Both the position numbers and the translations under genes were made by a program. From positions 178,403 to 242,402 of the forward strand of contig CALMGM010000009.1 of NCBI GenBank assembly GCA_937863685.1: DNA of 64,000 nucleotides. Reading direction: 5' to 3'. The notes under the pieces are model-generated. The model had not been told where the DNA came from, searched no databases, and saw nothing but the letters and a program-made list of their open reading frames with translations. Each line of letters starts with the position of its first letter. The first letter of the stretch is position 1. Shown here piece after piece: positions 1 to 64,000 of this stretch. The DNA comes from an uncultured bacterium (GTDB lineage Bacteria > Edwardsbacteria > AC1 > EtOH8).

Positions 1-527
1 TCCACCGCACTTTTAGCCTCGGCATAATTCAGCCCTAGCGACATCAAAGCCTCTATGGCCGGGTCGCTGATCCCTGTCCCCTGCCCTTTGAGGGTCGGCA
101 GGCCCTCCACCACCGCCTCGGCTATCTTGCCCTTCAATTCCACCAGCAACCGCTCGGCGGTCTTCTTGCCCACTCCGGATATGGCTGTCAGCATGGTCAT
201 GTTCTGGTTGGCCACCGCCTGCTCCAAATCCTCCGGAGCCATGTGCGACAGCACCGTCAGCGCCAGCTTGGGCCCGATGCCGGAGACACCTATCAGGATC
301 TTGAAAACCTTCCGCTCCTTATCCGAGGCGAAGCCGAACAGCTGCAGGATGTCCTCCTTGACATGCAGATAGGTGAGCAGCTTGGCCTGGTTGCCGGCCT
401 CCGGCAGTTTCTCGAAGGTGTTCAGCGAAATGCTTATCTGATACCCCACCCCCCCGGCCTCGATCACCGCCTCGGCCGGATTTTTATGGATCAACGTTCC
501 CTTGATGTGATGATACATATATTTTAA
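1..527 (-). CDS. ruvA: Holliday junction DNA helicase RuvA (C-terminus runs off window edge; start codon at 525-527)
   Basis: Reverse-complement translation from 527 gives MYHHIKGTLIHKNPAEAVIEAGGVGYQISISL...GVSGIGPKLALTVLSHM...GVGKKTAERLLVELKGK. This matches the RuvA OB-fold plus helix-hairpin-helix architecture. The frame stays open to position 1. Confidence 0.8.
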
Positions 528-581
528 AAATTATTTTCTCATTTTCCCTCTCCAAATTTATTTGGAGAGGGTAGGGTTAGG

Positions 582-1073
582 TCAAACCTTTTTAACCATT
601 TGCGCCAATTGCCTTCTCTGCAGGTGGCATATCGCCACCGCCAAAGCGTCGGCCGCGTCCTCCGGCGGGCTGGCCCGCAGGCCCAGCATGGCCCGGATCA
701 TGAAGCCCACCTGTCCCTTGCCGGCCCGTCCCTGGCCCACCACCGACTTCTTCACCTCCAGCGGAGAATATTCGAACAGCTTGCACCCGGCCTGTTGAAC
801 CGCCAACAGACAAACCCCCCGGGCGTGTCCCATCACCAGTGCGCTGTGGACGTTCTTGCCGTAGAAAGTGGCCTCCACCGCCACTTCATCGGGCTGATAC
901 TGTTCCAGTATCCCCTGCAATCCGGAATAGATCACCCCCAGCCGGACGGAAAGAGAAACCCCCGGCCGTGCCTTTAGGCATCCGAGGGCTACCACTTTGC
1001 GATTTCGGCCGTCGCTTTCCAATACTCCATATCCGGTGGTCTGGCTTCCGGGATCTATTCCTAATATTATCAT
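582..1073 (-). CDS. ruvC: Crossover junction endodeoxyribonuclease RuvC (start placed at MIILGIDPG; the listed ORF extends to 1109)
   Basis: The ILGIDPGSQTTGYGVLE N-terminal RNase-H-fold motif is typical of RuvC. It lies immediately downstream of ruvA as usual. Confidence 0.85.
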   Translation of the reverse strand: MIILGIDPGSQTTGYGVLESDGRNRKVVALGCLKARPGVSLSVRLGVIYSGLQGILEQYQPDEVAVEATFYGKNVHSALVMGHARGVCLLAVQQAGCKLFEYSPLEVKKSVVGQGRAGKGQVGFMIRAMLGLRASPPEDAADALAVAICHLQRRQLAQMVKKV

Positions 1074-1164
1074 CTTTTTACCACCAAGACACCAAGGCAC
1101 CAACATCATTAACTATTAACGAATAACCATTAACAATTAACTGCATGTTGCCTTTGTGGTTCGG

Positions 1165-1914
1165 TTATTTATCAAGTTTGGCCAGGATCTCGGGAGAGAT
1201 GTCGAAGTTGGCGTAGGCCTTCTGGGTGTCGTCGAAATCCTCCACCATGTCCATCAGCTTCAACATACTCTCGGCGGTCCTTTCGTCCAGTTGGACGGTG
1301 TTCTGGGGCAGCTTGTTCATCTCGGCCGAGCTCACTGGGATCCCCTTGGCCTCGATGGCCGCTTTCACCGTTTCCATGCTGGCCGGCGCGGTGTACACCT
1401 CAAAGACGCCCTCCTCGGCCTTGACGTCGTCGGCCCCGGCCTCCAAGGCCACGTCCATCAAAGTATCCTCGTCGGTCTTGGATGAATCTATGGTGATGAC
1501 CCCCTTGGCCTCGAACATCCAGGCCACGCAGCCCTGGGCCCCCAGGTTCCCGCCGTATTTGGAGAACAGGTGCCGCAATTCGGAGGCGGTGCGGTTCTTG
1601 TTGTCCGTCACGCAGTCCACCATCAAGGCAACCCCGCCCGGGCCGTAGCCTTCGTAGGTGATCTCCTCGTAGGTCACGCCCTCCAGCTCACCGGTGCCCT
1701 TTTTGATGGCCCGCTCGATGTTGTCGGCTGGCATGTTGCTAGCCTTGGCGGTGGCGATGGCTGTTCGCAGACGCGGATTGCCGGTGGGGTCGCCTCCGCC
1801 CTGTCTGGCGGCGATGGAGATCTCCTTTATCACCCGGGTAAAGACGCGGCCCCTGGCGGCATCGATCCCGGCCTTTTTCCTTTTAATGGTAGCCCATTTT
1901 GAATGACCTGACAT
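1165..1914 (-). CDS. YebC/PmpR-family probable transcriptional regulator
   Basis: [22 protein letters not shown]...[14 protein letters not shown] is the hallmark N-terminus of the YebC (DUF28) family. Start placed at MSGHSKW, the third Met of the listed ORF. Confidence 0.85.
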
Positions 1915-2046
1915 GCAAAACCTCCTTGGCAAACGGACATGTTTTATTGAAACATGACGTATATTTGGGTTAATAGATTATCAGTTAAAACCTTAATATA
2001 TATGATTTTACCGTAAAAGGCCCGGACTTGTCAAGGAATAAGAAAG

Positions 2047-3246
2047 TCAGGCCGGGGCCAAATGGTCTGCCGCCAGCCGGGATATCGGTTCCTTTAAAAT
2101 ATCGGCGGTGATTATAGGCAGAAAAGCCCCGCCCTCGACGAACTTGGCCGACAGCAAGCCGAAGGTGATCTTTTCGATCCCGGCCGCCTTCAGCCCCGCC
2201 CGGTAGATCTGATAGGTCCGCTGAAAGGTCCCGTAATCCCGGGGGCCGGATTTCTGATAGGCCTCCTGCAGGGCATATTCCGCCGCTTCCTTCTCATCAC
2301 TATGTCGGATGATGAGATTCCGGAATTCTTTTTCCGTCAGATATTTATCCAGCCACAATGTGATGTCCTTGTCCTCGTTGTAGCCCAGGTGCAAGGTGGT
2401 CTGGCAGATTCCGCCGTATTCCAAGTGGTTTCGGACTCCTGACAGGATCTCCTCCACCAGCTCCCGCCCGCTGATGCCTCCCTCCCGATTCCAGGCTTTT
2501 ACCAAGCCCGGCGCCGAGGGCGGATTGGAGACGATTTTATCGAATTTTTGGCCGTTGACCGGTTGGTAAAGATCGCCGCAGATGAACTCCATGTTCCCGA
2601 TCCCGTTAAGCAGGGCATTGAACTTCGCCAGGTTTATCGCCCGGGGATTTATATCCACCCCTGTAACCTTTGCGGAATGGCGGGACATTATCAGTGACTG
2701 CAATCCCGAGCCGCAGCCCAGATCCAATGCAGTCTTGCATTTTTCCCTGACAAGCCCACGGGCCATAATGTACGAGGTCTTGTCCAGCCGCCAGACCAGA
2801 TTGTCGGACGATAGATATTGATCCCTGCCATATTCATCGACGTTCAGAAAGACCTTGTCGGTGGCTATCAGCAGATCCTCGAACGGCAGCAAGGTAAAGT
2901 TGGCGTGGACATCGCTCTGATCCATTGTACAGATCCCGATACTGCCTAGCAATTCCAGATCAGCGGTTCCCAAGGCTTGTTCGATAATATCCTTTTTGCC
3001 CGGCAGGCCTAAAACCAAAAAGCTTATGATATGACTTAAGGGAGTTGGATTATCCGCCAGCCTTTCGACAAACAACGGGAGATATTTGTATTCCAGCGGA
3101 TAAAGGTCGAAAATATTATCCAGGCCCAAAGCTTCTTTGACCTCCCCCACAGTCAACCCCAGACCTTTTAATTTAATCCCCAGTTGTTCAATCCGACCAT
3201 GGGTGATATTTTCATAGGATAACGGTTTTTCAAGGCTCATAGCCAT
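2047..3246 (-). CDS. Two-domain class I SAM-dependent methyltransferase (C-terminal MTS/RsmC-HemK-like domain with LDLGCGSG, VDIN and SNPP motifs; N-terminal ~190 aa domain of unknown function)
   Basis: Motif I LDLGCGSGLQ, an acidic DIN loop and an NPP motif IV were seen in the translation. An alternative upstream start at 3324 would overlap the preceding gene, so the start was placed at MAMSLEKP. Confidence 0.6.
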   Translation of the reverse strand: MAMSLEKPLSYENITHGRIEQLGIKLKGLGLTVGEVKEALGLDNIFDLYPLEYKYLPLFVERLADNPTPLSHIISFLVLGLPGKKDIIEQALGTADLELLGSIGICTMDQSDVHANFTLLPFEDLLIATDKVFLNVDEYGRDQYLSSDNLVWRLDKTSYIMARGLVREKCKTALDLGCGSGLQSLIMSRHSAKVTGVDINPRAINLAKFNALLNGIGNMEFICGDLYQPVNGQKFDKIVSNPPSAPGLVKAWNREGGISGRELVEEILSGVRNHLEYGGICQTTLHLGYNEDKDITLWLDKYLTEKEFRNLIIRHSDEKEAAEYALQEAYQKSGPRDYGTFQRTYQIYRAGLKAAGIEKITFGLLSAKFVEGGAFLPIITADILKEPISRLAADHLAPA

Positions 3247-3292
3247 ATCCTCTGATTTGCAAGACCTTTTGTCCTGGTTTCTTGAATTAACT

Positions 3293-4165
3293 TCAAATCC
3301 CAAACCTTTCTTTGAGCATTTCATAGCCCTGTTTGAAAGTGCAGGGCAGGCCGTCCAGGGAATCCAGCATCATGTACAGCGAGATTCTTTTATAATATAA
3401 TTCGGCCCGGTGAAGCAGTCCCTCATCCTTCCGGCACATATACAGATCATAGACCCTTTTAACAAAATCTCTCCCGTACTCCATGATGCCGGCGAAGTCC
3501 GCCGCTGGGTCGCTCCAGCAACGGTCGCTGAAATCTATTACGCCCATCCGTTTATTTTGACCGTCCCACAATATATGCTCGCCAGTCAGATCGTTATGCG
3601 CTAAAACCCGGCATCGTACCTTTTTTATCGAATCGTCCAGATCTTTCAAATATTCGTTGATGATTTCGATATGCCGGACGTTTAATTTTGGATAAATCTT
3701 TTTACGAACGCTTCGAATCAGGCTGGCATTGAGCTTTACTTCATCTTCCAAACGGACATGGAATCGCATGGCATTCCGCCTGGGCACAGAATGCAGTGAA
3801 GTGATGAACCCGGCAATTTGCTCGGCCGCTGCTTTCTTATCGGCAGGCTTAAGGCGCTTGAATAGCTTTCTATCCAATTCCTTCCCGGGCAGCATCTCAT
3901 AACCGGCCAGGGTTTTATCCCGGGAGACATACCTATAGCCGGGAATTTTGATCTTCACTTTGCCCTTCAAATACTTTAAAAGTCGGATCTCATCATGAAA
4001 CTCTCTGGGCACACCCCTGTCAAACCTTTTGGGCGTTCTGAAGACCAGCTTCTCGTCCAGGACTGCCACATGGTGGTCCCACCCATGATCAATAAAGCGA
4101 TGGCTTTCCCAGGTAATGTCCGGGAACTCGCTTTTTATCCGACGGAGGATCGTTTTTTTATCCAT
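3293..4165 (-). CDS. Aminoglycoside/macrolide phosphotransferase (APH/Mph)-family small-molecule kinase
   Basis: A Brenner-like catalytic loop VLAHNDLTGEHILWD and a metal-binding GVIDFSDRCWSDPAADFA segment resemble APH/Mph kinases (HGDLHPGHIL, IDWGDAGIGDPAYDLA). Confidence 0.65.
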   Translation of the reverse strand: MDKKTILRRIKSEFPDITWESHRFIDHGWDHHVAVLDEKLVFRTPKRFDRGVPREFHDEIRLLKYLKGKVKIKIPGYRYVSRDKTLAGYEMLPGKELDRKLFKRLKPADKKAAAEQIAGFITSLHSVPRRNAMRFHVRLEDEVKLNASLIRSVRKKIYPKLNVRHIEIINEYLKDLDDSIKKVRCRVLAHNDLTGEHILWDGQNKRMGVIDFSDRCWSDPAADFAGIMEYGRDFVKRVYDLYMCRKDEGLLHRAELYYKRISLYMMLDSLDGLPCTFKQGYEMLKERFGI

Positions 4166-5105
4166 CGTGATCCCGGCGTTTCAATGTCTTAAAAGAAAGC
4201 ATATGCCAGGTCACGCCGGCCGCGATCAGGAATAAAACAACTCTGACCATAAGAAGCTTAATGACACACAAGGCCGCAAAGGTTATGGTGATCCACAAAA
4301 CCGAGATCGACAGTATCTTTAATTTTAGCGGAATACCGCGGCGTTCCCGGTAATTCCTTATATAATTACCAATCCACCGATTATTTAAAAGCCAGCCATA
4401 GAACCTCTGCGAGCTTCTGGCATAAAGGAATGCCGCCAACAGCAGGAACGGCGTGGTGGGCAGCAGCGGCAGGAATATGCCCAAGATGCCCAGCCCGACA
4501 GAGACGGTGCCTGCAATCACCAAGATTATTCTCAAAATTTTGCTATCGGTTTTTTGTTTCATTACGGTGCTTTTTGAACCATATTTTTCGATTTCACTCA
4601 TCATTTTTTGGGCGATTTCTGCCGGCGAGTCCGCAGAGAATATCTTTATGTCGCCCAGTTCTTTGTATTTAGGATACCTACGATTGAATTTATTTATTTC
4701 CGTTTCCTCCGTATATCCCAGCCCTCGTTCAAGCTGACGTTTAACGACGATATCGGCGCTTTTCTCCAATGATTCCGAAGGAAGCAGTAAAATTGACACC
4801 CCCTGCTCTCTCACAGTTTTAATATGTTCTCCCGCCAAGCCTTCTCCGCTATCGTATGCAAAAAATCCCGAAGACAATACGAATACGCAATCCGGGTGGA
4901 TCTTTTCTAAAATTTCATAAAATAACCGGGAATTATCCAGGCAATATCTTTCATAGCCCTGTTCATTTATGTAATCATCGATATTGCCGAGTTTATTGAT
5001 GAATTCCTCATCCAGATCAATGGACTCGCATCCCAGCTTATTAGCCAATAGCCTGCCGCAGGTTGTTTTACCCACACCGCCAGGGCCAATGATAAATATT
5101 TTCAT
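4158..5105 (-). CDS. Fusion protein: N-terminal shikimate-kinase/CPT/TmrB-like P-loop kinase domain plus C-terminal DUF454 (YbaN-like) membrane domain
   Basis: The N-terminus MKIFIIGPGGVGKTTCGRLLANKLGCESIDLDEEF aligns by eye with AroK ([30 protein letters not shown]). The C-terminus ILRIILVIAGTVSVGLGILGIFLPLLPTTPFLLLAAFLYARSS...RERRGIP is DUF454-like with 3-4 TM helices. Confidence 0.55.
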   Translation of the reverse strand: MKIFIIGPGGVGKTTCGRLLANKLGCESIDLDEEFINKLGNIDDYINEQGYERYCLDNSRLFYEILEKIHPDCVFVLSSGFFAYDSGEGLAGEHIKTVREQGVSILLLPSESLEKSADIVVKRQLERGLGYTEETEINKFNRRYPKYKELGDIKIFSADSPAEIAQKMMSEIEKYGSKSTVMKQKTDSKILRIILVIAGTVSVGLGILGIFLPLLPTTPFLLLAAFLYARSSQRFYGWLLNNRWIGNYIRNYRERRGIPLKLKILSISVLWITITFAALCVIKLLMVRVVLFLIAAGVTWHMLSFKTLKRRDHDG

Positions 5106-5106
5106 T

Positions 5107-5697
5107 TTACCTGATGTGCCCCTTGGCTATCGTATCCTCAATCAGCCCTTTGGCATAATCCCACAGCGCTTTTGAACCGTTGCCGATCCGGCTGTTCAAT
5201 GCCAGAACTCTATCCGCCGAGACTTTGTTTTCCCGCCAAGCCTGTCCCTGATTGTTGTGATTTTGCATCACCGGACCCAAGCGATCCAACGCCATCGCGA
5301 ACTTCGCTTCCGATGTATCCTGCATTTCGTATTCTTCCCATAAAGAGATCATTTCATCCCGTTGCCCGGACGGCAGCAGGCCGAATATCCTTTCGGCGGC
5401 CGCTTTTTCGTTTTTACATTTGGCTTCCTTCAAACTGTCATCATATATAAAAGTATCCCCGGCGTCTATCTCCACAATATCGTGTATCAAACCGATTTTC
5501 ATGACCTTGAGTATATCAATATCCGGGTCATCGGCATGTTCCTTTAGGATCAAGGCCATCATGGCAAAGTGCCAGGAATGCTCGGCATCGTTTTCGTAGC
5601 GGGAATTGTCCAGTATTTTTGTGCGGCGAAAGATGGATTTGAGCTTGTCGATCTCTATTATGAATTCTATCTGCTGTTGTAATTTATTGTCTGCCAT
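5107..5697 (-). CDS. HD-domain phosphohydrolase (YfbR-like 5'-deoxynucleotidase family)
   Basis: The H...HD metal-binding motifs (EHSWHFAMMALIL, GLIHDIVEIDAGD) are present. The size (~196 aa) fits YfbR-like HD hydrolases. Confidence 0.7.
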   Translation of the reverse strand: MADNKLQQQIEFIIEIDKLKSIFRRTKILDNSRYENDAEHSWHFAMMALILKEHADDPDIDILKVMKIGLIHDIVEIDAGDTFIYDDSLKEAKCKNEKAAAERIFGLLPSGQRDEMISLWEEYEMQDTSEAKFAMALDRLGPVMQNHNNQGQAWRENKVSADRVLALNSRIGNGSKALWDYAKGLIEDTIAKGHIR

Positions 5698-5751
5698 TTT
5701 TCTCCTATAAAATTTAACAAACGACCCAGGCTTTCGCCTGGGTCATTAAAA

Positions 5752-7158
5752 TTATTCCCCGAATTTTTTAGGCCTCACTGTCTGTCCCTTTGGTCCATCC
5801 TCCACCATAAAGCTCAGTTTTGCTATCTCGTCCCTCAGCCGGTCGGATTCGGCCCAGTTCTTGGCCGTCCGGGCCTCCTGGCGCTTCTGTATCATATCCG
5901 CAATCTCTTTGGGAATGGCAGATTCACCGGCGGATTCGGTCAGTTTCAGCCCCAGAACCCGGTCGAAATCTTTTATCAGGCCCAGTTTCTGGGCTGCATC
6001 CAGGCTGTTATCTTTCAACAGATCCCAGACAATGGCCAGCACCTGCGGCATGTTCAGATCATCATTGATGGCTGCCAAAAATTTCTTTTTATATCCATCC
6101 TCCCCTTTCCCATCGGGGGAGGGATCCAGGGTGGGGTCCAGTTTCTTTACTTCCGCTCGCAGATTCTCCAGCGCCCGCTGGGCCGCGGTCAAAGATTCGT
6201 AGGTAAAACTTAATTGCGACCGATAGTGTCCGGTAAAGCAGAAATAGCGGTAGGCCAGCGGATCATATCCCTTGTCCATCAGGGTCTGCAGGATCAGGAA
6301 CTCACCGGATGATTTGGCCATCTTCTCCTGCCCCAATTGCAGAAAATATCCGTGCAGCCAGTAATTGGCCAGATTGGTGCCATGGCAGGCCTGGGTCTGG
6401 GCTATCTCATTTGTGTGATGCACCGCAATGGCATCCTCCCCGCCGCAGTGGATGTCGAACAGCGGGCCCAGGTATTTGGCGGCCATGGCCGAGCACTCTA
6501 TATGCCAGCCGGGAAAACCCTTGCCCCAGGGGCTTTCCCACTCCATCTGGCGCTGGGTCCCTTCGGGACTGAACTTCCACAGGGCGAAGTCGGTGGGATG
6601 CTTCTTCTCGCCCATCTCTATCCGGACTCCGGCCATCAGATCCTGCACTACGATCTTGGTGAGCACCCCGTATTTTTTCAGCTTGGCGGTATCGAAGTAG
6701 ATACCGTCCGAGGTCCGGTAGGTGTAGCCCTTCTCCTCTATGCACCGGATGGTCTCGACCTGCTCCTTTATGTGATCGGTGGCCTTGCACCAGATGTGCG
6801 GCTCCTGGATGTTCAGGTCCCGCAGGTCCTTCTTGAAGGCCTGGGTGTACTCCTCGGCGATCTCCCATGCGGTCTTGCCGGTGCGGCGGGAGCCCTTCTC
6901 CATCTTGTCCTCGCCGGAATCGGCGTCGGATTCCAGATGCCCCACGTCGGTGATATTCATCACCTGGTTGACCTGCAGGCCGTTGTATTCCAGGGCCCGG
7001 CGCAGAACGTCTTCGAAAATGTAGGTCCGCAGGTTGCCGATATGGGCGTAGTCGTAGACCGTCGGACCGCAGGTGTACATGCCCACCTGTCCGGTCTTTA
7101 AGGGTACGAACTCCTCCTTGGTGCGGCTCAATGTATTGTAAAGTTTGATAGCCATCAA
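5752..7158 (-). CDS. cysS: Cysteine--tRNA ligase
   Basis: YTCGPTVYDYAHIGNLRTY (HIGH region) and KMAKSSGEF (KMSKS) were seen. Overall class I aaRS, CysS-like. Confidence 0.9.
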   Translation of the reverse strand: MMAIKLYNTLSRTKEEFVPLKTGQVGMYTCGPTVYDYAHIGNLRTYIFEDVLRRALEYNGLQVNQVMNITDVGHLESDADSGEDKMEKGSRRTGKTAWEIAEEYTQAFKKDLRDLNIQEPHIWCKATDHIKEQVETIRCIEEKGYTYRTSDGIYFDTAKLKKYGVLTKIVVQDLMAGVRIEMGEKKHPTDFALWKFSPEGTQRQMEWESPWGKGFPGWHIECSAMAAKYLGPLFDIHCGGEDAIAVHHTNEIAQTQACHGTNLANYWLHGYFLQLGQEKMAKSSGEFLILQTLMDKGYDPLAYRYFCFTGHYRSQLSFTYESLTAAQRALENLRAEVKKLDPTLDPSPDGKGEDGYKKKFLAAINDDLNMPQVLAIVWDLLKDNSLDAAQKLGLIKDFDRVLGLKLTESAGESAIPKEIADMIQKRQEARTAKNWAESDRLRDEIAKLSFMVEDGPKGQTVRPKKFGE

Positions 7159-7543
7159 TTCCTCCTTGATTGGGATAATTATAGTTTCAAATCTTGCTCT
7201 TTGTCAACCATAAAGATTGGGAACATTTCACACAGATCACACAGATTAGTGCAGATTTTCTCGGATTTAATTATATGTTTTTGGTTAACCAGTAAAGTCA
7301 GTGTGAATCCGGCCCACTCCATGTTCAATCGTGTGCCATCCCCTGCTATCTAATTTTCAAACCCCATCCGTTTGAATCCGTAAAGATCCGCTCAATTCGT
7401 GTTCCATTCCCCTTGTCCGATTTTTTCCGATTTTGGTTGACTTGCCCTATTAAATATGATAATTTTTATAGATGTTATTAAACCCCTTCACCATTAGGGA
7501 AGGGGTGGGGATTAGGCCAGAATTCTAGATAAGGAGGCTTGCC

Positions 7544-8038
7544 ATGCCGGATGCCAGCGACAAAGTAAGAAATTTCATGGAAAAGCTGTTCCGGATAGTT
7601 CCGGGATACGGCGGCTATGCCGAGAAGGAGTCACGCCGCAACACCGATAAGATCCTGCGTCTGCACCTGGCCGGACAACTGGACGAGGCCAAGTCGGCCT
7701 TCGACCGTTTCATGTCCGATATGACCAAGCAAAAAGGCCACCTCGAGCTGATGACCGATGCCTCCTCGATCACCAAACTGCTGGAGAAGGTCATTGACCG
7801 GCTTAAATACGCCGAATACGGCTACTCCGGGTTCTTCGACAGCCCCAAGGTGCAGGAGCCGGAACTGCTGGCCCTATATGAGTTCGACACCAGCCTGGCG
7901 CAGAATATCATGGACCTGAAGAGCAAAATCTCGGTGATCAAGCCGGATGCCTCGATCTTGAAAGCGTTGCTGGAGGACTTGCGGAGATTCGACGACAGGT
8001 TGAATGCCCGGCACGAAGCGATAACTAAGCCTGTTTAA
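7544..8038 (+). CDS. Hypothetical helical protein, no recognised domain
   Basis: Clean ORF with an AGGAGG RBS, directly upstream of the SPFH gene. Confidence 0.5.
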   Translation: MPDASDKVRNFMEKLFRIVPGYGGYAEKESRRNTDKILRLHLAGQLDEAKSAFDRFMSDMTKQKGHLELMTDASSITKLLEKVIDRLKYAEYGYSGFFDSPKVQEPELLALYEFDTSLAQNIMDLKSKISVIKPDASILKALLEDLRRFDDRLNARHEAITKPV

Positions 8039-8041
8039 GCG

Positions 8042-8084
8042 GTTTAAACGTTTAAACAGTTTGAACTTGTTAAACCTTTTAAAC
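8042..8084 (+). repeat. Five tandem degenerate 8-9 bp units (GTTTAAAC GTTTAAAC AGTTTGAAC TTGTTAAAC CTTTTAAAC) just upstream of the SPFH gene
   Basis: Seen directly in the sequence. A related motif GTTAAAACTTGTTAAACTTTTATAAG occurs at 15746-15771, upstream of the PorV-like gene. Confidence 0.6.
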
Positions 8085-8097
8085 TTTAGGAGCAAAT

Positions 8098-9123
8098 ATG
8101 GCCAAGATAATGGAAGTCATAGAATATTTTGACAATACCGGCAATCAGCTGGTGCACCGGGTTCCCGAGGACGGCTCGGGCGAGACCAAGATCGGCTCCC
8201 AGCTGGTGGTCCGGGAAAGCCAGCAGGCAGTGTTCTTCCGGGACGGCAAGGCCATGGACGTCTTCGGGGCCGGCCGCCATACACTGACCACCATGAACCT
8301 GCCGATCCTGACCGGAATGCTGAAAGGGGTCTTCGATGGCAAGAGCCCCTTTAGGGTGGAGGTCTATTTCGTCAATTCCAAGGTCTTCACCGACATGAAA
8401 TGGGGCACATCGGAGCCCATCCCCTTCCGCGACAGCGAACTGCAGATGATCCGCCTGCGCTCCTTCGGCATCTACTCCACCAGGGTCAAGGATCCCCAGC
8501 TATTCGTCAACAAGATGGTGGGCACCCAGGGATTATACACCACCGAGCAGATCGACGGCTTTTTGAAGAACGTCATCGTGTCCCGGCTGGCCGATTATTT
8601 GGGCGAGAACTACAAGACCATCCTGGACGTGGCCCAGCACTACGATGAGCTGGGGACCGGTCTGAAAGCCAGACTGCAGGAGGATTTCGGCAAGTACGGA
8701 CTGGAGATGGTGGACCTGTATATCAGCGCCATCACCCCCCCGCCCGAGGTTCAGGCCCGGATGGACGAGCGGGCCGGGATGGCCGCGGTGGGGGACCTTA
8801 ACCAGTACATGAAGTTCAAGGCGGCCAATGCCATGGGCGATGCCGCCAAACAGGAGGGCGGAGCGGCCGGAGCCGGGGTGGGCATGGGCGCCGGGATAGG
8901 CATGGGCATGATGATGCCCGGCATGCTGCAGCAGGCCATGGCCAGCGGACCGATGGCCGCCTGCCCCAAGTGCGGCACCCAGAACCAGACCACCGCCAAG
9001 TTCTGCTCCAACTGCGGCGGACCGATGGCGGTGGCCCCGGCCACCACCCCCTGCCCCAAGTGCGGCAAACCGGTGGCGACGGGCAGCAAGTTCTGCAATG
9101 ACTGCGGGGCGAAACTGGGGTAA
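8098..9123 (+). CDS. SPFH/band-7 domain protein with two C-terminal zinc ribbons (COG4260-like)
   Basis: The N-terminal SPFH-like region is followed by a Gly/Met-rich linker and CPKCGTQ...CSNCGG and CPKCGKP...CNDCGAKLG double CxxC zinc ribbons. Confidence 0.75.
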   Translation: MAKIMEVIEYFDNTGNQLVHRVPEDGSGETKIGSQLVVRESQQAVFFRDGKAMDVFGAGRHTLTTMNLPILTGMLKGVFDGKSPFRVEVYFVNSKVFTDMKWGTSEPIPFRDSELQMIRLRSFGIYSTRVKDPQLFVNKMVGTQGLYTTEQIDGFLKNVIVSRLADYLGENYKTILDVAQHYDELGTGLKARLQEDFGKYGLEMVDLYISAITPPPEVQARMDERAGMAAVGDLNQYMKFKAANAMGDAAKQEGGAAGAGVGMGAGIGMGMMMPGMLQQAMASGPMAACPKCGTQNQTTAKFCSNCGGPMAVAPATTPCPKCGKPVATGSKFCNDCGAKLG

Positions 9124-9165
9124 TGCCTTGCCCACGAAACACACGAAAAGACACTAATGTTATTG

Positions 9166-9233
9166 CCCCGTGTCATTCCTGCGAAGGCAGGAATCCAGGT
9201 GCTATTGAGCCACAAAGACACAAAGACTTTTTC
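9166..9233. repeat. Intergenic repeat, type A (CCCCGTGTCATTCCTGCGAAGGCAGGAATCCAGGTGCT...CCACAAAGACA...CTTTTT), ~90% identical to 11436-11512
   Basis: The two copies align by eye and flank the T9SS cargo gene. Confidence 0.7.
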
Positions 9234-9317
9234 GTCATTGCGAGAAGGGCATCAAAGATTGACAAGAGCCTGCACTGAGCCCAACACCTTGAATGGTTAT
9301 CGAAGTGAAGCAATCCA
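9234..9317. repeat. Intergenic repeat, type B (GTCATTGCGAG...GAAGCAATCCA), related to 11656-11699
   Basis: Shared terminal motifs GTCATTGCGA and GAAGCAATCCA. Confidence 0.55.
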
Positions 9318-9322
9318 AGCTT

Positions 9323-9372
9323 GTCATTCCTGCACTTAATTGCATTCAGCATAAATTCCAACAGGAATCCAG
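9323..9372. repeat. Intergenic hairpin repeat GTCATTCCTGCAC...AACAGGAATCCAGG
   Basis: Terminal inverted repeat CATTCCTG/CAGGAATC, same family as type A. Confidence 0.55.
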
Positions 9373-9421
9373 GATTTACCAATTCATTCCTGCTCTTTTC
9401 TCTTTGAAAGGGACAGAATCC

Positions 9422-11371
9422 ATGGGCAAAAATATGGCCCTATCCACTCTGTTGTTGATTATATCTGTAGCAGTCAACTCAAGTTCCGCACCGCTGCAAA
9501 GCACCAGTGGGATCCCCGGGAATGCGTTGACCGCTGGGCATAGCGCAAAGTCCATCATATTCCTTAACGAAGGTTTTGAGTATTGGCCTCCCGAGGGGTG
9601 GACGATCAATCCCCCGTCGGGATATTTGGCTTGGGCCCAGGGAAAGCTTGATTGCAGCACCTATGGCCCCTGGGTTTCCGAGCCGGACAGCGGGGCAGAA
9701 CATACCATCTCTTTTGCAGCTTATTCCATGTTATATCCCGGTAGTTGCGGGGACCTGGAAACTCCTGCCATCACCCTGCCCAACCCGGCCTCTTCCTGCA
9801 GTCTGGGGTTTTATGTCTATAACCGGCCCGATACCTCGCATGGCAATAACGACAGCCTGATCGTATCCGTTACTTCCGACAGCGGGATGAGCTGGAGCAA
9901 ACTTGGCGAGGCCAGGGGAGATATAAACGACTGGACGTATTATGCCTTCTCGCTGTCAGCCTATGCCGGGCAGACCATCCGGATCCAGTTCAGCGGCTAC
10001 AGCGACATCAATGGATCGGACATTTGCCTTGACGAGGTATGGTTCGGACAAAGACCCGCCAACGATGCCGCCATTACGGCCCTTTATGCCCCGGCCAGAC
10101 AGCAATTGTCCCCCATCCCGCCGTCGGTGGCCGTCAAGAATTACGGCACAGATACCGTTGACTCTTTGACCGTCACCTGCCGGATAGATTCGGCCGATGT
10201 CCCGATATATCAAAACCACAGCGACGTCACGGCCCTGGGCCCGGGAGAGACCCGAAAGGTGGAATTGCCCCTGTGGACCCCGGCCGCGGCAAACGGATAT
10301 TCTGCTGCCTTATATCTTTCCTGTTTGGCCGATGCCAATCCGGCCAACGATACGGTGATCGTGCCGACCAATGCTTATATCGCGCCGCGCACCGTCCTGG
10401 CCATGGATTTTACCGCCACCTGGTGCTTTGACTGCCCTTATATGCAAAACGCCCTGCACCAGCTAAAACAGGAAGCAAGCGATTCCTTGTGCGTCATGGG
10501 GATCCATATTTGGGGCGGGGCGGATATTTTTTGCAACCAGCATTCTACCGATATCTTGAATTATTATAACAACGTGGACTGGATTCCAACTGTGATCTGG
10601 GATGGCGGAGACAAACAGGTCGGCGGGTTCGCGGGTGATTATGACGACTGCCGGAGAGAGTTCAACAAAAGGAAGGGTTTCAACGCCCCGTTCACGATGG
10701 ACCTTGCCGGTACGGTCTCCGGGGATACGGTCAGGGTAGATGCTTCCATGAATTATCTGGGAGGTGCGCCGCTGCCGGCGTTTGCCAAGCTGGCGGCTGT
10801 CGAGGATAGGGCTTACGTCTGGCCCAGCCTGTCGGCTCCGGTTCACTGCGACAGCCTTCTTTACATACTGCGCGATGTGGTCCCCACCTCGGCCGGCGAT
10901 TCGCTGATGATCTCCCAGGGGGTAACGGAAATATCATTCGATCTGCCCCTCGATCCAACCTGGGCGCCTGCCAAAATGAATTTTATCGTTTATGCGGAGA
11001 ACCGGACAACAAAGGAGGTCTGCCAGGCCGGCCAGATATCATATGCCGAACTGTCGGGCGTTGCGGGGGATCCCGGCCGGAAAAGCATGGATGACCGGCC
11101 GGTTCTCCAGCAGACCTGGCCAAACCCCGCCCACAGCAATGTTAAGATCTCATATGACCTGAATATAGGCCGGCACGTAGTCCTGGCCATATTCGATATC
11201 ACCGGGAGAAAAGTTTGCGACCTGGTTTCGGGGGACAAACCCGCGGGGCGGCACGAAACAACCTGGAACGGCTGTAATAATTCCGGCCATAAAGCGGCCT
11301 GCGGCATATACTTTTCCATCCTGAAGACGACATCCGGTTCAACGGTCAGGAAAATTACCCTGATCAAATGA
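9422..11371 (+). CDS. Secreted T9SS cargo protein: signal peptide, choice-of-anchor-J-like N-domain, thioredoxin-like CxxC domain, T9SS C-terminal sorting domain
   Basis: Signal peptide MGKNMALSTLLLIISVAVNSSSA. LNEGFEYWPPEGWT motif. ATWCFDCPYM, a thioredoxin-fold WCxxC. C-terminal WPNPAHSNVKISYDL...LAIFDITGRKV, typical of the Por sorting domain. The listed ORF begins at 9293, but no RBS or signal peptide sits there. Confidence 0.7.
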   Translation: MGKNMALSTLLLIISVAVNSSSAPLQSTSGIPGNALTAGHSAKSIIFLNEGFEYWPPEGWTINPPSGYLAWAQGKLDCSTYGPWVSEPDSGAEHTISFAAYSMLYPGSCGDLETPAITLPNPASSCSLGFYVYNRPDTSHGNNDSLIVSVTSDSGMSWSKLGEARGDINDWTYYAFSLSAYAGQTIRIQFSGYSDINGSDICLDEVWFGQRPANDAAITALYAPARQQLSPIPPSVAVKNYGTDTVDSLTVTCRIDSADVPIYQNHSDVTALGPGETRKVELPLWTPAAANGYSAALYLSCLADANPANDTVIVPTNAYIAPRTVLAMDFTATWCFDCPYMQNALHQLKQEASDSLCVMGIHIWGGADIFCNQHSTDILNYYNNVDWIPTVIWDGGDKQVGGFAGDYDDCRREFNKRKGFNAPFTMDLAGTVSGDTVRVDASMNYLGGAPLPAFAKLAAVEDRAYVWPSLSAPVHCDSLLYILRDVVPTSAGDSLMISQGVTEISFDLPLDPTWAPAKMNFIVYAENRTTKEVCQAGQISYAELSGVAGDPGRKSMDDRPVLQQTWPNPAHSNVKISYDLNIGRHVVLAIFDITGRKVCDLVSGDKPAGRHETTWNGCNNSGHKAACGIYFSILKTTSGSTVRKITLIK

Positions 11372-11435
11372 CCGGGGCTAAGCTGGGGTAGGGCACCAAA
11401 CCACAGAGACCCTGGGACACAGAAATAATATATAA

Positions 11436-11512
11436 CCCCGTGTCATTCCTGCGAAGGCAGGAATCCATGTGCTTTTGAACCACAAAGACACCAAGGCACA
11501 AAACTTTTTTCG
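11436..11512. repeat. Intergenic repeat, type A (second copy)
   Basis: ACCCCGTGTCATTCCTGCGAAGGCAGGAATCCATGTGCTTTTGAACCACAAAGACACCAAGGCACAAAACTTTTTT. Confidence 0.7.
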
Positions 11513-11655
11513 GCTTTCTATTCTTGTCTGGCCCACATCTCCCCTAAAAAGGGGAGAAACAGTGGGGTGCCCCCGGGATAAAAAACCGCCAAGTCGCTAA
11601 GAACGCAAAGACTTTTCTTCTTTCGTCTTTGAACCTTCCACTTTAAACTGTCACA

Positions 11656-11699
11656 GTCATTGCGAAAAAGTCAGCATATAAGGCATTCGAAGCAATCCA
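11656..11699. repeat. Intergenic repeat, type B (GTCATTGCGAAAAAG...CGAAGCAATCCA)
   Basis: Shares both termini with 9234-9317. Confidence 0.55.
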
Positions 11700-11715
11700 C
11701 TAATACTTGTATGTT

Positions 11716-12120
11716 ATGAAAAGGAACCCCACCGAAAAGGATTTTCTGGCCCTGATCGGCCCCAAAGCCGAGTTGTGGACTGAAATACGTACCTATCTTG
11801 CCTCGCATTATGACCATAAGCCGGAACTGAGCGTTGGCAAAAATGAATACGATTGGACCATCCGTTACCGCGAATCCGGCAAAACCCTGGTAACGCTGAT
11901 GCCCGAACAGGGCGGATTCTGCGTTCTGGTTGTCTTGGGCAAGGAGGAAATTGAAAAGGTTGGCCATGCCAAGCTCAATGCTTACGTACAAGGCATTTTT
12001 GAAAACGCCAAGCAATACCACGACGGCCGCTGGCTGTGGATAAGGCCGAGGCACAAAGGAGATCTGAATTCGATCATTGCTTTACTTTCTGTAAAAAAGA
12101 TGCCAGCACTGATGAAATAA
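11716..12120 (+). CDS. Small conserved hypothetical protein (possibly DUF3788-like)
   Basis: ORF of ~135 aa. The family assignment is from memory of a similar WTIRYR...GKTL...GGF.VLVVLGK pattern and carries low certainty. Confidence 0.4.
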   Translation: MKRNPTEKDFLALIGPKAELWTEIRTYLASHYDHKPELSVGKNEYDWTIRYRESGKTLVTLMPEQGGFCVLVVLGKEEIEKVGHAKLNAYVQGIFENAKQYHDGRWLWIRPRHKGDLNSIIALLSVKKMPALMK

Positions 12121-12159
12121 AAACGAAACTCGCTTTAATTATAGATAGGAGGATCAGCC

Positions 12160-13047
12160 ATGTTTTTCATATTCACACTGATAATCGCCGCCGTAGCCGG
12201 ATACATGTGGTTCTCGGCCGGCAAAAAGACCCAGCAGTTCAACGAGGCCTTTGCCAAGAACAAGGCCATCTCCGGCATCGTAGCCGTATTCTTCCTGGTG
12301 ATCGCGGTATTCCAGATGCTGACCGTCATCCCGGCCGGGCACGTAGGCGTGGTGGATTTCTTCGGACACGTGTCGCCGGGGACCCTCAAGGCCGGCATCA
12401 ACCTGCGCAACCCGCTGGCCCGGATCGTAAAAATGTCCATCAAGACCCAGGAGCTCACCGAGGACATGCCGGTGCCGTCCAAAGAGGGCTTGACCGTCCA
12501 GCTGGACGTCACCACCCTGTTCCACCTGGATCCGGAGAAGGCCGCCGAGATATACAAGACTGTGGGGGCCGATTACGCCAATATCATCCTGGTCCCCCAG
12601 TTCCGTTCGGTCTGCCGGGGGGTCACCGCCAATTATGAGGCCAAGGCCCTCTACACCGCCCAGCGGGAACTGCTGGCCAAGGCCATTCAGCAGGAGTTGA
12701 ACGGCCTGATCAACGCCCGGGGCATCATCATCGAAAGCGTTCCCCTTCGCCGGGTGGGCCTGCCCAAAAAGGTGACCGACGCCATCGAGGACAAGCTCAA
12801 GGCCGAACAGGAAAGCCAGCGGATGGAATGGGTGCTGACCAAGGAAAAACAGGAGGCCGAAAGGAAACGCATCGAGGCCAAGGGCATCTCCGACTTTCAG
12901 AACATCGTGGCCCAGGGCATCAGCCAGCCGTTGCTGAGGTGGAAAGGCATCGAGGCCACCGAGAAGCTGGCCAGCTCGCCCAACGCCAAGGTCATAGTCA
13001 TCGGCGCCGGCAAAGACGGCCTGCCGATAATCCTGGACACCCAGTAG
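12160..13047 (+). CDS. SPFH/band-7 (prohibitin/HflC-like) membrane protein
   Basis: An N-terminal TM helix is followed by an SPFH domain (PAGHVGVVDFFGHV...LTVQLDVTTLFHLDPEKAAEIYKTVGADY) and a C-terminal coiled coil. Confidence 0.75.
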   Translation: MFFIFTLIIAAVAGYMWFSAGKKTQQFNEAFAKNKAISGIVAVFFLVIAVFQMLTVIPAGHVGVVDFFGHVSPGTLKAGINLRNPLARIVKMSIKTQELTEDMPVPSKEGLTVQLDVTTLFHLDPEKAAEIYKTVGADYANIILVPQFRSVCRGVTANYEAKALYTAQRELLAKAIQQELNGLINARGIIIESVPLRRVGLPKKVTDAIEDKLKAEQESQRMEWVLTKEKQEAERKRIEAKGISDFQNIVAQGISQPLLRWKGIEATEKLASSPNAKVIVIGAGKDGLPIILDTQ

Positions 13048-13089
13048 GCTGGCTCATCCTGTCGCACTTAAAAGACCATACGCCACAGT

Positions 13090-13146
13090 GTCATGCCTGT
13101 GAAGAAAGGCATCCAGCCGTGGATTCCATCTTTCGATGGAATGACA
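13090..13146. repeat. Bipartite hairpin repeat (GTCATGCCTG..AGGCATCCAG + GATTCCATC..GATGGAATGAC), REP/BIME-like
   Basis: Same GTCAT...CCAG / GAT...ATGAC architecture as 52949-53013 and 63330-63384. Confidence 0.6.
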
Positions 13147-13177
13147 TTTCGAGCATTAACATCAACCGGAGAACATC

Positions 13178-13435
13178 GTGATCAAAATTCTTGGGCTGCT
13201 GGCCGGCTTCCTGACCACCCTCAGCTTTCTGCCTCAGGTGATAAAAAGCCTGAAGACCAAGCACATGGATGATTTCAACATCTGGTTTTTGATATTGATG
13301 ATAGTCGGCCTTTCCCTGTGGACCGTCTACGGGTTCATGATAAAACAGCTGCCCATCATCATCGCCAACCTGGCGACCATATCGCTGAACCTGATACTGC
13401 TGGGGCTCAAGATCAAATATCAAAAACAAAAATAA
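13178..13435 (+). CDS. SemiSWEET/PQ-loop sugar transporter (GTG start)
   Basis: An 85 aa three-TM protein with the PQ motif (LSFLPQVIKSLKTK). Its size is typical of bacterial SemiSWEETs. Confidence 0.65.
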   Translation: MIKILGLLAGFLTTLSFLPQVIKSLKTKHMDDFNIWFLILMIVGLSLWTVYGFMIKQLPIIIANLATISLNLILLGLKIKYQKQK

Positions 13436-13454
13436 GGACTGCAAGCCGAACAAC

Positions 13455-15722
13455 ATGCACAAGATCACCCTTTTCTCCTGCCTGGCCGCCATCACCATAC
13501 TGACCGCCGGCCTCGATAATGCCGGACCTAAAACGTCTTATCTTAAGACCGGCCAAGGCGAATATTTCCGCTACCAGATCGTCGACCTTAGCCTGAAACC
13601 GGATTCCCTGCTTAAGATCAACCCCGACTCCGCCTCTTTGCAGGTGACATTCCGCCACGGGGACAGCCTGATAGCCGGGGTCGGCAGTTGTGCCTCTATA
13701 AGCCTAAAATATGACAAGACCGACAGCACTTGGCGCGGGACCTGGGCCATGCCCTGGAACCCGCCGCTGGGCGTTTACCTGGCCGTTCTGGATGCTTATT
13801 CCGGCAACAACCTTAAGGACTCTGCAACTCTACTTCTTTCCGATTCCGTTACTTTCATTGTCAGATCCCGCACTCCTCAGGCGATCCCCGACGGTTTCTG
13901 CGCCATGACCATCGAGAGCGCCGGGAACCTGCTCAACGCCAAACTTCCTTCTCCGGTTAAGAACCAGAAACATTGGACCAATTTTACCGATTGGGCCAAA
14001 TACCTGGGGGCCGATGCCGTCTGGTACTCGGTGGGCTGGACCATTGAGGGATATCCCGGGACCAACGACAAGAACCCCTGGGTGAAAGAGAATTTCAAGG
14101 TGTTTCCCAAACTGGCCGAAGAGTGCCATAAACAGGGACTCAAATTCGGCGGGTACGTGGGCAGCTATCTTTTATGGGGCCCCACCCTGCGGAAACTGAA
14201 ATATGACTATTCGCTGGAGGCCAAGAACGGCCGGGTGTTCCCCAACCACCATGTCAGCCTGGACGATCCCAAGCGCCGGGCCGATATCGTAACGATACTG
14301 AAACTGCTGCAGGAAGACCCCAATGTGGACTTCATCGGGCTGGATTACATCCGGCCGGGCGCCGGCGGATACGAAACGGCGGACGAATTCGTGGAGCAGA
14401 TGAACATCGAGCGACCGTCCGGATGGGGCAAATGGAGCAAAAAGGACCGGATGCTGTGGGTATCCCGGCAGGTAAAACCGATGTCAGACAAGCCCATCCG
14501 GGCCCGCTGGCAGTGGTGGCAGGCCCACCGCTCGGCCACCGCGGTGGAAAGGCTGTTAGCCGAGGCTGGCGTAAGCAAACCGGTGTGGGGATTCACCCTG
14601 GGCTGGGACAAGGGCCACGAGCACGGCCAGGACCCGCCGATGATGAACGATGCCGGACTGGACCTGGATGCCATGATGATCTACGAATCCAACGCCCAGC
14701 AGTGTTTCGAGATGACCAATGCCTGGTCCAAATATCTCAAAGGCAACGAGGCTCAGATGATGGCCGGCCAGCAGATAGACTGGGTATTACTGCAGAAAAG
14801 CACCGTTCCTCCTGCCCCCGAAGAATTTTACTGGCGTCTGACCGACGCTATCAAGGGGACCTCCGACGGCGGGCGGGTAAAAGGTCTGTTCTGGCACGAC
14901 ATGTTCCGCGGCATCAAGGGACGCAAGGGTCCGCACACCAGCCAGGAATGGCTGATCGCGGGAGCCGCGGCCTTCTCCAAGCTCAGGCAGGAGCTGGGCA
15001 CCCTGCCAATGGACACCAGGATGATCTCCCAGGGTGATAAAACCGCCCTGGCTATAAAATTCCACCGGCCATTGGAAAAGATCCGCATAGAGCCGCTGAC
15101 CGCCGCCACTCCCGGCAGGATCAGGGACATTCAGATCCCTGCCGGCACCACCGATACCATCATCACTTTGGGGAGATTCCCGGTCAACGGGCTGGCGGCC
15201 TGCCGCCTCACCTGGGGCAGCACTGATCACCGGGACCAGCTGGTGGTCTTCAGCTATTACCCCCGCCCCTACTCCGATAATCCCTTCCGCCCCCTCCAAT
15301 CCTTCCGGGCCGGCGGCGATCTTTTGATCGCCGTTCAACCGGGGAGAAATAATCTGGCAAAAGCAATATACGCCGGAAGGATAGCCCGAAAGAGCGGTTT
15401 GGTGGTCAACAAAACAGCTTTGGACAGTCTTTATCCTTCCCTGGGACATAAATACTCCAAATTATTGATAATCGCCGGAGACAGCATGTCCGCCTCCGAA
15501 AGAACGGCTTTGAAAAATTTTCTCCTGGCATTCCCCGATTTCCCCACAGCCCTGTCTGTCAACCGGGATAGTCTGGCCAGCTTTACAGCCATAAAAACCG
15601 TATTGTTGAAGGGCGATCTGACCGAAGATCCGGAGCTGCTTAGGTTTATCATGGGCATAGCTTATGCCCCTAAAAAGAACGGAGCGGCTGGGACAAAGCT
15701 GTCGTTATGTCTTGACAAATAG
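13455..15722 (+). CDS. Secreted large protein, possibly a glycoside-hydrolase-like TIM barrel (GHL10/YddW-like)
   Basis: Signal peptide present. The FIGLDYIRPG motif resembles the DUF187/GHL10 family. The assignment is tentative. Confidence 0.4.
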   Translation: MHKITLFSCLAAITILTAGLDNAGPKTSYLKTGQGEYFRYQIVDLSLKPDSLLKINPDSASLQVTFRHGDSLIAGVGSCASISLKYDKTDSTWRGTWAMPWNPPLGVYLAVLDAYSGNNLKDSATLLLSDSVTFIVRSRTPQAIPDGFCAMTIESAGNLLNAKLPSPVKNQKHWTNFTDWAKYLGADAVWYSVGWTIEGYPGTNDKNPWVKENFKVFPKLAEECHKQGLKFGGYVGSYLLWGPTLRKLKYDYSLEAKNGRVFPNHHVSLDDPKRRADIVTILKLLQEDPNVDFIGLDYIRPGAGGYETADEFVEQMNIERPSGWGKWSKKDRMLWVSRQVKPMSDKPIRARWQWWQAHRSATAVERLLAEAGVSKPVWGFTLGWDKGHEHGQDPPMMNDAGLDLDAMMIYESNAQQCFEMTNAWSKYLKGNEAQMMAGQQIDWVLLQKSTVPPAPEEFYWRLTDAIKGTSDGGRVKGLFWHDMFRGIKGRKGPHTSQEWLIAGAAAFSKLRQELGTLPMDTRMISQGDKTALAIKFHRPLEKIRIEPLTAATPGRIRDIQIPAGTTDTIITLGRFPVNGLAACRLTWGSTDHRDQLVVFSYYPRPYSDNPFRPLQSFRAGGDLLIAVQPGRNNLAKAIYAGRIARKSGLVVNKTALDSLYPSLGHKYSKLLIIAGDSMSASERTALKNFLLAFPDFPTALSVNRDSLASFTAIKTVLLKGDLTEDPELLRFIMGIAYAPKKNGAAGTKLSLCLDK

Positions 15723-15778
15723 GCTTTTATGAATTATCATTAAATGTTAAAACTTGTTAAACTTTTATAAGATATCCA

Positions 15779-16762
15779 TTGTCTAAAGTCATGATACGGA
15801 AAATGATAAAATTCATAGTTATTTGCTTCTTATCCCTGCCCTTCCCGGCGATTGCCTCAAAATATGCCGGTGAATTTCTGAATGTCGGCCTGGGATCGGC
15901 CGCCATGGGCATGGGCGGAGCTTATGTATCTATCGCCAGTGATGCCTTTGCCGGTTACTGGAACCCGGCCGGGACCTTTTCGGCCGGCCATCAGATAATC
16001 TTTGCCCATTCCAGTAATTTCGGTTCGCTGGTGGCCCATGATGCCCTGGGATATACTCGCCCGATGGGAACCTATGCCCTGGGGCTGATTTACCTGCGCC
16101 TGGCGGTAAAGGACATCCCCTACACCAACGATGCCCTGATAGACCTGAATAACAACGGGATCATGGATGCCGGGGAAAGGCTGGATGAATCCAGGATCGT
16201 CTACAACGACGATGTGGAATCGGCATTGCTGCTGAATTACAGCCGCAAATACGGCCGGAATACCCGTTGGGGGCTGAACCTGAAAATGGTCAATAAATCA
16301 GTAGGGCCCAGCTCGGCCTGGGGACTGGGGTTGGATGCCGGATGGATGACCAATTGGCAGGAAAATGTCAGATTCGGCATAAACCTGCAGGATATGACAA
16401 CCACCTATCTGGCCTGGGACAACGGCACCAAGGAAATGATCTCTCCCACTATCAGGATTGGAACATCCTACCACCCCTCCATAGCCGGAGAAAGGCCGCT
16501 GGCTCTGGCCATGGGCGGGGACTTTAGATTTGAAGGCCGGCAGTCGGCTTCCAATTATCATCTAGGGAGCACCAGTTTAGACCTTCATTTTGGGCTGGAA
16601 TATTTGCTGAAGAAACGGATCGCTCTGAGACTGGGCGGCGATCAGGGCCGGTTCACCGCCGGGGTCGGCCTGAAAATAGGGCGCTTCAATTTCGATTACG
16701 CTTATTTGGCACATAAATATCTGGAAAGTTCCACCCGTCTCTCCGGCTCCTTCACATTTTGA
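15779..16762 (+). CDS. PorV/PorQ-family (T9SS-associated) outer-membrane beta-barrel protein
   Basis: Signal peptide, then GLGSAAMGMGGAYVSIASDAFAGYWNPAG, the family's Gly-rich N-terminal motif, then an amphipathic beta-strand pattern ending in an aromatic residue. Confidence 0.5.
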   Translation: MSKVMIRKMIKFIVICFLSLPFPAIASKYAGEFLNVGLGSAAMGMGGAYVSIASDAFAGYWNPAGTFSAGHQIIFAHSSNFGSLVAHDALGYTRPMGTYALGLIYLRLAVKDIPYTNDALIDLNNNGIMDAGERLDESRIVYNDDVESALLLNYSRKYGRNTRWGLNLKMVNKSVGPSSAWGLGLDAGWMTNWQENVRFGINLQDMTTTYLAWDNGTKEMISPTIRIGTSYHPSIAGERPLALAMGGDFRFEGRQSASNYHLGSTSLDLHFGLEYLLKKRIALRLGGDQGRFTAGVGLKIGRFNFDYAYLAHKYLESSTRLSGSFTF

Positions 16763-16787
16763 CAATTTTTTAATCTATAACCGCCTG

Positions 16788-17387
16788 ATGATAATTCAAC
16801 GCGAAATACGACGGAAGGCATTCCACATACTGGCTGGCCTATCGCTTCCGGCGCTTTATTATGTATTCATGCTGTTCCACCAGACCACCCTGGCCAAATG
16901 GATAATCTTTGCCGCCACCGCGGCCATTCTGGTGATAGATATCATCCGCCTTAAGCACCTGTTCATTAAAATCATTTTCCTGGATATCTTCGGCCCCCTT
17001 TTGCGGAAACATGAGATCTCGGCCCTCACCGGCGCCACCTATCTGATGATCGCTTCCCTGGCATGTTTTGCGCTTTTCAGGGACTCCATCGCAATATTGG
17101 CCATCTCCTACCTGATAGTCGGGGATTCCCTGGCGGCCCTGGTGGGCCGAAGCGTCGGCCGGACCAAATTCTTCGAAAAATCGTTCGAAGGCGCCGGGGC
17201 CGGCCTGGCTGGATGCCTGGCCGTCGGGCTGATAATAATGCACCTGCCCGGGACCGACCTTGCTTTCTGGGAAATGGCCGCCGGAGCGGCCACCGCGGCG
17301 ATCGTAGAGATCATGCCCATACCGCTGGATGACAACATCAGGATACCATTGGCCTCGGGAGCGGTGATGCACCTGTTCTTCCATTGA
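16788..17387 (+). CDS. CTP-dependent polyprenol/dolichol-kinase or CdsA-family (CTP_transf_1-like) membrane protein
   Basis: Multi-TM protein with C-terminal IVGDSLAALVGRSVGRTK...KSFEGAGAGL. This matches the GD..A...G...K / KSxEG signature of that family. Confidence 0.45.
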   Translation: MIIQREIRRKAFHILAGLSLPALYYVFMLFHQTTLAKWIIFAATAAILVIDIIRLKHLFIKIIFLDIFGPLLRKHEISALTGATYLMIASLACFALFRDSIAILAISYLIVGDSLAALVGRSVGRTKFFEKSFEGAGAGLAGCLAVGLIIMHLPGTDLAFWEMAAGAATAAIVEIMPIPLDDNIRIPLASGAVMHLFFH

Positions 17388-17444
17388 TCATTTAACAAAT
17401 CAATATTAACTAAATCAAATTTAAACCTAACGAAGGAGCAGACT

Positions 17445-18941
17445 ATGGTCTTTAAGAAAATCTTTGCGCTTATCTTGGTCCTGGCCTTAACCGCGGCAGT
17501 TTCCCTTGCCGCCAAGGATAAAGCTGCCAAAGAAGACCCCGAGATGCTGTTATCACAGATGGCCCAGCTGAGCCTGAAGTATCAGGATTACCCCCAGGCC
17601 ATATCCACATATCAAAAACTGCTGGAGAACTACCCCAAGGCTAAACTGGCCAAGGATTATACCTACTACCTGGCCCTGGCCCTCGAACGTTCCAATAATT
17701 TCCAGACTGCCGCCGAGAACTACCAGAGAGTGGTCACCGACTATAAGAATGCTAAATCCGATATCCCCGGCATAGACAGCCTTTCTCTGGACGGGGTCGG
17801 CCGCTGCTTCAACAAGAACTTCAAGGAATATGCCGCCGTCATCAACGGACAGCCCATGACCAAGCTGGAGCTGGATGCCGAACTGGAGAAGGTCCCCTCC
17901 TATTACCGGCCCCAATTTGAGGGCGACGCCGGGCGGAAGAAATTTCTGGACCAGATCATCGAACGCAAACTGCTGTATGCCGAGGCCCAAAAACAGGGTA
18001 TGATGAACAACCCCGAGACCTACCAGCGCATCCAGGACACCGAGCAGAACCTGCTCATCAGGGGGCTTTATGACCAGGAGGTGGTCAAAAAGTCCCAGCC
18101 CTCGGAAAAAGAGATCAAGGATTATTACAAAAAGAACATCAAGGAATACCAGACCCCGGAGCAGGTCAGGGCCAGCCAGATCGTGGTTGACAATTACGCC
18201 CGGGCCCAGATGATAGCCAAGGAATTGAGTTCCAAAAAAGGCCTGCCCTTTGATACGCTGGTAGCCAAGTATTCCACGGCCCCCAATGCCCGGAGCGGCG
18301 GCAGCCTGGGGTTGATCAACAAGGATCAAAAACCGGAACCGGAAGCGGTTCTGTTCAAGATCGCCAAAGGCAAATATTCTAAGGTGATTCCGACCGAGGC
18401 CCGCTTTGCGGTGGTCAAGCTGAACAAAAAGGAAGGCAAGAAACTGCACCTAAGCTGGATCGTTGCCGGGACCGAGGATGAGGCCAAAAAGATAATTGCC
18501 GAGATCAAGGCTTCCCCCGATTCATTCGGGGCCATAGCCGGCAAAAGATCCCTGGATGCCAGCAAGGACCAGGGAGGTGATCTGGGACTGGTGGCCAAGG
18601 ATGAAGTAGCGCCGGAGATTTTCAAGGCTGCCACCGGACTGAAAGCCGGAAAATTCACTGCCAAGCCGGTCAAGTACTATGCCAAATATACCATTTACCG
18701 GATTGACGACAAGATCAAGGCCGGGGTCAAGGATTTTGCCCAGGTCCAAGTCCAGATAACCGGACAACTCCAGAAGGATCGCCAGCAGGCACTTTATGAC
18801 GGTCTTTTAAAGCGGCTGAAGGACGAGGCCAAAATAGAATACTTCCTCGACGCCCCGGAAGCTGATAAAACGGAAGGCAAGCCCGTTGAGAATCCGGAGC
18901 CCGCAACCAAGCAAAAAAAGAAAGCTAAACCCAGAAAGTAA
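17445..18941 (+). CDS. SurA/PpiD-like periplasmic chaperone with two parvulin PPIase domains
   Basis: Signal peptide present. Two parvulin signatures were seen (ARSGGSLGLINKDQ and DQGGDLGLVAKDE), plus a Lys-rich C-terminal tail. Confidence 0.75.
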   Translation: MVFKKIFALILVLALTAAVSLAAKDKAAKEDPEMLLSQMAQLSLKYQDYPQAISTYQKLLENYPKAKLAKDYTYYLALALERSNNFQTAAENYQRVVTDYKNAKSDIPGIDSLSLDGVGRCFNKNFKEYAAVINGQPMTKLELDAELEKVPSYYRPQFEGDAGRKKFLDQIIERKLLYAEAQKQGMMNNPETYQRIQDTEQNLLIRGLYDQEVVKKSQPSEKEIKDYYKKNIKEYQTPEQVRASQIVVDNYARAQMIAKELSSKKGLPFDTLVAKYSTAPNARSGGSLGLINKDQKPEPEAVLFKIAKGKYSKVIPTEARFAVVKLNKKEGKKLHLSWIVAGTEDEAKKIIAEIKASPDSFGAIAGKRSLDASKDQGGDLGLVAKDEVAPEIFKAATGLKAGKFTAKPVKYYAKYTIYRIDDKIKAGVKDFAQVQVQITGQLQKDRQQALYDGLLKRLKDEAKIEYFLDAPEADKTEGKPVENPEPATKQKKKAKPRK

Positions 18942-18964
18942 CATTATTTCCCGGTGATATCGAT

Positions 18965-18997
18965 AAGAGGCTGGATATTTCCAGCCTCTTATTTATT
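18965..18997 (+). terminator. Rho-independent terminator after the surA-like gene
   Basis: AGAGGCTGG-ATATTT-CCAGCCTCT stem-loop followed by a TATTTATT run. Confidence 0.7.
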
Positions 18998-19025
18998 GAC
19001 TTTGGCAAAAGGATTAAGCTATAAT
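18996..19025 (+). promoter_or_regulatory. Near-consensus sigma70 promoter (TTGACT-N18-TATAAT) for galT-glgA(-mglA)
   Basis: The hexamers were read directly from the sequence, ~35 nt upstream of the galT start. Confidence 0.55.
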
Positions 19026-19058
19026 AACCATAAGACTTTCAGCAATAAATATATAATT

Positions 19059-20060
19059 ATGCCTGAATTAAGAAAAGACCCCATCATCGGCCGCTGGGTA
19101 ATCATCTCCACCGAAAGGGGCAAACGCCCGGTGGATTATGAAGTGATACCGGAGCCTACCCGGAAAGGCGGCTGCCCCTTCTGCTACGGAAATGAAGCGC
19201 TTACCCCTCCGGAGATCCTGGCCATCCGTCCGCCGGACTCCCCGCCCAACGGCCCTGGCTGGCAGCTACGGGTGGTGCCCAACAAGTTCCCGGCCCTCCG
19301 GGTCGAAGGGGATCTGGACAAATCCGGAGAAGGACTTTACGATAAAATGACCGGGATCGGGGCCCATGAGGTCTTCATCGAAAGCCCGGTTCACGATCTT
19401 CACTTGGCCGACATGGATGCGGCCCATATTACCGAATTGCTGCAGGCCTTTGCCTCACGGATGCAGGACCTGAAACGTGATATCCGGCTGAAGTACCTGA
19501 TGGTATTCAAGAATCAGGGCTTCCGGGCCGGGGCCACCATGGAACACAGCCATTCCCAGCTTATAGCCACCCCCATCGTACCCAAGACCATCAAGGAGGA
19601 GTTGGAGGGCTCCCTGGAATATTACAGATACAAAGAACGCTGCGTTTTTTGCGACATCATCAAGCAGGAGATCGAGGATACCCGACGGCTGGTTATCGAA
19701 AACCAGCGGTTCATCAGCATAGTCCCCTATGCCGCCCGGTTCCCTTTCGAGACCTGGATATTGCCCAGGGATCACATGTCAAGTTTTGAGGACAGCACGG
19801 CTCCGGATCTGAGAGTGCTGGCCGAGACCCTCAAGGGAACTTTGCTGCGTATGAACCGCTCGGTCAACCGCCCCCCCTATAACCTGGTTCTTCACACTGC
19901 CCCTTGCGACCGTCCCAGGATCGAGCATTACCACTGGCACATGGAGATCATGCCCCGCTTGACCAGGGTGGCCGGATTTGAAAGGGGCACCGGGTTTTAT
20001 ATAAATCCCACTCCGCCTGAGGAGGCGGCAGCTTTCTTGCGGGAGGTTGATCTAAGTTGA
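19059..20060 (+). CDS. galT: GalT-family (HIT-like) hexose-1-phosphate nucleotidyltransferase
   Basis: CPFCxG zinc motif (GCPFCYGNE) and the HSHSQL histidine triad active site. Start placed at MPELRKDPIIGRW rather than the upstream in-frame Met. Confidence 0.75.
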   Translation: MPELRKDPIIGRWVIISTERGKRPVDYEVIPEPTRKGGCPFCYGNEALTPPEILAIRPPDSPPNGPGWQLRVVPNKFPALRVEGDLDKSGEGLYDKMTGIGAHEVFIESPVHDLHLADMDAAHITELLQAFASRMQDLKRDIRLKYLMVFKNQGFRAGATMEHSHSQLIATPIVPKTIKEELEGSLEYYRYKERCVFCDIIKQEIEDTRRLVIENQRFISIVPYAARFPFETWILPRDHMSSFEDSTAPDLRVLAETLKGTLLRMNRSVNRPPYNLVLHTAPCDRPRIEHYHWHMEIMPRLTRVAGFERGTGFYINPTPPEEAAAFLREVDLS

Positions 20061-21511
20061 CCGGCAGGCCGTTGAACATCATAACCATCGCTTCCGAGAT
20101 GGTGCCTTTTGCCAAAACCGGGGGACTGGCTGACGTGGCCGGTTCCCTGGCCAAGCTGTACCATCAGGCGGGACACCGTTCTGTTGCCATCATACCGGCT
20201 TACCAGGCCATAGATAGAAATTTGATGCAGCTGGAGCCTGCCGGAATGGAGTTTGATGTTGCTTTGGGCCAGGGCGCCGAAAGATTGATGATATTCGTCT
20301 CCCGGGCTGTCCCCGGGATCACAACCTATCTCATAGACCATCCCTACTTCAACAGCCGGCCCGGGCTGTACGGCACGAACCAGGGCGATTACGGGGATAA
20401 TGCCCAGAGGTTCATACTGTTTGCCCGGGCCTCGCTGGAGCTGCTAATCCGGCTGGGACTCAAATCGGATGTCATTCACTGTCACGACTGGCAGACCGGC
20501 CTGGTCCCGGTATATCTCAAGAACATTTATGCCGGGGATCCCGCTTTTCAATCTGCCCGGACGGTATTCACCATTCACAATCTGGCCTTTCAGGGATTGT
20601 TCCCGCCCGAGACCATGCTGGCCGCCAGGCTGCCCTGGGCCCTCTTTCATATTGACGGTCTTGAGTTCTACGGCAAAATGAATTTTTTGAAAGGCGGCTT
20701 ATCATTCGCCGATCACATCACCACCGTCAGCCCCACCTATGCCCGGGAGATCCTGACGCCGGAATTCGGCTGCGGCCTGCACGGCCTGCTGGCTGTCAGA
20801 CAACACCAGCTTACCGGGATCATCAACGGCATAGACTATTCCGAATGGGACCCGGCAACCGACAGGTCCCTGCCGGCCAGGTACGATGTATCGAATTTTG
20901 ACAATAAACAGATCGCCAAAAGGCTTTTATGTAAAAGGGTTGGACTGGAATACGATCCGGGGAAGCCCCTGCTGGGAATGGTCTCCCGGCTGGCCGCCCA
21001 GAAAGGCCTGGATATTATTGTTGAAAGCCTGCCCCGAGTTTTCGAGCGCCAAACGAACCTGGTCGTTCTGGGCACCGGCGATATAGGCTATCACGAGCTT
21101 CTCCGCAGCAGCCAGCAGCAATATCCCGGACATTTCGGACTAGAACTGGCCTTTGACAACGAACTGGCCCACCTGATATACGCCGGTTCGGATATGTTCC
21201 TGATGCCCTCCCGGTATGAGCCCTGCGGGCTGGGACAGTTGATCGCCCTCAGATACGGAGCCATTCCCATAGTCCGAAACACCGGAGGCCTGGCCGATAC
21301 CATAGTAGATTACCACCGGGATCCCCGTAACGCCAATGGGTTCGCTTTCAATGAATATTCCCCGGCGGCCTTTTCCGGGGCCATTGACCGGGCCATAGGC
21401 CTGTATGAAGATAAGCCTTCCTGGCAACGGCTGACCGCCAGGGCCATGTCCTGCGATTATTCGTGGGAAGCTTCGGCCCGAAAATATCTAGAGCTTTTTT
21501 ACAAATTATAA
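20057..21511 (+). CDS. glgA: Glycogen synthase (ADP-glucose type), TTG start overlapping the galT stop
   Basis: The N-terminal EMVPFAKTGGLADVAGSL KTGGL motif is present. GT-B length ~480 aa. Confidence 0.85.
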   Translation: MTGRPLNIITIASEMVPFAKTGGLADVAGSLAKLYHQAGHRSVAIIPAYQAIDRNLMQLEPAGMEFDVALGQGAERLMIFVSRAVPGITTYLIDHPYFNSRPGLYGTNQGDYGDNAQRFILFARASLELLIRLGLKSDVIHCHDWQTGLVPVYLKNIYAGDPAFQSARTVFTIHNLAFQGLFPPETMLAARLPWALFHIDGLEFYGKMNFLKGGLSFADHITTVSPTYAREILTPEFGCGLHGLLAVRQHQLTGIINGIDYSEWDPATDRSLPARYDVSNFDNKQIAKRLLCKRVGLEYDPGKPLLGMVSRLAAQKGLDIIVESLPRVFERQTNLVVLGTGDIGYHELLRSSQQQYPGHFGLELAFDNELAHLIYAGSDMFLMPSRYEPCGLGQLIALRYGAIPIVRNTGGLADTIVDYHRDPRNANGFAFNEYSPAAFSGAIDRAIGLYEDKPSWQRLTARAMSCDYSWEASARKYLELFYKL

Positions 21512-21524
21512 TTGATATAAAATT

Positions 21525-22115
21525 ATGGCTCTCATTAACCGAGCTTTGCATGAAATAAGCTGCAAAATCGTCTATTACGGTCCCGGATTGGGGGGTAAAA
21601 CCACCAATTTACGGCAGATCTACCAAAAGGTCGATCCCCAGGCCAAAAGCCAGCTGATCTCTTTGGCCACCGAACTGGATCGCACCCTCTTCTTCGATTT
21701 CATGCCGCTGGACCTGGGGACCATTCAGGGCTACAAGACCAAGTTTCATCTTTACACCGTACCCGGCCAGGTGTTCTACAATGCCAGCCGCAAGCTGGTC
21801 CTAAGGGGGGTGGACGGGATCGTTTTCGTGGCCGATTCCCAGCGGGAGCGGTTTCAGGACACCCTGGCCAGTTTTGCCAATTTAAAAGAGAACCTGGCCG
21901 AGATGTCCCTTTCCATAGACACATTGCCGCTGGTGATCCAGTACAATAAACGGGACCTGCCCAGCATCGTATCCCTGGACGAATTGAAATCCCAGCTGAA
22001 CGCTAGTAATTTACCCGATTTCGAGGCGGTGGCCAGTCAGGGCATCGGGGTCTTCGAGACCCTGAAGGAGATCGCCCGCCAGGTGTTGGGCAATGTGGGA
22101 AGAAGGTCCCTGTAG
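21525..22115 (+). CDS. mglA: MglA-type small Ras-like GTPase
   Basis: Near-colinear with Myxococcus MglA (CKIVYYGPGLGGKTTNL...DRTLFFDF...FHLYTVPGQVFY...VDGIVFVADSQ...VIQYNKRDLP). Confidence 0.8.
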   Translation: MALINRALHEISCKIVYYGPGLGGKTTNLRQIYQKVDPQAKSQLISLATELDRTLFFDFMPLDLGTIQGYKTKFHLYTVPGQVFYNASRKLVLRGVDGIVFVADSQRERFQDTLASFANLKENLAEMSLSIDTLPLVIQYNKRDLPSIVSLDELKSQLNASNLPDFEAVASQGIGVFETLKEIARQVLGNVGRRSL

Positions 22116-22176
22116 AAATCAATATTAACCGCCTGGGCCAATCGAATCACCTTCGATTGGTCTTGTTTGTAAGAGG

Positions 22177-24240
22177 ATGCTGGAAACAAATATTCAATAT
22201 TTAAAAGGAGTGGGACCCAAGCGGGCCCTGCTTTTCAACAAGCTGGGCATAGCATCGGTAAGGGACCTGCTGTACTATCCTCCCCGGAGATATCTGGACC
22301 GCAGTCTGATAAAAAATATCCGAGATATCAGGACCGGCGATAATGTGACCTTGTTCGGACAGGTGGCCGACAAAGGATTGGTCCGCACCAGGCGTAATTT
22401 CACCATTCTCAATCTGCTGGTCAGCGACGACACCGGCTATCTGCTGTGCAAATGGTTCAATCAACCCTACCTGAAGGACCGCTTTCAACCCGGAGACCGT
22501 TTGGTGGTTTCCGGGCAGGTCCTTTCGGACCACGGCCTGTCCATGTCCAATCCGGAATACGAATTGCTGGATAACGAGGAGGCCGAGCTGATCCATACAG
22601 GAAGGATCGTCCCCTTTCACCCCGCCACCGCAGGGCTTTCAGCCAAGCAGATTCGGCAGGTGATGAAATCCGCCCTGGAAGGATATCTCCACATGATCGA
22701 AGAGCCCCTTCCTCCGGAGCTTATCGACTCAAAAGACCTGATGGATATACGACAGTCACTGGCCCAGCTGCATTTCCCGGATACAATGGAGTCCTTGTCC
22801 CAAGCCCGGCGCCGGCTGGCCTTTGAAGAATTGCTCTACCTGGAACTGATCCTTTTCCTTCAGAAGAACTCCCTGCAGAGACGCGAAGTGAGCACCATTA
22901 TCAAAGCATCGGATTGGAGGAATGATCTCTCCTCAATTCTCCCTTTTGCGCTCACCGGCGCCCAGCAAAGGGTGATCGGGGAGATATCAAATGACATCGG
23001 TCGGGCCAGGCCGATGCACCGCCTGCTTCAGGGCGATGTCGGCTCCGGGAAGACCATTGTGGCTTTGGCCGCCATAATACAGGCGGTAAAGGGCGGGACC
23101 CAGGCCAGTTTGATGGCCCCCACCGAACTTCTGGCCGAACAACATTACAATTCCCTGCGACCTTGGCTGAGCGGGTTGAACATTACCTCCGCCCTTCTGA
23201 CCAGCAAGACCAAAAATAAGCACCGATCTGAAATCTATCAGGGGCTAAGCGACGGCGGAGTGAGTGTCTGCATGGGCACCCAAGCATTGATCCAGGAATC
23301 CGTTGAATTTGCCAACCTGGGCCTGGCCATAATCGATGAACAGCACCGCTTCGGAGTAAAACAACGGGCGGCTTTTCGCTTCAAGGGCAGATATCCCCAC
23401 ACCCTGGTCATGACCGCCACACCCATACCCAGAACCCTGGCCATGACGGTATACGGGGATCTTGACGTCTCCACCATCGATCAGATGCCCCAAGGGAGGC
23501 AGAGCATAACCACCAAGTGGACCGCCGAGGCCAACCGTTCCAAAGTATATGATTTCATCGAACAGCAGATGGAGCAGGGAAGGCAAGCTTACGTGGTCTA
23601 CCCGGTCATCGAGGAGTCAGATAAAACTGAGCTTAAGGCCGCCATCAAGATGCACCGGGCCTTGGCCCAGGATGTTTTCAAGGACCGCCGGGTGGGCTTG
23701 ATGCATGGGCAGCTGCCGGCCGAGGAACGCCAGTCGGTGATGGAGGATTTCAGGAACCACCAGATCGATATCCTGGTATCCACCACTGTCATTGAGGTGG
23801 GCATAGACGTGCCCAACGCCAACATCATGTTCATCGAACATGCCGAAAGATTCGGCCTGTCGCAGCTACACCAATTAAGGGGCAGGGTTGGGAGAGGCAG
23901 CCATAAATCATATTGCATTTTGATGGCCGGACCAAAACTGACGCCCGAGGCCAGGCAAAGGCTGGACACCATGCAAAGCATGAGTGACGGCTTTAAAATC
24001 GCCGAAAAGGATCTGGAACTGCGGGGCCCGGGTGAGTTTTGGAGCACCAGACAGCATGGTCTACCTCAGCTAAAGATTGCCGATCTGACCAGGGATGCCG
24101 GGTTGATAGGCCCGGCCAGGGAGGAAGCCAAACGCATCCTGGCTGGCGATCTCGACCTGTCCCAAAAAAAGCACTTGGGAATCAAAACCGGGCTTCACGC
24201 TTTTCACCCCGAGGCGGACAAGTTCACCTCAACCGGATAA
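22177..24240 (+). CDS. recG: ATP-dependent DNA helicase RecG
   Basis: N-terminal wedge/OB domain. Helicase motifs LQGDVGSGKT, DEQHRFG and TATPIPRTL. Typical RecG C-terminal region. Confidence 0.9.
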   Translation: MLETNIQYLKGVGPKRALLFNKLGIASVRDLLYYPPRRYLDRSLIKNIRDIRTGDNVTLFGQVADKGLVRTRRNFTILNLLVSDDTGYLLCKWFNQPYLKDRFQPGDRLVVSGQVLSDHGLSMSNPEYELLDNEEAELIHTGRIVPFHPATAGLSAKQIRQVMKSALEGYLHMIEEPLPPELIDSKDLMDIRQSLAQLHFPDTMESLSQARRRLAFEELLYLELILFLQKNSLQRREVSTIIKASDWRNDLSSILPFALTGAQQRVIGEISNDIGRARPMHRLLQGDVGSGKTIVALAAIIQAVKGGTQASLMAPTELLAEQHYNSLRPWLSGLNITSALLTSKTKNKHRSEIYQGLSDGGVSVCMGTQALIQESVEFANLGLAIIDEQHRFGVKQRAAFRFKGRYPHTLVMTATPIPRTLAMTVYGDLDVSTIDQMPQGRQSITTKWTAEANRSKVYDFIEQQMEQGRQAYVVYPVIEESDKTELKAAIKMHRALAQDVFKDRRVGLMHGQLPAEERQSVMEDFRNHQIDILVSTTVIEVGIDVPNANIMFIEHAERFGLSQLHQLRGRVGRGSHKSYCILMAGPKLTPEARQRLDTMQSMSDGFKIAEKDLELRGPGEFWSTRQHGLPQLKIADLTRDAGLIGPAREEAKRILAGDLDLSQKKHLGIKTGLHAFHPEADKFTSTG

Positions 24241-24242
24241 AG

Positions 24243-24272
24243 AAAAGCCCCCGCCACCTGCGGGGGCTTTCA
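24243..24272 (+). terminator. Rho-independent terminator after recG
   Basis: GCCCCCGC-CACCT-GCGGGGGC followed by TTTC. Confidence 0.65.
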
Positions 24273-24462
24273 ATTCAAATATGGGAATATGGCTTTATAA
24301 TCCCTTCAATTCTATGGCCGCGCCAATGCTAATTTGGTGACTCTGGCCAAACAGATGGCCATGGAAACGATGCAGAAGCTCTTGACTACAGAGAAACAGG
24401 CCTTTCTGGATAATAATCTATAATTTCACTTTCGGATGCCCGGGAGTTGATCCAAAACGTAT

Positions 24463-24500
24463 AAAAAAGCCACCAGACAAATAGCAGGGTGGCTTTTTTT
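24463..24500. terminator. Bidirectional terminator hairpin (A-run, GCCACC...GGTGGC, T-run) downstream of the FG-GAP gene
   Basis: AAAAAAGCCACCAGACAAATAGCAGGGTGGCTTTTTTT. Confidence 0.65.
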
Positions 24501-24505
24501 GCGCA

Positions 24506-26836
24506 TTATTTTAGCTTGACGATCTTCCTGGTCTCATCCCCGTCCCTGCTTGATAATCTTACGAAATATATTCCGGCAGATACGGCCTGGCCCTTACTAC
24601 TTTTCCCGTCCCAATTCAAGGTGTATGTCCCAGGATCCAGGACTCCACTTTGTTCTATGCTGACCAGTCTGCCCAGAATGTCATATATCCGGAGTTCTGT
24701 TAAACCGCGGGATGCCACGTTATATCTTATGGTTGTTTTTTCCCTAAGGGGATTGGGCCAGACATCTAATCTTAAAGAAAGATTTTTAGGGTCTTCCCCT
24801 GCATTCTTGTCCTCCACTCCCAAGGCCGGGTTGGTCAGAAAACCCCTGATCAGCGAATCGCACTGAGGGCTGATCCCGGCGCCTCCGGTGTAATAAAGAC
24901 AATATCCGGAACCGCTGCCGCAATATACCCCAGCCAGGATTGTATTCACTGCCCCCAACCTAGCAACCCGCACCCCATTGGCCCCCAGCCCTGACAACCT
25001 CCCAAAGCCCGAAACCGCCGTTCCAATCGTATCATTCGTCTGGATGCCGCTAACTCCAAACGGTTGATCGTACGTCGCAACGATAGCTATGCCAGCGCCA
25101 GTATAACTACTATAACCAGTGGCCCCTACCCAGCCGCTGATGGGTGTGATATTAGTGGTCCCGCAAAGTTCATACGGTGTCTGGCGGGTCAGCAATACCC
25201 GCCCCCCGGCCTCAATATACTGACGAATCGATGCCGTATCTTCGGGGGTTGCCCCATGTTCTATAACCATTGTCTGGTAGGTTGTCCCGTTGATCGGGGG
25301 AACGCTCCACAAGCTGTCCACCGATTCCCAGACGCCTTTCACCAACTCCATCATAGAATGGTCGCCGCCAACCACTGCCGCCTGCCCCGAACCCAGGACC
25401 CATAATGTAACGGTGGAGTCGGCATTCAAGGTATCCACCGAATCTGCAGCTGTAACAGTAATAGCAAACTGCCCGGGGGCCATATCAATTGAAGCTACAA
25501 CCTGTAGCGAACAAGAACCACTGGGATTGATATAGGGGGGATTGAAAATAAAACTGACCTGTCCTGCTTCCGGTTCAGGATTGACAGCCGCGCTGAGTTT
25601 TACCGTGCCGTGATAGTCATTATGTGAATCGATTGAAACCAAAATATTTTCGGTTCCGCCAGGGACAAGGGAGATGGCAATGGGCGTCATGCGTGGCCTG
25701 AAGTCGGGCATATTCTCCCACAGGAAAAGATCCCCCAGATCCTCAGACCCGGAAACAATATCGAGATCCCCATCCAGGTCAATATCATCTGCCTCCAGCG
25801 CCCAGCCGCGTCCGAAATCGCTTCGAAGCACCATCGGGGTCCAGCTAAAACTGTCGTTCCGGAATACGGACAATTCTCCCGGGATCATCCCCACTGCCGC
25901 AATGTCCAGATCGCCGTCGCCGTCAAGATCGCCGCCCCGGACATTCACCGCCCCGCCCAGCTGGTCCGTGACGGTATGTTTTATCCATTGGTTCGCTGCC
26001 AGGTCCTGACAAAGCCAGTATGCTACCTCCTGACATTCGGCACCGGCGGCAATTATATCGAAGAGGCTGTCTCCGTCCATGAGCACCGGCATGGCTATCT
26101 GGGCCCCAGCGAAATCAGAGTTTATTACATGTTCCTCCCAATTTACCGGATCCCCGCCCAGGTTATTCCACCAACAGATCGTATTGGCAGTCTCGGCCGC
26201 CCCGATAACATCTAGATCTCCGTCCCGGTCAATATCGTGAATTGTCACTGTTTTGGCTCCGGCCAAGCTGTCGCATAATGAATACTCCGTCCAGCCCGGG
26301 GTCTCAGCACCGTCGTTATAGAATACCGAAATAGCACCGGGATATGAACTGACCCCTACTACGTCTGTGTGCCCGTCGGCGTTGATGTCAGCGCACATAG
26401 CATCGTGCGCGCCGTAGGGATATCCTATCACCCGTTTGGTCCAGCCTTCAGTTGGGTCGCCGCTGTTCTGCCACCACTCGATCTTGCCCTTATACAATTC
26501 CGTGGCGACGATATCGGGAAAGGTATCATTGTTGATATATGCGATTTCGACCGACATAGCATCATTTATTGCAACATCCACCGTAAACCGCGTCCATTTT
26601 ATGGGATGTCCGCCATCGTTTTTCCACCAGTAAATGCCTGTGCCCGGTATCTCAGTGCCGCCAATGATATCTTTGTCGCCGTCACGGTCAAGGTCAAAGA
26701 TTTTTATGCATGAGATACCCGGGACGTCAAGATCGATGGGCTGCTCAACCAAAGATATGGTTTGGGCCCCGGCAAAATGAAATGATAAAGCCAGGTAAAG
26801 CCAGCCCATTACTATGCTGGTTATGATTCTTTTCAT
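24506..26836 (-). CDS. Secreted FG-GAP/VCBS-repeat protein with T9SS C-terminal sorting domain
   Basis: Signal peptide MKRIITSIVMGWLYLALSFHFAGA. Repeated DxDxDGxxD Ca-binding FG-GAP units (DLDRDGDKDIIGG, DINADGHTDVVG, DIDRDGDLDVIG, GDLDGDGDLDIAAVG). C-terminal VWPNPLREKTTIRYNV...LRIYDILGRLV sorting domain. Confidence 0.7.
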   Translation of the reverse strand: MKRIITSIVMGWLYLALSFHFAGAQTISLVEQPIDLDVPGISCIKIFDLDRDGDKDIIGGTEIPGTGIYWWKNDGGHPIKWTRFTVDVAINDAMSVEIAYINNDTFPDIVATELYKGKIEWWQNSGDPTEGWTKRVIGYPYGAHDAMCADINADGHTDVVGVSSYPGAISVFYNDGAETPGWTEYSLCDSLAGAKTVTIHDIDRDGDLDVIGAAETANTICWWNNLGGDPVNWEEHVINSDFAGAQIAMPVLMDGDSLFDIIAAGAECQEVAYWLCQDLAANQWIKHTVTDQLGGAVNVRGGDLDGDGDLDIAAVGMIPGELSVFRNDSFSWTPMVLRSDFGRGWALEADDIDLDGDLDIVSGSEDLGDLFLWENMPDFRPRMTPIAISLVPGGTENILVSIDSHNDYHGTVKLSAAVNPEPEAGQVSFIFNPPYINPSGSCSLQVVASIDMAPGQFAITVTAADSVDTLNADSTVTLWVLGSGQAAVVGGDHSMMELVKGVWESVDSLWSVPPINGTTYQTMVIEHGATPEDTASIRQYIEAGGRVLLTRQTPYELCGTTNITPISGWVGATGYSSYTGAGIAIVATYDQPFGVSGIQTNDTIGTAVSGFGRLSGLGANGVRVARLGAVNTILAGVYCGSGSGYCLYYTGGAGISPQCDSLIRGFLTNPALGVEDKNAGEDPKNLSLRLDVWPNPLREKTTIRYNVASRGLTELRIYDILGRLVSIEQSGVLDPGTYTLNWDGKSSKGQAVSAGIYFVRLSSRDGDETRKIVKLK

Positions 26837-26966
26837 GATTCTCCTCTCTTTTAAATTTATTTTATTATAACAATGAAAAGGACAAACGTTTGTTTGTATT
26901 TTTATCTTAAAAATATGCCGTTTTATCGGCTTGATCAAGGATTTTATTAATGCACGGATACGCTCC

Positions 26967-27698
26967 CTATCCTCTACTTCCTGACTGCATTTTATCCCTG
27001 CTCAAAGTATCCTGTTTTACTTTCTTTAGCAAAGATCCGCCTTTTTGTATCGCCGATTTATCAATTGCCGGCGACATGCCCTGTATCAGAATGTCAACGA
27101 AAGTGAAGTATAGTTCCTCCCGTTTGGCCGCAGATAAACCATTTTTCATCATGATCTCATTTAAGTTAGCACGCAATGAAAGATAAATGTATGAAAGTGT
27201 CCACCATAGATCCAGGCCGCCACGCACCGTTCCCTCTTGCTGAGCCTGTTTTAGGACCGCTTGCATATATTTTTCGGTGCGGTCATAATACTCTTTATGT
27301 TCGGCATAAAGCTTTTTATAGATATCCGCAAAATACAATCCCCGGAAGTCTATATAGATCAGCAAATGGAGATCGGTGGGGTGGCCCGCAAAATAGCTAT
27401 AGTAGGAACGGGAGAACGCCCAGAGCTTGTCGATTCCGGTGGGCATGGCATCCATTTGTCCCTGATGGCTGCCCCAACGTTCCTGAAAACGCTCCAGGTA
27501 GATGGCCACCAGTAATTCATCCTTGCTCGAAAAGTATGAATAAACTGTCTGTTTGGTATATTCGGACTTACGGGCGATCTCATCCATGGTCACGTTCAGA
27601 ACGCCCTTGGACTCCATCAATTCCCACGCTGCTTTCATGATGTCACGCCGCCGGATGCCAGCAATATCCTGCCGTCTTTGCTTTACTCCCATATTCAT
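26967..27698 (-). CDS. TetR/AcrR-family transcriptional regulator
   Basis: N-terminal HTH TMDEIARKSEYTKQTVYSYFSSKDEL. Confidence 0.65.
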   Translation of the reverse strand: MNMGVKQRRQDIAGIRRRDIMKAAWELMESKGVLNVTMDEIARKSEYTKQTVYSYFSSKDELLVAIYLERFQERWGSHQGQMDAMPTGIDKLWAFSRSYYSYFAGHPTDLHLLIYIDFRGLYFADIYKKLYAEHKEYYDRTEKYMQAVLKQAQQEGTVRGGLDLWWTLSYIYLSLRANLNEIMMKNGLSAAKREELYFTFVDILIQGMSPAIDKSAIQKGGSLLKKVKQDTLSRDKMQSGSRG

Positions 27699-27787
27699 AC
27701 CCTCAGTATTATTATTTAGACTTATAGTATGATATTTTTATTATTTTGTCAAGTGTTTTTTAATTATTTTTTTCTATCGCACTATAA

Positions 27788-27820
27788 ATAAAAAAAGCCC
27801 CTCGCTGTCGAGAGGCTTTC
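27788..27820 (-). terminator. Rho-independent terminator (minus strand) downstream of the beta-barrel gene
   Basis: On the minus strand, GCCTCTCG-ACAG-CGAGGGGC is followed by TTTTTTT. Confidence 0.65.
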
Positions 27821-27840
27821 GGGTCATTAAGATGTAATCT

Positions 27841-28503
27841 TTAAAAACCTTTTAATTCTATGGCTGCACCAAGGCCGATGCCAGACATATCGAGTTCCCG
27901 CTCCCAGCCGCCGTCCTCTTCGCGGGCAACAGTGGTGCCATTATAAGAGGCCTCCAACAGCAATGCGCTGCGCAGCCCCAGCCCGATCCTGGCTCCTCCC
28001 CTGACCCGCCAGCCGAAGCCGGTGTAAAGGCCGTCATCCGGGCCCTGGGTGATCTTATCAACGGCGATGGTGGTATCCTTGTAATCATAGGACACTTTGG
28101 CTAATCCCCACCCCAGGTCGCCCCCCAGATAGGGTTTTATCGCACCGCCGGCGGGGATGGTAATATTCAGACTAGCCCACAAGGGCAGATAAGTGACCTT
28201 ATGTTCGTAAAGCACCTTGACCATAGTCGTAGTGGTTATCCCGGTGGTGCTGGAGGTGTCAGCTTCTTGCTTCTCCTCGAAGCTTTTGCCGAAGTATTCC
28301 AGCCCCAATGATAGGTTGACCATATCGTCCACCGCATTTCCGACCCCCAGGCCCAGCAGAAGCCCGCCGTTGCCCTTCACCCCGGAGGGGTTATAATATC
28401 CACCCTTCAGCATTAGAACGCTGTTGGCAAAAGGCAGCATCCCGGCCGAAGCGGTTGCCGCCATAGAGATAACCACCAGTAGAATTATCGCGATTTTTTT
28501 CAT
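27841..28503 (-). CDS. Small outer-membrane beta-barrel protein (OmpW/OmpA-barrel-like)
   Basis: Signal peptide MKKIAIILLVVISMAATASA. Alternating hydrophobic beta-strand pattern. C-terminal ...AAIELKGF with terminal Phe. Confidence 0.55.
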   Translation of the reverse strand: MKKIAIILLVVISMAATASAGMLPFANSVLMLKGGYYNPSGVKGNGGLLLGLGVGNAVDDMVNLSLGLEYFGKSFEEKQEADTSSTTGITTTTMVKVLYEHKVTYLPLWASLNITIPAGGAIKPYLGGDLGWGLAKVSYDYKDTTIAVDKITQGPDDGLYTGFGWRVRGGARIGLGLRSALLLEASYNGTTVAREEDGGWERELDMSGIGLGAAIELKGF

Positions 28504-28528
28504 AATATTCCCATCTGATCTTTTTTGA

Positions 28529-28729
28529 TTAAATATTCTGTTCGGCAAGTGCTAGGCAGGATACCGGGCAGGCATCTACGCAGGCCCCACATTCGGTACA
28601 GGCCGCGGCCTTGACCACTACCGCCTTGTCCGACGGCATCTCCAGCACGCTGGTGGGACAGGCCGAAACGCAGGCCCCGCAGCCGATGCAGGCCTCAATA
28701 TCAATCTTGGGATATGTTTTCTTGGGCAT
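28529..28729 (-). CDS. 2x[4Fe-4S] ferredoxin
   Basis: Two CxxCxxCxxxCP motifs (CIGCGACVSACP, CTECGACVDACP). Confidence 0.8.
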   Translation of the reverse strand: MPKKTYPKIDIEACIGCGACVSACPTSVLEMPSDKAVVVKAAACTECGACVDACPVSCLALAEQNI

Positions 28730-28746
28730 CTTTAACTCCTTGTAGT

Positions 28747-28977
28747 TTATTTCTTCTTTTCCAATTTGGTGATATCCTTGAGCACCAGATTCTTCTTTTG
28801 GGACAGTATCCTCTCATGTTTAAGTTCCTCGGAAACCAGCTGTTTGAATAGGCTCTTCACGTCGTATTCGTAAGAGTAGGTGGCTTCCCGGGCATATCTC
28901 TCCTGGGCCTGCCTTTCATACTTGATGGCCATGTCCAGGGCCTTGACCAGTTTTTTTGCCAGTTTGAGGTCTTCCAT
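28747..28977 (-). CDS. Small helical protein, possibly ferritin/rubrerythrin-like fragment
   Basis: ExxH-type motifs (YERQAQERYAREA, EELKHERIL). Very tentative. Confidence 0.35.
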   Translation of the reverse strand: MEDLKLAKKLVKALDMAIKYERQAQERYAREATYSYEYDVKSLFKQLVSEELKHERILSQKKNLVLKDITKLEKKK

Positions 28978-29061
28978 CGGTTCTCCTTAATCGTTTATTG
29001 CTATTATGCTCTTTAACTGCAGTAAATATTATCATAAGAAGCACATTTTGGCAAGGGGCAT

Positions 29062-30057
29062 TTAAAAAAGTTGAAGCTTGTCCGGGCCTCCTTCCTCCCG
29101 GGCCAGATAGATAAAACGATCTATCAGATTGACGTACTCGCTCCAGCGCCTATTGTCGCCCCCCTCCTTTCGGATGATCCTCTCGTAGGCAGCGGCATGG
29201 GCGTCCATGAGATCACAGTGATGCACCACCAGTGCCTCCAGGGTGGCCGGAACCACCGGAGAACCCTTCTCCTTCTCCCCGTGGTGGGAAAGTATGATAT
29301 GTCGTAGGCGTTTGATTGTCTCCTGGGGAAAATCCTTGATTTTTATTATCCTCTCCAACAGCATCTGATCGCCCAGCACCAAATGTCCCATTAACCGTCC
29401 ATCATCGGAATAATCCACAAAGGTGGTGACGGAAAATTCCCTGATCTTGCCTATATCATGCAGCAGACAACCGGTTATCAGGATGTCGGGATCAAGCAGC
29501 TGGTAATTTTTCAGGGCGGCTCTGGCCAATCGGCAGACCGAGGTTGTATGTTCGGCTAAGCCGCCGATCCAACCGTGATGCCATAGTTTGGCCGCCGGAG
29601 CCTCCAAAAATTCCCGCATGAAATCCGGATCGTCGAAGAACAGTTTCAGCAGTTTTCCCAAATGAGGATTTTTGACCCCTGCCATCTCGGTCCTGATGGA
29701 TGCCTCCAATTCCTTGTGTGAGAAGGCCGACGTCGCTAAAAAATCGGATAGATCATACTCGTTCCTTTCGCATTTACGGATATTATCTATCCTGAGCTGG
29801 ACATTGTCCTTATACTTACCCACCACAGCCTTGATCTGAACCACATCTCCCGGGGATATCTGCTTATATGCCGCATCGGCCTCATTCCACATTATGGCGT
29901 CGATCCTGCCGGTGGCATCGCCCACCTCTAAGGAAAGAAACGATTTTCCGTCGGACTCCTTGGTCTTGATCTCCACCTTTCGCAGAGCATAATTTTCTAC
30001 CAGATCCTGGCCCTGCATCTCTACATTTTTAAGCTGGTTTATGCTTATTCGACTCAT
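29062..30057 (-). CDS. YhaM/Cbf1-like 3'-5' exoribonuclease (OB-fold + HD domain)
   Basis: N-terminal OB fold (LEVGDATGRIDAIMWNE...VVQIKAVVGKY). HD domain (HHGWIGGLAEHT, GCLLHDIGK, HHCDLMD). Start placed at MSRISINQL, which has an AGGAGGTT RBS. Confidence 0.7.
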   Translation of the reverse strand: MSRISINQLKNVEMQGQDLVENYALRKVEIKTKESDGKSFLSLEVGDATGRIDAIMWNEADAAYKQISPGDVVQIKAVVGKYKDNVQLRIDNIRKCERNEYDLSDFLATSAFSHKELEASIRTEMAGVKNPHLGKLLKLFFDDPDFMREFLEAPAAKLWHHGWIGGLAEHTTSVCRLARAALKNYQLLDPDILITGCLLHDIGKIREFSVTTFVDYSDDGRLMGHLVLGDQMLLERIIKIKDFPQETIKRLRHIILSHHGEKEKGSPVVPATLEALVVHHCDLMDAHAAAYERIIRKEGGDNRRWSEYVNLIDRFIYLAREEGGPDKLQLF

Positions 30058-30162
30058 ACTAACCTCCATACATTTGACATATTTTATCCGCAAAATCAAA
30101 TATTGTCAATAACATAAATAGCCCGTTCTATATGAACGGGCTATTTATAATCTGCGAAACTA

Positions 30163-33100
30163 TTATTTCCTCAGTCTTTCCTCAAATATAACATACAAAG
30201 TCGGCACGAAGATCAGTGTCAGCACCATGGATACCGCCAGCCCGCCGATCACTGAAGTGGCCATTGGCGCCATCATCTCCCCGCTCTCGCCCATTCCCAA
30301 GGCCATTGGAATCATTGCCAAGATGGTGACAACCGAGGTCATCAGGATCGGACGGAACCGGGTGCGACCGGCCGTGACCACGGCCTGGTGCAGTTCCATC
30401 CCGCCCTGCCGGAGCTGGTTGGTGCAGTCCACCAGCAGGATGGCGTTGGAGACCACGATGCCGATCATCATGATTATGCCGAGAAAGGCCGTGACGCTGA
30501 GGTTCATGCCAGCCAGAAACAGGGCCCAGATGACGCCCATGATGCCCAGGGGTACCGAAAACATTACTATGAATGGATCCAGCAGTGATTCGAATTGGGC
30601 CGCCAGAATCATGTACACCAGAAGCAAGGCCAGCAAAGCGGCAAAAAGCAGGCTGGTGAAGGATTCCTTCATGTCTTTGGCGGATCCTCCGATGGTAAGG
30701 GTGAAACCAGCGGGAACCGTCAAGCCCTTTATTTTTGCAGTGAGATCGTTCGTCACTGCATTGAGCGGACGTCCCGCTACGTAGCACGACACCGTGACGA
30801 TCCGGTTCTGGTTTTTCCGGATGATGTCAATGGGACCGAAGGCCTTCTGAACCCTGGCCACGTTGGACAATGCCACATTCTGGCCCATCGGCGAGGCCAT
30901 GGTGAGTCCATCTAAAGAGGCTTTATCCTGGCGGTCCTGCTTGGCCAGGCGGACCACCACGTTATACTCCTTGCCCCGCACGGCATCGCGGAACCGGGTG
31001 GCGGTCTTGCCCTTAAAGGCTGCCTCCACCGTGCTGGCAATTTGATAAACCGAGAATCCCAGGGAGCCGGCCTTTTCACGGTCCACCATCACCTGCAGTT
31101 CAGGGTATCCCGCCTGCAGACTGACGTTCACGTTCTTCGTGCCGGGGGTGGCCGCCATCAGTTCGCTGACCTGTTTGGCCAACCGCTCGGCGGTAACGAA
31201 ATCGTAACCGGCAATTTCAACTTGCAGATCTCCGGTGCTTCCGGTAAAACGACCTGCGATCGAGCCGCCGCCCATGGCGGACATATCGCCGCCGGAAAAG
31301 ACCAACTCTGCGTCCGGAATTTCCTTCAGTTTGGACCGCAGGTCGTCGCTGATCCTCGCGTCGCTACGATTGCGCTGGCTCCGGGAAGCAAGGCGGATGC
31401 GCACGTTCCCCTTGTGCGGCCCGGTGCCCCTGATTGCCGCCAGGCCCTCCTGATCCCCGTAATAAGCATAAACCGAGAGGGCTTCGGGCACGTCACTATG
31501 GATCAGTGAATCAATGTAGTTCATCACCTGGCCGGTCTTCTGGAAGCTCGTTCCCACCGGCATTTTCACTGCTATCTGAATCTCCCCGCTGTCGCTATTG
31601 GGAATGAATTCAGATCCGATGAATTTAAAAGGCCACAACAAGCTTAAGCTTACCAACCCGAACGCAAGGATGGCGATCACCACTTTCTTCTTGTGATGGA
31701 TTGCCCATTGCACGATCATTTGATAACGATCGGTAATGCCGCGGATCAGGCGGTCGAACCACGCCAGACTGCGATGAAACCAGTCACGGCGTTTCAGGCG
31801 ATCGTGTTCTACCTTCATGAACTTGGTGGTCAACAGCGGTACCAACATCATGGAAATGAAATAGGACGCTACCAGGGCGAACCCCACGGTCAGTGCCATC
31901 GGCTTGAACATTATCCCGGCCATGCCTTGGACGAACCCGATCGGCAGGAACACCACAATGGTGGTGATGGTGGTCGCCAAAACAGCCATAGCCACTTCGT
32001 TGCTGCCGGTGAGGGCGGCCTGGTTGGCCTCCATCCCGTCTTCGCGGTGCCGGAAGATGTTCTCTAGAACGACGATCGAATCATCCACCAGCCTTCCGAT
32101 GCCCAGCGATAGTCCACCCAGCGTGATGATGTTAAGGGTCATGTTGTTGAAATACATCAGGATGAAGGTGGCGACCAGGGAGAACGGTATGGCCAAACCT
32201 ATGATCATGGTGCTACTGAAGGAGTACAGAAAAAAGATGATCACGATCACCGCCAACAAGGCGCCCACCACCGCCTCCTGAACGACGTTGCTGATAGATT
32301 TCCGGATGGTGTCCGCGGTATCCATAGAGATCACCAATTTTACATCCGCCGGCATGTTTTTCTGTAGCTCGGCGACCTTTTTGAGCACTCGGTTGCTCAC
32401 CTGGACAGTATTGGCCGATGATTGTTTTTGTATCTGGAGGACCACCGACGGGCGGCCGTTCATTTTGACCTCGCTGTCCAAGTCGGAATAGCTATCCGAC
32501 ACATTTGCGACGTCCCGGAGGAAGACCTGCACTCCTCCTTTGTTGCCGACTACGGTCTGGCCTATCTCCCCAACGGTCTTGAACTCGCCGGGAGTCCGGA
32601 TTAGGAAATCCAACACACCGGTCTTAAGATGGCCGCCGGGCATGTTCATGTTCGCCAGTCGCAGCGCCATCATTACCTGGTCCAGCGACAGCCCTACGCC
32701 TTCCAGCCGGCTGCGATTCACCTCTACGTGGATCTCCCTCTCCCGGCCGCCGGTTACCGTGACCATGGCCACGCCCTCGACCTGGGATAACTGGTCCTTG
32801 ATTTTATCCTCGGCGAACTCCCGCAGTTCCCGCAGTTCCCTCTGCTCGCTGGTGACGCCCATGATTATCACCGGCATCATTGACGGGTCGAACTTGAACA
32901 CCATCGGTGACGTTACGTCGTCAGGAAGGTATCTCTTGACCATGTCCAGCTTCTCCCTGGTATCGATGGCCCGCGCGTCCACGTCCGTGCCCCAGTTAAA
33001 CTCACCGAGGACCAGGGACATACCTTCGCGCGATATGGAGAACACGTTCTTGATATCCTGAACCTGGGAAACCGCGCCCTCAAGTGTTCGGCTGACCGTA

Positions 33101-33282
33101 CCCTCGACCTCGGTCGGGCCGGCCCCAGAATACTCCGACATCACAGCCACGATCGGAATGTCGAAATTGGGCAACAAGTCCAATTTTAAGTTCATCAGGG
33201 CAATGATGCCCAATACCGTCACCGCGACGAAGATCATGATCATGGTGACGGGGCGTTTTAATGAGAATTCCGATAATATCAT
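30163..33282 (-). CDS. RND efflux transporter permease (AcrB/HAE1 family)
   Basis: 1039 aa with 12 TM helices and the periplasmic loop architecture typical of AcrB. Confidence 0.9.
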   Translation of the reverse strand: MILSEFSLKRPVTMIMIFVAVTVLGIIALMNLKLDLLPNFDIPIVAVMSEYSGAGPTEVEGTVSRTLEGAVSQVQDIKNVFSISREGMSLVLGEFNWGTDVDARAIDTREKLDMVKRYLPDDVTSPMVFKFDPSMMPVIIMGVTSEQRELRELREFAEDKIKDQLSQVEGVAMVTVTGGREREIHVEVNRSRLEGVGLSLDQVMMALRLANMNMPGGHLKTGVLDFLIRTPGEFKTVGEIGQTVVGNKGGVQVFLRDVANVSDSYSDLDSEVKMNGRPSVVLQIQKQSSANTVQVSNRVLKKVAELQKNMPADVKLVISMDTADTIRKSISNVVQEAVVGALLAVIVIIFFLYSFSSTMIIGLAIPFSLVATFILMYFNNMTLNIITLGGLSLGIGRLVDDSIVVLENIFRHREDGMEANQAALTGSNEVAMAVLATTITTIVVFLPIGFVQGMAGIMFKPMALTVGFALVASYFISMMLVPLLTTKFMKVEHDRLKRRDWFHRSLAWFDRLIRGITDRYQMIVQWAIHHKKKVVIAILAFGLVSLSLLWPFKFIGSEFIPNSDSGEIQIAVKMPVGTSFQKTGQVMNYIDSLIHSDVPEALSVYAYYGDQEGLAAIRGTGPHKGNVRIRLASRSQRNRSDARISDDLRSKLKEIPDAELVFSGGDMSAMGGGSIAGRFTGSTGDLQVEIAGYDFVTAERLAKQVSELMAATPGTKNVNVSLQAGYPELQVMVDREKAGSLGFSVYQIASTVEAAFKGKTATRFRDAVRGKEYNVVVRLAKQDRQDKASLDGLTMASPMGQNVALSNVARVQKAFGPIDIIRKNQNRIVTVSCYVAGRPLNAVTNDLTAKIKGLTVPAGFTLTIGGSAKDMKESFTSLLFAALLALLLVYMILAAQFESLLDPFIVMFSVPLGIMGVIWALFLAGMNLSVTAFLGIIMMIGIVVSNAILLVDCTNQLRQGGMELHQAVVTAGRTRFRPILMTSVVTILAMIPMALGMGESGEMMAPMATSVIGGLAVSMVLTLIFVPTLYVIFEERLRK

Positions 33283-33283
33283 T

Positions 33284-34180
33284 CTACTTTCCCCCGATCA
33301 CTTTCACGACGGAACCGTTGGACAAGGAATGATGGCCGGCCACGATCAACTGCTCGCCGAGGGCCAGTCCCGACTTGATGGAACTGGTTTCACCCAAGTC
33401 GATATCTACTGTTACCGCACGCGCCACGGCGTTACCACCCTCCACCACGAATATTTGTGTTGCACCCTCACGCTGAAGTATGGCTGTGGTGGGAATTACG
33501 ATCCCCTTGAGATGGCGTTTGATATTGACGGTAGCCCGGGCATACATCCCGGGACGGATCTTAAGTCCGGGATTTCTGATAGCGATCTCGGCTTTGGCGG
33601 TCCGGCTTAGGTTGTCCACCGTGGGCGAGAGTTTTGATACCCAGCCGGTGAATTGCTGGTCCGGCCAGGCATCTATGGAAACCTTGGCCACCGCCCCCTT
33701 CTTTACTCTGGAGATTTCGACCTCGGGAACCTGCACCATCAATTTGACTTGGTGGTAGTCGGCGATCTGGAACAGAGGCTGGCCCGGGTTCACATGGGTG
33801 CCAGTGTCGAAGTACTTCTTGGTCATCCAGCCGGCAATTGGGGCGTCCAGGACGGCTTCTTTGAATTCCACCCCTATCTCGTCCCGGTCTATGGTGACCA
33901 CATTTTGCCCTTTATTTACCCAGTCGCCTTCTTCAAACAAGTATTTAATGATCTTGCCTGGGACCTTGGCCGGAACCTCGGTCTGGTTCTCAGCCAGTAT
34001 AGTGCCGGTGAGGTTCAGCGTCTCGTCATAGTCAGTGGGGGTAATTATCACTACCTCTACCGGTAATATAGCGACCTCGCCCTTGGTATTTTTCTTATTA
34101 AGTGTCACCTTTGTAATGCGATACCCGACCAGTATCACGAAAAGCGATAAAATTATAATTAAAAGTTTCTTGCCCTTCAT
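33284..34180 (-). CDS. RND periplasmic adaptor (membrane fusion protein, HlyD family)
   Basis: N-terminal TM anchor, biotinyl/lipoyl-like hairpin and beta-barrel segments. It sits directly adjacent to the RND pump gene. Confidence 0.85.
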   Translation of the reverse strand: MKGKKLLIIILSLFVILVGYRITKVTLNKKNTKGEVAILPVEVVIITPTDYDETLNLTGTILAENQTEVPAKVPGKIIKYLFEEGDWVNKGQNVVTIDRDEIGVEFKEAVLDAPIAGWMTKKYFDTGTHVNPGQPLFQIADYHQVKLMVQVPEVEISRVKKGAVAKVSIDAWPDQQFTGWVSKLSPTVDNLSRTAKAEIAIRNPGLKIRPGMYARATVNIKRHLKGIVIPTTAILQREGATQIFVVEGGNAVARAVTVDIDLGETSSIKSGLALGEQLIVAGHHSLSNGSVVKVIGGK

Positions 34181-34241
34181 GGCGTAATCTCTGCTCCTTA
34201 ATTTATTATATATTGTTTTGTTTTCCGGATCTGATTGATGA

Positions 34242-35588
34242 TTATTTAAGCGTGATTCCCGCTGCTTTTTCCAGCTTGGCCAGTGATACTAAATAATCGT
34301 GCACCGCCTGTATTCGGTTGGTCTGGGCCTGGGTCAGGGCCAGCTGGGCGTCCAGCACGTCCAGGTTGGTAGCCTGTCCGCTCTCGTAACGGGCCTGAGC
34401 TATCTTAAGGGCCTCCTGGGCCTGCTCCACCGATCTCTGTTGGGAGAATATTGTCTTTTCGCTGGCCTTCATGGTAAGGTATCCAGCCGTGACCTCCAGT
34501 TCTATCCAATCTTCCACCTGTTCCCTGGCCAAACGGATCTGATTCTGGTTGGCACGGGCCTCTCTTATCTTCCCTATGGAAGCACCACCATCAAACAGAC
34601 TCCAGCTGGCGGCAATCCCCACATCCCATGTCTTCTGCCATTTGTCAATATCCGTATAGCCCTGGCCCTTGTAGTAGGTATAATCTGCCAACAGACTTAT
34701 GGCAGGTTGATAGCCAGCAAAGGAGGTAAGCTTGGCTTTATCGACTATCTTTTGACGGAGTATGATCGATTTATATTCGGGCCTTGTTTCCAGTGCGGCT
34801 TTTTTCAAAGCGGCACTGTCCACTTCCACTGGCAGGTATTGCATGGAATCGGTGGGGATGATATCGCCGTTAAGATCCCGGTTCAAGTTCATGTTCAAGG
34901 CCTGCTTGGCCAAAGCCACCGCATTTTGAGTCTGGATCAGCCGGGGCTGCAGGTTTGATAGCTGTACTTCAGCCCGGAGCAGGTCATATTTAGAGACTAT
35001 GCCGTTCTGGTAAAGGGCTTTGACACGGTCCACGTGCTTTTGGATTGAGGTCACAGCCTCTTGAGTGACCTGGTTGAAACTTTGAGCCAGCAACAGGTCG
35101 TAATAGGCCTGCTTGACATCAAACACCACCTTGGCCTGGCAACTGTCGTAGGACTGTAGTGAGATGTCCCTGCTCAATTTGGTGATCTGATATCCCTGCC
35201 AGACCCTGCCTCCAGTATAAATCGGCCAGATGGCCGAAAGCTTTCCGGCATAGGCATTGCCCACCCTGTCAGCGCTGACGGACCCGGAAGGAACCACATC
35301 GCCGGTGGGGGCAAAGGTGGTTCCATCCAACACCGGCAGAAAGGAGACGCTGGTGTTATATAGGTTGCTCATACGCATGGCGCTGCCGGAAACGGAAAGC
35401 CCTGGCACCAAGCTCCCCCGGACCGTCGTCACTTGGGCCTGTGAGGCGGCTACCCTGTATTTTACACCCTGCAGTCCGGCATTCTGCTTCAGGGCCAAAT
35501 TTACTGCCTGCTGCAGCGAATATTCCTCGGCCATCAAACCGGCTGAACCAGCAAGGACAACCAAACAAATTGATAAAATTCTTTTCAT
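34242..35588 (-). CDS. TolC-family outer-membrane efflux channel
   Basis: Signal peptide and duplicated OEP repeats (LSLQQAVNLALKQNAGLQ...). Confidence 0.85.
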   Translation of the reverse strand: MKRILSICLVVLAGSAGLMAEEYSLQQAVNLALKQNAGLQGVKYRVAASQAQVTTVRGSLVPGLSVSGSAMRMSNLYNTSVSFLPVLDGTTFAPTGDVVPSGSVSADRVGNAYAGKLSAIWPIYTGGRVWQGYQITKLSRDISLQSYDSCQAKVVFDVKQAYYDLLLAQSFNQVTQEAVTSIQKHVDRVKALYQNGIVSKYDLLRAEVQLSNLQPRLIQTQNAVALAKQALNMNLNRDLNGDIIPTDSMQYLPVEVDSAALKKAALETRPEYKSIILRQKIVDKAKLTSFAGYQPAISLLADYTYYKGQGYTDIDKWQKTWDVGIAASWSLFDGGASIGKIREARANQNQIRLAREQVEDWIELEVTAGYLTMKASEKTIFSQQRSVEQAQEALKIAQARYESGQATNLDVLDAQLALTQAQTNRIQAVHDYLVSLAKLEKAAGITLK

Positions 35589-35605
35589 TTATATTCCCTT
35601 ATTTG

Positions 35606-36268
35606 TTAATTTCTAGTTTTAATACCGTCTAGTAACAGATTAGTTATTAATGTAATGTTGTCTGTGTTGTAGATTTTTTTCCTGTTCATGAATGAGTTGA
35701 TCGCAACGCCATGACAAAGGCTGAAAATTGCTATGGCTACCTGATTTGGATTCAACGCATGGAATTGGTTCAATTCAATCCCATGGGCAATATGCTCTGA
35801 TACCATATTTACCATCTTCTGATAATGTCGGCGGAACCGAGATTTAACAATACCATCAGCGCACGTGGTTACCGCCAATTGCTCCCGATTCATCAACCGA
35901 AGTAAATCAATGTTCTGGTCGAATATCTGTAGCATGGTCACCACCAGAAGGGCGATTGTCTGGTCGGGCGTTATATCTTGAATCAGCACGTCCTTTATCT
36001 TCTCTCTGAAATTGATCATTTCCTCCTCCACCACCGAGATGAACAAATTCTCCTTGCTCGAAAAATAACCGTAAAGCGTTCCCTTGGCAAACTCGGCCTT
36101 CTCGGCTATCTCGTCCAGGGTGGCTGCATGTAGACCTTTTTGGGCAAACACTTCCCGGGCAGCCTTAAGTATATCCTTTTTTTTAACTTGCCGTTCCCGT
36201 TCTTTACGGGATGCCACACCTGTTGTGTTTTTCACATTTGTCATACTTTTATCCTTGATGATTTTCAT
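35606..36268 (-). CDS. TetR-family regulator heading the efflux gene set
   Basis: HTH TLDEIAEKAEFAKGTLYGYFSSKENLF. Confidence 0.8.
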   Translation of the reverse strand: MKIIKDKSMTNVKNTTGVASRKERERQVKKKDILKAAREVFAQKGLHAATLDEIAEKAEFAKGTLYGYFSSKENLFISVVEEEMINFREKIKDVLIQDITPDQTIALLVVTMLQIFDQNIDLLRLMNREQLAVTTCADGIVKSRFRRHYQKMVNMVSEHIAHGIELNQFHALNPNQVAIAIFSLCHGVAINSFMNRKKIYNTDNITLITNLLLDGIKTRN

Positions 36269-36298
36269 GTGTCTCTCTACCTTTCATCATTTCCAAAC

Positions 36299-37276
36299 CT
36301 ATTTACATATTGTTTTTAGATTTAAACATTCTACCGCATTCTGTTTTTTTGCATCCCACGTTCTATTCCACCAGACTGCCAAAAGAATTGCAAACCCACC
36401 ATGTATGAAACCAGCCAATATGTCAACCAAATAATGATATGCTCCAAAAAGAGTTGACAATAAAAGCAAGACCGTAGTTATAATGAACGGAAGCGACCAC
36501 CATTTGATGTACCGCACCATGAATATACAAATGACCAGGGAACCTGCAGCATGACCGGAGGGGAAAGCACCTCCGCAATATGCCGTGCCAGATATGAAAG
36601 CGCTTATTTGATGTGTCACCCATCCACCGTTAAGTTTTAAATACCGCCACACCTCAAAACGCGGACTATGAGCAGGCAACAACATAAACCACAAATATGT
36701 GCCATACAAAGCCGCTATTATCCCCAAGCGCAGGTTGGCAAATGCCCTAAGAAGTTTCTTAAGATATAAAATAAGGCTGCTGCTGAAAATCATTACAAAA
36801 AATGAGCAGTAGGAAAGCTGCATAAGATCGGTAAACCTGACGGAGGCCCCTCTTTGCAGTATCCTTACCGGGTCGTCACCGATCAGCCAGACATCGAATT
36901 GGTTGAGTAATCCGTCCAGATTCCAGGCAAAAATAGCATGAATGAAATCGCCTGCCCAGTGATAGGTGACTGGCAAAGTGGCAATGGGGTACCAGTCGGA
37001 AGCTATGGCAAGGATCCTGCCGGGAAACCTTACGGTCAAATATCTTAAAATGATTATCGCTGCCAGCGCCGCAGTATGCCGCAACGCCACCACTTGGTAA
37101 GCGGAAATATTATGATGAAAGACCAGCGCCGAAAGGACCATCAGGAATTCGTAACCGGCGATAAACCAATCTACCGGCCTGAATATTTTTATGAATTTCC
37201 CTGATATTCCCGGAAAACATTTACCACTCGTCGTTAATCTCCTATTTGAAGCAAATCTGAATGGCATGCAGCCCAT
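36299..37276 (-). CDS. PAP2-superfamily membrane phosphatase/phosphotransferase
   Basis: PSGH (GAFPSGHAAGS) and SRxxxxxHxxxD-like (YHYLVDILAG) acid-phosphatase motifs in a multi-TM protein. Confidence 0.6.
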   Translation of the reverse strand: MGCMPFRFASNRRLTTSGKCFPGISGKFIKIFRPVDWFIAGYEFLMVLSALVFHHNISAYQVVALRHTAALAAIIILRYLTVRFPGRILAIASDWYPIATLPVTYHWAGDFIHAIFAWNLDGLLNQFDVWLIGDDPVRILQRGASVRFTDLMQLSYCSFFVMIFSSSLILYLKKLLRAFANLRLGIIAALYGTYLWFMLLPAHSPRFEVWRYLKLNGGWVTHQISAFISGTAYCGGAFPSGHAAGSLVICIFMVRYIKWWSLPFIITTVLLLLSTLFGAYHYLVDILAGFIHGGFAILLAVWWNRTWDAKKQNAVECLNLKTICK

Positions 37277-37301
37277 TAACTTTCATTAAATAAAGAGTTG
37301 T

Positions 37302-38261
37302 TTAGAACACGCTGACGTTTAGATATTTTTTGGGGTTCTGCCTTAGGTCCTTGATAAGCTGATTCAACTCATCGGACGATTCCTTCAGTTTTTTATACAT
37401 CTCTTCGTCCTTGGACAGTTTGCCCAATGTTCCCTCGCCTTTCTCCATGCGGGATAGAATGACGTCCAGCCGTTTTGAAGTTGAATCCAGCGTGTTATAA
37501 ACATCAGGTTCACGTAATAACTTGCCCAAAGTCCCCTGGCCCCGCTTGAGGCTGTCGGAGATGGTGTTGATGCTGGACATGGTCTGATTAAGATTATTAT
37601 ACAGTGAGGGATCGTTCATCAGCTTGCCGATGGTTCCCTTATTACCCTTGATCAGCAATATCAGATGGTTCATGCTGACCATGACCGAATCGAGGTTGGT
37701 ATACAGTCGGGGATCGTCGATCATTTTGCCCAGCGTGCCGGTGCCCTTTTCGATCTTCTTCATTACCGCGTTAAGCGACAGGGTGGTGGACCTTAGGGTG
37801 TCCGATATCTCGGCCACAACGGCCAGAATCTCCTCGGGAGGCATCACTTCCTTGGTCGTCAGTTGATCGCCGTTGTTCAGCAGGGGGTTGTTCTGGTCGG
37901 CCGGTGCTATCTCGATGAGCTTGTCGCCCAGCAGTCCCAGGCTGCTGACCCTGGCCACCGAGCCCTTTCTGATCTTGGCCTGCCAGCTTTTTTCTATCCG
38001 CAGGGTCACCTCCACCCTGGGCTTTCCGGCCGCTTCCACCAGATCGATGCTATTGACCACGCCCACCTGAAAGCCGGACACCCTTACCGGTGCGCCCTTC
38101 TGCAGACCGCCGGCATCGTCGAACTGGGCTTTCAGATAGTATCTTTGCTTGAGCAAACCCTGGCGTTCCCCCACCGAGAATATGGTTATCAAAGCAATGA
38201 TCAGCCCGGCCGTGATCAGAGCCCCCACCTTGAGCTCATGGGATATTCTACTGCCTGCCAT
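37302..38261 (-). CDS. mlaD: MlaD/MCE-family substrate-binding protein with extended helical C-terminal repeats
   Basis: N-terminal TM plus MCE domain (VRVSGFQVGVVNSIDL). Repeated GTLGKL-containing helical units follow. Confidence 0.75.
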   Translation of the reverse strand: MAGSRISHELKVGALITAGLIIALITIFSVGERQGLLKQRYYLKAQFDDAGGLQKGAPVRVSGFQVGVVNSIDLVEAAGKPRVEVTLRIEKSWQAKIRKGSVARVSSLGLLGDKLIEIAPADQNNPLLNNGDQLTTKEVMPPEEILAVVAEISDTLRSTTLSLNAVMKKIEKGTGTLGKMIDDPRLYTNLDSVMVSMNHLILLIKGNKGTIGKLMNDPSLYNNLNQTMSSINTISDSLKRGQGTLGKLLREPDVYNTLDSTSKRLDVILSRMEKGEGTLGKLSKDEEMYKKLKESSDELNQLIKDLRQNPKKYLNVSVF

Positions 38262-38991
38262 CGCTTATTACCCCTCCTTTTATAAAATCCTGGACAAATT
38301 TCAACTGAGAACCTTTGATCTCCGATGCGCTCCCGGTCAACAGGATCTCCCCGTCCTTGATGACCACGAACCGGTCGGCCACCTGAAAGGCATTGGCGAT
38401 CTCATGGGTGACCACGATCGAGGAGACCTTTCGTTCCGTTTGAAGTTTGCGGATCAGCTGGTTAATCTTCCTTGAGGTCAGCGGGTCCAGTCCGGTGGTG
38501 GGCTCATCGTAAAACATATAGACCGGATCCAGGGCCATGGCCCTGGCCAGAGCCACCCTTTTCTTCATCCCCCCGGAAAGTTCCGAAGGCATCAGCTGCT
38601 CGGTACCGGACAGCTCCACGAACTCCAGACACTCGGCCACTTTGCTCCTGATCCGGTCTTCGGAGAAACTGGTATGCTCCCTTAGAGCATAGGCCACATT
38701 CTCCCCGACATTGAAGGAATCGAACAGGGCCGCTCCCTGGAACAGCATCCCCATCCGTTTGCGGACAGGCATCATCTGTTCCTCGCGGTAATTGGTGGTG
38801 TCCTGGCTGTCGATGAGGATGGTGCCCTGATCCTGCTTCAGCAGGCGCAGAATGATCTTGAGCATCACGCTCTTGCCGCATCCCGAACGTCCCAGTATCA
38901 CTATGGTCTCCCCGTCGTGAAGCGCCAGGCTGACGCCCTTAAGCACCTGTTTCCCTTCGAAAGATTTATGGATATCAATTAATTCTATCAT
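38248..38991 (-). CDS. mlaF: ABC transporter ATP-binding protein MlaF
   Basis: Walker A GRSGCGKS, ABC signature LSGGMKKR and Walker B MFYDEPTTGLD. Confidence 0.9.
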   Translation of the reverse strand: MIELIDIHKSFEGKQVLKGVSLALHDGETIVILGRSGCGKSVMLKIILRLLKQDQGTILIDSQDTTNYREEQMMPVRKRMGMLFQGAALFDSFNVGENVAYALREHTSFSEDRIRSKVAECLEFVELSGTEQLMPSELSGGMKKRVALARAMALDPVYMFYDEPTTGLDPLTSRKINQLIRKLQTERKVSSIVVTHEIANAFQVADRFVVIKDGEILLTGSASEIKGSQLKFVQDFIKGGVISDGRQ

Positions 38992-39006
38992 AAGCTCCGA
39001 TTAATA

Positions 39007-39780
39007 TCATATTCCCAGCAGGAACAACAGCTTGGTGATAACCGCATCCAGCAGGAAAATCAGTACCGATGATACCACCACCGTCCTGGTCACAGCCTCC
39101 CCCACTCCCTTGGTCCCGCCCTTGGTGTTGAGCCCGTAATAGCAGGCCACCCCGGAGATCATGGCCCCGAACACCAGCGGTTTTATCAGGCCGCTGAACA
39201 AGTCGTTGAATACCAGGGAGTTTATCACCGAGCTTTTGTAGAACGAGGCCGTCAACCCCAGATTCATCACCCCCACCAGCATCCCCCCCAGGATCCCGAT
39301 CAGGTCCCCGATCACCACCAGCACCGGCAGCATCAGGGTGGAGGCCACGATCCGGGTAAGCACCAGCTTTCGCAGGGGATCGGTGGCCAGGGCCCTCATG
39401 GCGTCTATCTGCTCCGAAACCTGCATGGCGCCAAGCTCGGCGGTGATCCCGGCCCCCACCCGCCCGGCAAATACCATGGATATCAGCACCGGCCCCAGTT
39501 CGCGCACCAGAGAGACCGCCACGATGCCCCCCACGTATATCTTGGCGCCAAACCGCATCATGGCATAGCCTATCTGGAAAGCCAGCACAAATCCGGTGAA
39601 AAAGGCCACCAAAATGACAATGGACAGTGAATCCACCCCGATCCGGTCCATCTGCTCCCAGATGGTCTTGCCGTAATAAGGCGGACGGAACAGGCGCCTC
39701 AGCACTTCCCAGTGAAAGGCAAAAAAACGGTAGGTCTCCGAAAGAGCCCCGCTGATCTTGTTGTTGATGTACTTATTCAT
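39007..39780 (-). CDS. mlaE: ABC transporter permease MlaE
   Basis: Six-TM permease with the MlaE-typical conserved segments. It precedes mlaF and mlaD. Confidence 0.85.
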   Translation of the reverse strand: MNKYINNKISGALSETYRFFAFHWEVLRRLFRPPYYGKTIWEQMDRIGVDSLSIVILVAFFTGFVLAFQIGYAMMRFGAKIYVGGIVAVSLVRELGPVLISMVFAGRVGAGITAELGAMQVSEQIDAMRALATDPLRKLVLTRIVASTLMLPVLVVIGDLIGILGGMLVGVMNLGLTASFYKSSVINSLVFNDLFSGLIKPLVFGAMISGVACYYGLNTKGGTKGVGEAVTRTVVVSSVLIFLLDAVITKLLFLLGI

Positions 39781-39800
39781 TAAACTTGCCGTTCAATTTA

Positions 39801-39818
39801 TGACTGACCAGTCAGTCA
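39801..39818. promoter_or_regulatory. 18 bp palindrome TGACTGAC-CA-GTCAGTCA ~20 nt upstream of the mlaE start
   Basis: Perfect 8 bp arms read directly from the sequence. Confidence 0.5.
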
Positions 39819-39855
39819 ATTATATCAATAGACCAGGGTTTTGTCAAGAGGCCCA

Positions 39856-39883
39856 TAAAAAAACGCCCGGACGATGCGGGCGC
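39856..39883 (-). terminator. Rho-independent terminator downstream of the PorV-like gene
   Basis: On the minus strand, CGCCCGC-ATCGT-CCGGGCG is followed by TTTTTTT. Confidence 0.65.
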
Positions 39884-39898
39884 TTGGGCAATACTTGT

Positions 39899-40903
39899 CT
39901 ATTCCAGGAAAAGACTCAAAGAAGCCGTATAGGTCTTCTGGCGCGCTCCTTCGGCCGATCCCTTCTGGTCCAGGCTGGCAACATCTACCAGGATGCTTTT
40001 ATAGATGTATCCCAGTCCCATAGACCAGTCGTATTCATTGTCCGGGGCCTTACGATACTGGCTGGCCCCGGCCCGGAACATCACGGCACCGTATCCCGGT
40101 ATGGCGTATTTATACTCCCCGCCCAGCATATATTTCAGCTCCGGAACGCCCTTTCCCCAGAATTTCTCGGCCCCGGCGGTGATTCTGGGCAGCCGGCCGT
40201 TGTACCAGGAGATCCCGCCGGAGATCTTGGGTTTAAGCTTGTCGTCGCTGAAATCCTTCCAGTAGACCTTGCCCACCAAGTTCTGGACATTTATGCCTAT
40301 CATCAACGGATCGCTGCCGCCATGGAACCCCAGGTCCAGGCCGTAACCGATCCCGTTCTCATCGATGATATCGGCCGGGTCCCAAAGGGTATCGACCTTG
40401 ATCTGTTTGACTTCGGTCATTCTGGCGGTGATCAGTTTGGCCGACAATCCCAGAGACATTGACGGGTGCAATTCGTCCTTCTTGGCAAAAGCAAAGGCGA
40501 ACTCGTCCACCCCGTATTTCAGGTAGGTGTTCACCGAATCGGCCCCCTGTGCTTCAAACCGGGACTCCGCATGGCGGGCTAGGGAGCGCCAGGACAGACC
40601 GACGCCCTTCCCGGCCAATACCAGATAGCTGAGACGTTTGGGACCGGAGAAGACCGGATCGAACAGCAGCCCCATGGAATGAAGGTAGCTGCAGGAGGCC
40701 ATTGACCATTTGATGTTCGCCAGCCCGGCCGGGTTCCAAAAGGCCAGGTTGGGATCATTGTCATCGGCCACGATGCTGCCGGAGAGAGCCGCCGCCCTAG
40801 CCCCCACTGCCGGGCCCTGATAGGTCATCCAATCTATGGGAGAAGCTAGCAGCACTGACGAAACAGCCAGTGCCAGGCAAGATAAAATCATTTTCTTCGT
40901 CAT
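39899..40903 (-). CDS. PorV/PorQ-family or FadL-like outer-membrane beta-barrel
   Basis: Signal peptide present. N-terminal GARAAALSGSIVADDNDPNLAFWNPAGLA motif of that family. C-terminal LSLFLE. Confidence 0.5.
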   Translation of the reverse strand: MTKKMILSCLALAVSSVLLASPIDWMTYQGPAVGARAAALSGSIVADDNDPNLAFWNPAGLANIKWSMASCSYLHSMGLLFDPVFSGPKRLSYLVLAGKGVGLSWRSLARHAESRFEAQGADSVNTYLKYGVDEFAFAFAKKDELHPSMSLGLSAKLITARMTEVKQIKVDTLWDPADIIDENGIGYGLDLGFHGGSDPLMIGINVQNLVGKVYWKDFSDDKLKPKISGGISWYNGRLPRITAGAEKFWGKGVPELKYMLGGEYKYAIPGYGAVMFRAGASQYRKAPDNEYDWSMGLGYIYKSILVDVASLDQKGSAEGARQKTYTASLSLFLE

Positions 40904-40912
40904 AGACCTCTA

Positions 40913-43900
40913 TCAATATTTGAATTTCATTCTGATGCCCAGGTTTATCTTCTGCTCCTTGTTGGCCTCGTCCTTGGATCTCTGGACGAACAAAGCGCTC
41001 CTTTTCCCGAACAGGTATTCGGCCCGGAACTCGTCGCTCAGGTCGGCGGCAAACCCCCGGGTATAGCTGACAAAAACATTCCTGGTGACGTACTTGCCCA
41101 GCGTCACCTGGGCCCCCTTTTCCTGGCCGGTATAGGTCTTCATTTTAACCACATCCACCAGCCCGGTCTTTTTCTGGATCAGCCCCCCCAGCATATTGCT
41201 CAGATAATCAGCCCCCCGGTTTATGACCTGTTCCGTCAGGTCGCCGTTGCTTTCTCCCTCTAGCTTCATGCCCGCCGAAAGCATGGTCAGGATGTCCTGT
41301 TCGGGCATATAGGGCTCGGAGCTGAAGGACAGCTTGGGCTGCAGAGCCGAGCCCCCCACCTTCAGAAAGACCTTGGTCCGTGCTTCATCGCTCAGATCGG
41401 TCTGGGCCGACAGGTTCAACTCAGGATTGATGACCGCCGCATTGGTGAAGATCAGCTGGCCTTCGGTGATGTCGAATCTCCGGTCCAGAAAGCGGTACTC
41501 CCCCCGGATGGTCTCCAGCCGGCCCGAAAGGAAAAGTACGTTCTGCTGCATCCGGACGTTGAGGTTCTCTATCTTCAGCTCGATGTCGGCATCGGCGTTC
41601 CTGAGCCAGATCCCCTGGGAGCCGGTGATCGACAGGTCCAGGTCCATCGGCTTGGCCCCGCCCTCCGGCGGCGGGGGCTCCTCGGCCGGAGCGAAGGGCA
41701 GGGTGATCAGGGCCGAGTTGGCATAGACCTCCCCCTTGATCCTGGGGTAATTCACCGTCCCGCCGATCTCGATCCTGGCGTTGACATTTCCTTCGATGAA
41801 GGGGATGTTCCTGACCGGGGCCTTATCCACGACAATCAGGAAGTACATGGTGCTGGGGATGAATTTATTCAGGATGATCTCGCCGCGTTTTATCTCCACC
41901 TTGCCCTGGTTCTCGGTGCTGGCAGTGATGTTGTCTATCACCAGGCTGTCGGCATTGAAATGGGCGAAGGCCTGAACCTTATGGAGATACATGCCGAAGG
42001 GACGAAGCACCATCTTGGCGTTGGCAATGGTCATCTCGCCGTTCAACAGCGGCTTGAAAGGCGTGCCGGACAGCTTGACGCTCAGGTCCACCTTACCCTC
42101 GTAAACGCTCAAAAGTTCGGCCATCGGAAAAAAAGCCCAGGTCCCTATATCTCTTAGGATTATCTCTCCGGACATCGGCTGGTCCAGCAGCTTGCCCGCC
42201 CCGGGACCCATCCCCAGATCGATGGGAACGCTGAGGGCGATCTCCGACAACTGGCCATAGCGGGTGATAGCCAGCTTTTCCAGCACCACCGCCCGGTTGG
42301 TATAATTGCAATCGATTGCCACCCGATCCGCCGTGAACTGCTCAAACCTGACGTTGTTCAGGGCCAGGCTGGCCGCCATCTCCGGGAAATTAAGGCTGCC
42401 GGATATTTTTATGTCAAAATCCAGCTGGCCGTGCACCGTTTTCTTGAGATTGAGCAGCTCCACTATCTTGCGGCTGTCGATGGCATCTCCGTTAAGCTTG
42501 AGATAGATGCTTTTATCGCTGTGGTAGAAGCCTTCCAGGGTTACTGCGCCCCGCCCAGCTATTAACTTGGTGGGCTCCAGATTGATATTGGATCCTTCTA
42601 TCGAAAGTCTTATCGGCTGGCTGTTCACCACCGTTTGATCCCCGAAATTATAGAACAGCTTGCTGATGGCTAAATTTATCTGTTTTCCTTTCAATTCGAC
42701 CATCCCGGTGGCCAGGGCCTCGGTAATGGAATCCTTGACCACGTGCACCGAAAGCCCTCCCCAATCCAGGCCCCGCAGCTCGGTCAGCAGCTCCACCCGG
42801 TCAATGTTCTGACTGCCGATGGACAGCCCGGTGGCAATGAATTTGCCATCGCCCTGGGGTTTTGATACCACCTGTTTCAGGGACATGCTTCCGTCAAAGT
42901 AAAGACAGGCTAGGTTGGAGATCACCGCCTCCTTCAAACGGAAGGTGCCTATCACATCAGGATCCTTGGTCAGGCCGGAGATCAGGCCGGTAAAACGCAG
43001 TTTGCCCTGAAGATTATTCAATCCCAGCAATGCTCCGAACTGGGCCAGTTCTATTTCGTCGGTCTCCACATCCACGCTGAGAGCTTCCTTGAAGATGTCC
43101 CCTTTGACCTTCATTTTGGCCTGCCCGCTGGTGAGATCGAATTTCTCGATCGATACCGACTGATCGGCATACAGCAGGTTGCAGAGCAGCAGGTCCACCG
43201 GAACGGCATTTATCAGGCTTTCATTCAGGGACAGATCGACCGAAGCCCGGGCCTTTTTGGGGTCGAACCCCTCTCCCTTTATCCGCAGGGAGCCATTGAT
43301 CTCCGTTCTGAGCGGCGTGTCTCCCTTGGCCAAAGCGGCTCCGAAATCAGATCGGTTGAAGGACAGGTTCAATTCATATTGTTTGTTTTTAAGGTCCGCT
43401 CCCCCCCGTCCCTCTATATTTCCCTCCCCGGCGTTCAAAAATATCCTCTTCAGATCGATCCGGTCGCCCCCCATTCCCACTTTGATATCGAGGCCGGACA
43501 GCTGAAGGCCGTTTAGGTCCAGGTCGCGGGAAGTGACCGACACTTCACCCTGCGGCGAGGTTGCTTTGCCCTTGAGGTTGGCTGAAACGGCAACATGTCC
43601 CGACCAGTCCTGCCCCTCCAACTTCATGATCCGGGGGATTTCAGCCATCCCGATACTGATGTCCAGCTTGGTCAGATCGATCTCCTGGGTTTTCGAATTG
43701 AAATTAGCCGATACATTTACCCGGCTGCTTTCGGTGTTCAGCTCAATATTCTTCAGTTTGATGGTATCGCCGGATAATGCAAAATTTCCCGACCCTTTTG
43801 TCAAATATATATTCCGGCCCTTATCCTGGGCCTTTATTTTTTTGAGGGTGGCCGACAGCTTATCCCCGCCCATTTTCAGACCCACTTGAATATCGATGTC

Positions 43901-44419
43901 TTGGACCTGTTGCTTGTTTCCCGGGGCCTCGATGGAGACCGACAGATTCTTGAAAGAAACATCCTCCACCGACAGCGGGGGCAGGTTCATTTTGCCCTTG
44001 GGTTTGGTGGTGTCGGGTTTGAACAGGCCGTCAAAGTTCCAGACCCCGCTGCTGTCCTGGACCAGGCAGACTGCGGCATCGGTCAGCTCCACCTTTCCGA
44101 TGACCAACCGCCTCCTGGTGGCGGTGTACCAGGGATGGGCCTGGAGTTTTATGCCGGAGACATAAAAAAGCCGGCCCCGGGAAAGGGAATCGCGGGAGGC
44201 AATGGCCACATCCCTGATCACGATAGTAAAGGGGAAATGAAACTCGACCGCTCCCACGGAAAATTCCCGGCCCAGCACCCGGGACAGAGTGTTGTTGGCC
44301 TCCTGTTTGACCTCGGCGTTGAACCTAGAGCTGGGCAGGCCGATCGCTAAGACCAGGATGCCCAGTAAGGCGATACCGCCTGAGACGGCAATGAATATGT
44401 TGTTGTATCTGGTTTTCAT
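40913..44419 (-). CDS. tamB: TamB-like (AsmA/DUF490) translocation-and-assembly module protein
   Basis: N-terminal TM anchor, very long beta-rich body and a C-terminal DUF490-like segment. It sits immediately downstream of an Omp85 gene. Confidence 0.7.
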   Translation of the reverse strand: MKTRYNNIFIAVSGGIALLGILVLAIGLPSSRFNAEVKQEANNTLSRVLGREFSVGAVEFHFPFTIVIRDVAIASRDSLSRGRLFYVSGIKLQAHPWYTATRRRLVIGKVELTDAAVCLVQDSSGVWNFDGLFKPDTTKPKGKMNLPPLSVEDVSFKNLSVSIEAPGNKQQVQDIDIQVGLKMGGDKLSATLKKIKAQDKGRNIYLTKGSGNFALSGDTIKLKNIELNTESSRVNVSANFNSKTQEIDLTKLDISIGMAEIPRIMKLEGQDWSGHVAVSANLKGKATSPQGEVSVTSRDLDLNGLQLSGLDIKVGMGGDRIDLKRIFLNAGEGNIEGRGGADLKNKQYELNLSFNRSDFGAALAKGDTPLRTEINGSLRIKGEGFDPKKARASVDLSLNESLINAVPVDLLLCNLLYADQSVSIEKFDLTSGQAKMKVKGDIFKEALSVDVETDEIELAQFGALLGLNNLQGKLRFTGLISGLTKDPDVIGTFRLKEAVISNLACLYFDGSMSLKQVVSKPQGDGKFIATGLSIGSQNIDRVELLTELRGLDWGGLSVHVVKDSITEALATGMVELKGKQINLAISKLFYNFGDQTVVNSQPIRLSIEGSNINLEPTKLIAGRGAVTLEGFYHSDKSIYLKLNGDAIDSRKIVELLNLKKTVHGQLDFDIKISGSLNFPEMAASLALNNVRFEQFTADRVAIDCNYTNRAVVLEKLAITRYGQLSEIALSVPIDLGMGPGAGKLLDQPMSGEIILRDIGTWAFFPMAELLSVYEGKVDLSVKLSGTPFKPLLNGEMTIANAKMVLRPFGMYLHKVQAFAHFNADSLVIDNITASTENQGKVEIKRGEIILNKFIPSTMYFLIVVDKAPVRNIPFIEGNVNARIEIGGTVNYPRIKGEVYANSALITLPFAPAEEPPPPEGGAKPMDLDLSITGSQGIWLRNADADIELKIENLNVRMQQNVLFLSGRLETIRGEYRFLDRRFDITEGQLIFTNAAVINPELNLSAQTDLSDEARTKVFLKVGGSALQPKLSFSSEPYMPEQDILTMLSAGMKLEGESNGDLTEQVINRGADYLSNMLGGLIQKKTGLVDVVKMKTYTGQEKGAQVTLGKYVTRNVFVSYTRGFAADLSDEFRAEYLFGKRSALFVQRSKDEANKEQKINLGIRMKFKY

Positions 44420-46218
44420 CAGAACGCATGGCCCAGGTTGATATAAAAAAGACCTTCCTTGAAATCCACTGTCTCATCCGTTTTGACTGCATAGTCGACC
44501 CTGATGGGGCCCACCGGAGTGATGAACCTCAGACCCAAGCCGGTCCCTCCTTGGTATTGGCTCCACTTCACGTCCCCAAAACCGGACCAGACATTCCCGG
44601 CATCGACGAAGACAGCCGCCCCGAACATCCAGTAAATGGGGATCCTGATCTCAAAATTACCGTTGACCAGCATATTGATGCTGCTGGAGCTGTCGGTGGT
44701 GATCTCATCGGTCTTGTAGCCCCTCAGATTCATGCCCCCGCCCAGTTTCAGCCGCTCCTGGATGGGCACCGGTCCGTTGCGGTCGTAAGTGTATATGCCG
44801 GCAGCCCGGACCCGCCAGGCCATCACCACGCCCCGGCCGATGCCTTGGAACATGGAGAAGTCCCCGGAGCTCTTGCGGTAGTCATTGGAGCCGCCCAGCA
44901 CCGAGCCGGCGTTATCCACCCGGAAAGAGGAACTCACCCCGTTTTGGGGATTGAACATATCATCCCGGCTGTCGAAGCTGGCGGTCAGGAAGACGTCGCT
45001 GGTGGTGTTCTGGGTCTCCTCCAGGAACTCGTACTTGTAGCCGATGTAGGCCTGAAGGAATTTTACAAGGTTTTTACCGACCTTGGTCTCGCCTCCGATA
45101 CGGCTGAGTTGCTGCCAGAAGGAACTTTCCTGCCGCTCCCGTTTGTAGTATACCGAACCGCTGGCCTTGTAAGAGGTGCTTAAAAAGTAAGGCTCCAGGT
45201 AATCCAGGTAATAGTTATTGGTGTAGGCATGCATTCCGCTCTGGTCATTCTTCTGCAGGCCATACGATGCTTCGCTCTTTAAGGTCAACTTCTGCAAGTT
45301 CCCGAAGATGTTGTCGCTGCCCCACTCCAGACCGCCCTGGACCCGGTCGGGGGTCTCAAAACCGAAATTGAACCCCACCCAGTTGGTCCTGTCCTCCTTC
45401 ACCACCATCCGCAGATCCACCGTATCGCGTTTTTCCACCATCCCGTCCATTTCGAACTTGGCCTCGGTGAAGAGCCCCAGGGCGTAGACCCGCTGCTGGT
45501 TGTAATAGACCTTGGAGGGCATGAATATCTCGCCCGGCTTAAGGGTCAATTCCCTTTCGATCACCCTGTCCCGGACCTTCTTGTTGCCCTCTATCCTGAT
45601 CTGCCCCAGTCTGACCAGCGGCCCCTCGGTGATGTTGAACAGAATGTCAGAGGTATAGGGATCTTCGGTCTCCAGCACCGTATCCTTGACCGTGGTATAG
45701 ATATGGCCCCGCTCGGCGTACAGCGCCACTATGCCCGTAGAGGTCTGGTTTATGGCCGGCAGATTCAGCGGGTCTCCGGTCTTGACCTTCAGCAGTGATA
45801 TCAGCAGGGAATCGGACAGCACCTGGTTGCCGCTGAACCGGAGCTGCCCGATCTTCCTGATATTGCCCTCCTCTATGGTCAGCTGATAATCAATCTCCTG
45901 CTTCTCTGTATTGACCTGGCTATTCTTGCTCAGGAACTTCGCGTCCAAATAACCCTTCTTGCGGTACAGAAAGATGATCTTGCGCATGTCCTGCTGGAAG
46001 GTATAATCGTCAAACCTCTTGCCTGATTCGCTGGTCATTTTGGACCGCAGTTCCTTCTCGGAAAAGGCGGAGTTACCGATGAAAGTGACAACACCCAGCT
46101 TATACCGGGGACCGCCCTCATCGACCGGCTCAGCTATCTCATCGCCCGCCTTCTTTCCGCAGGCCCCGGTCAGCAACGCCAGGGACAGCAGCAATATATG
46201 GAATAGATTTCTTTTCAC
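44419..46218 (-). CDS. Omp85-family outer-membrane protein assembly factor (BamA/TamA)
   Basis: Lipoprotein-like signal, POTRA repeats and a C-terminal 16-strand barrel ending ...YINLGHAF. Confidence 0.8.
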   Translation of the reverse strand: MKRNLFHILLLSLALLTGACGKKAGDEIAEPVDEGGPRYKLGVVTFIGNSAFSEKELRSKMTSESGKRFDDYTFQQDMRKIIFLYRKKGYLDAKFLSKNSQVNTEKQEIDYQLTIEEGNIRKIGQLRFSGNQVLSDSLLISLLKVKTGDPLNLPAINQTSTGIVALYAERGHIYTTVKDTVLETEDPYTSDILFNITEGPLVRLGQIRIEGNKKVRDRVIERELTLKPGEIFMPSKVYYNQQRVYALGLFTEAKFEMDGMVEKRDTVDLRMVVKEDRTNWVGFNFGFETPDRVQGGLEWGSDNIFGNLQKLTLKSEASYGLQKNDQSGMHAYTNNYYLDYLEPYFLSTSYKASGSVYYKRERQESSFWQQLSRIGGETKVGKNLVKFLQAYIGYKYEFLEETQNTTSDVFLTASFDSRDDMFNPQNGVSSSFRVDNAGSVLGGSNDYRKSSGDFSMFQGIGRGVVMAWRVRAAGIYTYDRNGPVPIQERLKLGGGMNLRGYKTDEITTDSSSSINMLVNGNFEIRIPIYWMFGAAVFVDAGNVWSGFGDVKWSQYQGGTGLGLRFITPVGPIRVDYAVKTDETVDFKEGLFYINLGHAF

Positions 46219-46223
46219 AAAAA

Positions 46224-47177
46224 TTATATCTTCAATTTGCCTTTATTCATCAATTGTTTCCCGTCCACCCAGACGCTGGGATCACGAATAATGCCGTCCT
46301 GGTGGCTGGGCACACTTATCCTGCCTCCGAATCCGCTGTTGTCGCCGAAGGCTATGTGGATGGTGGTCAGGGCCTTTTCGTCCTCCAGGATATTCCCGGT
46401 GATTTCGGCCCGGGGGTTTATCCCGATGCCAAATTCGGCCACATTGAAAGCTAATTTCCCGTGGACGGAAAGTATATTCCACAGGTTTCTGGCTTCCCTT
46501 CCGCCCCTCATGCCCTCTGCAAAGCCATCAGAGATAGCTATCTCTATCGGCTTTTTTAATAGGCCGGTATCGCCGATGGAGCCGTCCACCACCAGACGGC
46601 CCCGGGCTGTGCCCTCCACCGGGGCCAGGTAGACCTCGCCGGCCGGCAGGTTGGTGAATCCCCCGGGATAGGGGATGATGCCGGTATCGGGTTCCGCCCG
46701 GCGCCCCCTGATGGAGAATGTCAGGTCGGTACCCAAAAATGTTTTTATACTGATTTCCGAAGCCCCGTTCAATATCTTGCAAAGCCGGCGCCCATCCGAT
46801 TCCATCCTCCCGTAATCGACATCCAGCGTCCTGGACATCATGTCCAAAGTTATCCCCGGCATGCTGGCGATCCTGGCCCCGGACTTTGAAGCATTTTTCC
46901 GGGCCCGGGTATGGGACAGCGACTTGGTGGTGGCCAGAAAGACGGCGTCGCTTTTCAGCATGGCCGCCGCCACTTCATCCGGGGGCTCCTGTCCGTTGTT
47001 CTCCCTTTCCGGCATGGTCATCAGCACCGCATCGTGACACAGCGGCCTGGCGGCACAGTATAAGACCCGGCCGGCTTCCAAATTGGCATCATCGGTGACC
47101 ACCAACACATTTTCGTTTCTTTTGACCGCCAGGCATTTTTCAAAGGCGACCTTGACCGCCCGATCTATTTTTTTCAT
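46224..47177 (-). CDS. M29-family (aminopeptidase T/PepS-like) aminopeptidase
   Basis: EFGIGINP and HIAFGDN motifs. Start placed at MKKIDRAV so that the gene does not overlap murA. Confidence 0.6.
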   Translation of the reverse strand: MKKIDRAVKVAFEKCLAVKRNENVLVVTDDANLEAGRVLYCAARPLCHDAVLMTMPERENNGQEPPDEVAAAMLKSDAVFLATTKSLSHTRARKNASKSGARIASMPGITLDMMSRTLDVDYGRMESDGRRLCKILNGASEISIKTFLGTDLTFSIRGRRAEPDTGIIPYPGGFTNLPAGEVYLAPVEGTARGRLVVDGSIGDTGLLKKPIEIAISDGFAEGMRGGREARNLWNILSVHGKLAFNVAEFGIGINPRAEITGNILEDEKALTTIHIAFGDNSGFGGRISVPSHQDGIIRDPSVWVDGKQLMNKGKLKI

Positions 47178-47209
47178 ATTATTCCCGAAAATATATTGCA
47201 AATAATTCT

Positions 47210-48484
47210 TTAGACCGCCATTTTCTCGTGCACCCGGCGGATCTTGGCCCCCAGCTTCTTCAGCTTCCGCTCCCATCTCTCGTAACCCCTGTCCAGGTGA
47301 TAGATGCGATTGACCTCGGTCCTTCCCTCGGCCTTGAGACCGGCAATGACCAGGGCCGCCGAAGCCCTGAGGTCGGAGCCCATCACCGGGGCCCCGGTCA
47401 GCTTTGGCACCCCCTTGATCACGGCGCTCTTGCCTTCTATCTTGATCTCGGCCCCCAATCGTTGCAGCTCCGAAACGTGCATGAAACGGTTCTCGAAAAT
47501 GGTCTCGGTTATCACCGAGATGCCCGAGGCCGCGACCATCAGGGTCATCATCTGGGGCTGCATATCGGTGGGGAACCCGGGATAGGGGGCGATGGTCAGC
47601 TCGGTCGGTTTCACCCGCCGGCGGGCCTCCACCGTTATCATCTCGTCACCGGCCGCCACTTTGGCCCCCATGGCCCTCAGCGCTTCGATGACCGCAGACA
47701 GATGGTCCGGCCGGCAGTCCTCGATGGTCACGCAGCCCCCGCTGATGGCGGCAGCTATCATCAACGAACCGGTCTCGATGCGGTCCGGGATCATCCTGGT
47801 CTCAACCGGCCTTAAGCTATCCACCCCGCTGATGGTCATTACCGGGGTGCCGGCGCCTTTGATATCGGCTCCCATCGATGCCAGCATCTCGGCGGTGGAC
47901 ACCACCTCGGGCTCCAAGGCAGCCGATTCGATGACCGTGACCCCCTTGGCCAGCGAGGCCGCCATCATCACATTGATGGTGGCCCCCACCGACACACCGT
48001 GGGAACCGGCCAACAGGATCCTGGCCCCTTTAAGCTGTCTGCCGTGAGCCTCGACATAGCCGTGCAGTATCTGAATTTTGGCCCCCAGGGACTCCATGCC
48101 TTTCAGATGCAGGTCAATGGGCCGGGCCCCTATGGAACATCCCCCGGGCAGGGATACCTTGGCCCTCCCGAACCTGGCCAGCAGAGGTCCCAGCACATAA
48201 TAGGAGGCCCGCATCTGCTTGACGATCTCGTATTCGGCCTCGCACTTGAGTTTCTCGGGAACATCGACGGCCATCCGGTTGTCCTCGAAGTCCACCTTGG
48301 CCCCCAGCCGGACAAGCAGGCGCCTCATGGTGCGCACGTCCATCACGTTGGGAACGTTGGTCAGGACCGATCTTCCCGGGGCCAGCAGGCAGGCCGCCAT
48401 GGCCGGCAGAACGGCATTCTTGGCGCCGGAGGCCCGGACCATCCCGGACAGCGGCCGCCCTCCTTCGATGACGAATTTATCCAC
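47210..48484 (-). CDS. murA: UDP-N-acetylglucosamine 1-carboxyvinyltransferase
   Basis: EPT-family fold with an active-site Cys-loop region. Full length, 424 aa. Confidence 0.9.
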   Translation of the reverse strand: MDKFVIEGGRPLSGMVRASGAKNAVLPAMAACLLAPGRSVLTNVPNVMDVRTMRRLLVRLGAKVDFEDNRMAVDVPEKLKCEAEYEIVKQMRASYYVLGPLLARFGRAKVSLPGGCSIGARPIDLHLKGMESLGAKIQILHGYVEAHGRQLKGARILLAGSHGVSVGATINVMMAASLAKGVTVIESAALEPEVVSTAEMLASMGADIKGAGTPVMTISGVDSLRPVETRMIPDRIETGSLMIAAAISGGCVTIEDCRPDHLSAVIEALRAMGAKVAAGDEMITVEARRRVKPTELTIAPYPGFPTDMQPQMMTLMVAASGISVITETIFENRFMHVSELQRLGAEIKIEGKSAVIKGVPKLTGAPVMGSDLRASAALVIAGLKAEGRTEVNRIYHLDRGYERWERKLKKLGAKIRRVHEKMAV

Positions 48485-48583
48485 TTCGCTCCTAGCAATC
48501 TAGTTTAACAGATCTAGGCCCCCTGCCGGGCATTTCAAACATTGTCAGACAGCATAGTCCGACATCTCAAACCATGGTCAGTC

Positions 48584-48762
48584 CTATTTTTTGCTGCCGC
48601 TGATCGGTTCGGCCTCATCGATCAGCATCACCGGAATATCGTCCTTGATGTTATAGCCCAGCTTGCAGGACCAGCACAGCAATTTCTGTTCTTTGGGCCG
48701 GTATTCCAGCTCTCCCTTGCATTTGGGGCAGGCCAGGATATCCAGTAATTTTTGATCCAGCA
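48584..48762 (-). CDS. Trm112/YcaR (UPF0434) family small zinc-ribbon protein (59 aa, absent from the ORF track because <60 aa)
   Basis: Manual translation gives MLDQKLLDILACPKCKGELEYRPKEQKLLCWSCKLGYNIKDDIPVMLIDEAEPISGSKK, with an AAGAGG RBS upstream. Confidence 0.65.
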
Positions 48763-48827
48763 TGATCGATACCTCTTTTTATATTTTAAAATATATTAAT
48801 TTATTATACCCTTATTTATTTGGCAAG

Positions 48828-49310
48828 TCAATTACTATGACCGGTTTGGGGGCCGGACCGGACCTTGTCCAAAATAGCCCGGTGCAGGAACCGGGAGATG
48901 GTTTTGACGCTCTCCGCCACCGGACGGCTCATGGGCACCTCCAGCTGGATCTGGCCGGCCTGGATTCCCAGGGCGATGATCCTGGCCCCGGTTATCTTCT
49001 CCAGGTAATTTCCCAGAAAGGACAACGGCATGGTGTGGGTGGAGTGCATCATGGAGTGCATGTTCTTATGGTCCAGAAAGGCCGTCTCCCCCACCGGCCG
49101 GCCCATGTCGGCGGCGTCGATAAACAGCACCAGGTCGGGCTTTTTATTCCGGACCAGGCCGGAGAAATTCTCGGGATTGGTGCCGGCCACCAGCACTTCG
49201 ACGAACCAGCCGTGATCGCAGCCCTGCAGCAGCATCCTCAGCTCCCGGGCGACCAGGGAGCCCGCCGCATCGTCTCCCATCATCTCGTTTCCGATGCCGA
49301 AGATCATCAT
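48828..49310 (-). CDS. hycI: [NiFe]-hydrogenase maturation endopeptidase (HycI/HyaD family)
   Basis: MMIFGIGNEMMGDDAAG matches the IGNxxxxDDGxG signature. Downstream of the hydrogenase operon. Confidence 0.75.
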   Translation of the reverse strand: MMIFGIGNEMMGDDAAGSLVARELRMLLQGCDHGWFVEVLVAGTNPENFSGLVRNKKPDLVLFIDAADMGRPVGETAFLDHKNMHSMMHSTHTMPLSFLGNYLEKITGARIIALGIQAGQIQLEVPMSRPVAESVKTISRFLHRAILDKVRSGPQTGHSN

Positions 49311-49429
49311 TTTGTCCGCCGCCTCGATGGCCGAAGCCACCGGGTCGCTCCATTCCATATATCCCCCTTTGATCATGCATAAAATGGTCGGACACATAAT
49401 GCCCGACCATCATTGAACCGCCGCCGGAA

Positions 49430-49810
49430 TTATTTATAGACTATCTTCAGCGCTCCGCGGTCGAAGGCGGCATCCTCGAACTCGGAATTCATATGAATAG
49501 CCTTCTTGGGGCATATTTCGGCGCACTGGGCGCAGTGCGAACAGCGGTCCAGATAGAAGGTCATGGAGAATTTCTTGGAGACCTTGCCGGCCTCGTCGGT
49601 GGCCTCGGATTCCTTGTGGATCTCCAGGGCCTCGGACGGGCAGTCCTTGACGCACATCTGGCAGCCGATGCACAAATTGGGATCCATCACCGGGCGGCCA
49701 CGGAATCCCTTGGGAACGCCTATCTTTTCGAATGGATATTGGACGGTGGCCGGCTTTTTGAACAGGTGCTTTAGCACCTCGGGCAGCATCGCTCCTAATC
49801 TTAAACTCAT
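49430..49810 (-). CDS. NuoI/HycF-like 2x[4Fe-4S] ferredoxin subunit
   Basis: CIGCQMCVKDCP and CSHCAQCAEICP motifs. Only the C-terminal 127 codons of the listed 352 aa ORF are real. The start overlaps the nuoH-like stop (ATGA). Confidence 0.8.
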   Translation of the reverse strand: MSLRLGAMLPEVLKHLFKKPATVQYPFEKIGVPKGFRGRPVMDPNLCIGCQMCVKDCPSEALEIHKESEATDEAGKVSKKFSMTFYLDRCSHCAQCAEICPKKAIHMNSEFEDAAFDRGALKIVYK

Positions 49811-50778
49811 TGCAGATACCCCTTCAAGAATATTACGATTACCAGCTGCAGCAGGGCCAGCGGGGCCAGCCATTTCCAGCTGAAGGAAACCATCTGGTCT
49901 ATCCTGAGACGGGCGGTCACCGAACGCATGGCGGCCAGGATGAACACCACTATCAGGGTCTTGACGACGAACCAGATGAACCCGGGGATCAGCCCGCCCG
50001 GAAATCCGCCCAGGAACAAAGCAGCGATCATTCCGGCGCCCACCACCATCTGAATGTCGGCCAGCAGGCGGAACATGGCCAGCTTGCGGCCGGAATATTC
50101 GGTGAAGGCTCCGCCCACCACTTCGGTCTCGGCGTGGGGGATATCGAACGGCACCCTCTCCAGCTTGGCCTGCAGGGCCACCACCGCCACTGCGAAGGCA
50201 AAGACGTTGATCAGCAGGTACCAGGGATTGGCCTGGTAGTACGCGGCGATCTCGGCCATTCTCCAGCTGCCGGCCATCACCGCCGGGGACAGGATGGCCA
50301 GGAACATCGGGACCTCGTAGGCGAACAGCAGGGTCAGCACCCGGACCCCGCCGATGGCGGAATACATGCTGGCCGAGGCCCAGCCGGCCAGGAAATAGGC
50401 GAAACTGGGAAGCGCCAGCAGGTAGGCGATGACGATAAGGTCCCCCTGGAATGAGGTGGCCGATTGAAAGGCGTCGCTGAAGTGCCATACCGGCAGCAGC
50501 AGACCGGCGGTCAGCACCGAGGTCAGGGCCAGGATGGGAACGGCATTGAACAGCTTTTTATCGGCCTTGTCCGGAACGATATCCTCCTTGGCCATCAATT
50601 TGACGAAATCGGCGATGGGCTGCAGGATGCCGTGACTGCCGGTGTACATGGGGCCCATCCGGTTCTGGAATTTGGCATACAGCTTCCGATCGATCCATTC
50701 CACGAAAGTGGAGTAGACGAACAGGAACAGCAGGCCCGGATAGACCAGCAGATAGAGAAAAATTTTCAATATATCCAT
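49807..50778 (-). CDS. NuoH/ND1-like membrane subunit (HycD/EchB family)
   Basis: Eight-TM protein with the conserved NuoH loop YAKFQNRMGP. Confidence 0.85.
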   Translation of the reverse strand: MDILKIFLYLLVYPGLLFLFVYSTFVEWIDRKLYAKFQNRMGPMYTGSHGILQPIADFVKLMAKEDIVPDKADKKLFNAVPILALTSVLTAGLLLPVWHFSDAFQSATSFQGDLIVIAYLLALPSFAYFLAGWASASMYSAIGGVRVLTLLFAYEVPMFLAILSPAVMAGSWRMAEIAAYYQANPWYLLINVFAFAVAVVALQAKLERVPFDIPHAETEVVGGAFTEYSGRKLAMFRLLADIQMVVGAGMIAALFLGGFPGGLIPGFIWFVVKTLIVVFILAAMRSVTARLRIDQMVSFSWKWLAPLALLQLVIVIFLKGYLQ

Positions 50779-50792
50779 CTTTACCTCTTATA

Positions 50793-51980
50793 TTATAGCT
50801 TGATTCCGCGTTTGCGATAGAAATCGATCCCGTACTGGCGCAGGGTCTCCCAGTTCCAGACCTTCTCGTTGCCCTTGGGATCGGTGATGATGGCCATCCG
50901 GTCGGTGCATGACAGGCAGGGATCGATAGCCGCCATCACGATGGGAATATCCGCCACATATCCGCCCCGGAGCATGTACAAAGTGGCCGGCCAATTGGCC
51001 AAAGTAGGGGCCCTGACCTTCACCCGATCCGGTTTGTCGGTGCCGTTAGAGCGGATGTAGTGAATACACTCGCCCCGCTGGGCCTCGGCCCGGCTGACCA
51101 CCTCGCCCTCGGGAACCTTGCGGGGAGCCTTGACCCGGATATCGCCCGCCGGCAGATTTTTGAGGATATATTCGCAGATATTATACGATTCCATCAGTTC
51201 CTTGGCCCGAACCACCACCCTGGCCAGAACATCTCCACCCTCGTCGGTGACTATGTTGAACGGTATATGCTCGCCGAAGCCGGCGTAGGGATCGTCCTTG
51301 CGAACGTCGAAATCAACCCCGGAAGCCCTGGTGGTTGGGCCGGCGGCGTTAAGTTCCAATGCCTTGGCCTTGGGCAATACGCCGACTCCGGCGATCCTGG
51401 CCACTAATGTCGGCTCGGAGGCTCCGATGTTCAGGTAATACGGAGTCCGGGCCTTGAGGGCGGCGATGCCGTCCAGGGCTTTTTTGATCTGCATCTCGTC
51501 CAGATCGCGCCGCACCCCGCCGAAGGTCTGCATGCCGTAATTGACCCGGTTGCCGGAGATCATCTCCAGAATATCCTCGACGATTTCGCGGTCCCGCCAG
51601 GTGTACATGAAGAAAGTATCGAAGCCGACCTCGTGCCCGGCCACCCCCAGCCATAGAAGGTGGGAATGAACCCGTTCCAACTCGCCCATCAAACAGCGGA
51701 TGAACAGGCCCCGCTTGGGAGGCTCGATGCCCATCAATTTTTCTACCCCTTGAGCGAAAACGGTCATATGAACGTTGGAGCAGATGCCGCAGACCCTTTC
51801 CAGCAAATAAAGGTCCTGTATATAGGTCCGTTCCTCACAGCCCTTCTCTATTCCCCGGTGATTATAGCCTAACCGAAGATCGGCATCCACCACCGTTTCG
51901 CCGTCCACCATGAAGCGGAAAGAAGTGGGCTCTTTTAAAGCCGGATGCTGCGGGCCTACCGGTAATATGAACGTGCTCAT
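50793..51980 (-). CDS. Group-4 [NiFe]-hydrogenase large subunit (NuoD position)
   Basis: L1 motif ERVCGICSNVH (RxCGxCxxxH). L2 motif DPCLSCTDR (as in HycE DPCYSCTDR). These are followed by a ~34 aa C-terminal extension, consistent with protease processing. Confidence 0.85.
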   Translation of the reverse strand: MSTFILPVGPQHPALKEPTSFRFMVDGETVVDADLRLGYNHRGIEKGCEERTYIQDLYLLERVCGICSNVHMTVFAQGVEKLMGIEPPKRGLFIRCLMGELERVHSHLLWLGVAGHEVGFDTFFMYTWRDREIVEDILEMISGNRVNYGMQTFGGVRRDLDEMQIKKALDGIAALKARTPYYLNIGASEPTLVARIAGVGVLPKAKALELNAAGPTTRASGVDFDVRKDDPYAGFGEHIPFNIVTDEGGDVLARVVVRAKELMESYNICEYILKNLPAGDIRVKAPRKVPEGEVVSRAEAQRGECIHYIRSNGTDKPDRVKVRAPTLANWPATLYMLRGGYVADIPIVMAAIDPCLSCTDRMAIITDPKGNEKVWNWETLRQYGIDFYRKRGIKL

Positions 51981-52438
51981 TCTATGGCTCCTTTCTCCCG
52001 GTTATAATGCCAGTCCTTGCGCAAGGGGTACACGCCCTGGGGCCAGTCCTCGGGCAGTACCAGCGGACGCATATCGGGATGGCCCTCAAAGTTGATGCCC
52101 ACCAGATCATGGACCTCCCTCTCGTAGAATATCGCTCCGGGATAGACCGCGATGGTGGTGGAAAGCGTCGGGTTGCTCTTGTCGGTCTGGAGGCGCAGGG
52201 TCAGAGACATGCCGTTTTGGGCAAAATGATACAGCGCCTCCAGCTTGTCCCCGGTGTCGCGCCCGGTAATGGTGGAAAGGTGATAGAAGCCGGCTTTCTC
52301 CTTGAGAACCTTGCAGGTCTCCAGGGCATCGGCCTTATCCACCCACAAGGTCATCCGGCGAGGAAAGGGATTGATCAACTCCTTGATCTTGCCCTTTAGA
52401 TTATCCTCCAGGATCTTTTTTATTTCCTCAAAGGTCAT
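51977..52438 (-). CDS. NuoC-like (30 kDa) subunit
   Basis: Size and the conserved segment FEREVHDLVGINFEGHPD. Confidence 0.75.
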   Translation of the reverse strand: MTFEEIKKILEDNLKGKIKELINPFPRRMTLWVDKADALETCKVLKEKAGFYHLSTITGRDTGDKLEALYHFAQNGMSLTLRLQTDKSNPTLSTTIAVYPGAIFYEREVHDLVGINFEGHPDMRPLVLPEDWPQGVYPLRKDWHYNREKGAIE

Positions 52439-52485
52439 TTTGATCTCCTGTATTCTTTATTCTGTATTCTATATTCGCCTGATCG

Positions 52486-52917
52486 TTATCCGTTTTTCAA
52501 AGCGCCCAGCAGTTTAGCCACTCCGTCGATGATGGCATCCGGTTTGGCCGCGCATCCGGGAATATAGGCATTGACCGGGATCACCTGATCGACCCCCTCC
52601 AGCACGCTGTAGCAGCCCCGGAAGACGTTTCCGGAGCAGGCGCAGGCTCCCACCGCCACCACGAACTTGGGCTCGGCCATCTGCTCGTAGATCCTCTTCA
52701 AGCGCGCAGCCTGCTGGCGGGTCACCGCTCCGGTGCACACCAGCACGTCGGCATGGCGGGGGGTTGATTTTAGCAGCACCCCGAAGCGCTCCAGGTCGAA
52801 CCGGGGCATCAGGGCGGCCAGGGTTTCGATGTCGCATCCGTTGCAGGCTCCGCTGTTGAAATGGAGCAACCACGGCGAGGACACTCGGGACCATTTGACG
52901 AGTTTTTCTAAAGCCAT
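52486..52917 (-). CDS. NuoB-like hydrogenase small subunit ([4Fe-4S] N2-type)
   Basis: Motifs GACNGCDIE, GACACSG and PGCAAKPD. Start placed at MALEKL because the upstream repeat element occupies 52949-53013. Confidence 0.8.
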   Translation of the reverse strand: MALEKLVKWSRVSSPWLLHFNSGACNGCDIETLAALMPRFDLERFGVLLKSTPRHADVLVCTGAVTRQQAARLKRIYEQMAEPKFVVAVGACACSGNVFRGCYSVLEGVDQVIPVNAYIPGCAAKPDAIIDGVAKLLGALKNG

Positions 52918-52948
52918 AATTGTATCCTTAATTATTATATACTCTGGG

Positions 52949-53013
52949 GTCATTCCCGCAAAAGCGGGAATCCAGTTCTTTTATCTGGATACCTGCCTTC
53001 GCAGGTATGACAT
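52949..53013. repeat. Bipartite hairpin repeat (GTCATTCCCGCAAAAGCGGGAATCCAG + GGATACCTGCCTTCGCAGGTATGACAT), REP/BIME-like, operon-internal
   Basis: Two adjacent perfect 8-9 bp stem hairpins. Same architecture as 63330-63384. Confidence 0.75.
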
Positions 53014-53024
53014 ATTAATACAAT

Positions 53025-53369
53025 TTATTTCAGGATCAACGCGATGATGGAGAACCAGATCATCAGCAGGTAGAAGATCCCCAGGATGGCAAAGGCCAGT
53101 GAACCGCCGGGTATGGTGGCGATCACCAGGGCCGCCACGTGCATCATGGTGAAGAACAGGGCAGCATAAAAGAACTGGCGGTAGCCCACCTGGATCTTGC
53201 GGGCGGGAAAGTCCTCGCCGCAGGCGTACTGGGCCAGCTTGGCGCCGTCAGCCTTGAGCTTGGGGGCCATCACATCGCCCATCTTATAGATAAGATAGGA
53301 GATCAGGGCGAAGAGGCCGAACCCGATGAACGGGGTGATCAGTATATTCCACTGGCTGAAAATTGACAT
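53025..53369 (-). CDS. NuoA/ND3-like membrane subunit
   Basis: KLAQYACGEDFP matches the ND3 K.SPYECGFDP motif. Three TM helices. Confidence 0.7.
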   Translation of the reverse strand: MSIFSQWNILITPFIGFGLFALISYLIYKMGDVMAPKLKADGAKLAQYACGEDFPARKIQVGYRQFFYAALFFTMMHVAALVIATIPGGSLAFAILGIFYLLMIWFSIIALILK

Positions 53370-53509
53370 GTTGATATCCTCGTTTATTTTTTGCTTTTTA
53401 TTTTGGTGCCTTTCCCGCGGAGAACATGAAATTACATTTTTAGTTCATTTCGCGGATTTCCCGCCATTATCAGGATAGCCCATATAGGCGGGCAGGAGCG
53501 GGTAAGTTC

Positions 53510-53809
53510 CTATCCCTTCAGCTTGGTCAGGCTGCGGACGTCCAGACTGCCGGTGTTGCGGTAGGCGTTGATCACCAAGGCCAGGGCCACCGCCACGATG
53601 GAGACCTCGATCACGATGAAGGTGATCACCAGGCTCTGCGAGAAGAAGGTCTCCCCCCGGGCGTATCCGGCGGTAATGAATGATAGTACCGCCGATTTGG
53701 CCATGATCTCCAGGCCTATCAGCAGCTTGATCATGTTACGGCTGGTCAGCAGGCAGTACAGCCCGATGAAGAACAGCAGACCGACGAATATCAGATTGGT
53801 CACTACCAT
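53510..53809 (-). CDS. NuoK/MnhC-like membrane subunit
   Basis: 99 aa with three TM helices and a conserved mid-membrane Glu (GLEIMAKSA). Confidence 0.7.
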   Translation of the reverse strand: MVVTNLIFVGLLFFIGLYCLLTSRNMIKLLIGLEIMAKSAVLSFITAGYARGETFFSQSLVITFIVIEVSIVAVALALVINAYRNTGSLDVRSLTKLKG

Positions 53810-54336
53810 AGCTTGTGCCCTCCATCCTTGGCTTTTTCAGCGTCTATCTTATCCTGGGCGGTGAGCGGCTTCTCCCGGAACAGGGCCAGCACCCCGAACA
53901 CGCCTCCAAAGATCACCGCTATCTGGCCGATCAGATCCATGGAGCGGATGCCCCACAGGGTGGCCCCGAAGCTGGAGGTGGCATTGCCGTATCCGGCCGG
54001 GGTGTTGGAGAACAATCCCTTCATCACCAGCAGGTCGATGATCCCGAACAACACCAGGAACAGCGGAAACAGGTACAGCGGCCAGCGGGATTCCTTGACC
54101 GGCTCCTCGTCCTTGGTCAGGGCGATGGTGGAAACGAACAGCACCGTGATCAGCCCGGCCACCACCGACAGTTCGAACACCGCGGCATAGGGCGAATCCA
54201 TCCGGTACAGCACCACCGCCAGCACGGCGCTCATGAAGGCCAGGCTCAGGGCCGCCCGCAGCAGGTCCTTGAAGAACACCGCCATGCAGGCGAAACCGGC
54301 CAGCATCAATAGCAGTATAAGGTTTATTATGTCCAT
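53803..54336 (-). CDS. NuoJ-like (MnhB-related) membrane subunit
   Basis: The AAVFELSVVAGLITVLFV segment resembles the NuoJ Y.GA..VLF motif. Confidence 0.6.
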   Translation of the reverse strand: MDIINLILLLMLAGFACMAVFFKDLLRAALSLAFMSAVLAVVLYRMDSPYAAVFELSVVAGLITVLFVSTIALTKDEEPVKESRWPLYLFPLFLVLFGIIDLLVMKGLFSNTPAGYGNATSSFGATLWGIRSMDLIGQIAVIFGGVFGVLALFREKPLTAQDKIDAEKAKDGGHKLW

Positions 54337-54396
54337 TTTGACTCCAGTATGTATATTTGAAGTTTACGATGTTATGAAGTTGTGAGGTTCAGATTA

Positions 54397-54774
54397 TTAA
54401 AAGCAGAACTTATCAGCCTTAAAATCCATAGCGTTCAACATGCCGATAATATTTTCGTATTCACGGTCAAGTTTATTAAAAAAGTCCTCAGAAATATAGT
54501 TGCACGACAAACAAAACTCAAGCCAAGTCTGGGTTTCAGCAGCTTCCTGCATGCTGTCTGACAATTTGTTGATAAATACTTTCTTGTATTTTCTTTTACG
54601 CCAAGCTTCAGATAGATTGGAGCATACCGAACGGGAAGACCTTCTGATTTGATCCGTCAACTAATATTTTTCGTCTGAGGGAAAAGTCTTACTTATCTCA
54701 AATATCTCCATGGCACAGCAAAATGCCGCTTTGTAAACCTTTCAGTCTCTTACCGTACGTATCCTATCGCTCAT
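54397..54774 (-). pseudogene. Four-helix-bundle protein (TIGR02436 / 23S rRNA intervening-sequence-type) gene disrupted by two in-frame stops (TGA at 54742-54744, TAG at 54661-54663, + strand coordinates)
   Basis: Manual minus-strand translation gives MSDRIRTVRD*KVYKAAFCCAMEIFEISKTFPSDEKY*LTDQIRRSSRSVCSNLSEAWRKRKY...EDFFNKLDREYENIIGMLN. It is colinear with canonical family members (..[43 protein letters not shown]..). It is embedded in an AT-rich ~500 bp spacer. Confidence 0.7.
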
Positions 54775-54832
54775 CGCTACTCTCGATCCGATCGTCTTAT
54801 CTTCTCAACATCAGATCTTCAATCAGCCAACA

Positions 54833-56314
54833 TCATTGTCCGAACATTGAAAAACCGTTGGCTCCGATGGCATTGCTCAGAGCGGTCATCCCCGGCTGGA
54901 TCAGCTTGGCAGTCACCCAGGGATAGAACAGGCCCACCAGCAGGCACAGGGTCGCCAGACAGAAAGTGGCCAGGGCCATGTAGAACGGCACTTCCTTGAC
55001 CTTCTCTAAGCCCACCGCCAGTTTACCGAAGAAGGCCTTCCTCTGCATCAGCAGGAAGTACCACAGGGTCAGGATGCTGGTGCCGATGGCGATGGCCGCC
55101 ACTCCGACATGATTGGCCTCCACCAGGGCAACGATGATCAGCAGTTTGCTCCAGAACCCGTTGAAGGGCGGTATCCCGGCGATGGAGAAGGTGCCGATGG
55201 TGGTGGTCAGGCTGGTGATGGGCAGCTTGTGGCCCACCCCGCCGAGTTTGGAAAGGTCCCTGGTGCCGGTGGCATACTCGGTGGCCCCGGCGTCAAGGAA
55301 CAGCAGGCTCTTGAAGGTGGCGTGGTTGAACAGGTGGAACAGGGCTCCCATGATCCCCAGCGGTGTTCCCAGGCCCAGGCCCACCACTATATACCCGATC
55401 TGGCTGATGGATGAGTAGGCCAGCATTCGTTTGAAATCGTTCTGCCCCAGGGCGATCACCGCGCCGATGACCATCGAGGCCACCCCCAGCCAGATCATGG
55501 CCTGGGAGACCGAGGCCGGCAGGCCGAAGATGTCGTAGACCACCCGGGTCAGGGCGTAGATGCCGGAGACCTTGATCAGCACTCCGGACAGCATGGCCGA
55601 AATGGGAGCCGGGGCCGAGGGATGGGCGTCCGGCAGCCAGGCATGGAACGGCACCATGGCCGCCTTCAGTCCGAAGCCCATCAGGAACAGGGCCAGGCAC
55701 AGGCCGATCAGCTTGACATTCATGCCGGTTCCCACCATCGAAGCCAGCTCCTTGAAGTTCATGGTGCCGGTCATCAGATAGATGAATGACATGGCCAGCA
55801 GGATGCCGGTAGTGGCGACCACCGACAGCATCAGGTACTTGAAGGCCGCCTCCACCTCATCGTGCTTCTGGCCGAAGGCCACCAAAGCGTACGAGGCCAC
55901 CGCCGCCACTTCCAGGAAGACGTACATGTTGAACAGGTCGACGGTCAGCACCAGCCCGTTCATCCCGGCCACCATCAGCAGGAACAGGGCGTAGTAAGAT
56001 CCCTTGGCCCCGTAATGTTCCATGTAGTTGATGGAATAGATGCAGGCAAACAGCGAGATCAGGCTGATGGTGATCAGCAGCAACAGCGAGAAGCCGTCCA
56101 GCATCAGTCCGGCCTTGAGGGGCAGACCGATGGCCGCGGCATCCCACAGGATGCGGTGCCCGGCCGATATCAGGCGGATCTGGGACAGGCTCAAGGCCAG
56201 CATGGCCGCCATGGTGGCCACCCCCAGGATATCGGGCAGTCCTTTCCACAGCCTGGAGACCAGCGGCATCAGGGCTGCCATGGCCAGGGGTATGACTATG
56301 AATAAAAGCAACAT
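54833..56314 (-). CDS. NuoN/MnhD-like antiporter-type subunit
   Basis: 493 aa with ~14 TM helices and the conserved broken-helix Lys/Glu pattern of the Mrp/NuoLMN family. Confidence 0.75.
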   Translation of the reverse strand: MLLLFIVIPLAMAALMPLVSRLWKGLPDILGVATMAAMLALSLSQIRLISAGHRILWDAAAIGLPLKAGLMLDGFSLLLLITISLISLFACIYSINYMEHYGAKGSYYALFLLMVAGMNGLVLTVDLFNMYVFLEVAAVASYALVAFGQKHDEVEAAFKYLMLSVVATTGILLAMSFIYLMTGTMNFKELASMVGTGMNVKLIGLCLALFLMGFGLKAAMVPFHAWLPDAHPSAPAPISAMLSGVLIKVSGIYALTRVVYDIFGLPASVSQAMIWLGVASMVIGAVIALGQNDFKRMLAYSSISQIGYIVVGLGLGTPLGIMGALFHLFNHATFKSLLFLDAGATEYATGTRDLSKLGGVGHKLPITSLTTTIGTFSIAGIPPFNGFWSKLLIIVALVEANHVGVAAIAIGTSILTLWYFLLMQRKAFFGKLAVGLEKVKEVPFYMALATFCLATLCLLVGLFYPWVTAKLIQPGMTALSNAIGANGFSMFGQ

Positions 56315-56346
56315 GTTTATGCTCCGTTATATTTCGAAAATATGAA

Positions 56347-58227
56347 TTACTTTACCAGGACCGCCAGGTAGATAACCAGCAGGGCGAATCCCCCCACCAC
56401 CCAGGCCAGATAATTGGCGTAAAGCCCGTTGTGGTATTCCTTGAGCACCCCGGTGGCCACCCCGCCGACGAAGACGATCAGCCTTTCGTAGACGGCGTCT
56501 ATCCCCCGGTCCACCACCTTGAACACCGTCCAGGCGGCGCCCTTCAGCAGGCCGTTTACGAACCACTCGTAGATGTCGAAGGCCCGGGCCTCGGCCCAGT
56601 CATACAGGGTATGCATCACCGGCAGGTTATGGATGGGCTCGGAGGCCAGGTAGGCCTGGCCCTGGCCCTTCTTGACGCCGTACTGGTGGATCAGCCAGGC
56701 GATCACCAGGCAGGCCATGGAGACCCAGACTATCCAATTGAGATGGAATACCCAGAACTCCATATGCCCGGCGTGGCCCTCCAGGATGGCCCTTCCCTCC
56801 AGCACCGGCTGGATCAGGTATTTTAAGGGCAGTTTGCTGTAGACCCCGAACAGGATGCAGCCCAGGGCGATCACCAGCATGGGGATGGTCATGGCCAGGC
56901 CGGGATCCTTGGGAGCCTTGTTGGGCATCTCGGAACTCTGCTGTCCGAAGTAGGTGGCGTGGCCCAGCTTTAAAAACGAGGCGAAGGTGAAGATGGCGCC
57001 GATCCAGGCGGCTATGGGGAATATCATTTTGCCGGTCTCCACCGCCCCGTGGAACACCAGCTCCTTGGAGAAGAAGCCGTTGAAGGGCGGCACCCCGGAG
57101 ATGGCGAAGGCCGCCACCCAGAAGGCCACCCCGGTGATGGGCATCAGCTTGAACAGCCCGCCCAGTTTTTTAAGCTCGGTGGTGCCGGCCTGCTTCTCCA
57201 CCGCCCCGCCGGTCAGGAACAGGGTGCACTTGTACATGGCGTGGTTGAGCATGTGGAACAGGCCGCCCACGATCCCGGCCGGTACCCCGGTGCCGATGCC
57301 TAGGATCATGTAGCCCACCTGGCTGATGGCGTGGAACGACAGTAATTTTTTGTAATCCTTCTGGACCAGGGCCATCATCACCGCCAGAACTATGGTGATG
57401 GCGCCGATGGCCATCAAAAAGATGGACATGGAGCTGTTCATGTGGATGGTGAACATTTCAAGGGAGATCCGGCCCAGCATGTAGATGCCCAGCAGTTTCT
57501 CCAGGGCCGCCGGCAGGTAGGCCATGAACGGCAGCGGCGCGTCGATGGCGGCGTCCGGGATCCAGGTGTGGAAAGGCATGGCGCCGGCCTTGGCCATGGC
57601 CCCCAGGCCCATCAGCACGAAGGCGGCCGCCCCCAGACCCATCGGCTCCAGGTGGATCTCGGACATGGTCAGGGTGCCGGACAGATGCCAGGCGAAGATG
57701 ATGCCCAGTATCATGGCGAAATCGGCGATGCCGGAGATCACCAAAGCCTTGGTGGCGGTCTTGAAGGCCTCCTTGTTGCCTATTGAGATCATGCCGTAGA
57801 GGGTCGCTAATAGCGACTCCCAGAAGAACAGCATTAATACGAAATTATTTGAAAGGATGGCTCCGTTGGCCAGCCCGGCGGTCAGCAGGAAGTAGGCAAA
57901 ATATTCCTTGGAGCGTTCCTTGCCGTCCATGAAGGAGGCGGTGTAGAGGGCCAAGAGGATCTCGAAACCGGCCGCCGCCAGCAGGATGAACTTGGGAAAG
58001 TGGTAGGCCCATAGGTCAAAGTTTATCCCGAAGCTGGTCCAGGGCACGAATAATCTTAAACCCTCGCCCCCGGCCTTGAAGATGACCGCCGCATAGTACA
58101 TGGTGATGGCGGTGGCGATCAGGGCCAGGATCTCCTTGCCCCATTTGACGGATTTGGGCAGGATGAAGGTCAGCACCCCGGCGATGATGGGGACCAGGAT
58201 CGGTATCAGCAGAATGTTCGGATTCAT
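56347..58227 (-). CDS. NuoL/MnhA-like antiporter-type subunit (longest member)
   Basis: 626 aa. The NuoL-like length and TM pattern include a C-terminal extension. Confidence 0.75.
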   Translation of the reverse strand: MNPNILLIPILVPIIAGVLTFILPKSVKWGKEILALIATAITMYYAAVIFKAGGEGLRLFVPWTSFGINFDLWAYHFPKFILLAAAGFEILLALYTASFMDGKERSKEYFAYFLLTAGLANGAILSNNFVLMLFFWESLLATLYGMISIGNKEAFKTATKALVISGIADFAMILGIIFAWHLSGTLTMSEIHLEPMGLGAAAFVLMGLGAMAKAGAMPFHTWIPDAAIDAPLPFMAYLPAALEKLLGIYMLGRISLEMFTIHMNSSMSIFLMAIGAITIVLAVMMALVQKDYKKLLSFHAISQVGYMILGIGTGVPAGIVGGLFHMLNHAMYKCTLFLTGGAVEKQAGTTELKKLGGLFKLMPITGVAFWVAAFAISGVPPFNGFFSKELVFHGAVETGKMIFPIAAWIGAIFTFASFLKLGHATYFGQQSSEMPNKAPKDPGLAMTIPMLVIALGCILFGVYSKLPLKYLIQPVLEGRAILEGHAGHMEFWVFHLNWIVWVSMACLVIAWLIHQYGVKKGQGQAYLASEPIHNLPVMHTLYDWAEARAFDIYEWFVNGLLKGAAWTVFKVVDRGIDAVYERLIVFVGGVATGVLKEYHNGLYANYLAWVVGGFALLVIYLAVLVK

Positions 58228-59693
58228 CTCAATACCCCCAATATATCATGAATGGCAGGATTTCCCAGAACGTCGCGGACGGCGATATTGGCCAGGTCCA
58301 TGGGGTATTTCACCAGGATCCCGGCGGCCAGCGAAAGGACGGCCAGCGAGGCCACCACCCACACCATGGTCGGGGTGCCCTCCTTGTGGGCATGAATGCT
58401 GGTATCGCGGGCTTCGCCCAGAAAGACCAGGGTGAACAGCCGCATTAAATAGACCAAGGTCAGCAGGGCGGTGAAGATGGCCAGGGCGCCGATGGCGATG
58501 TGGTTGGACTTGATGATGCCCTGGATGACCATGAACTTGGAGAAGAAGCCTCCGAAGGGCGGCACGCCCACGATGGAGAAGACGCACATGATGAAGGCCA
58601 CCGCGGTGACGGGCATGGCCTTGATCAGCCCGCCCATCTTGGTGATGTCCTTGGTGCCGGTGCCGTGCTCGATGACCCCGGCGGCCAAAAAGAGTCCGCC
58701 CTTGGCCAGTCCGTGCATCAGGATGAAAAGCAGGGCTCCGGCCACCCCGATGGTGTTGAAGGCCGCCAGGCCCATGAAGATGTAGCCGATTTGGCTGACG
58801 GTGGACAGGGCCAAAATTCTCTTTATATTCGTTTCGATCAGGGCCGCGCTGGCCGAGACCATGGCCGAGATCAGGCCCAGTATCATCAGGTAGGTCTGCC
58901 AGTCGCCGGGGATGACGAAGGTGTAGTTGAATATCCGGGCGAAGGCGTAGACCCCGATCTTGACCAGCACCGCGGCGTGCAGCAGGGCGGTCACCGGGGT
59001 GGGCGCCACGCCGGCGTCAGGCAGCCAGGTGTGGAACGGCAAAGTGGCGCTCTTGGCGAAGATGCCCATGGTGATCAGGGCCACCGCCAGTCCGCCGATG
59101 GGGAAGCCGCGCATGTCCAGCATGTTGAAGGTGCCGGTCTTGGCATAGACCAGGGCGAAGCCCAGCAGCATGAACACCGCTCCCCCGGCCGTCACCAAAA
59201 AGGCCTTGTCGGCCTTGATCACCACTTCCTTGTCGCGGAAGAAGCCGATCAAACGCCAGGAACAGATGCCGGTGATCTCCCAGAAGACGTACATCAGGAT
59301 CAGGTTGGCCGAGAATACCAGCCCCATCATGGCTCCCAAAAACAAAACCACCATCAGAAAGTATTCCTGCTGATAGTGGTAATCCTTGATATAACCCAGG
59401 GAGTAGATGATGATCAGGGTGCTGATCAGGGCCGAGGCGATGGCCATGAAGACCGACAGCCCGTCCACCACGAAGGTGGCATCCACCCCCAGCCCGATGG
59501 CCCTCTGGAAGACGTGGGTCTCCCCCGAGAAGGCCGCCGGCAGAAGCGTGACGGCAAAAAAAGTAGTGGCCAGCCCCAGAATCACCGCCCAGGCGTTACG
59601 CCCTGGCTTGGAGGCCAGCCCTATCAAAGGCAAGGTAAAGGCCCCGATGATGGGGACCAGTATCGTTGCCAGCAAAGAGAATTCCCACCCCAT
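58224..59693 (-). CDS. NuoM/MnhD-like antiporter-type subunit, first gene of the operon
   Basis: 489 aa. Its 4-nt overlap with the next gene indicates translational coupling. Confidence 0.75.
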   Translation of the reverse strand: MGWEFSLLATILVPIIGAFTLPLIGLASKPGRNAWAVILGLATTFFAVTLLPAAFSGETHVFQRAIGLGVDATFVVDGLSVFMAIASALISTLIIIYSLGYIKDYHYQQEYFLMVVLFLGAMMGLVFSANLILMYVFWEITGICSWRLIGFFRDKEVVIKADKAFLVTAGGAVFMLLGFALVYAKTGTFNMLDMRGFPIGGLAVALITMGIFAKSATLPFHTWLPDAGVAPTPVTALLHAAVLVKIGVYAFARIFNYTFVIPGDWQTYLMILGLISAMVSASAALIETNIKRILALSTVSQIGYIFMGLAAFNTIGVAGALLFILMHGLAKGGLFLAAGVIEHGTGTKDITKMGGLIKAMPVTAVAFIMCVFSIVGVPPFGGFFSKFMVIQGIIKSNHIAIGALAIFTALLTLVYLMRLFTLVFLGEARDTSIHAHKEGTPTMVWVVASLAVLSLAAGILVKYPMDLANIAVRDVLGNPAIHDILGVLR

Positions 59694-59737
59694 AAAAACT
59701 CCTAATGCTGATGTATTAAATTAAATGGAAACAAGAT

Positions 59738-59766
59738 ATTTTACAATAAATGGCCCGGCATGTCAA
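59738..59766 (-). promoter_or_regulatory. Consensus sigma70 promoter (TTGACA-N17-TAAAAT, minus strand) ~40 nt upstream of the hydrogenase operon start
   Basis: The + strand shows ATTTTA (59738-59743) and TGTCAA (59761-59766). Confidence 0.6.
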
Positions 59767-59880
59767 GGGTAAATTATCCGGCGCATTTTAGGGGTGGGCA
59801 ACAATTAGTGGTATTAAAGAGTGCTTAATGGCACTATCTGTAGTGGCAAACTTGCTTAATTACAGTTGTACCTGCATTAA

Positions 59881-59900
59881 CCCAGGCCTTAAGGCCTGGG
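59881..59900. promoter_or_regulatory. Perfect 20 bp palindrome CCCAGGCCTTAAGGCCTGGG upstream of the hydrogenase promoter. Further palindromes at 59921-59932 and 59979-60005.
   Basis: Read directly from the sequence. Confidence 0.5.
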
Positions 59901-60026
59901 TTATAAAACAGACGAAACCTAGCCTTTCGGCTAACTCACCCCGGTCATTCCCCTTCGCCTTAATATATAGCCATGACCTTCCCCTCTCTTTTAAAGAGAG
60001 GGGAATAAAAGGGGTGAGTTAAATAT

Positions 60027-60050
60027 AAAACCCCGCCTTTCGGCGGGGTT
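60027..60050 (-). terminator. Hairpin AAAACCCCGCCTTTCGGCGGGGTT downstream of gene 60067-61050. The same hairpin recurs at 61131 and 61573.
   Basis: Perfect 8 bp GC-rich stem. The sequence is identical at three sites. Confidence 0.6.
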
Positions 60051-60066
60051 ACTGCGGAAGAATGCA

Positions 60067-61050
60067 CTATTTATCCCGTGTTTTGTAAAATTGTTCGAAC
60101 ATCTTTTTTGCGGTTTTCGATTTTACAAGAGGCACCTCTGTGACTAATGGTTTGATGGCTGAAAAAAATGTAACGAGACGATAGCCTATAAGTGGGGAAT
60201 CGGTGCCTTCTGTCCGCTTATACTTACCATTGTAATAAATGTCTAGTGAGTATTTCGGTCCGGTTGAATCGTAAGTATCTTTTTTAAAGCGCATCCTATC
60301 AAGAGAACTGGTTTTTAACAGGTCTATAAAACGCCTATACAGTGAATCGCTCAAACAACCCTGATAATATCCCTGTTTCAATGCGTTTTTGTTGCCATAC
60401 TTATAAAGGCCCCATAATTGCATTGCGAATTTATTTCCATATAAATACATGGTTTTAGTGCTGTCAATTATTATCCTTAGGTCCCTTTCTATGAGCTTGC
60501 CTTGGGGTAAATATATCCCCCCTGTGTTGCCGCTTCCTATCGTCCCACCAGTGCCCTGTAGCCTGTTATGTTCGCAAAATAATAATCGGTCGAAAGAAAA
60601 TAATGTATCTTTTAAAATAGAGTATAGGGTTATCGTACGAGTACTATCAAATAAGTACCCGTCCTCAACAGCATGTCTATATTGCTTCCACTTGCTGTTG
60701 CGATAGGGACGGAGAACAAGCGAATCTGGATTCTGGTGTTCGATGATAAAGCAAACACCTATAGTATCAGCCGGTTGAAGATTATCTTCCGACATCGTGT
60801 CTGACAGGGATTGTGCCAGGCTACCCCCTCGTATCAAACGGGGCGTGAATAATTCCAGGCTATCCTCCCTCAAGGTATAATTAAACACATTCCAGTCGGT
60901 GCTGAAATCAAAAAATGCTACCGTATCAACAATGCGAAGGCTTTCAGAACTATTGCCCACCCAAAACCCTAAAATCGTATTTGCGTCCCTGGCGCCTGTC
61001 GCAATAGAAGTCAGCGAGACGCATAACGCAATAGTAAGAAATATTTTCAT
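60067..61050 (-). CDS. Secreted hypothetical protein in a low-GC island
   Basis: Signal peptide MKIFLTIALCVSLTSIATGA. No recognisable domain. Visibly A+T-rich codon usage. Confidence 0.5.
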   Translation of the reverse strand: MKIFLTIALCVSLTSIATGARDANTILGFWVGNSSESLRIVDTVAFFDFSTDWNVFNYTLREDSLELFTPRLIRGGSLAQSLSDTMSEDNLQPADTIGVCFIIEHQNPDSLVLRPYRNSKWKQYRHAVEDGYLFDSTRTITLYSILKDTLFSFDRLLFCEHNRLQGTGGTIGSGNTGGIYLPQGKLIERDLRIIIDSTKTMYLYGNKFAMQLWGLYKYGNKNALKQGYYQGCLSDSLYRRFIDLLKTSSLDRMRFKKDTYDSTGPKYSLDIYYNGKYKRTEGTDSPLIGYRLVTFFSAIKPLVTEVPLVKSKTAKKMFEQFYKTRDK

Positions 61051-61098
61051 AAGGCCCCCTTGTGATCTAAATCATGCCGAATGGCATTGCTTAATTAG

Positions 61099-61160
61099 CA
61101 TACCAAAACCAACTTCCGTCTGTCAACCAGAAACCCCGCCTTACGGCGGGGTTTTGTTGC
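61099..61160. repeat. ~60 nt repeat module (CATACCAAAAC...TGTCAACCAGAAACCCCGCCTTACGGCGGGGTT) ending in the shared hairpin. Second copy at 61541-61598.
   Basis: The two copies are ~80% identical across ~55 nt. Confidence 0.65.
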
Positions 61161-61178
61161 TTATATTTAACTATCATT

Positions 61179-61445
61179 TCATTTACTACAATATAAATAA
61201 TATAACAAAAACATTTGGAATAAACCCAATAAAATCAAAATAACTCCACCTATTTTTTTAGATTTAAAATTACTGGCTTGCGCTTTCATGTGATTTTTCT
61301 CATACATATCAAACCACCACTTAGGAGTCCTGTTTTTTAATAATTTCCGTTGTCCCTCAAAATAACTATTAGGTATGAACATAAAGCCAATACCCAAAAC
61401 TATCATTATGATTGAATATATGAATAGCTTAATATTTACAGACAT
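61179..61445 (-). CDS. Small two-TM membrane protein, hypothetical, low GC
   Basis: 88 aa with two hydrophobic helices (IIMIVLGIGFMFI, GGVILILLGLFQMFLLYYL). Confidence 0.4.
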   Translation of the reverse strand: MSVNIKLFIYSIIMIVLGIGFMFIPNSYFEGQRKLLKNRTPKWWFDMYEKNHMKAQASNFKSKKIGGVILILLGLFQMFLLYYLYCSK

Positions 61446-61540
61446 ATTTAAAACACCTAAATAAGTTTATGGAGTGTCCACTGTCGTTACATATAACACG
61501 TTTCCAAGCGCAATAATTTTGATAGTTAAACATTTTGAAT

Positions 61541-61598
61541 CATACCAAAACAATCCTCTACCTGTCAACAAGAAACCCCGCCTTTCGGCGGGGTTTCT
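61541..61598. repeat. Second copy of the ~60 nt repeat/terminator module, also serving as the groEL terminator
   Basis: CATACCAAAACAATCCTCTACCTGTCAACAAGAAACCCCGCCTTTCGGCGGGGTTTCTTCTG. Confidence 0.65.
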
Positions 61599-61635
61599 TC
61601 TGAATTCAATATTCTAAATTCGGTATTCCCGGATA

Positions 61636-63285
<1,650 letters not shown>

Positions 63286-63329
63286 TTATTCCTCTATATG
63301 ATTTTTATTTTTTGGCTTTAAATTGCTCT

Positions 63330-63384
63330 GTCATTCCCGTGAAAACGGGAATCCAGACTGGATACCCGCCTGCGCGGGTATGAC
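63330..63384. repeat. Bipartite hairpin repeat (GTCATTCCCGTGAAAACGGGAATCCAG + GATACCCGCCTGCGCGGGTATGAC) between groES and groEL
   Basis: Same architecture as 52949-53013. The stems show compensatory changes. Confidence 0.75.
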
Positions 63385-63398
63385 GAAAAGCGTTCTAT

Positions 63399-63704
63399 TT
63401 ACTTTTCGTGGATGACGGCCATGACGTCGTCGGACGACATGATCAGGTATTCCACGTCGTCGATCTTGACCTCGGTGCCGGAGTATTTGCCGTAAAGGAC
63501 CTTGTCGCCCTTCTTGATGTCCATCTCCATCCTGGTCCCGGAATCGGAGATCTTGCCCGGGCCCACCGCCACCACCTCGCCCTCCATGGGCTTTTCCTTG
63601 GCGGTGTCGGGAATGATGATCCCGCCTTTTTTGGTTTCCTTGGCCTCTGCCGGCTTAACCAATACCCTGTCGCCTAATGGCTTGATTTTGGTGACCGTTG
63701 ACAT
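63399..63704 (-). CDS. groES: Co-chaperonin GroES
   Basis: MSTVTKIKPLGDRVLVKP...EKTKGGIIIPDTAKEKP. Confidence 0.95.
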   Translation of the reverse strand: MSTVTKIKPLGDRVLVKPAEAKETKKGGIIIPDTAKEKPMEGEVVAVGPGKISDSGTRMEMDIKKGDKVLYGKYSGTEVKIDDVEYLIMSSDDVMAVIHEK

Positions 63705-63764
63705 ACCGTTCCTCCTGAATAATTATGGTTTTATTGATATTTTTTAATATTTGAACAGCTTTTA

Positions 63765-63793
63765 ATTATAATCAAATTTTGACTAAATTTCAA
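63765..63793 (-). promoter_or_regulatory. Consensus sigma70 promoter TTGAAA-N17-TATAAT (minus strand) for groES-groEL
   Basis: The + strand shows ATTATA (63765-63770), a 17 nt spacer and TTTCAA (63788-63793). No CIRCE inverted repeat was seen. Confidence 0.6.
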
Positions 63794-63862
63794 GCCCTTT
63801 ATCCATAAAACAACCATCTTCTTGCTAATATTTGCCGATTTTCTTTGGTGACAAGATGGGTC

Positions 63863-64000
63863 TCAAACATCAGTAATCGATCTAGTCTTTTGATTTGCAA
63901 TGGAATACAGATCAATGCGTTCGATATTGGCCTGTCCTTTTTCAATATCCTGACCGATGAGGACGTTTACGATCTGCCCGATTTTGGCCCCGCTGACATT
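63863..64000 (-). CDS. 3' end of an unidentified gene entering from the window edge
   Basis: This is the only open frame. It ends ...GAKIGQIVNVLIGQDIEKGQANIERIDLYSIANQKTRSITDV*. Confidence 0.3.
   Translation of the reverse strand, partial: NVSGAKIGQIVNVLIGQDIEKGQANIERIDLYSIANQKTRSITDV

What the first reader, a model, noticed from the sequence alone, without database searches (positions are those of the whole stretch)
54337..54832. AT-rich ~500 bp insertion inside the hydrogenase operon carrying a four-helix-bundle (23S-rRNA-IVS-type) gene with two in-frame stops at conserved positions
The spacer between the NuoJ-like and NuoN-like genes is conspicuously A+T-rich compared with the flanking ~60% GC genes. 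It contains a 125-codon reading frame colinear with TIGR02436 four-helix-bundle proteins. That frame is interrupted by TGA (at the conserved Leu of DLKVW) and TAG (at the conserved Gly of KYGLTSQ). There are no frameshifts. These genes are known as small selfish-looking inserts, including inside rRNA intervening sequences. Finding a recently inactivated copy mid-operon in an energy-conserving hydrogenase is unusual. It may mark a mobile insertion event, or it may carry an internal promoter or terminator affecting the stoichiometry of the two halves of the operon.
Basis: seen in the sequence. Interest (0 to 1): 0.7.

Follow-up and report, generated by a model that had tools for sequence, protein, structure and literature searches.

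The report
Old rRNA-IVS-type gene cassette, freshly inactivated
The AT-rich 496-bp spacer inside this hydrogenase operon is a small four-helix-bundle gene cassette of the kind known from 23S rRNA intervening sequences; it has sat at this exact spot in related bacteria for a long time, and only in this genome has its gene been knocked out by two stop codons.

Summary
Window 54337-54832 (minus strand, 38% GC against about 60% in the flanks) holds a 125-codon PF05635/TIGR02436 frame. It is broken only by TGA at codon 11 and TAG at codon 38, both at invariant positions.

The "recent insertion" reading fails its own test. Intact co-linear orthologues occupy the same junction in four lineages of Candidatus Edwardsbacteria hydrogenase operons. 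They evolve under purifying selection (dN/dS 0.06-0.13, like the neighbouring genes). The junction is tight and empty in other phyla.

The site is nevertheless dynamic:
- One close relative lacks the cassette.
- One near-identical operon carries a 75%-identical allele, swapped exactly between the flanking stop and start codons.
- One more distant relative has an MNT/HepT toxin-antitoxin pair at the same junction.

Across 81 related cassettes the gene is enclosed by inverted arrays of 7-8-nt repeats, purine-rich upstream and pyrimidine-rich downstream. It is co-directional with its neighbours. This matches the published Coxiella 23S IVS layout.

In the window the arms are weak (z = -2.3). AT-richness is a stable trait of the cassette and of all spacers here. 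No promoter, terminator or Rfam signal stands out.

Verdict: a recent pseudogene of a long-resident IVS-type passenger cassette. How the cassette acts (RNA stem or DNA-level repeat) is inferred, not shown.

The parts
54337..54832 (-). Whole cassette: the intergenic spacer between the antiporter-like 493-aa gene and the MbhD/NuoJ-like 177-aa gene.
   Evidence: It is 496 bp and 38.3% GC. Homologous cassettes occupy the same junction in L001, L002, L003, L004, L005, L089, L169-L174 and L006. The junction is empty in L010 and in other phyla.
54775..54832 (-). 5' arm or leader: a purine-rich run of about five octamer units, (TTGAAGAT)(CTGATGTT)(GAGAAGAT)(AAGACGAT)(CGGATCGA). It also holds the weak Shine-Dalgarno-like GAGAG upstream of the pseudogene ATG.
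   Evidence: An inverted repeat pairs 54786-54812 with 54368-54394 (27 nt, 70% complementary). The duplex of the two spacers is -27.2 kcal/mol, z = -2.3, reached by 11 of 500 shuffles. The pairing appears in both the MFE and centroid folds.
54397..54774 (-). Four-helix-bundle (PF05635 / TIGR02436, 'S23p') pseudogene: 125 codons plus stop.
   Evidence: The frame scores 110.1 bits against PF05635 and 100.1 bits against TIGR02436. It is 92-94% identical to the intact orthologues P0001-P0003. The model of the intact orthologue is a four-helix bundle (pLDDT 95) with best PDB matches 2GSC, 2RLD and then Avd 4DWL.
54742..54744 (-). In-frame TGA at codon 11, where orthologues have the invariant Leu codon TTA. 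The adjacent codon changed GAT to GAC.
   Evidence: The stop and its orthologous codon are shown. TGA is a normal stop here: the 493-aa neighbour ends in TGA.
54661..54663 (-). In-frame TAG at codon 38, where orthologues have the invariant Ser codon TCA (a two-nucleotide change).
   Evidence: The stop and its orthologous codon are shown. TAG is a normal stop here: the 177-aa and NuoK genes end in TAG.
54337..54396 (-). 3' arm or trailer: a pyrimidine/A-rich run of octamer units, (CTGAACCT)(CACAACTT)(CATAACAT)(CGTAAACT)(TCAAATAT). It is followed by the GGAG Shine-Dalgarno sequence (54345-54342) of the downstream 177-aa gene.
   Evidence: The 8-nt periodicity scores 8.0 over +7..+32. The arm is complementary to the 5' arm. 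The sequence was read.
54833..56314 (-). Upstream neighbour: a 493-aa Mrp/NuoN-type antiporter-like subunit.
   Evidence: PF00361 scores 248 bits. The protein is 96-99% identical in lineage I relatives.
53803..54336 (-). Downstream neighbour: a 177-aa NuoJ/MbhD-like membrane subunit.
   Evidence: PF00499 scores 41 bits and PF13244 scores 28 bits.

Best explanation
The spacer is a long-resident passenger cassette of the same kind as the ORF-bearing intervening sequences (IVS) of 23S rRNA. It carries a roughly 125-codon gene for a four-helix-bundle protein, probably pentameric like its solved relatives (S23p / TIGR02436, fold-related to DGR Avd). The gene is enclosed by an upstream purine-rich arm and a downstream complementary pyrimidine-rich arm, each built of 7-8-nt tandem units. 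The cassette is inserted co-directionally into what was a tight gene junction of a group-4 [NiFe]-hydrogenase (Mbh/Mrp-type) operon in a Candidatus Edwardsbacteria genome.

Shown:
- The cassette entered this junction before the four sampled operon lineages diverged.
- Its gene has been kept intact under purifying selection in relatives.
- It has at least once been deleted and at least once been replaced as a precise unit.
- In this genome the gene alone has very recently acquired two nonsense mutations, while the operon genes remain intact.

Inferred:
- The cassette has no promoter of its own and rides on operon transcription.
- In the transcript the two arms pair and enclose the ORF. In the Coxiella 23S IVS such a stem is cut by RNase III. 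Cutting here would release the cassette RNA and split the operon mRNA into an antiporter-module half and a catalytic-module half.
- The protein probably binds nucleic acid, possibly the repeated units of its own arms.
- Loss of the protein in this genome is tolerated, or even favoured.
For: Identity: the frame matches PF05635 and TIGR02436 well above their cut-offs. The model of the orthologue is a four-helix bundle (pLDDT 95) that matches 2GSC and 2RLD (TM 0.75-0.92) and Avd 4DWL/8UB8 (TM 0.76-0.89).

Organism and operon: the 493-aa gene is 96% identical to that of a Ca. Edwardsbacteria MAG. The large subunit has the RVCGICSNVH and DPCLSCTDR nickel-iron motifs, and HycI is present.

Age: intact orthologues sit at the same junction in lineages I-IV. 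HB identity tracks the flanks between lineages: III-IV 89% against 86-90%, and allele B-II 80% against 82%. dN/dS is 0.06-0.13 for HB and 0.06-0.13 for the flanks.

Recency of inactivation: the window branch carries 6 synonymous, 2 missense and 2 nonsense changes, against 30:11 and 16:6 synonymous:non-synonymous in the neighbours.

Insertion: outgroup junctions are 3-21 nt.

Turnover:
- L010 is 96-98% identical to L006 in the flanks but has only a 38-nt spacer.
- L001 against L089 is 93-100% identical outside the cassette and 53-80% identical exactly between the stop and start codons.
- L011 has MNT/HepT at the same junction.

Cassette architecture, from 81 cassettes:
- Upstream purine fraction is 0.72-0.80, against 0.5-0.57 in controls.
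- There is lag-7/8 periodicity.
- In 53 of 81 cassettes the inverted-repeat score beats all 20 shuffles (3.9 expected).
- 56 of 81 upstream and 53 of 81 downstream arms are 7/8-nt periodic (9% in shuffles).
- Neighbours are co-directional in 50 of 52 cases upstream and 38 of 46 downstream.

Arm complementarity at this site: z = -4.3, -3.4 and -3.7 in lineages II, III and IV, and -2.3 in the window.

Precedent: the Coxiella IVS has a 28-bp terminal inverted-repeat stem cut by RNase III, an AG-rich region plus tandem heptamers before the S23p ORF, and a decaying ORF (PMC4990558).
Against: - The window's own arms are only marginally better than chance (inverted-repeat score 9.0 against shuffle 6.8 +/- 1.2; z = -2.3), and allele B is not significant (z = -1.1).
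- Mismatches in the arms show no excess of G.U over A.C (88 against 87). Selection for pairing in the sense RNA is therefore not demonstrated. The repeats could act at the DNA level or simply reflect how the cassette arose.
- The whole-spacer fold is no more stable than shuffles (z = +0.26).
- No RNA or protein data exist for this organism.
- The two stops cannot be checked against reads.
- Long retention under purifying selection does not fit a purely neutral passenger.
Confidence: 0.7

Rival explanations
1. The gene is intact, and the two stops are sequencing, assembly or consensus errors.
For: Every orthologue found (11 contigs) is intact. The window branch otherwise shows purifying selection. 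Two nonsense changes among four non-synonymous codon changes is more than expected (P about 0.03).
Against: Both stops come with extra neighbouring substitutions (GAT TTA to GAC TGA; TCA to TAG), which is not a typical single-base error. Mixing synonymous Leu or Ser codons from co-assembled strains cannot produce TGA at codon 11 or TAG at codon 38 (inference from the codons seen). The flanking genes have no defects.
Confidence: 0.17
2. This is a recent mobile insertion marking a new transposition event.
For: The cassette is absent from other phyla and from L010. It is AT-rich. The site shows turnover.
Against: The same cassette lineage sits at the same junction in four operon lineages whose core subunits differ by up to 25% in protein sequence, and it co-diverges with them. 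The compositional offset is stable in all lineages. No paralogue is present in the window.
Confidence: 0.04
3. The flanking arrays are DNA-level terminal inverted repeats, such as binding or recombination sites. The cassette moves or is exchanged as DNA, and RNA pairing is incidental.
For: - There is no G.U over A.C excess in arm mismatches (88 against 87).
- Replacement and deletion are cassette-precise.
- The arms consist of several short tandem units, which resemble repeated protein-binding sites (an analogy from my own knowledge, not tested).
- The same junction was used by a different selfish module in L011.
Against: No recombinase or transposase is associated with the cassette. No target-site duplication could be defined. 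In the one studied case (Coxiella) the stem is a demonstrated RNase III substrate in RNA. Strict co-directionality with neighbours (50 of 52) fits dependence on host transcription. Precise replacement can also arise by homologous recombination in the conserved flanks.
Confidence: 0.3
4. The spacer works as an internal promoter or terminator that tunes the stoichiometry of the two operon halves.
For: It sits between the antiporter-like module and the MbhD/NuoK/catalytic module. It is AT-rich.
Against: There are 3 promoter-like and 2 terminator-like hits in 1.6 kb, against 1.1 +/- 1.1 and 1.4 +/- 1.2 in shuffles. Only one minus-strand (operon-strand) promoter-like hit lies in the cassette upstream of the 177-aa gene's start codon (54521-54493, 9 of 12 matches); another overlaps that start codon (54355-54326), and the third is on the plus strand. 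Neither terminator-like hit lies in the spacer. Operons of other phyla and L010 work without the spacer.
Confidence: 0.08
5. The four-helix-bundle protein is a lineage-specific accessory factor of this hydrogenase.
For: It has been retained at one operon position under purifying selection across four lineages.
Against: - It is missing in L010, which is otherwise 96-98% identical to the cassette-bearing L006.
- It is missing in all other phyla.
- It is inactivated here while all hydrogenase genes stay intact.
- Close homologues (72%) sit in unrelated exopolysaccharide gene arrays.
- The family was first described in rRNA IVSs.
Confidence: 0.07
6. The stops are read through by programmed recoding or an alternative genetic code.
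For: There are two in-frame stops and no frameshift.
Against: TGA and TAG terminate the conserved neighbouring genes at their orthologous ends. Orthologues encode Leu and Ser at these positions with ordinary codons.
Confidence: 0.02

Closest known systems
ORF-bearing intervening sequences (IVS) of 23S rRNA, e.g. the 428-nt Coxiella burnetii helix-45 IVS with the S23p ORF (PMC4990558); IVS ORFs of the same protein family are also reported there for Leptospira, Brucella and Xanthomonas
   Same: - The protein family is the same (PF05635/S23p).
- The size class is the same (about 430-500 nt).
- The ORF is enclosed by terminal inverted repeats.
- There is an AG-rich region and tandem 7-8-nt repeats just upstream of the ORF.
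- The element sits in the sense orientation within a host transcript.
- The ORF is prone to decay: Coxiella strains show deletions, and this window shows two stops.
   Different: - The host transcript is a polycistronic mRNA spacer, not helix 25 or 45 of 23S rRNA.
- RNase III excision is untested here.
- In relatives the ORF is clearly under purifying selection, whereas in Coxiella it appears unexpressed and decaying.
- The window's arms are much weaker than the 28-bp Coxiella stem.
TIGR02436 / PF05635 'four helix bundle protein' genes scattered in bacterial genomes (solved structures 2GSC of Xanthomonas XCC0516 and 2RLD of Bacteroides BT_0352, both deposited with five chains)
   Same: The frame matches the HMMs at full length, and the predicted fold superposes at TM 0.75-0.92.
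   Different: The window copy is a pseudogene. The function of the family is unknown, so no functional comparison is possible.
Avd, the accessory variability determinant of diversity-generating retroelements (4DWL; RT-Avd-RNA complex 8UB8)
   Same: The four-helix-bundle fold is the same (TM 0.76-0.89). Pfam and CDD treat the two as related (PMC10053308). Avd works in a ribonucleoprotein, which motivates the nucleic-acid-binding inference.
   Different: NF033474 scores 20.7 bits against a cut-off of 80. Sequence identity is about 10%. No reverse transcriptase, template repeat or variable repeat is adjacent; the neighbours are hydrogenase subunits.
Small selfish modules lodged in operon spacers (toxin-antitoxin pairs such as MNT/HepT, BrnT/A and HicA/B)
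   Same: They occupy the same or neighbouring junctions of this operon in relatives: L011, L002, L169 and L001. They are co-directional and show presence/absence polymorphism.
   Different: The cassette is a single gene with no toxin or antitoxin signature. It has flanking inverted repeat arrays, which toxin-antitoxin modules lack.

Membership tests
PF05635 / TIGR02436 four-helix-bundle (S23p) protein family | Score above the curated cut-off over the full length of the profile | tested here: met
   PF05635 scores 110.1 bits (cut-off 33.8) over profile positions 1-106 of 106. TIGR02436 scores 100.1 bits (cut-off 24) over 1-104 of 109.
PF05635 / TIGR02436 four-helix-bundle (S23p) protein family | Four-helix-bundle fold like 2GSC and 2RLD | tested here: met
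   The model of the intact orthologue P0001 has pLDDT 95.1 and four long helices. It matches 2GSC at TM 0.85/0.90 and 2RLD at 0.76/0.84. The window copy itself is 94% identical to P0001.
PF05635 / TIGR02436 four-helix-bundle (S23p) protein family | Uninterrupted coding sequence (a functional member) | tested here: not met
   There is a TGA at codon 11 and a TAG at codon 38. The window copy is therefore a pseudogene member.
23S rRNA IVS-type element | S23p-family ORF enclosed by terminal inverted repeats | tested here: inconclusive
   In the window the arms are 27 nt and 70% complementary, with duplex z = -2.3 (11 of 500 shuffles). The feature is clear in orthologous cassettes of lineages II-IV (z -3.4 to -4.3) and in 53 of 81 family members.
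23S rRNA IVS-type element | Purine-rich region with tandem heptamer or octamer repeats upstream of the ORF | tested here: inconclusive
   The family-wide signal is strong. In the window the octamer phasing is visible by eye in the 5' arm but scores only 5.5, while the 3' arm scores 8.0.
23S rRNA IVS-type element | Located in helix 25 or 45 of a 23S rRNA gene | tested here: not met
   The cassette lies between two protein-coding genes. There is no Rfam hit in 54200-54950.
23S rRNA IVS-type element | Excised from the host transcript by RNase III | not testable with these tools
   This needs RNA end mapping or an in vitro RNase III assay. It has been shown only for Coxiella (PMC4990558).
DGR accessory protein Avd | Equivalog HMM score and adjacent reverse transcriptase, template repeat and variable repeat | tested here: not met
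   NF033474 scores 20.7 bits against a cut-off of 80. PF22296 scores 17.8 against 40. All neighbouring genes are hydrogenase or antiporter subunits.
Recently formed pseudogene | Disabling mutations at conserved positions, intact close orthologues, and little excess of non-synonymous change | tested here: met
   The stops fall at the invariant Leu11 and Ser38. P0001-P0003 are intact at 92-94% identity. The window branch has 6 synonymous, 2 missense and 2 nonsense changes.
Recently formed pseudogene | Read-level support for the disabling mutations | not testable with these tools
   No reads are available. None of the three window products queried (493-aa, NuoK, truncated ORF) is on record in the assembly collection.
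Group 4 membrane-bound [NiFe]-hydrogenase operon (host context) | Large subunit with N- and C-terminal CxxC nickel-iron motifs, NuoB-like small subunit, Mrp-type antiporter subunits and an endopeptidase | tested here: met
   The large subunit has RVCGICSNVH and DPCLSCTDR. Pfam finds PF00346 + PF00374, PF01058, PF00329, three PF00361 genes, PF00420, PF00146 and HycI PF01750.

The most novel reading that the evidence does not exclude
Four-helix-bundle (S23p/TIGR02436) genes in general may not be loose 'hypothetical genes'. They may be the cargo of one widespread class of IVS-like cassette: an ORF enclosed by inverted arrays of 7-8-nt repeats. Such a cassette would settle co-directionally into tight junctions of highly transcribed units, both rRNA helices and operon spacers. 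It would be removed or neutralised at the RNA level through its arms. It would persist for long periods under selection on its own, probably pentameric, nucleic-acid-binding protein, perhaps binding about one repeat unit per subunit. It would be swapped or lost as a precise unit. On this reading the Edwardsbacteria hydrogenase junction is a natural time series of the element: four co-diverging alleles, one replacement, one deletion and one fresh knockout.
Probability: 0.3. Interest if true: 0.7.

Novelty: new variant of a known kind. Interest (0 to 1): 0.45.

Why it matters
The single pseudogene is a minor annotation point. The comparison around it matters more. It links the 23S rRNA intervening sequences to the many orphan 'four helix bundle protein' genes found inside operons: both have the same layout of an ORF between inverted arrays of short repeats.

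It also shows that such a cassette can live for a long evolutionary time inside an essential energy-conserving operon, with its gene under purifying selection. That is unexpected for something regarded as junk, and it argues that the protein does something selectable.

The site offers intact, replaced, deleted and freshly inactivated states in near-isogenic backgrounds. This is the material needed to test what the protein and the arms do.

For genome annotation, AT-rich spacers with these genes should not be read as recent horizontal insertions.

Tried and rejected
- **Rfam.** A permissive E-value scan of 54200-54950 gave no match.
- **Promoter and terminator scan.** Hits did not exceed shuffled expectation.
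- **Whole-spacer RNA fold.** It is not more stable than shuffles (z = +0.26). Only the terminal pairing is of interest.
- **Source genome.** I looked up exact window proteins (the 493-aa, NuoK and truncated 87-aa products) to find the source genome or identical strains. None is on record, so the stops could not be cross-checked.
- **Paralogues.** None is present in the 64-kb window.
- **G.U against A.C mismatches.** I tested whether arm mismatches favour G.U over A.C, which would indicate selection on the sense RNA. They do not (88 against 87). This weakens the pure RNA-stem reading and is why the DNA-level rival is kept at 0.3.
- **100-nt duplex energies.** Energies on 100-nt flanks proved a poor statistic because control flanks also give about -40 kcal/mol. 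I replaced it with local inverted-repeat scores and spacer-only duplexes.
- **Target-site duplication.** None could be defined from L006 against L010. The L010 spacer only weakly resembles the distal 3' arm of L006 (56 of 2000 shuffles).
- **Simple vertical co-divergence.** I considered and rejected this as the full history, because allele A against allele B is 74-76% identical inside 96-99% identical flanks.
- **Literature.** 'TIGR02436' gave no paper, and '23S rRNA-intervening sequence protein' gave five, none describing operon-embedded cassettes.
Full report
**1. What is in the sequence**

The operon runs on the minus strand. The interval 54337-54832 is exactly the gap between two genes. 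Upstream is a 493-aa Mrp/NuoN-type antiporter-like gene (54833-56314), which ends in TGA. Downstream is a 177-aa NuoJ/MbhD-like gene (53803-54336).

The gap is 496 bp at 38.3% GC. The neighbours are 60-61% GC, with GC3 of 85-86%.

One minus-strand frame runs from ATG 54774-54772 to TAA 54399-54397. It is interrupted only by TGA at 54744-54742 (codon 11) and TAG at 54663-54661 (codon 38). With the stops masked, the 125 residues match PF05635 over the whole profile (110 bits, E 8e-32) and TIGR02436 (100 bits). The DGR Avd equivalog scores far below its cut-off (20.7 bits against 80).

The residue replaced by TAG is an invariant Ser in this subfamily (KYSLTDQ), not Gly.

**2. Host context**

The surrounding genes, in transcription order, are:
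- three antiporter-like subunits;
- the cassette;
- MbhD/NuoJ-like, NuoK-like and a conserved 114-aa unknown;
- NuoB-like and NuoC-like;
- a large subunit with the nickel-iron motifs RVCGICSNVH and DPCLSCTDR;
- NuoH-like, a ferredoxin-type subunit and the HycI endopeptidase.

This is a genuine group-4 membrane-bound [NiFe]-hydrogenase operon. The closest genome contig belongs to a Candidatus Edwardsbacteria MAG, with 96% protein identity in the 493-aa gene.

AT-richness is not distinctive here. All spacers of the operon are 28-43% GC, and the window has about 50 AT-rich islands.

**3. The cassette is old, not recent**

A protein search found intact 125-aa proteins that are 92-94% identical to the repaired frame. 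Every one of them is encoded at the same junction of the same operon (L001-L005).

More distant homologues also sit at that junction: P0005 (73%), P0010 (74%), P0034 (70%) and P0012 (71%) (L006, L089, L169-L174).

The operons fall into four lineages whose 493-aa proteins differ by up to 25%. Between lineages, the identity of the four-helix-bundle (HB) protein tracks that of the flanks:
- III against IV: 89% for HB, 86-90% for the flanks;
- allele B against II: 80% for HB, 82% for the flanks;
- I against IV: 73-75% for HB, 75% for the flanks.

Within lineage I, dN/dS of the HB gene is 0.06-0.13, the same as its neighbours.

In the outgroup phyla (Aminicenantes, Anaerolineales, WOR-3 and others) no HB match was found. 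In the roughly 15 outgroup operons where the junction could be resolved, it is 3-21 nt.

So the cassette is an insertion, but one that predates the split of the sampled Edwardsbacteria lineages. Its gene has been kept by selection.

**4. The inactivation is recent and private**

I counted positions where the window differs from three agreeing allele-A relatives. The HB gene has 6 synonymous, 2 missense and 2 nonsense codon changes. The neighbours have 30:11 and 16:6 synonymous:non-synonymous changes.

A gene drifting neutrally for that whole branch would be expected to show roughly three non-synonymous changes per synonymous one (a rule of thumb, not computed here). Constraint therefore lasted until shortly before sampling.

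The stops arose as TTA to TGA (with the adjacent GAT to GAC) and TCA to TAG (two bases). Two nonsense hits among four non-synonymous changes is somewhat more than chance (P about 0.03). That is compatible with relaxed selection after the first hit, with mild selection for loss, or with error.

TGA and TAG are ordinary stops of the neighbouring genes, so recoding is not an option. Reads are not available, and the genome is not in the searchable collections.

**5. The site is dynamic**

- L010 (Ca. Edwardsbacteria Prado126) is 96-98% identical in nucleotides to L006 in the flanking genes. Yet it has only a 38-nt spacer where L006 has the 486-nt cassette. The L010 spacer weakly resembles the distal 3' arm of L006, which favours deletion.
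- L089 is 97-99% identical in protein to the window clade in both flanks but carries an HB allele only 74-76% identical. Nucleotide identity between L001 and L089 is 93-100% outside the cassette. It drops to 53-80% exactly between the upstream stop and the downstream start. The cassette was replaced as a unit.
- L011, a more distant Edwardsbacteria MAG, has an MNT nucleotidyltransferase plus a HepT toxin at the same junction.
- Relatives also carry other passengers in other spacers of this operon (methylase/HD-CE/ORC-like block, CsgG, HicA, BrnT).

**6. Cassette architecture**

Inverted-repeat searches showed that the HB gene is bracketed by complementary arms in the window, in L001 and L002, and in the two unrelated copies of L007 (an exopolysaccharide gene array). 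The arms are made of short tandem units.

I then collected 80 further loci from metagenomes and analysed 81 non-redundant cassettes. The results were:
- The 50 nt before the start codon are 72-80% purine, against 50-57% for control ORFs in the same loci.
- The first 40 nt after the stop are 38-45% purine.
- Both flanks show lag-7/8 self-similarity.
- The local inverted-repeat score of cognate flanks averages 12.3, against 8.6 for non-cognate pairs and 7.0 for shuffles.
- 53 of 81 cassettes exceed all 20 of their shuffles (3.9 expected), and 27 of 81 exceed 10 non-cognate partners (7.4 expected).
- 56 of 81 upstream and 53 of 81 downstream arms contain 7- or 8-nt tandem runs (9% in shuffles). 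The median is about 4.3 units.
- The period is the same in both arms in 35 of 40 cassettes.
- The neighbouring open frames are on the same strand in 50 of 52 cases upstream and 38 of 46 downstream.

This is the layout published for the Coxiella burnetii 23S rRNA IVS. That element is 428 nt. It has a 28-bp stem of terminal inverted repeats cut by RNase III, an AG-rich region and tandem heptamers (GACAGAT) before the S23p ORF, and an ORF that is decaying in some strains (PMC4990558).

At the hydrogenase junction, arm complementarity by lineage is:

| Lineage or allele | z | Shuffles reaching the observed energy (of 500) |
|---|---|---|
| II (L169) | -4.3 | 0 |
| III (L173) | -3.4 | 1 |
| IV (L006) | -3.7 | 0 |
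| A, window | -2.3 | 11 |
| A, L001 | -2.5 | 7 |
| B (L089) | -1.1 | 70 |

The window arms are thus a degenerate version: octamer units are still visible, the best inverted-repeat pair is 27 nt at 70% complementarity, and the spacer-to-spacer duplex is -27.2 kcal/mol.

**7. How it most likely works, and what is not shown**

Shown:
- identity of the gene;
- its fold (pLDDT 95; 2GSC and 2RLD at TM 0.75-0.92; Avd 4DWL and the RT-Avd-RNA complex 8UB8 at TM 0.76-0.89);
- its age, selection, turnover and architecture.

Inferred:
- The cassette is transcribed with the operon. It is on the same strand, its spacers are 58-60 nt, and no promoter or terminator signal exceeds chance.
- The arms pair in the transcript and enclose the ORF, as in rRNA IVSs.
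- RNase III could then release the cassette RNA and separate the antiporter-module and catalytic-module mRNAs.
- The protein binds nucleic acid, perhaps the arm units.

Against an RNA-only view, arm mismatches show no G.U excess over A.C (88 against 87), and purine-purine mismatches are common. The 5' purine bias and the DNA-level repeats may therefore matter in their own right. I keep a DNA-level (recombination or binding-site) role for the arms as a serious rival.

A hydrogenase-specific role of the protein is unlikely. It is absent in L010 and in other phyla. Close homologues sit in unrelated gene arrays. It is knocked out here with the operon intact.

**8. Composition**

In every lineage the HB gene stays far below its neighbours. 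GC is 37-51% against 60-68%, and GC3 is 39-65% against 85-99%. All six synonymous window-branch changes are AT to GC. Low GC is a persistent property of the cassette, not a clock for recent arrival.

**9. Comparison with what is known, and novelty**

The gene belongs to a known family. The element is of the known IVS type but sits in an mRNA spacer. It fails the Avd membership test.

In the searchable literature I found no description of operon-embedded S23p cassettes with inverted repeat arrays, nor of their long-term same-site persistence and replacement. That is absence from the held library only.

I rate the window feature as a new variant of a known kind. Its interest is moderate. The pseudogene itself is ordinary. 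The comparative picture it opens is worth a follow-up.

Noticed in passing
L001:3274-8224 (between the 626-aa and 493-aa antiporter-like genes of the orthologous operon): A four-gene block interrupts the same hydrogenase operon in the closest relative. It consists of a C5 DNA methylase, an HD-CE protein, an ORC/CDC6-like ATPase and an unknown 323-aa protein. In the window the two genes are adjacent (32-nt spacer). The block looks like a defence island inserted in an operon.
   Followed up: partly
L011:5147-5969: In a more distant Ca. Edwardsbacteria MAG, the junction right after the 493-aa gene carries an MNT (Pol-beta nucleotidyltransferase) plus HepT toxin-antitoxin pair instead of the four-helix-bundle cassette. 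The same landing site is used by a different selfish module.
   Followed up: partly
L002:8632-9118; L169:2785-3355; L001:11846-13030 and 15380-19163: Other spacers of the orthologous operons hold BrnT-type toxin pairs, HicA, CsgG, a TPR protein and a caspase-like peptidase. The window's operon is the 'cleanest' version. Operon spacers in this clade seem unusually tolerant of passengers.
   Followed up: no
L006 (GCA_009668885.1, SBEJ01000095.1): This contig is labelled Rhodocyclaceae bacterium. Its operon is 96-98% identical in nucleotides to that of a Ca. Edwardsbacteria MAG (L010), so the label is probably a mis-binning or mislabel.
   Followed up: no
window 60067-61050 (minus strand): A 327-aa ORF with 41% GC (GC3 42%), a signal-peptide-like N-terminus and no Pfam match lies just upstream of the operon, between it and groES/groEL (61636-63704). 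It is another compositionally foreign gene.
   Followed up: partly
window 53025-53369 (minus strand): A 114-aa gene with no Pfam or NCBIfam match is conserved in position, at 47-57% identity, in the orthologous operons of several phyla. It is likely an unannotated membrane subunit of this hydrogenase type.
   Followed up: partly
L007:6777-7166 and 12225-12608: Two four-helix-bundle cassettes, each with long purine/pyrimidine repeat arms, are interleaved co-directionally among glycosyltransferase genes of an exosortase (EpsH/EpsI) polysaccharide cluster. A PDDEXK_3 gene and a HicA toxin are also present.
   Followed up: partly
window 54397-54774 compared with L001, L002 and L005: All six window-specific synonymous changes in the pseudogene are AT to GC at third positions. 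Three of the changes are clustered multi-nucleotide events (GATTTA to GACTGA, TCA to TAG, GGT to TTT).
   Followed up: partly
L013, L017, L027, L037, L040 (junction after the 493-aa gene): In some outgroup operons the 493-aa reading frame appeared to run on by about 420-477 nt over the start of the MbhD-like gene. This may be a gene fusion or overlap, or an artefact of my simple frame extension.
   Followed up: no

Follow-up and report, generated by a model that had tools for sequence, protein, structure and literature searches.

In an uncultured bacterium of the Edwardsbacteria lineage, two AT-rich genes and a series of hairpins occupy the gap between groEL and the operon of an Mrp antiporter / membrane-bound hydrogenase (Mrp/Mbh), which raises the question of what these genes do and how they came to lie there. 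The DNA analysed, here called the window, comprises 64,000 nt (contig CALMGM010000009.1, positions 178,403 to 242,402). An initial annotation had taken the locus for horizontally acquired cargo that carries its own repeated terminator or insulator element, and the results given below agree with a foreign composition and with a repeated hairpin module specific to this locus.

Positions 59694-61635 form the 1.9-kb stretch of lowest G+C in the window (0.391, i.e., 39%, compared to a median of 0.544). In windows of 300 nt, G+C is 0.26-0.47 over 59650-61600 and approximately 0.60 on either side, and GC3 amounts to 0.30 and 0.42 for the ORFs of 88 aa and 327 aa, respectively, compared to 0.82-0.91 for the groES, groEL, and Mrp genes. 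Both ORFs are present, on the minus strand, and hydropathy agrees with a secreted 327-aa and a two-TM 88-aa protein. The AT-rich zone begins at approximately 59694, just past the start of the Mrp gene, and takes in approximately 370 nt of structured non-coding DNA, which the initial annotation, otherwise correct about the AT-rich stretch, had omitted. Neighbours of the locus are a radical-SAM gene, groES, and groEL upstream and the Mrp/Mbh operon downstream (Table 1). The groEL gene shares 97.1% nucleotide identity with that of the comparison locus L001, and its orthologues in L001 and L002 carry Cpn60_TCP1. Synteny of the first Mrp gene is kept in L001, L002, L010, L022, and L024, and the predicted promoter of the Mrp/Mbh operon is conserved in sequence in L001, L002, and L010. 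At gathering thresholds, no Rfam family was found in the whole 64-kb window.

Table 1. Features of the groEL-Mrp locus in the window, ordered from groEL to the Mrp/Mbh operon.
Feature	Position	Strand	Evidence and remarks
groEL	61636..63273	-	545-aa ORF; conserved upstream flank of the array
Hairpin T1, predicted groEL terminator and first half of module copy 1	61570..61599	-	Repeat I12
Promoter P1 (predicted), 88-aa cassette	61539..61568	-	TTGACA-N18-TATGAT, TG 5' of the -10 hexamer; 11/12 consensus matches
88-aa two-TM protein, putative orphan Rhs immunity protein	61179..61445	-	ORF, hydropathy; G+C 0.270
Hairpin T2, predicted terminator of the 88-aa cassette and first half of module copy 2	61132..61153	-	Fold -23.2 kcal/mol, z = -5.6
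Promoter P2 (predicted), 327-aa cassette	61097..61126	-	TTGACA-N18-TATGCT, TG 5' of the -10 hexamer; 10/12 consensus matches
327-aa secreted protein, candidate periplasmic orphan immunity protein	60067..61050	-	ORF; G+C 0.411
Hairpin T3, predicted terminal terminator of the array	60029..60050	-	Terminator-like, tail TTATATTT; fold -18.8 kcal/mol
Structured element (SE), approximately 90 nt, distal boundary of the array	59932..60021	-	Repeats I5, I11; fold z = -7
Degenerate fourth T-hairpin copy (59919-59934), then hairpin AACCCAGGCCTTAAGGCCTGGGTT (59878-59903)	59878..59934	-	Repeat family D1, I10
Mrp/Mbh operon promoter (predicted)	59738..59766	-	TTGACA-N17-TAAAAT, 11/12 consensus matches; part of the downstream flank
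First gene of the Mrp antiporter / membrane-bound hydrogenase operon	58224..59693	-	Proton_antipo_M, E = 7e-71; conserved downstream flank

The hairpin AACCCCGCCTTTCGGCGGGGTT occurs without mismatch at 60029-60050 and 61574-61595 and with one mismatch at 61132-61153; the three copies had been recognised initially, with starts off by 1-2 nt. T1 has the form AAGAAACCCCGCC-GAAA-GGCGGGGTTTCTT with a U-rich tail behind it and folds as RNA at -27.9 kcal/mol (z = -5.8); it is conserved 3' of groEL in L001, L002, L011, L012, L016, L017, L022, L024, and L028. All three stems are perfect, with 9-13 bp and a 4-nt loop (-18.8 to -27.9 kcal/mol, z = -4.4 to -5.8), and are followed by the tails UUUCUUGUUG, UUUCUGGUUG, and UUUUAUAUUU. 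As GC-rich stem-loops with such tails, T1-T3 read as predicted intrinsic (Rho-independent) terminators. The loop occurs in both reverse-complement forms. In case of T3, the hairpin is followed by TTTAAC and TCACCCC in place of a promoter, and this terminal junction is conserved in seven loci. Further towards the Mrp/Mbh operon, the SE consists of an outer stem AACTCACCCC/GGGGTGAGTT around an inner hairpin CCCCTCTCTTTAAAAGAGAGGGG; it is conserved in L012, L022, and L024, and L029 holds three copies. No covariation was seen among four SE sequences, which are too alike to provide such support. The adjacent degenerate hairpin copy and its companion hairpin (RNA fold -21.5 kcal/mol) are conserved in L001.

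The hairpin belongs to a shared module, which had been annotated with a length of approximately 60 nt and occurs in two window copies of 56 nt (61099-61154 and 61541-61596; 86% identical). On the coding strand, the terminator hairpin of this module is followed by a sigma-70-type promoter (TTGACA-N18-TGnTATGMT). P1 and P2, with -35 and -10 hexamers within the 17±1 nt spacing and conserved at orthologous sites, read as predicted sigma-70-type promoters. Next to P2 follows a conserved leader of approximately 40 nt, and module and leader are kept together in L001 (two copies), L002, and L028. Aligned over 10 contigs, 15 module copies show no variation in GGCGGGGTTT (the right arm), TTGAC, and TTTTGgTATgcT; conservation also covers the -35 hexamer and the block TTTTGGTATGCT, and an 11-nt spacer and all positions past the -10 hexamer vary.

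That the hairpin is not simply the generic terminator of the species is borne out by its distribution. The three window copies all belong to this locus; with up to three mismatches, no further match to AACCCCGCCTTTCGGCGGGGTT was found in the 64-kb window (0 expected by chance). In the 21-kb relatives L001 and L002 every copy found sits at the groEL-Mrp locus as well, and a 2.68-Mb contig contains exactly one match to the module pattern. Collection-wide module scans returned groEL-Mrp loci and chance matches only, and a scan of genome contigs yielded one relevant MAG (two contigs) and three chance matches in unrelated bacteria. The same module is also present in an Rhs orphan array (L026 and L027). 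Since the copies are confined to the groEL-Mrp locus and this one Rhs array, we rejected a MITE or a REP-like repeat spread over the genome. An attC-like site was likewise rejected, on the structure of the module and the lack of a detected integrase.

Contigs of Candidatus Edwardsbacteria-like bacteria carry the same module at the same groEL-Mrp site with differing gene content, a comparison drawn entirely from metagenome assemblies, many of them short contigs that break within the array and in which repeats can cause mis-joins. Where the window has its 88-aa and 327-aa genes, L001, whose flanking genes are 93-97% identical to those of the window, has a 322-aa paralogue plus a 327-aa gene, L002 a gene of 334 aa, and L022 only one of 82 aa (88-aa family). 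L024 encodes a PD40 lipoprotein, HicB/HicA, and a 226-aa protein; L012 a 191-aa lipoprotein; L016 an RDD membrane protein; L017 a secreted protein of at least 233 aa; L014 an NlpC/P60 protein and a lipoprotein; and L010 a 65-aa two-TM protein. These cassette genes represent unrelated AT-rich families, mostly of envelope proteins, in addition to HicAB and NlpC/P60. Counted over at least 10 contigs, no fewer than 10 unrelated gene families have the module in front of them. Members of the 327-aa family occur without the 88-aa family in L001, L002, and L028, and the 88-aa family occurs alone in L022.

Homology to relatives that extends over long range from the groEL side always ends at the -10 hexamer of the first module, and breakpoints lie at constant positions, either past GTTGAC or past the -10 hexamer. 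From these breakpoint positions we infer recombination at the module. Relative to L001, non-synonymous and synonymous codon differences number 10:12 in the 327-aa gene, compared to 8:40 in groEL and 3:52 in the first Mrp gene. No recombinase was found among the genes called within 10 kb on either side of the locus in L001 or L002, nor among the 20 window ORFs of 235-450 aa tested. As to the island origin proposed initially, relatives carry the 327-aa family at the locus with similarly low G+C, which in part speaks against such an origin, but the content differs between near-conspecific genomes, and therefore mobile cargo survives as an explanation at the level of the cassette.

The 88-aa protein contains hydrophobic segments at residues ~5-26 and 64-86 with a basic loop between them (9 K/R, 3 D/E). 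It is 75-76% identical to P0008, which is encoded 34 nt downstream of the gene for a 1718-aa Rhs/YD-shell protein; at the DNA level, both small genes are 86% identical over 222 nt. The relatives P0010 and P0011 are encoded 36 nt past homologous toxin C-terminal domains. Three distinct pairs of a toxin C-terminus and a small protein are thereby found elsewhere with a spacing of 34-37 nt. In these pairs, the toxin domains share 67-76% identity with one another, and identity to the 88-aa protein of the window is 48-76% for the small proteins. The 88-aa family accordingly co-varies with C-terminal toxin domains of Rhs proteins in three further contexts, and the earlier view that the small membrane protein resembles an immunity protein holds. 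The family comprises two subfamilies, each with an Rhs-linked member and an orphan at the groEL locus, a pairing that implies repeated transfer.

In L026 and L027, the same module lies between the immunity gene and an orphan Rhs core-end fragment, and this junction of Rhs sequence and module came out of two independent assembly runs, one for each contig. The window is homologous to L026 from the 88-aa gene through its 3' flank into the module. By its presence inside an Rhs orphan array, the module links the two kinds of locus. Searches of the 64-kb window with the full Rhs protein and its C-terminal domain (tblastn) revealed neither a toxin nor Rhs-like sequence. Since no Rhs gene adjoins the window genes, whereas their homologues do lie in the RhsI position, we regard the window genes as orphans rather than as cognate immunity genes. 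Pfam assigned no family to the two Rhs C-terminal toxin domains. Matches of the 88-aa family to DUF6199 (PF19701) are weak, with 17 bits for the window protein against a gathering threshold of 27.7 bits. Scans of viral contigs returned no true relatives of the window proteins; two matches of the 88-aa profile, both to an ITPKWW motif within a helicase-like ORF of 533 aa, were spurious and were discarded.

The 327-aa protein has one N-terminal hydrophobic segment, read as a signal peptide. Its family includes seven close relatives, all of Edwardsbacteria-like lineage. A 72% identical homologue (P0003) lies on a 1.2-Mb contig. At curated thresholds the earlier statement that both proteins lack recognisable domains is correct (nothing above threshold for either in Pfam, NCBIfam, PADLOC, and PHROGs); below them, the DUF6199 similarity of the 88-aa protein and a putative divergent DUF6438 domain in the 327-aa protein had escaped it. 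The latter scores 13.2 bits (E = 0.11) on DUF6438 (PF20033), for which the gathering threshold is 30 bits. A profile of its family, however, reaches DUF6438 proteins over residues 220-310 with E = 1e-13 to 1e-8, and those proteins score 57-68 bits on DUF6438. By this transitive profile evidence, the C-terminal part reads as a divergent DUF6438 domain. DUF6438 and DUF6199 are both families without known function, and no papers on DUF6438 were found.

The confident AF2 model, obtained from an alignment of 77 sequences (pLDDT 87; an alignment of 8 family sequences gave an unusable model with pLDDT 33), shows an N-terminal domain similar to lipocalins and an alpha/beta domain at the C-terminus, the DUF6438-like part; it shows no fold of an enzyme, toxin or pore-former. 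Foldseek against PDB and BFVD gave weak domain-level matches only (Mago-like with a TM of ~0.5, and lipocalin-like) and no functional lead, and a profile search against PDB sequences gave no match. The family member P0006 is encoded downstream of an ORF that matches the Rhs core end as far as DPTGM over its first 106 residues (56% identity) and diverges thereafter. Leader and RBS sequence are common to the P0006 and the window gene. This Rhs context was found on a single short contig, where a spacer of 236 nt that includes a hairpin separates the two genes, and the P0006 gene could be an orphan parked behind the Rhs gene rather than a cognate partner.

Adjacent and co-oriented, AT-rich, and coding for one exported and one small membrane protein, the window genes have the appearance that had led to the proposal of a secreted toxin and its membrane immunity partner, acquired together as one island with its own terminators. 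It is very unlikely now that this is their nature. The comparison and the sequence both speak against a co-inherited and co-transcribed bicistron: the two families are distributed independently, by which the pairing is already largely refuted, and each gene has its own predicted promoter and terminator, with a terminator and a promoter between the genes. Moreover, the 88-aa family pairs with Rhs C-terminal toxins elsewhere, the model of the presumed toxin lacks an enzyme or pore-former fold, and one of its relatives itself occupies the immunity position behind an Rhs C-terminal domain. Less easily dismissed, albeit unlikely, is an ordinary lineage-specific accessory region without any particular toxin-immunity link, in which a permissive intergenic gap was filled with miscellaneous AT-rich genes and the module is a groEL terminator and a local promoter duplicated in tandem. 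Duplication would predict the tandem paralogues of L001 with their nearly identical modules, many cassette families (PD40, RDD, HicAB, unknowns) are without a toxin link, and curated domain libraries offer no immunity annotation. It is at odds with the recurrence of the same module ahead of so many unrelated families and within an Rhs orphan array, with homologues of both window genes directly behind Rhs C-terminal toxin domains, and with the repeated transfer implied by the two 88-aa subfamilies.

A site-specific cassette system of the integron or rAID type, in which the palindromic module serves as recombination site for a recombinase encoded elsewhere and its promoter-like conservation is secondary, is improbable. 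Such a system would account for a repeated palindrome at each cassette boundary, for the constant breakpoint positions, and for the flipping hairpin loop, and it has a precedent in rAID-1, where repetitive intergenic motifs accompany low-G+C, co-oriented orphan immunity genes (10.1101/471110). Against it stand the lack of a recombinase in the regions and ORFs searched, the coincidence of the conserved blocks with -35 and extended -10 elements at correct spacing, and the short perfect stem, which is devoid of attC-like bulges and whose GTTGACA does not fit GTTRRRY. Furthermore, an identity of 56-60 nt, as provided by the module, is long enough for RecA-dependent exchange. Most cassette products are targeted to the envelope by a signal peptide, as lipoproteins or by TM segments, and one array holds a HicAB pair; nevertheless, we give very little weight to envelope variation or phage resistance (receptor masking, superinfection exclusion or abortive infection through HicAB) in place of immunity to bacterial toxins, as the window proteins match neither PADLOC nor PHROGs, viral contigs hold no relatives, and the genomic linkage to Rhs toxin domains is direct.

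The stretch between groEL and the Mrp genes is rather likely an orphan-immunity cassette array that resembles rAID, for which a recombinase was not found, and that is turned over by recombination at the terminator-promoter module. Both genes resemble immunity genes behind Rhs toxin genes, and therefore the locus is probably an orphan protection store and not a toxin-immunity pair. The window would represent the two-cassette case of a hypervariable array in the groESL-Mrp/Mbh gap of Candidatus Edwardsbacteria-like bacteria. Each cassette would consist of a sigma-70-type promoter, one AT-rich gene with its own leader, and a GC-rich hairpin terminator, the terminator of one unit abutting the promoter of the next, so that the junction forms the repeated 56-60-nt module; the first hairpin would double as groEL terminator. 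Due to these junctions and the groEL-terminating first hairpin, each cassette should be shielded against the chaperonin operon as well as against neighbouring cassettes and be transcribed on its own, as far as can be judged from sequence.

The 88-aa product would be an inner-membrane protein with two TM helices, from a family whose members confer immunity to their cognate Rhs C-terminal toxin, which is hydrophobic and probably acts on membranes; the copy in the window would be an orphan, as no toxin lies near it. For the 327-aa product, orphan immunity to a second Rhs C-terminal toxin, one that acts in the periplasm, is probable, an assignment that is less certain with its single Rhs context. 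Cassettes would be gained, lost, and swapped through homologous recombination with crossovers in the conserved flanks and the module, and the net function would likely be strain-specific protection against Rhs toxins delivered by competitors. Given that the PD40 lipoprotein, RDD, and HicAB families are without a demonstrated link to interbacterial toxins, the term immunity array may be too narrow for the whole locus.

Orphan immunity arrays are known mainly from gut Bacteroidales (AID, rAID) and from loci of Proteobacteria attached to T6SS, Rhs or CDI. Similar to rAID, the window holds short co-oriented genes of at most 41% G+C (27% and 41%; at least two co-directional genes, as in rAID-1), a conserved repetitive intergenic motif (56 nt; 15 copies in 10 contigs), strain-variable content, and homologues of toxin-linked genes (three Rhs contexts for the 88-aa and one for the 327-aa family) from which protection is predicted. 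In contrast to rAID-1, no gene of an XerD-family tyrosine recombinase is found at the 5' end of the array, nor an XerD-like one within 10 kb in L001 or L002. Further differences are the position of the array wedged between the housekeeping operons groESL and Mrp/Mbh, a motif that reads as terminator plus sigma-70-type promoter, the presumed toxins (Rhs C-terminal domains of an uncultured lineage instead of Bacteroidales T6SS effectors), and the array size of 1-4 genes compared to up to 31.

Orphan rhs-CT/rhsI modules are found downstream of full-length rhs genes, e.g., in Salmonella (PMC7043789), and Rhs loci of Serratia carry orphan immunity genes (PMC10539506). The locus shares with them immunity genes homologous to those behind Rhs C-terminal toxin domains and the AT-richness of C-terminal and immunity regions relative to the core, and L026/L027 contain a classic orphan Rhs fragment. 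Unlike these modules, the window genes are detached from any rhs gene, lack a toxin fragment, and each possess a dedicated promoter-terminator module at an unrelated chromosomal site. Single-gene cassettes, a repeated palindromic boundary, a variable array, and a fixed chromosomal site are reminiscent of integrons. An integron comprises an IntI integrase with adjacent attI and Pc, and its attC sites are imperfectly palindromic over 57-141 nt, contain extrahelical bases, and have GTTRRRY as their core. Near the array no IntI was found, the repeat is a short perfect hairpin (9-13-bp stem) deviating from attC architecture and from the GTTRRRY core, and each cassette appears to have its own promoter instead of the common Pc.

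The locus would extend orphan immunity arrays to the uncultured lineage Candidatus Edwardsbacteria and the underlying idea to arrays that stand apart from toxin loci and recombinases, and it would add a simple route of acquisition, i.e., recombination at a terminator-promoter module common to Rhs orphan arrays. Candidate functions result for two unannotated families, the two-TM proteins with weak DUF6199 similarity and the exported DUF6438-like proteins, for which two Rhs C-terminal toxin domains, themselves uncharacterised, are the proposed counterparts. As a compact natural part, the module is predicted to combine insulator and promoter. It is tempting to speculate, albeit with more doubt than confidence, that the locus is a recombinase-independent analogue of integrons and rAID in a candidate phylum, where the approximately 60-nt module acts as both expression unit and homology handle and genes copied from Rhs arrays are stockpiled at a groESL-Mrp/Mbh depot. 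If true, such a depot would provide strain-specific defence repertoires without a dedicated recombination enzyme. The depot reading covers single immunity genes as well as genes for other envelope proteins.

Between groESL and the Mrp/membrane-bound-hydrogenase operon, two AT-rich ORFs are punctuated by a repeated hairpin, and ORF calling places every gene of 56-64 kb of the window on the minus strand (see table). Across 59650-61600, windowed G+C drops from ~0.60 to 0.26-0.47, and no other 1.9 kb of the window is as AT-rich as 59694-61635 (G+C 0.391, median 0.544). GC3 amounts to 0.30 and 0.42 for the 88-aa and 327-aa ORFs, and to 0.82-0.91 for the genes on either side. The low-GC island with two genes and a repeated hairpin described in the initial annotation is confirmed by G+C, ORFs, and the copies of hairpin and module. 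Lower G+C (0.43-0.47, median 0.54) also occurs at ~2000-5000, 25300-28700, and 33800-36500, where genes encoding an APH-family kinase, a TetR regulator, an OMP beta-barrel protein, an outer-membrane efflux protein, and a PAP2 protein are situated and the hairpin module is absent.

Positions of features in the window and contents of the groEL|Mrp locus and related loci (L, contigs or loci of relatives; P, homologous proteins of the 88-aa or 327-aa families)
Sequence	Feature	Position	Strand	Remark
Window	groES	63704-63399	minus	first in transcription order
Window	groEL	63273-61636	minus	second in transcription order
Window	module	61541-61596		hairpin at 61574-61595
Window	88-aa ORF	61445-61179	minus	downstream of groEL
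Window	module	61099-61154		hairpin at 61132-61153, one mismatch
Window	327-aa ORF	61050-60067	minus	downstream of 88-aa ORF
Window	hairpin	60029-60050
Window	~90-nt structured element	59932-60021	minus	outer stem AACTCACCCC/GGGGTGAGTT around hairpin CCCCTCTCTTTAAAAGAGAGGGG
Window	non-coding DNA, about 370 nt			between 327-aa ORF and Mrp/membrane-bound-hydrogenase operon
Window	Proton_antipo_M gene	starts 59693	minus	first of Mrp/membrane-bound-hydrogenase operon
L001	palindromic element GTTACTTTCTTATGACTAAGAAAGTAAC	11090-11130
L002	one 334-aa cassette
L003	orphan Rhs core fragment	10290-10375		downstream of P0008
L010 + L011	88-aa-like gene, PD40-type gene, 65-aa two-TM protein			one MAG
L012	lipoprotein, 191 aa
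L012	palindromic element GTTACTTTCTTATGACTAAGAAAGTAAC	about 1023-1060
L014	NlpC/P60 protein, lipoprotein	190-1235
L016	membrane protein, RDD family
L017	exported protein, at least 233 aa
L022	lone 82-aa member of 88-aa family
L024	PD40 beta-propeller lipoprotein, HicB/HicA, 226-aa exported protein
L024	HicB/HicA pair	5469-5896	minus strand of locus
L028	327-aa cassette
L029	palindromic element GTTACTTTCTTATGACTAAGAAAGTAAC	3' end
L030	P0006	961-2079

No copy of the hairpin AACCCCGCCTTTCGGCGGGGTT besides these three was found in the 64 kb with up to three mismatches allowed, chance expectation being none. Folding energies of the three hairpins lie between -19 and -28 kcal/mol (z = -4.4 to -5.8), and a U-rich tract comes after each. 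On the coding strand of the two 56-nt modules (86% identity to each other), the hairpin precedes TTGACA-N18-TATGAT or TATGCT with a TG upstream of the -10 hexamer, matching the sigma-70 consensus in 11/12 (TATGAT) and 10/12 (TATGCT) positions. Since stable hairpins with U-rich tracts are thus followed by sigma-70-type hexamers, the module is a predicted fusion of the upstream gene's terminator to the next gene's promoter. Core operons of the organism share this promoter type: TTGAAA-17-TATAAT precedes groES, and the Mrp operon has TTGACA-17-TAAAAT upstream. Among 15 aligned modules, the right hairpin arm, TTGAC, and TTTTGgTATgcT are conserved, the spacer is variable, and divergence sets in after the -10 hexamer, a pattern as would be expected for a terminator and promoter under selection. 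Comparison of the window hairpins with the copies in L001, L002, and L024 revealed that the 4-nt loop alternates between the reverse-complement forms GAAA/TTTC and GTAA/TTAC with stems remaining perfect, which suggests palindrome flipping or template switching.

The nearest relative of the 327-aa protein (97%) is encoded on L001, annotated as Candidatus Edwardsbacteria, where the genes on either side of the array are 93-97% identical to those of the window. The order in L001 is groEL, module, 322-aa paralogue, module, 327-aa orthologue, hairpin, Mrp. From this order it follows that the window's 88-aa cassette (382 nt from -10 hexamer to next hairpin) and a 1,032-nt paralogue cassette of this near-conspecific share one slot. 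Apart from chance matches in unrelated bacteria, all matches of module-pattern scans covering 185,579 species genomes and JGI metagenome contigs fall in groEL|Mrp loci of this lineage, one of them being the sole match on a 2.68-Mb contig. Except for the HicBA pair (52-53%), the cassette genes have 23-43% G+C and the flanks about 60%, and on the groEL side long-range homology to the relatives breaks off in every case at the first module's -10 hexamer. The alignments demonstrate a cassette organisation with variable content between conserved flanks, all comparison loci being metagenome assemblies of which many stop inside the array. Several cassette families of the relatives have no toxin link. 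The HicB/HicA pair of L024 forms one cassette behind a variant hairpin-promoter junction. In L014, an NlpC/P60 protein without signal peptide and a 188-aa lipoprotein, encoded directly before the terminal hairpin, resemble a pair of amidase effector and periplasmic immunity protein. L010 and L011 (MAG CALGNM01, SRR6007444_bin.93) end inside the array in Illumina adapter sequence (positions 1-50 of each), and apparent frameshifts at homopolymers in the 88-aa-like gene of L011 indicate an assembly artefact or a pseudogene.

The 88-aa protein has a basic loop between two hydrophobic helices. Its nearest homologue P0008 (75-76% protein identity, 86% DNA identity over 222 nt) is encoded on four contigs 34 nt downstream of a gene for a 1,718-aa RHS-repeat/YD-shell protein, whose ~240-residue C-terminal domain after the DPTGM cleavage motif contains long hydrophobic stretches. 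P0010 and P0011, two more members found by family profile search, are each encoded 36 nt downstream of an ORF with a C-terminus 67-76% identical to this toxin domain. Because three toxin/small-protein pairs co-vary, the 88-aa family bears the signature of, and is a putative, cognate immunity family. It comprises two subfamilies (window protein and P0008, 75%; P0009, P0010, and P0011, 81-82%), each with a Rhs-linked member and a groEL-locus orphan. Due to this mixture, and since the ribosome-binding region moves together with the gene, the sequences argue for repeated capture. In the independent assemblies L026 and L027 the immunity gene is followed by this same terminator-promoter module and an orphan Rhs core-end fragment (DFSARYYDPAIGRFYS), and homology between window and L026 spans the 88-aa gene and its 3' flank and reaches into the module; the groEL locus therefore has the module in common with Rhs orphan arrays. 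Rhs-like sequence was not found in the window. The JGI annotation of the 87-aa P0008 (L003-L006) as 'putative Mn2+ efflux pump MntP' is unsupported by domain searches, the window homologue having weak DUF6199 similarity and no MntP match. Downstream of P0008 in L003, a cut-off orphan Rhs core fragment (…VLNGGRTVTNYYGGGSLKIKK…) confirms that this organism has an Rhs orphan layout of the usual kind.

The 327-aa protein carries a signal peptide, and a search of 5.8 billion proteins yielded no more than seven close relatives of it. Its family profile matched 83 of 1.84 billion representative proteins, mostly over residues 220-310; the matched proteins carry Pfam DUF6438 above threshold, but the window protein itself reaches only 13 bits. 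In the AlphaFold2 model (77-sequence alignment; pLDDT 87, pTM 0.81), a lipocalin-like beta domain spanning about residues 28-116 is accompanied by an alpha/beta domain. Foldseek returned weak matches to a Mago-nashi-like and a Bacteroides lipocalin-like protein (TM about 0.5 both), and no enzyme or pore-forming fold. Upstream of the gene for the family member P0006 (61% identity), an ORF is 56% identical to a Rhs core end over residues 1-106, up to DPTGM, and continues with another domain, about 190 residues long; leader and RBS of the window gene recur before P0006. As this is one context with a spacer of 236 nt, given the family-consistent start codon, the Rhs link of this family is suggestive. 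The called start of P0006 is probably 56 codons too early, the family-consistent start being MIKKTIF, and the spacer holds a perfect 16-bp hairpin (GCAGGACGAGTTGCTG / CAGCAACTCGTCCTGC). Compared to L001, non-synonymous:synonymous codon differences are 10:12 in the 327-aa gene, 8:40 in groEL, and 3:52 in the first gene of the Mrp operon; relaxed or diversifying selection on the 327-aa gene would fit these ratios.

Both window genes thus have homologues among Rhs-adjacent genes, but in contrast to cognate RhsI genes they are orphans. The small membrane protein is immunity-like, as proposed initially, and its pairing with the 327-aa protein as toxin was wrong; of the presumed horizontally acquired cargo, a mobile, AT-rich unit with a dedicated repeated terminator element stands, and the toxin-immunity pairing does not. 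An integron was rejected, since no IntI was found near the array and the repeat lacks attC architecture. The nearest described system is rAID-1 of the Bacteroidales, defined by a XerD-like recombinase, at least two co-directional genes of at most 41% G+C, and repetitive intergenic motifs, with orphan immunity-gene homologues as its genes (10.1101/471110; PMC12247911). All of these defining features except the recombinase are found here, and host, position, and nature of the repeat are not alike; the window locus would behave like an AID array but does not belong to rAID-1. No recombinase was detected in the 10 kb on either side of the array of L001 and L002, or among 20 window ORFs tested. Homologous recombination within the flanks and the 56-60-nt module is the proposed route of cassette turnover, and the module is nearly confined to the groEL|Mrp locus apart from the Rhs orphan array. 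The hairpins would end transcription, the module promoters would fire, and the two window proteins may neutralise Rhs toxins delivered by competitors, one toxin acting on the membrane and the other in the periplasm.

After the last hairpin of each array, TCACCCC and a ~90-nt structured element (fold z-score -7) follow without promoter-module continuation, marking the distal limit of the array. The element, without Rfam match and without covariation among four sequences, is also present in L012, L022, and L024, and in three copies in L029. Another palindromic element, GTTACTTTCTTATGACTAAGAAAGTAAC, which is not in the window, recurs between array and Mrp promoter in some relatives.
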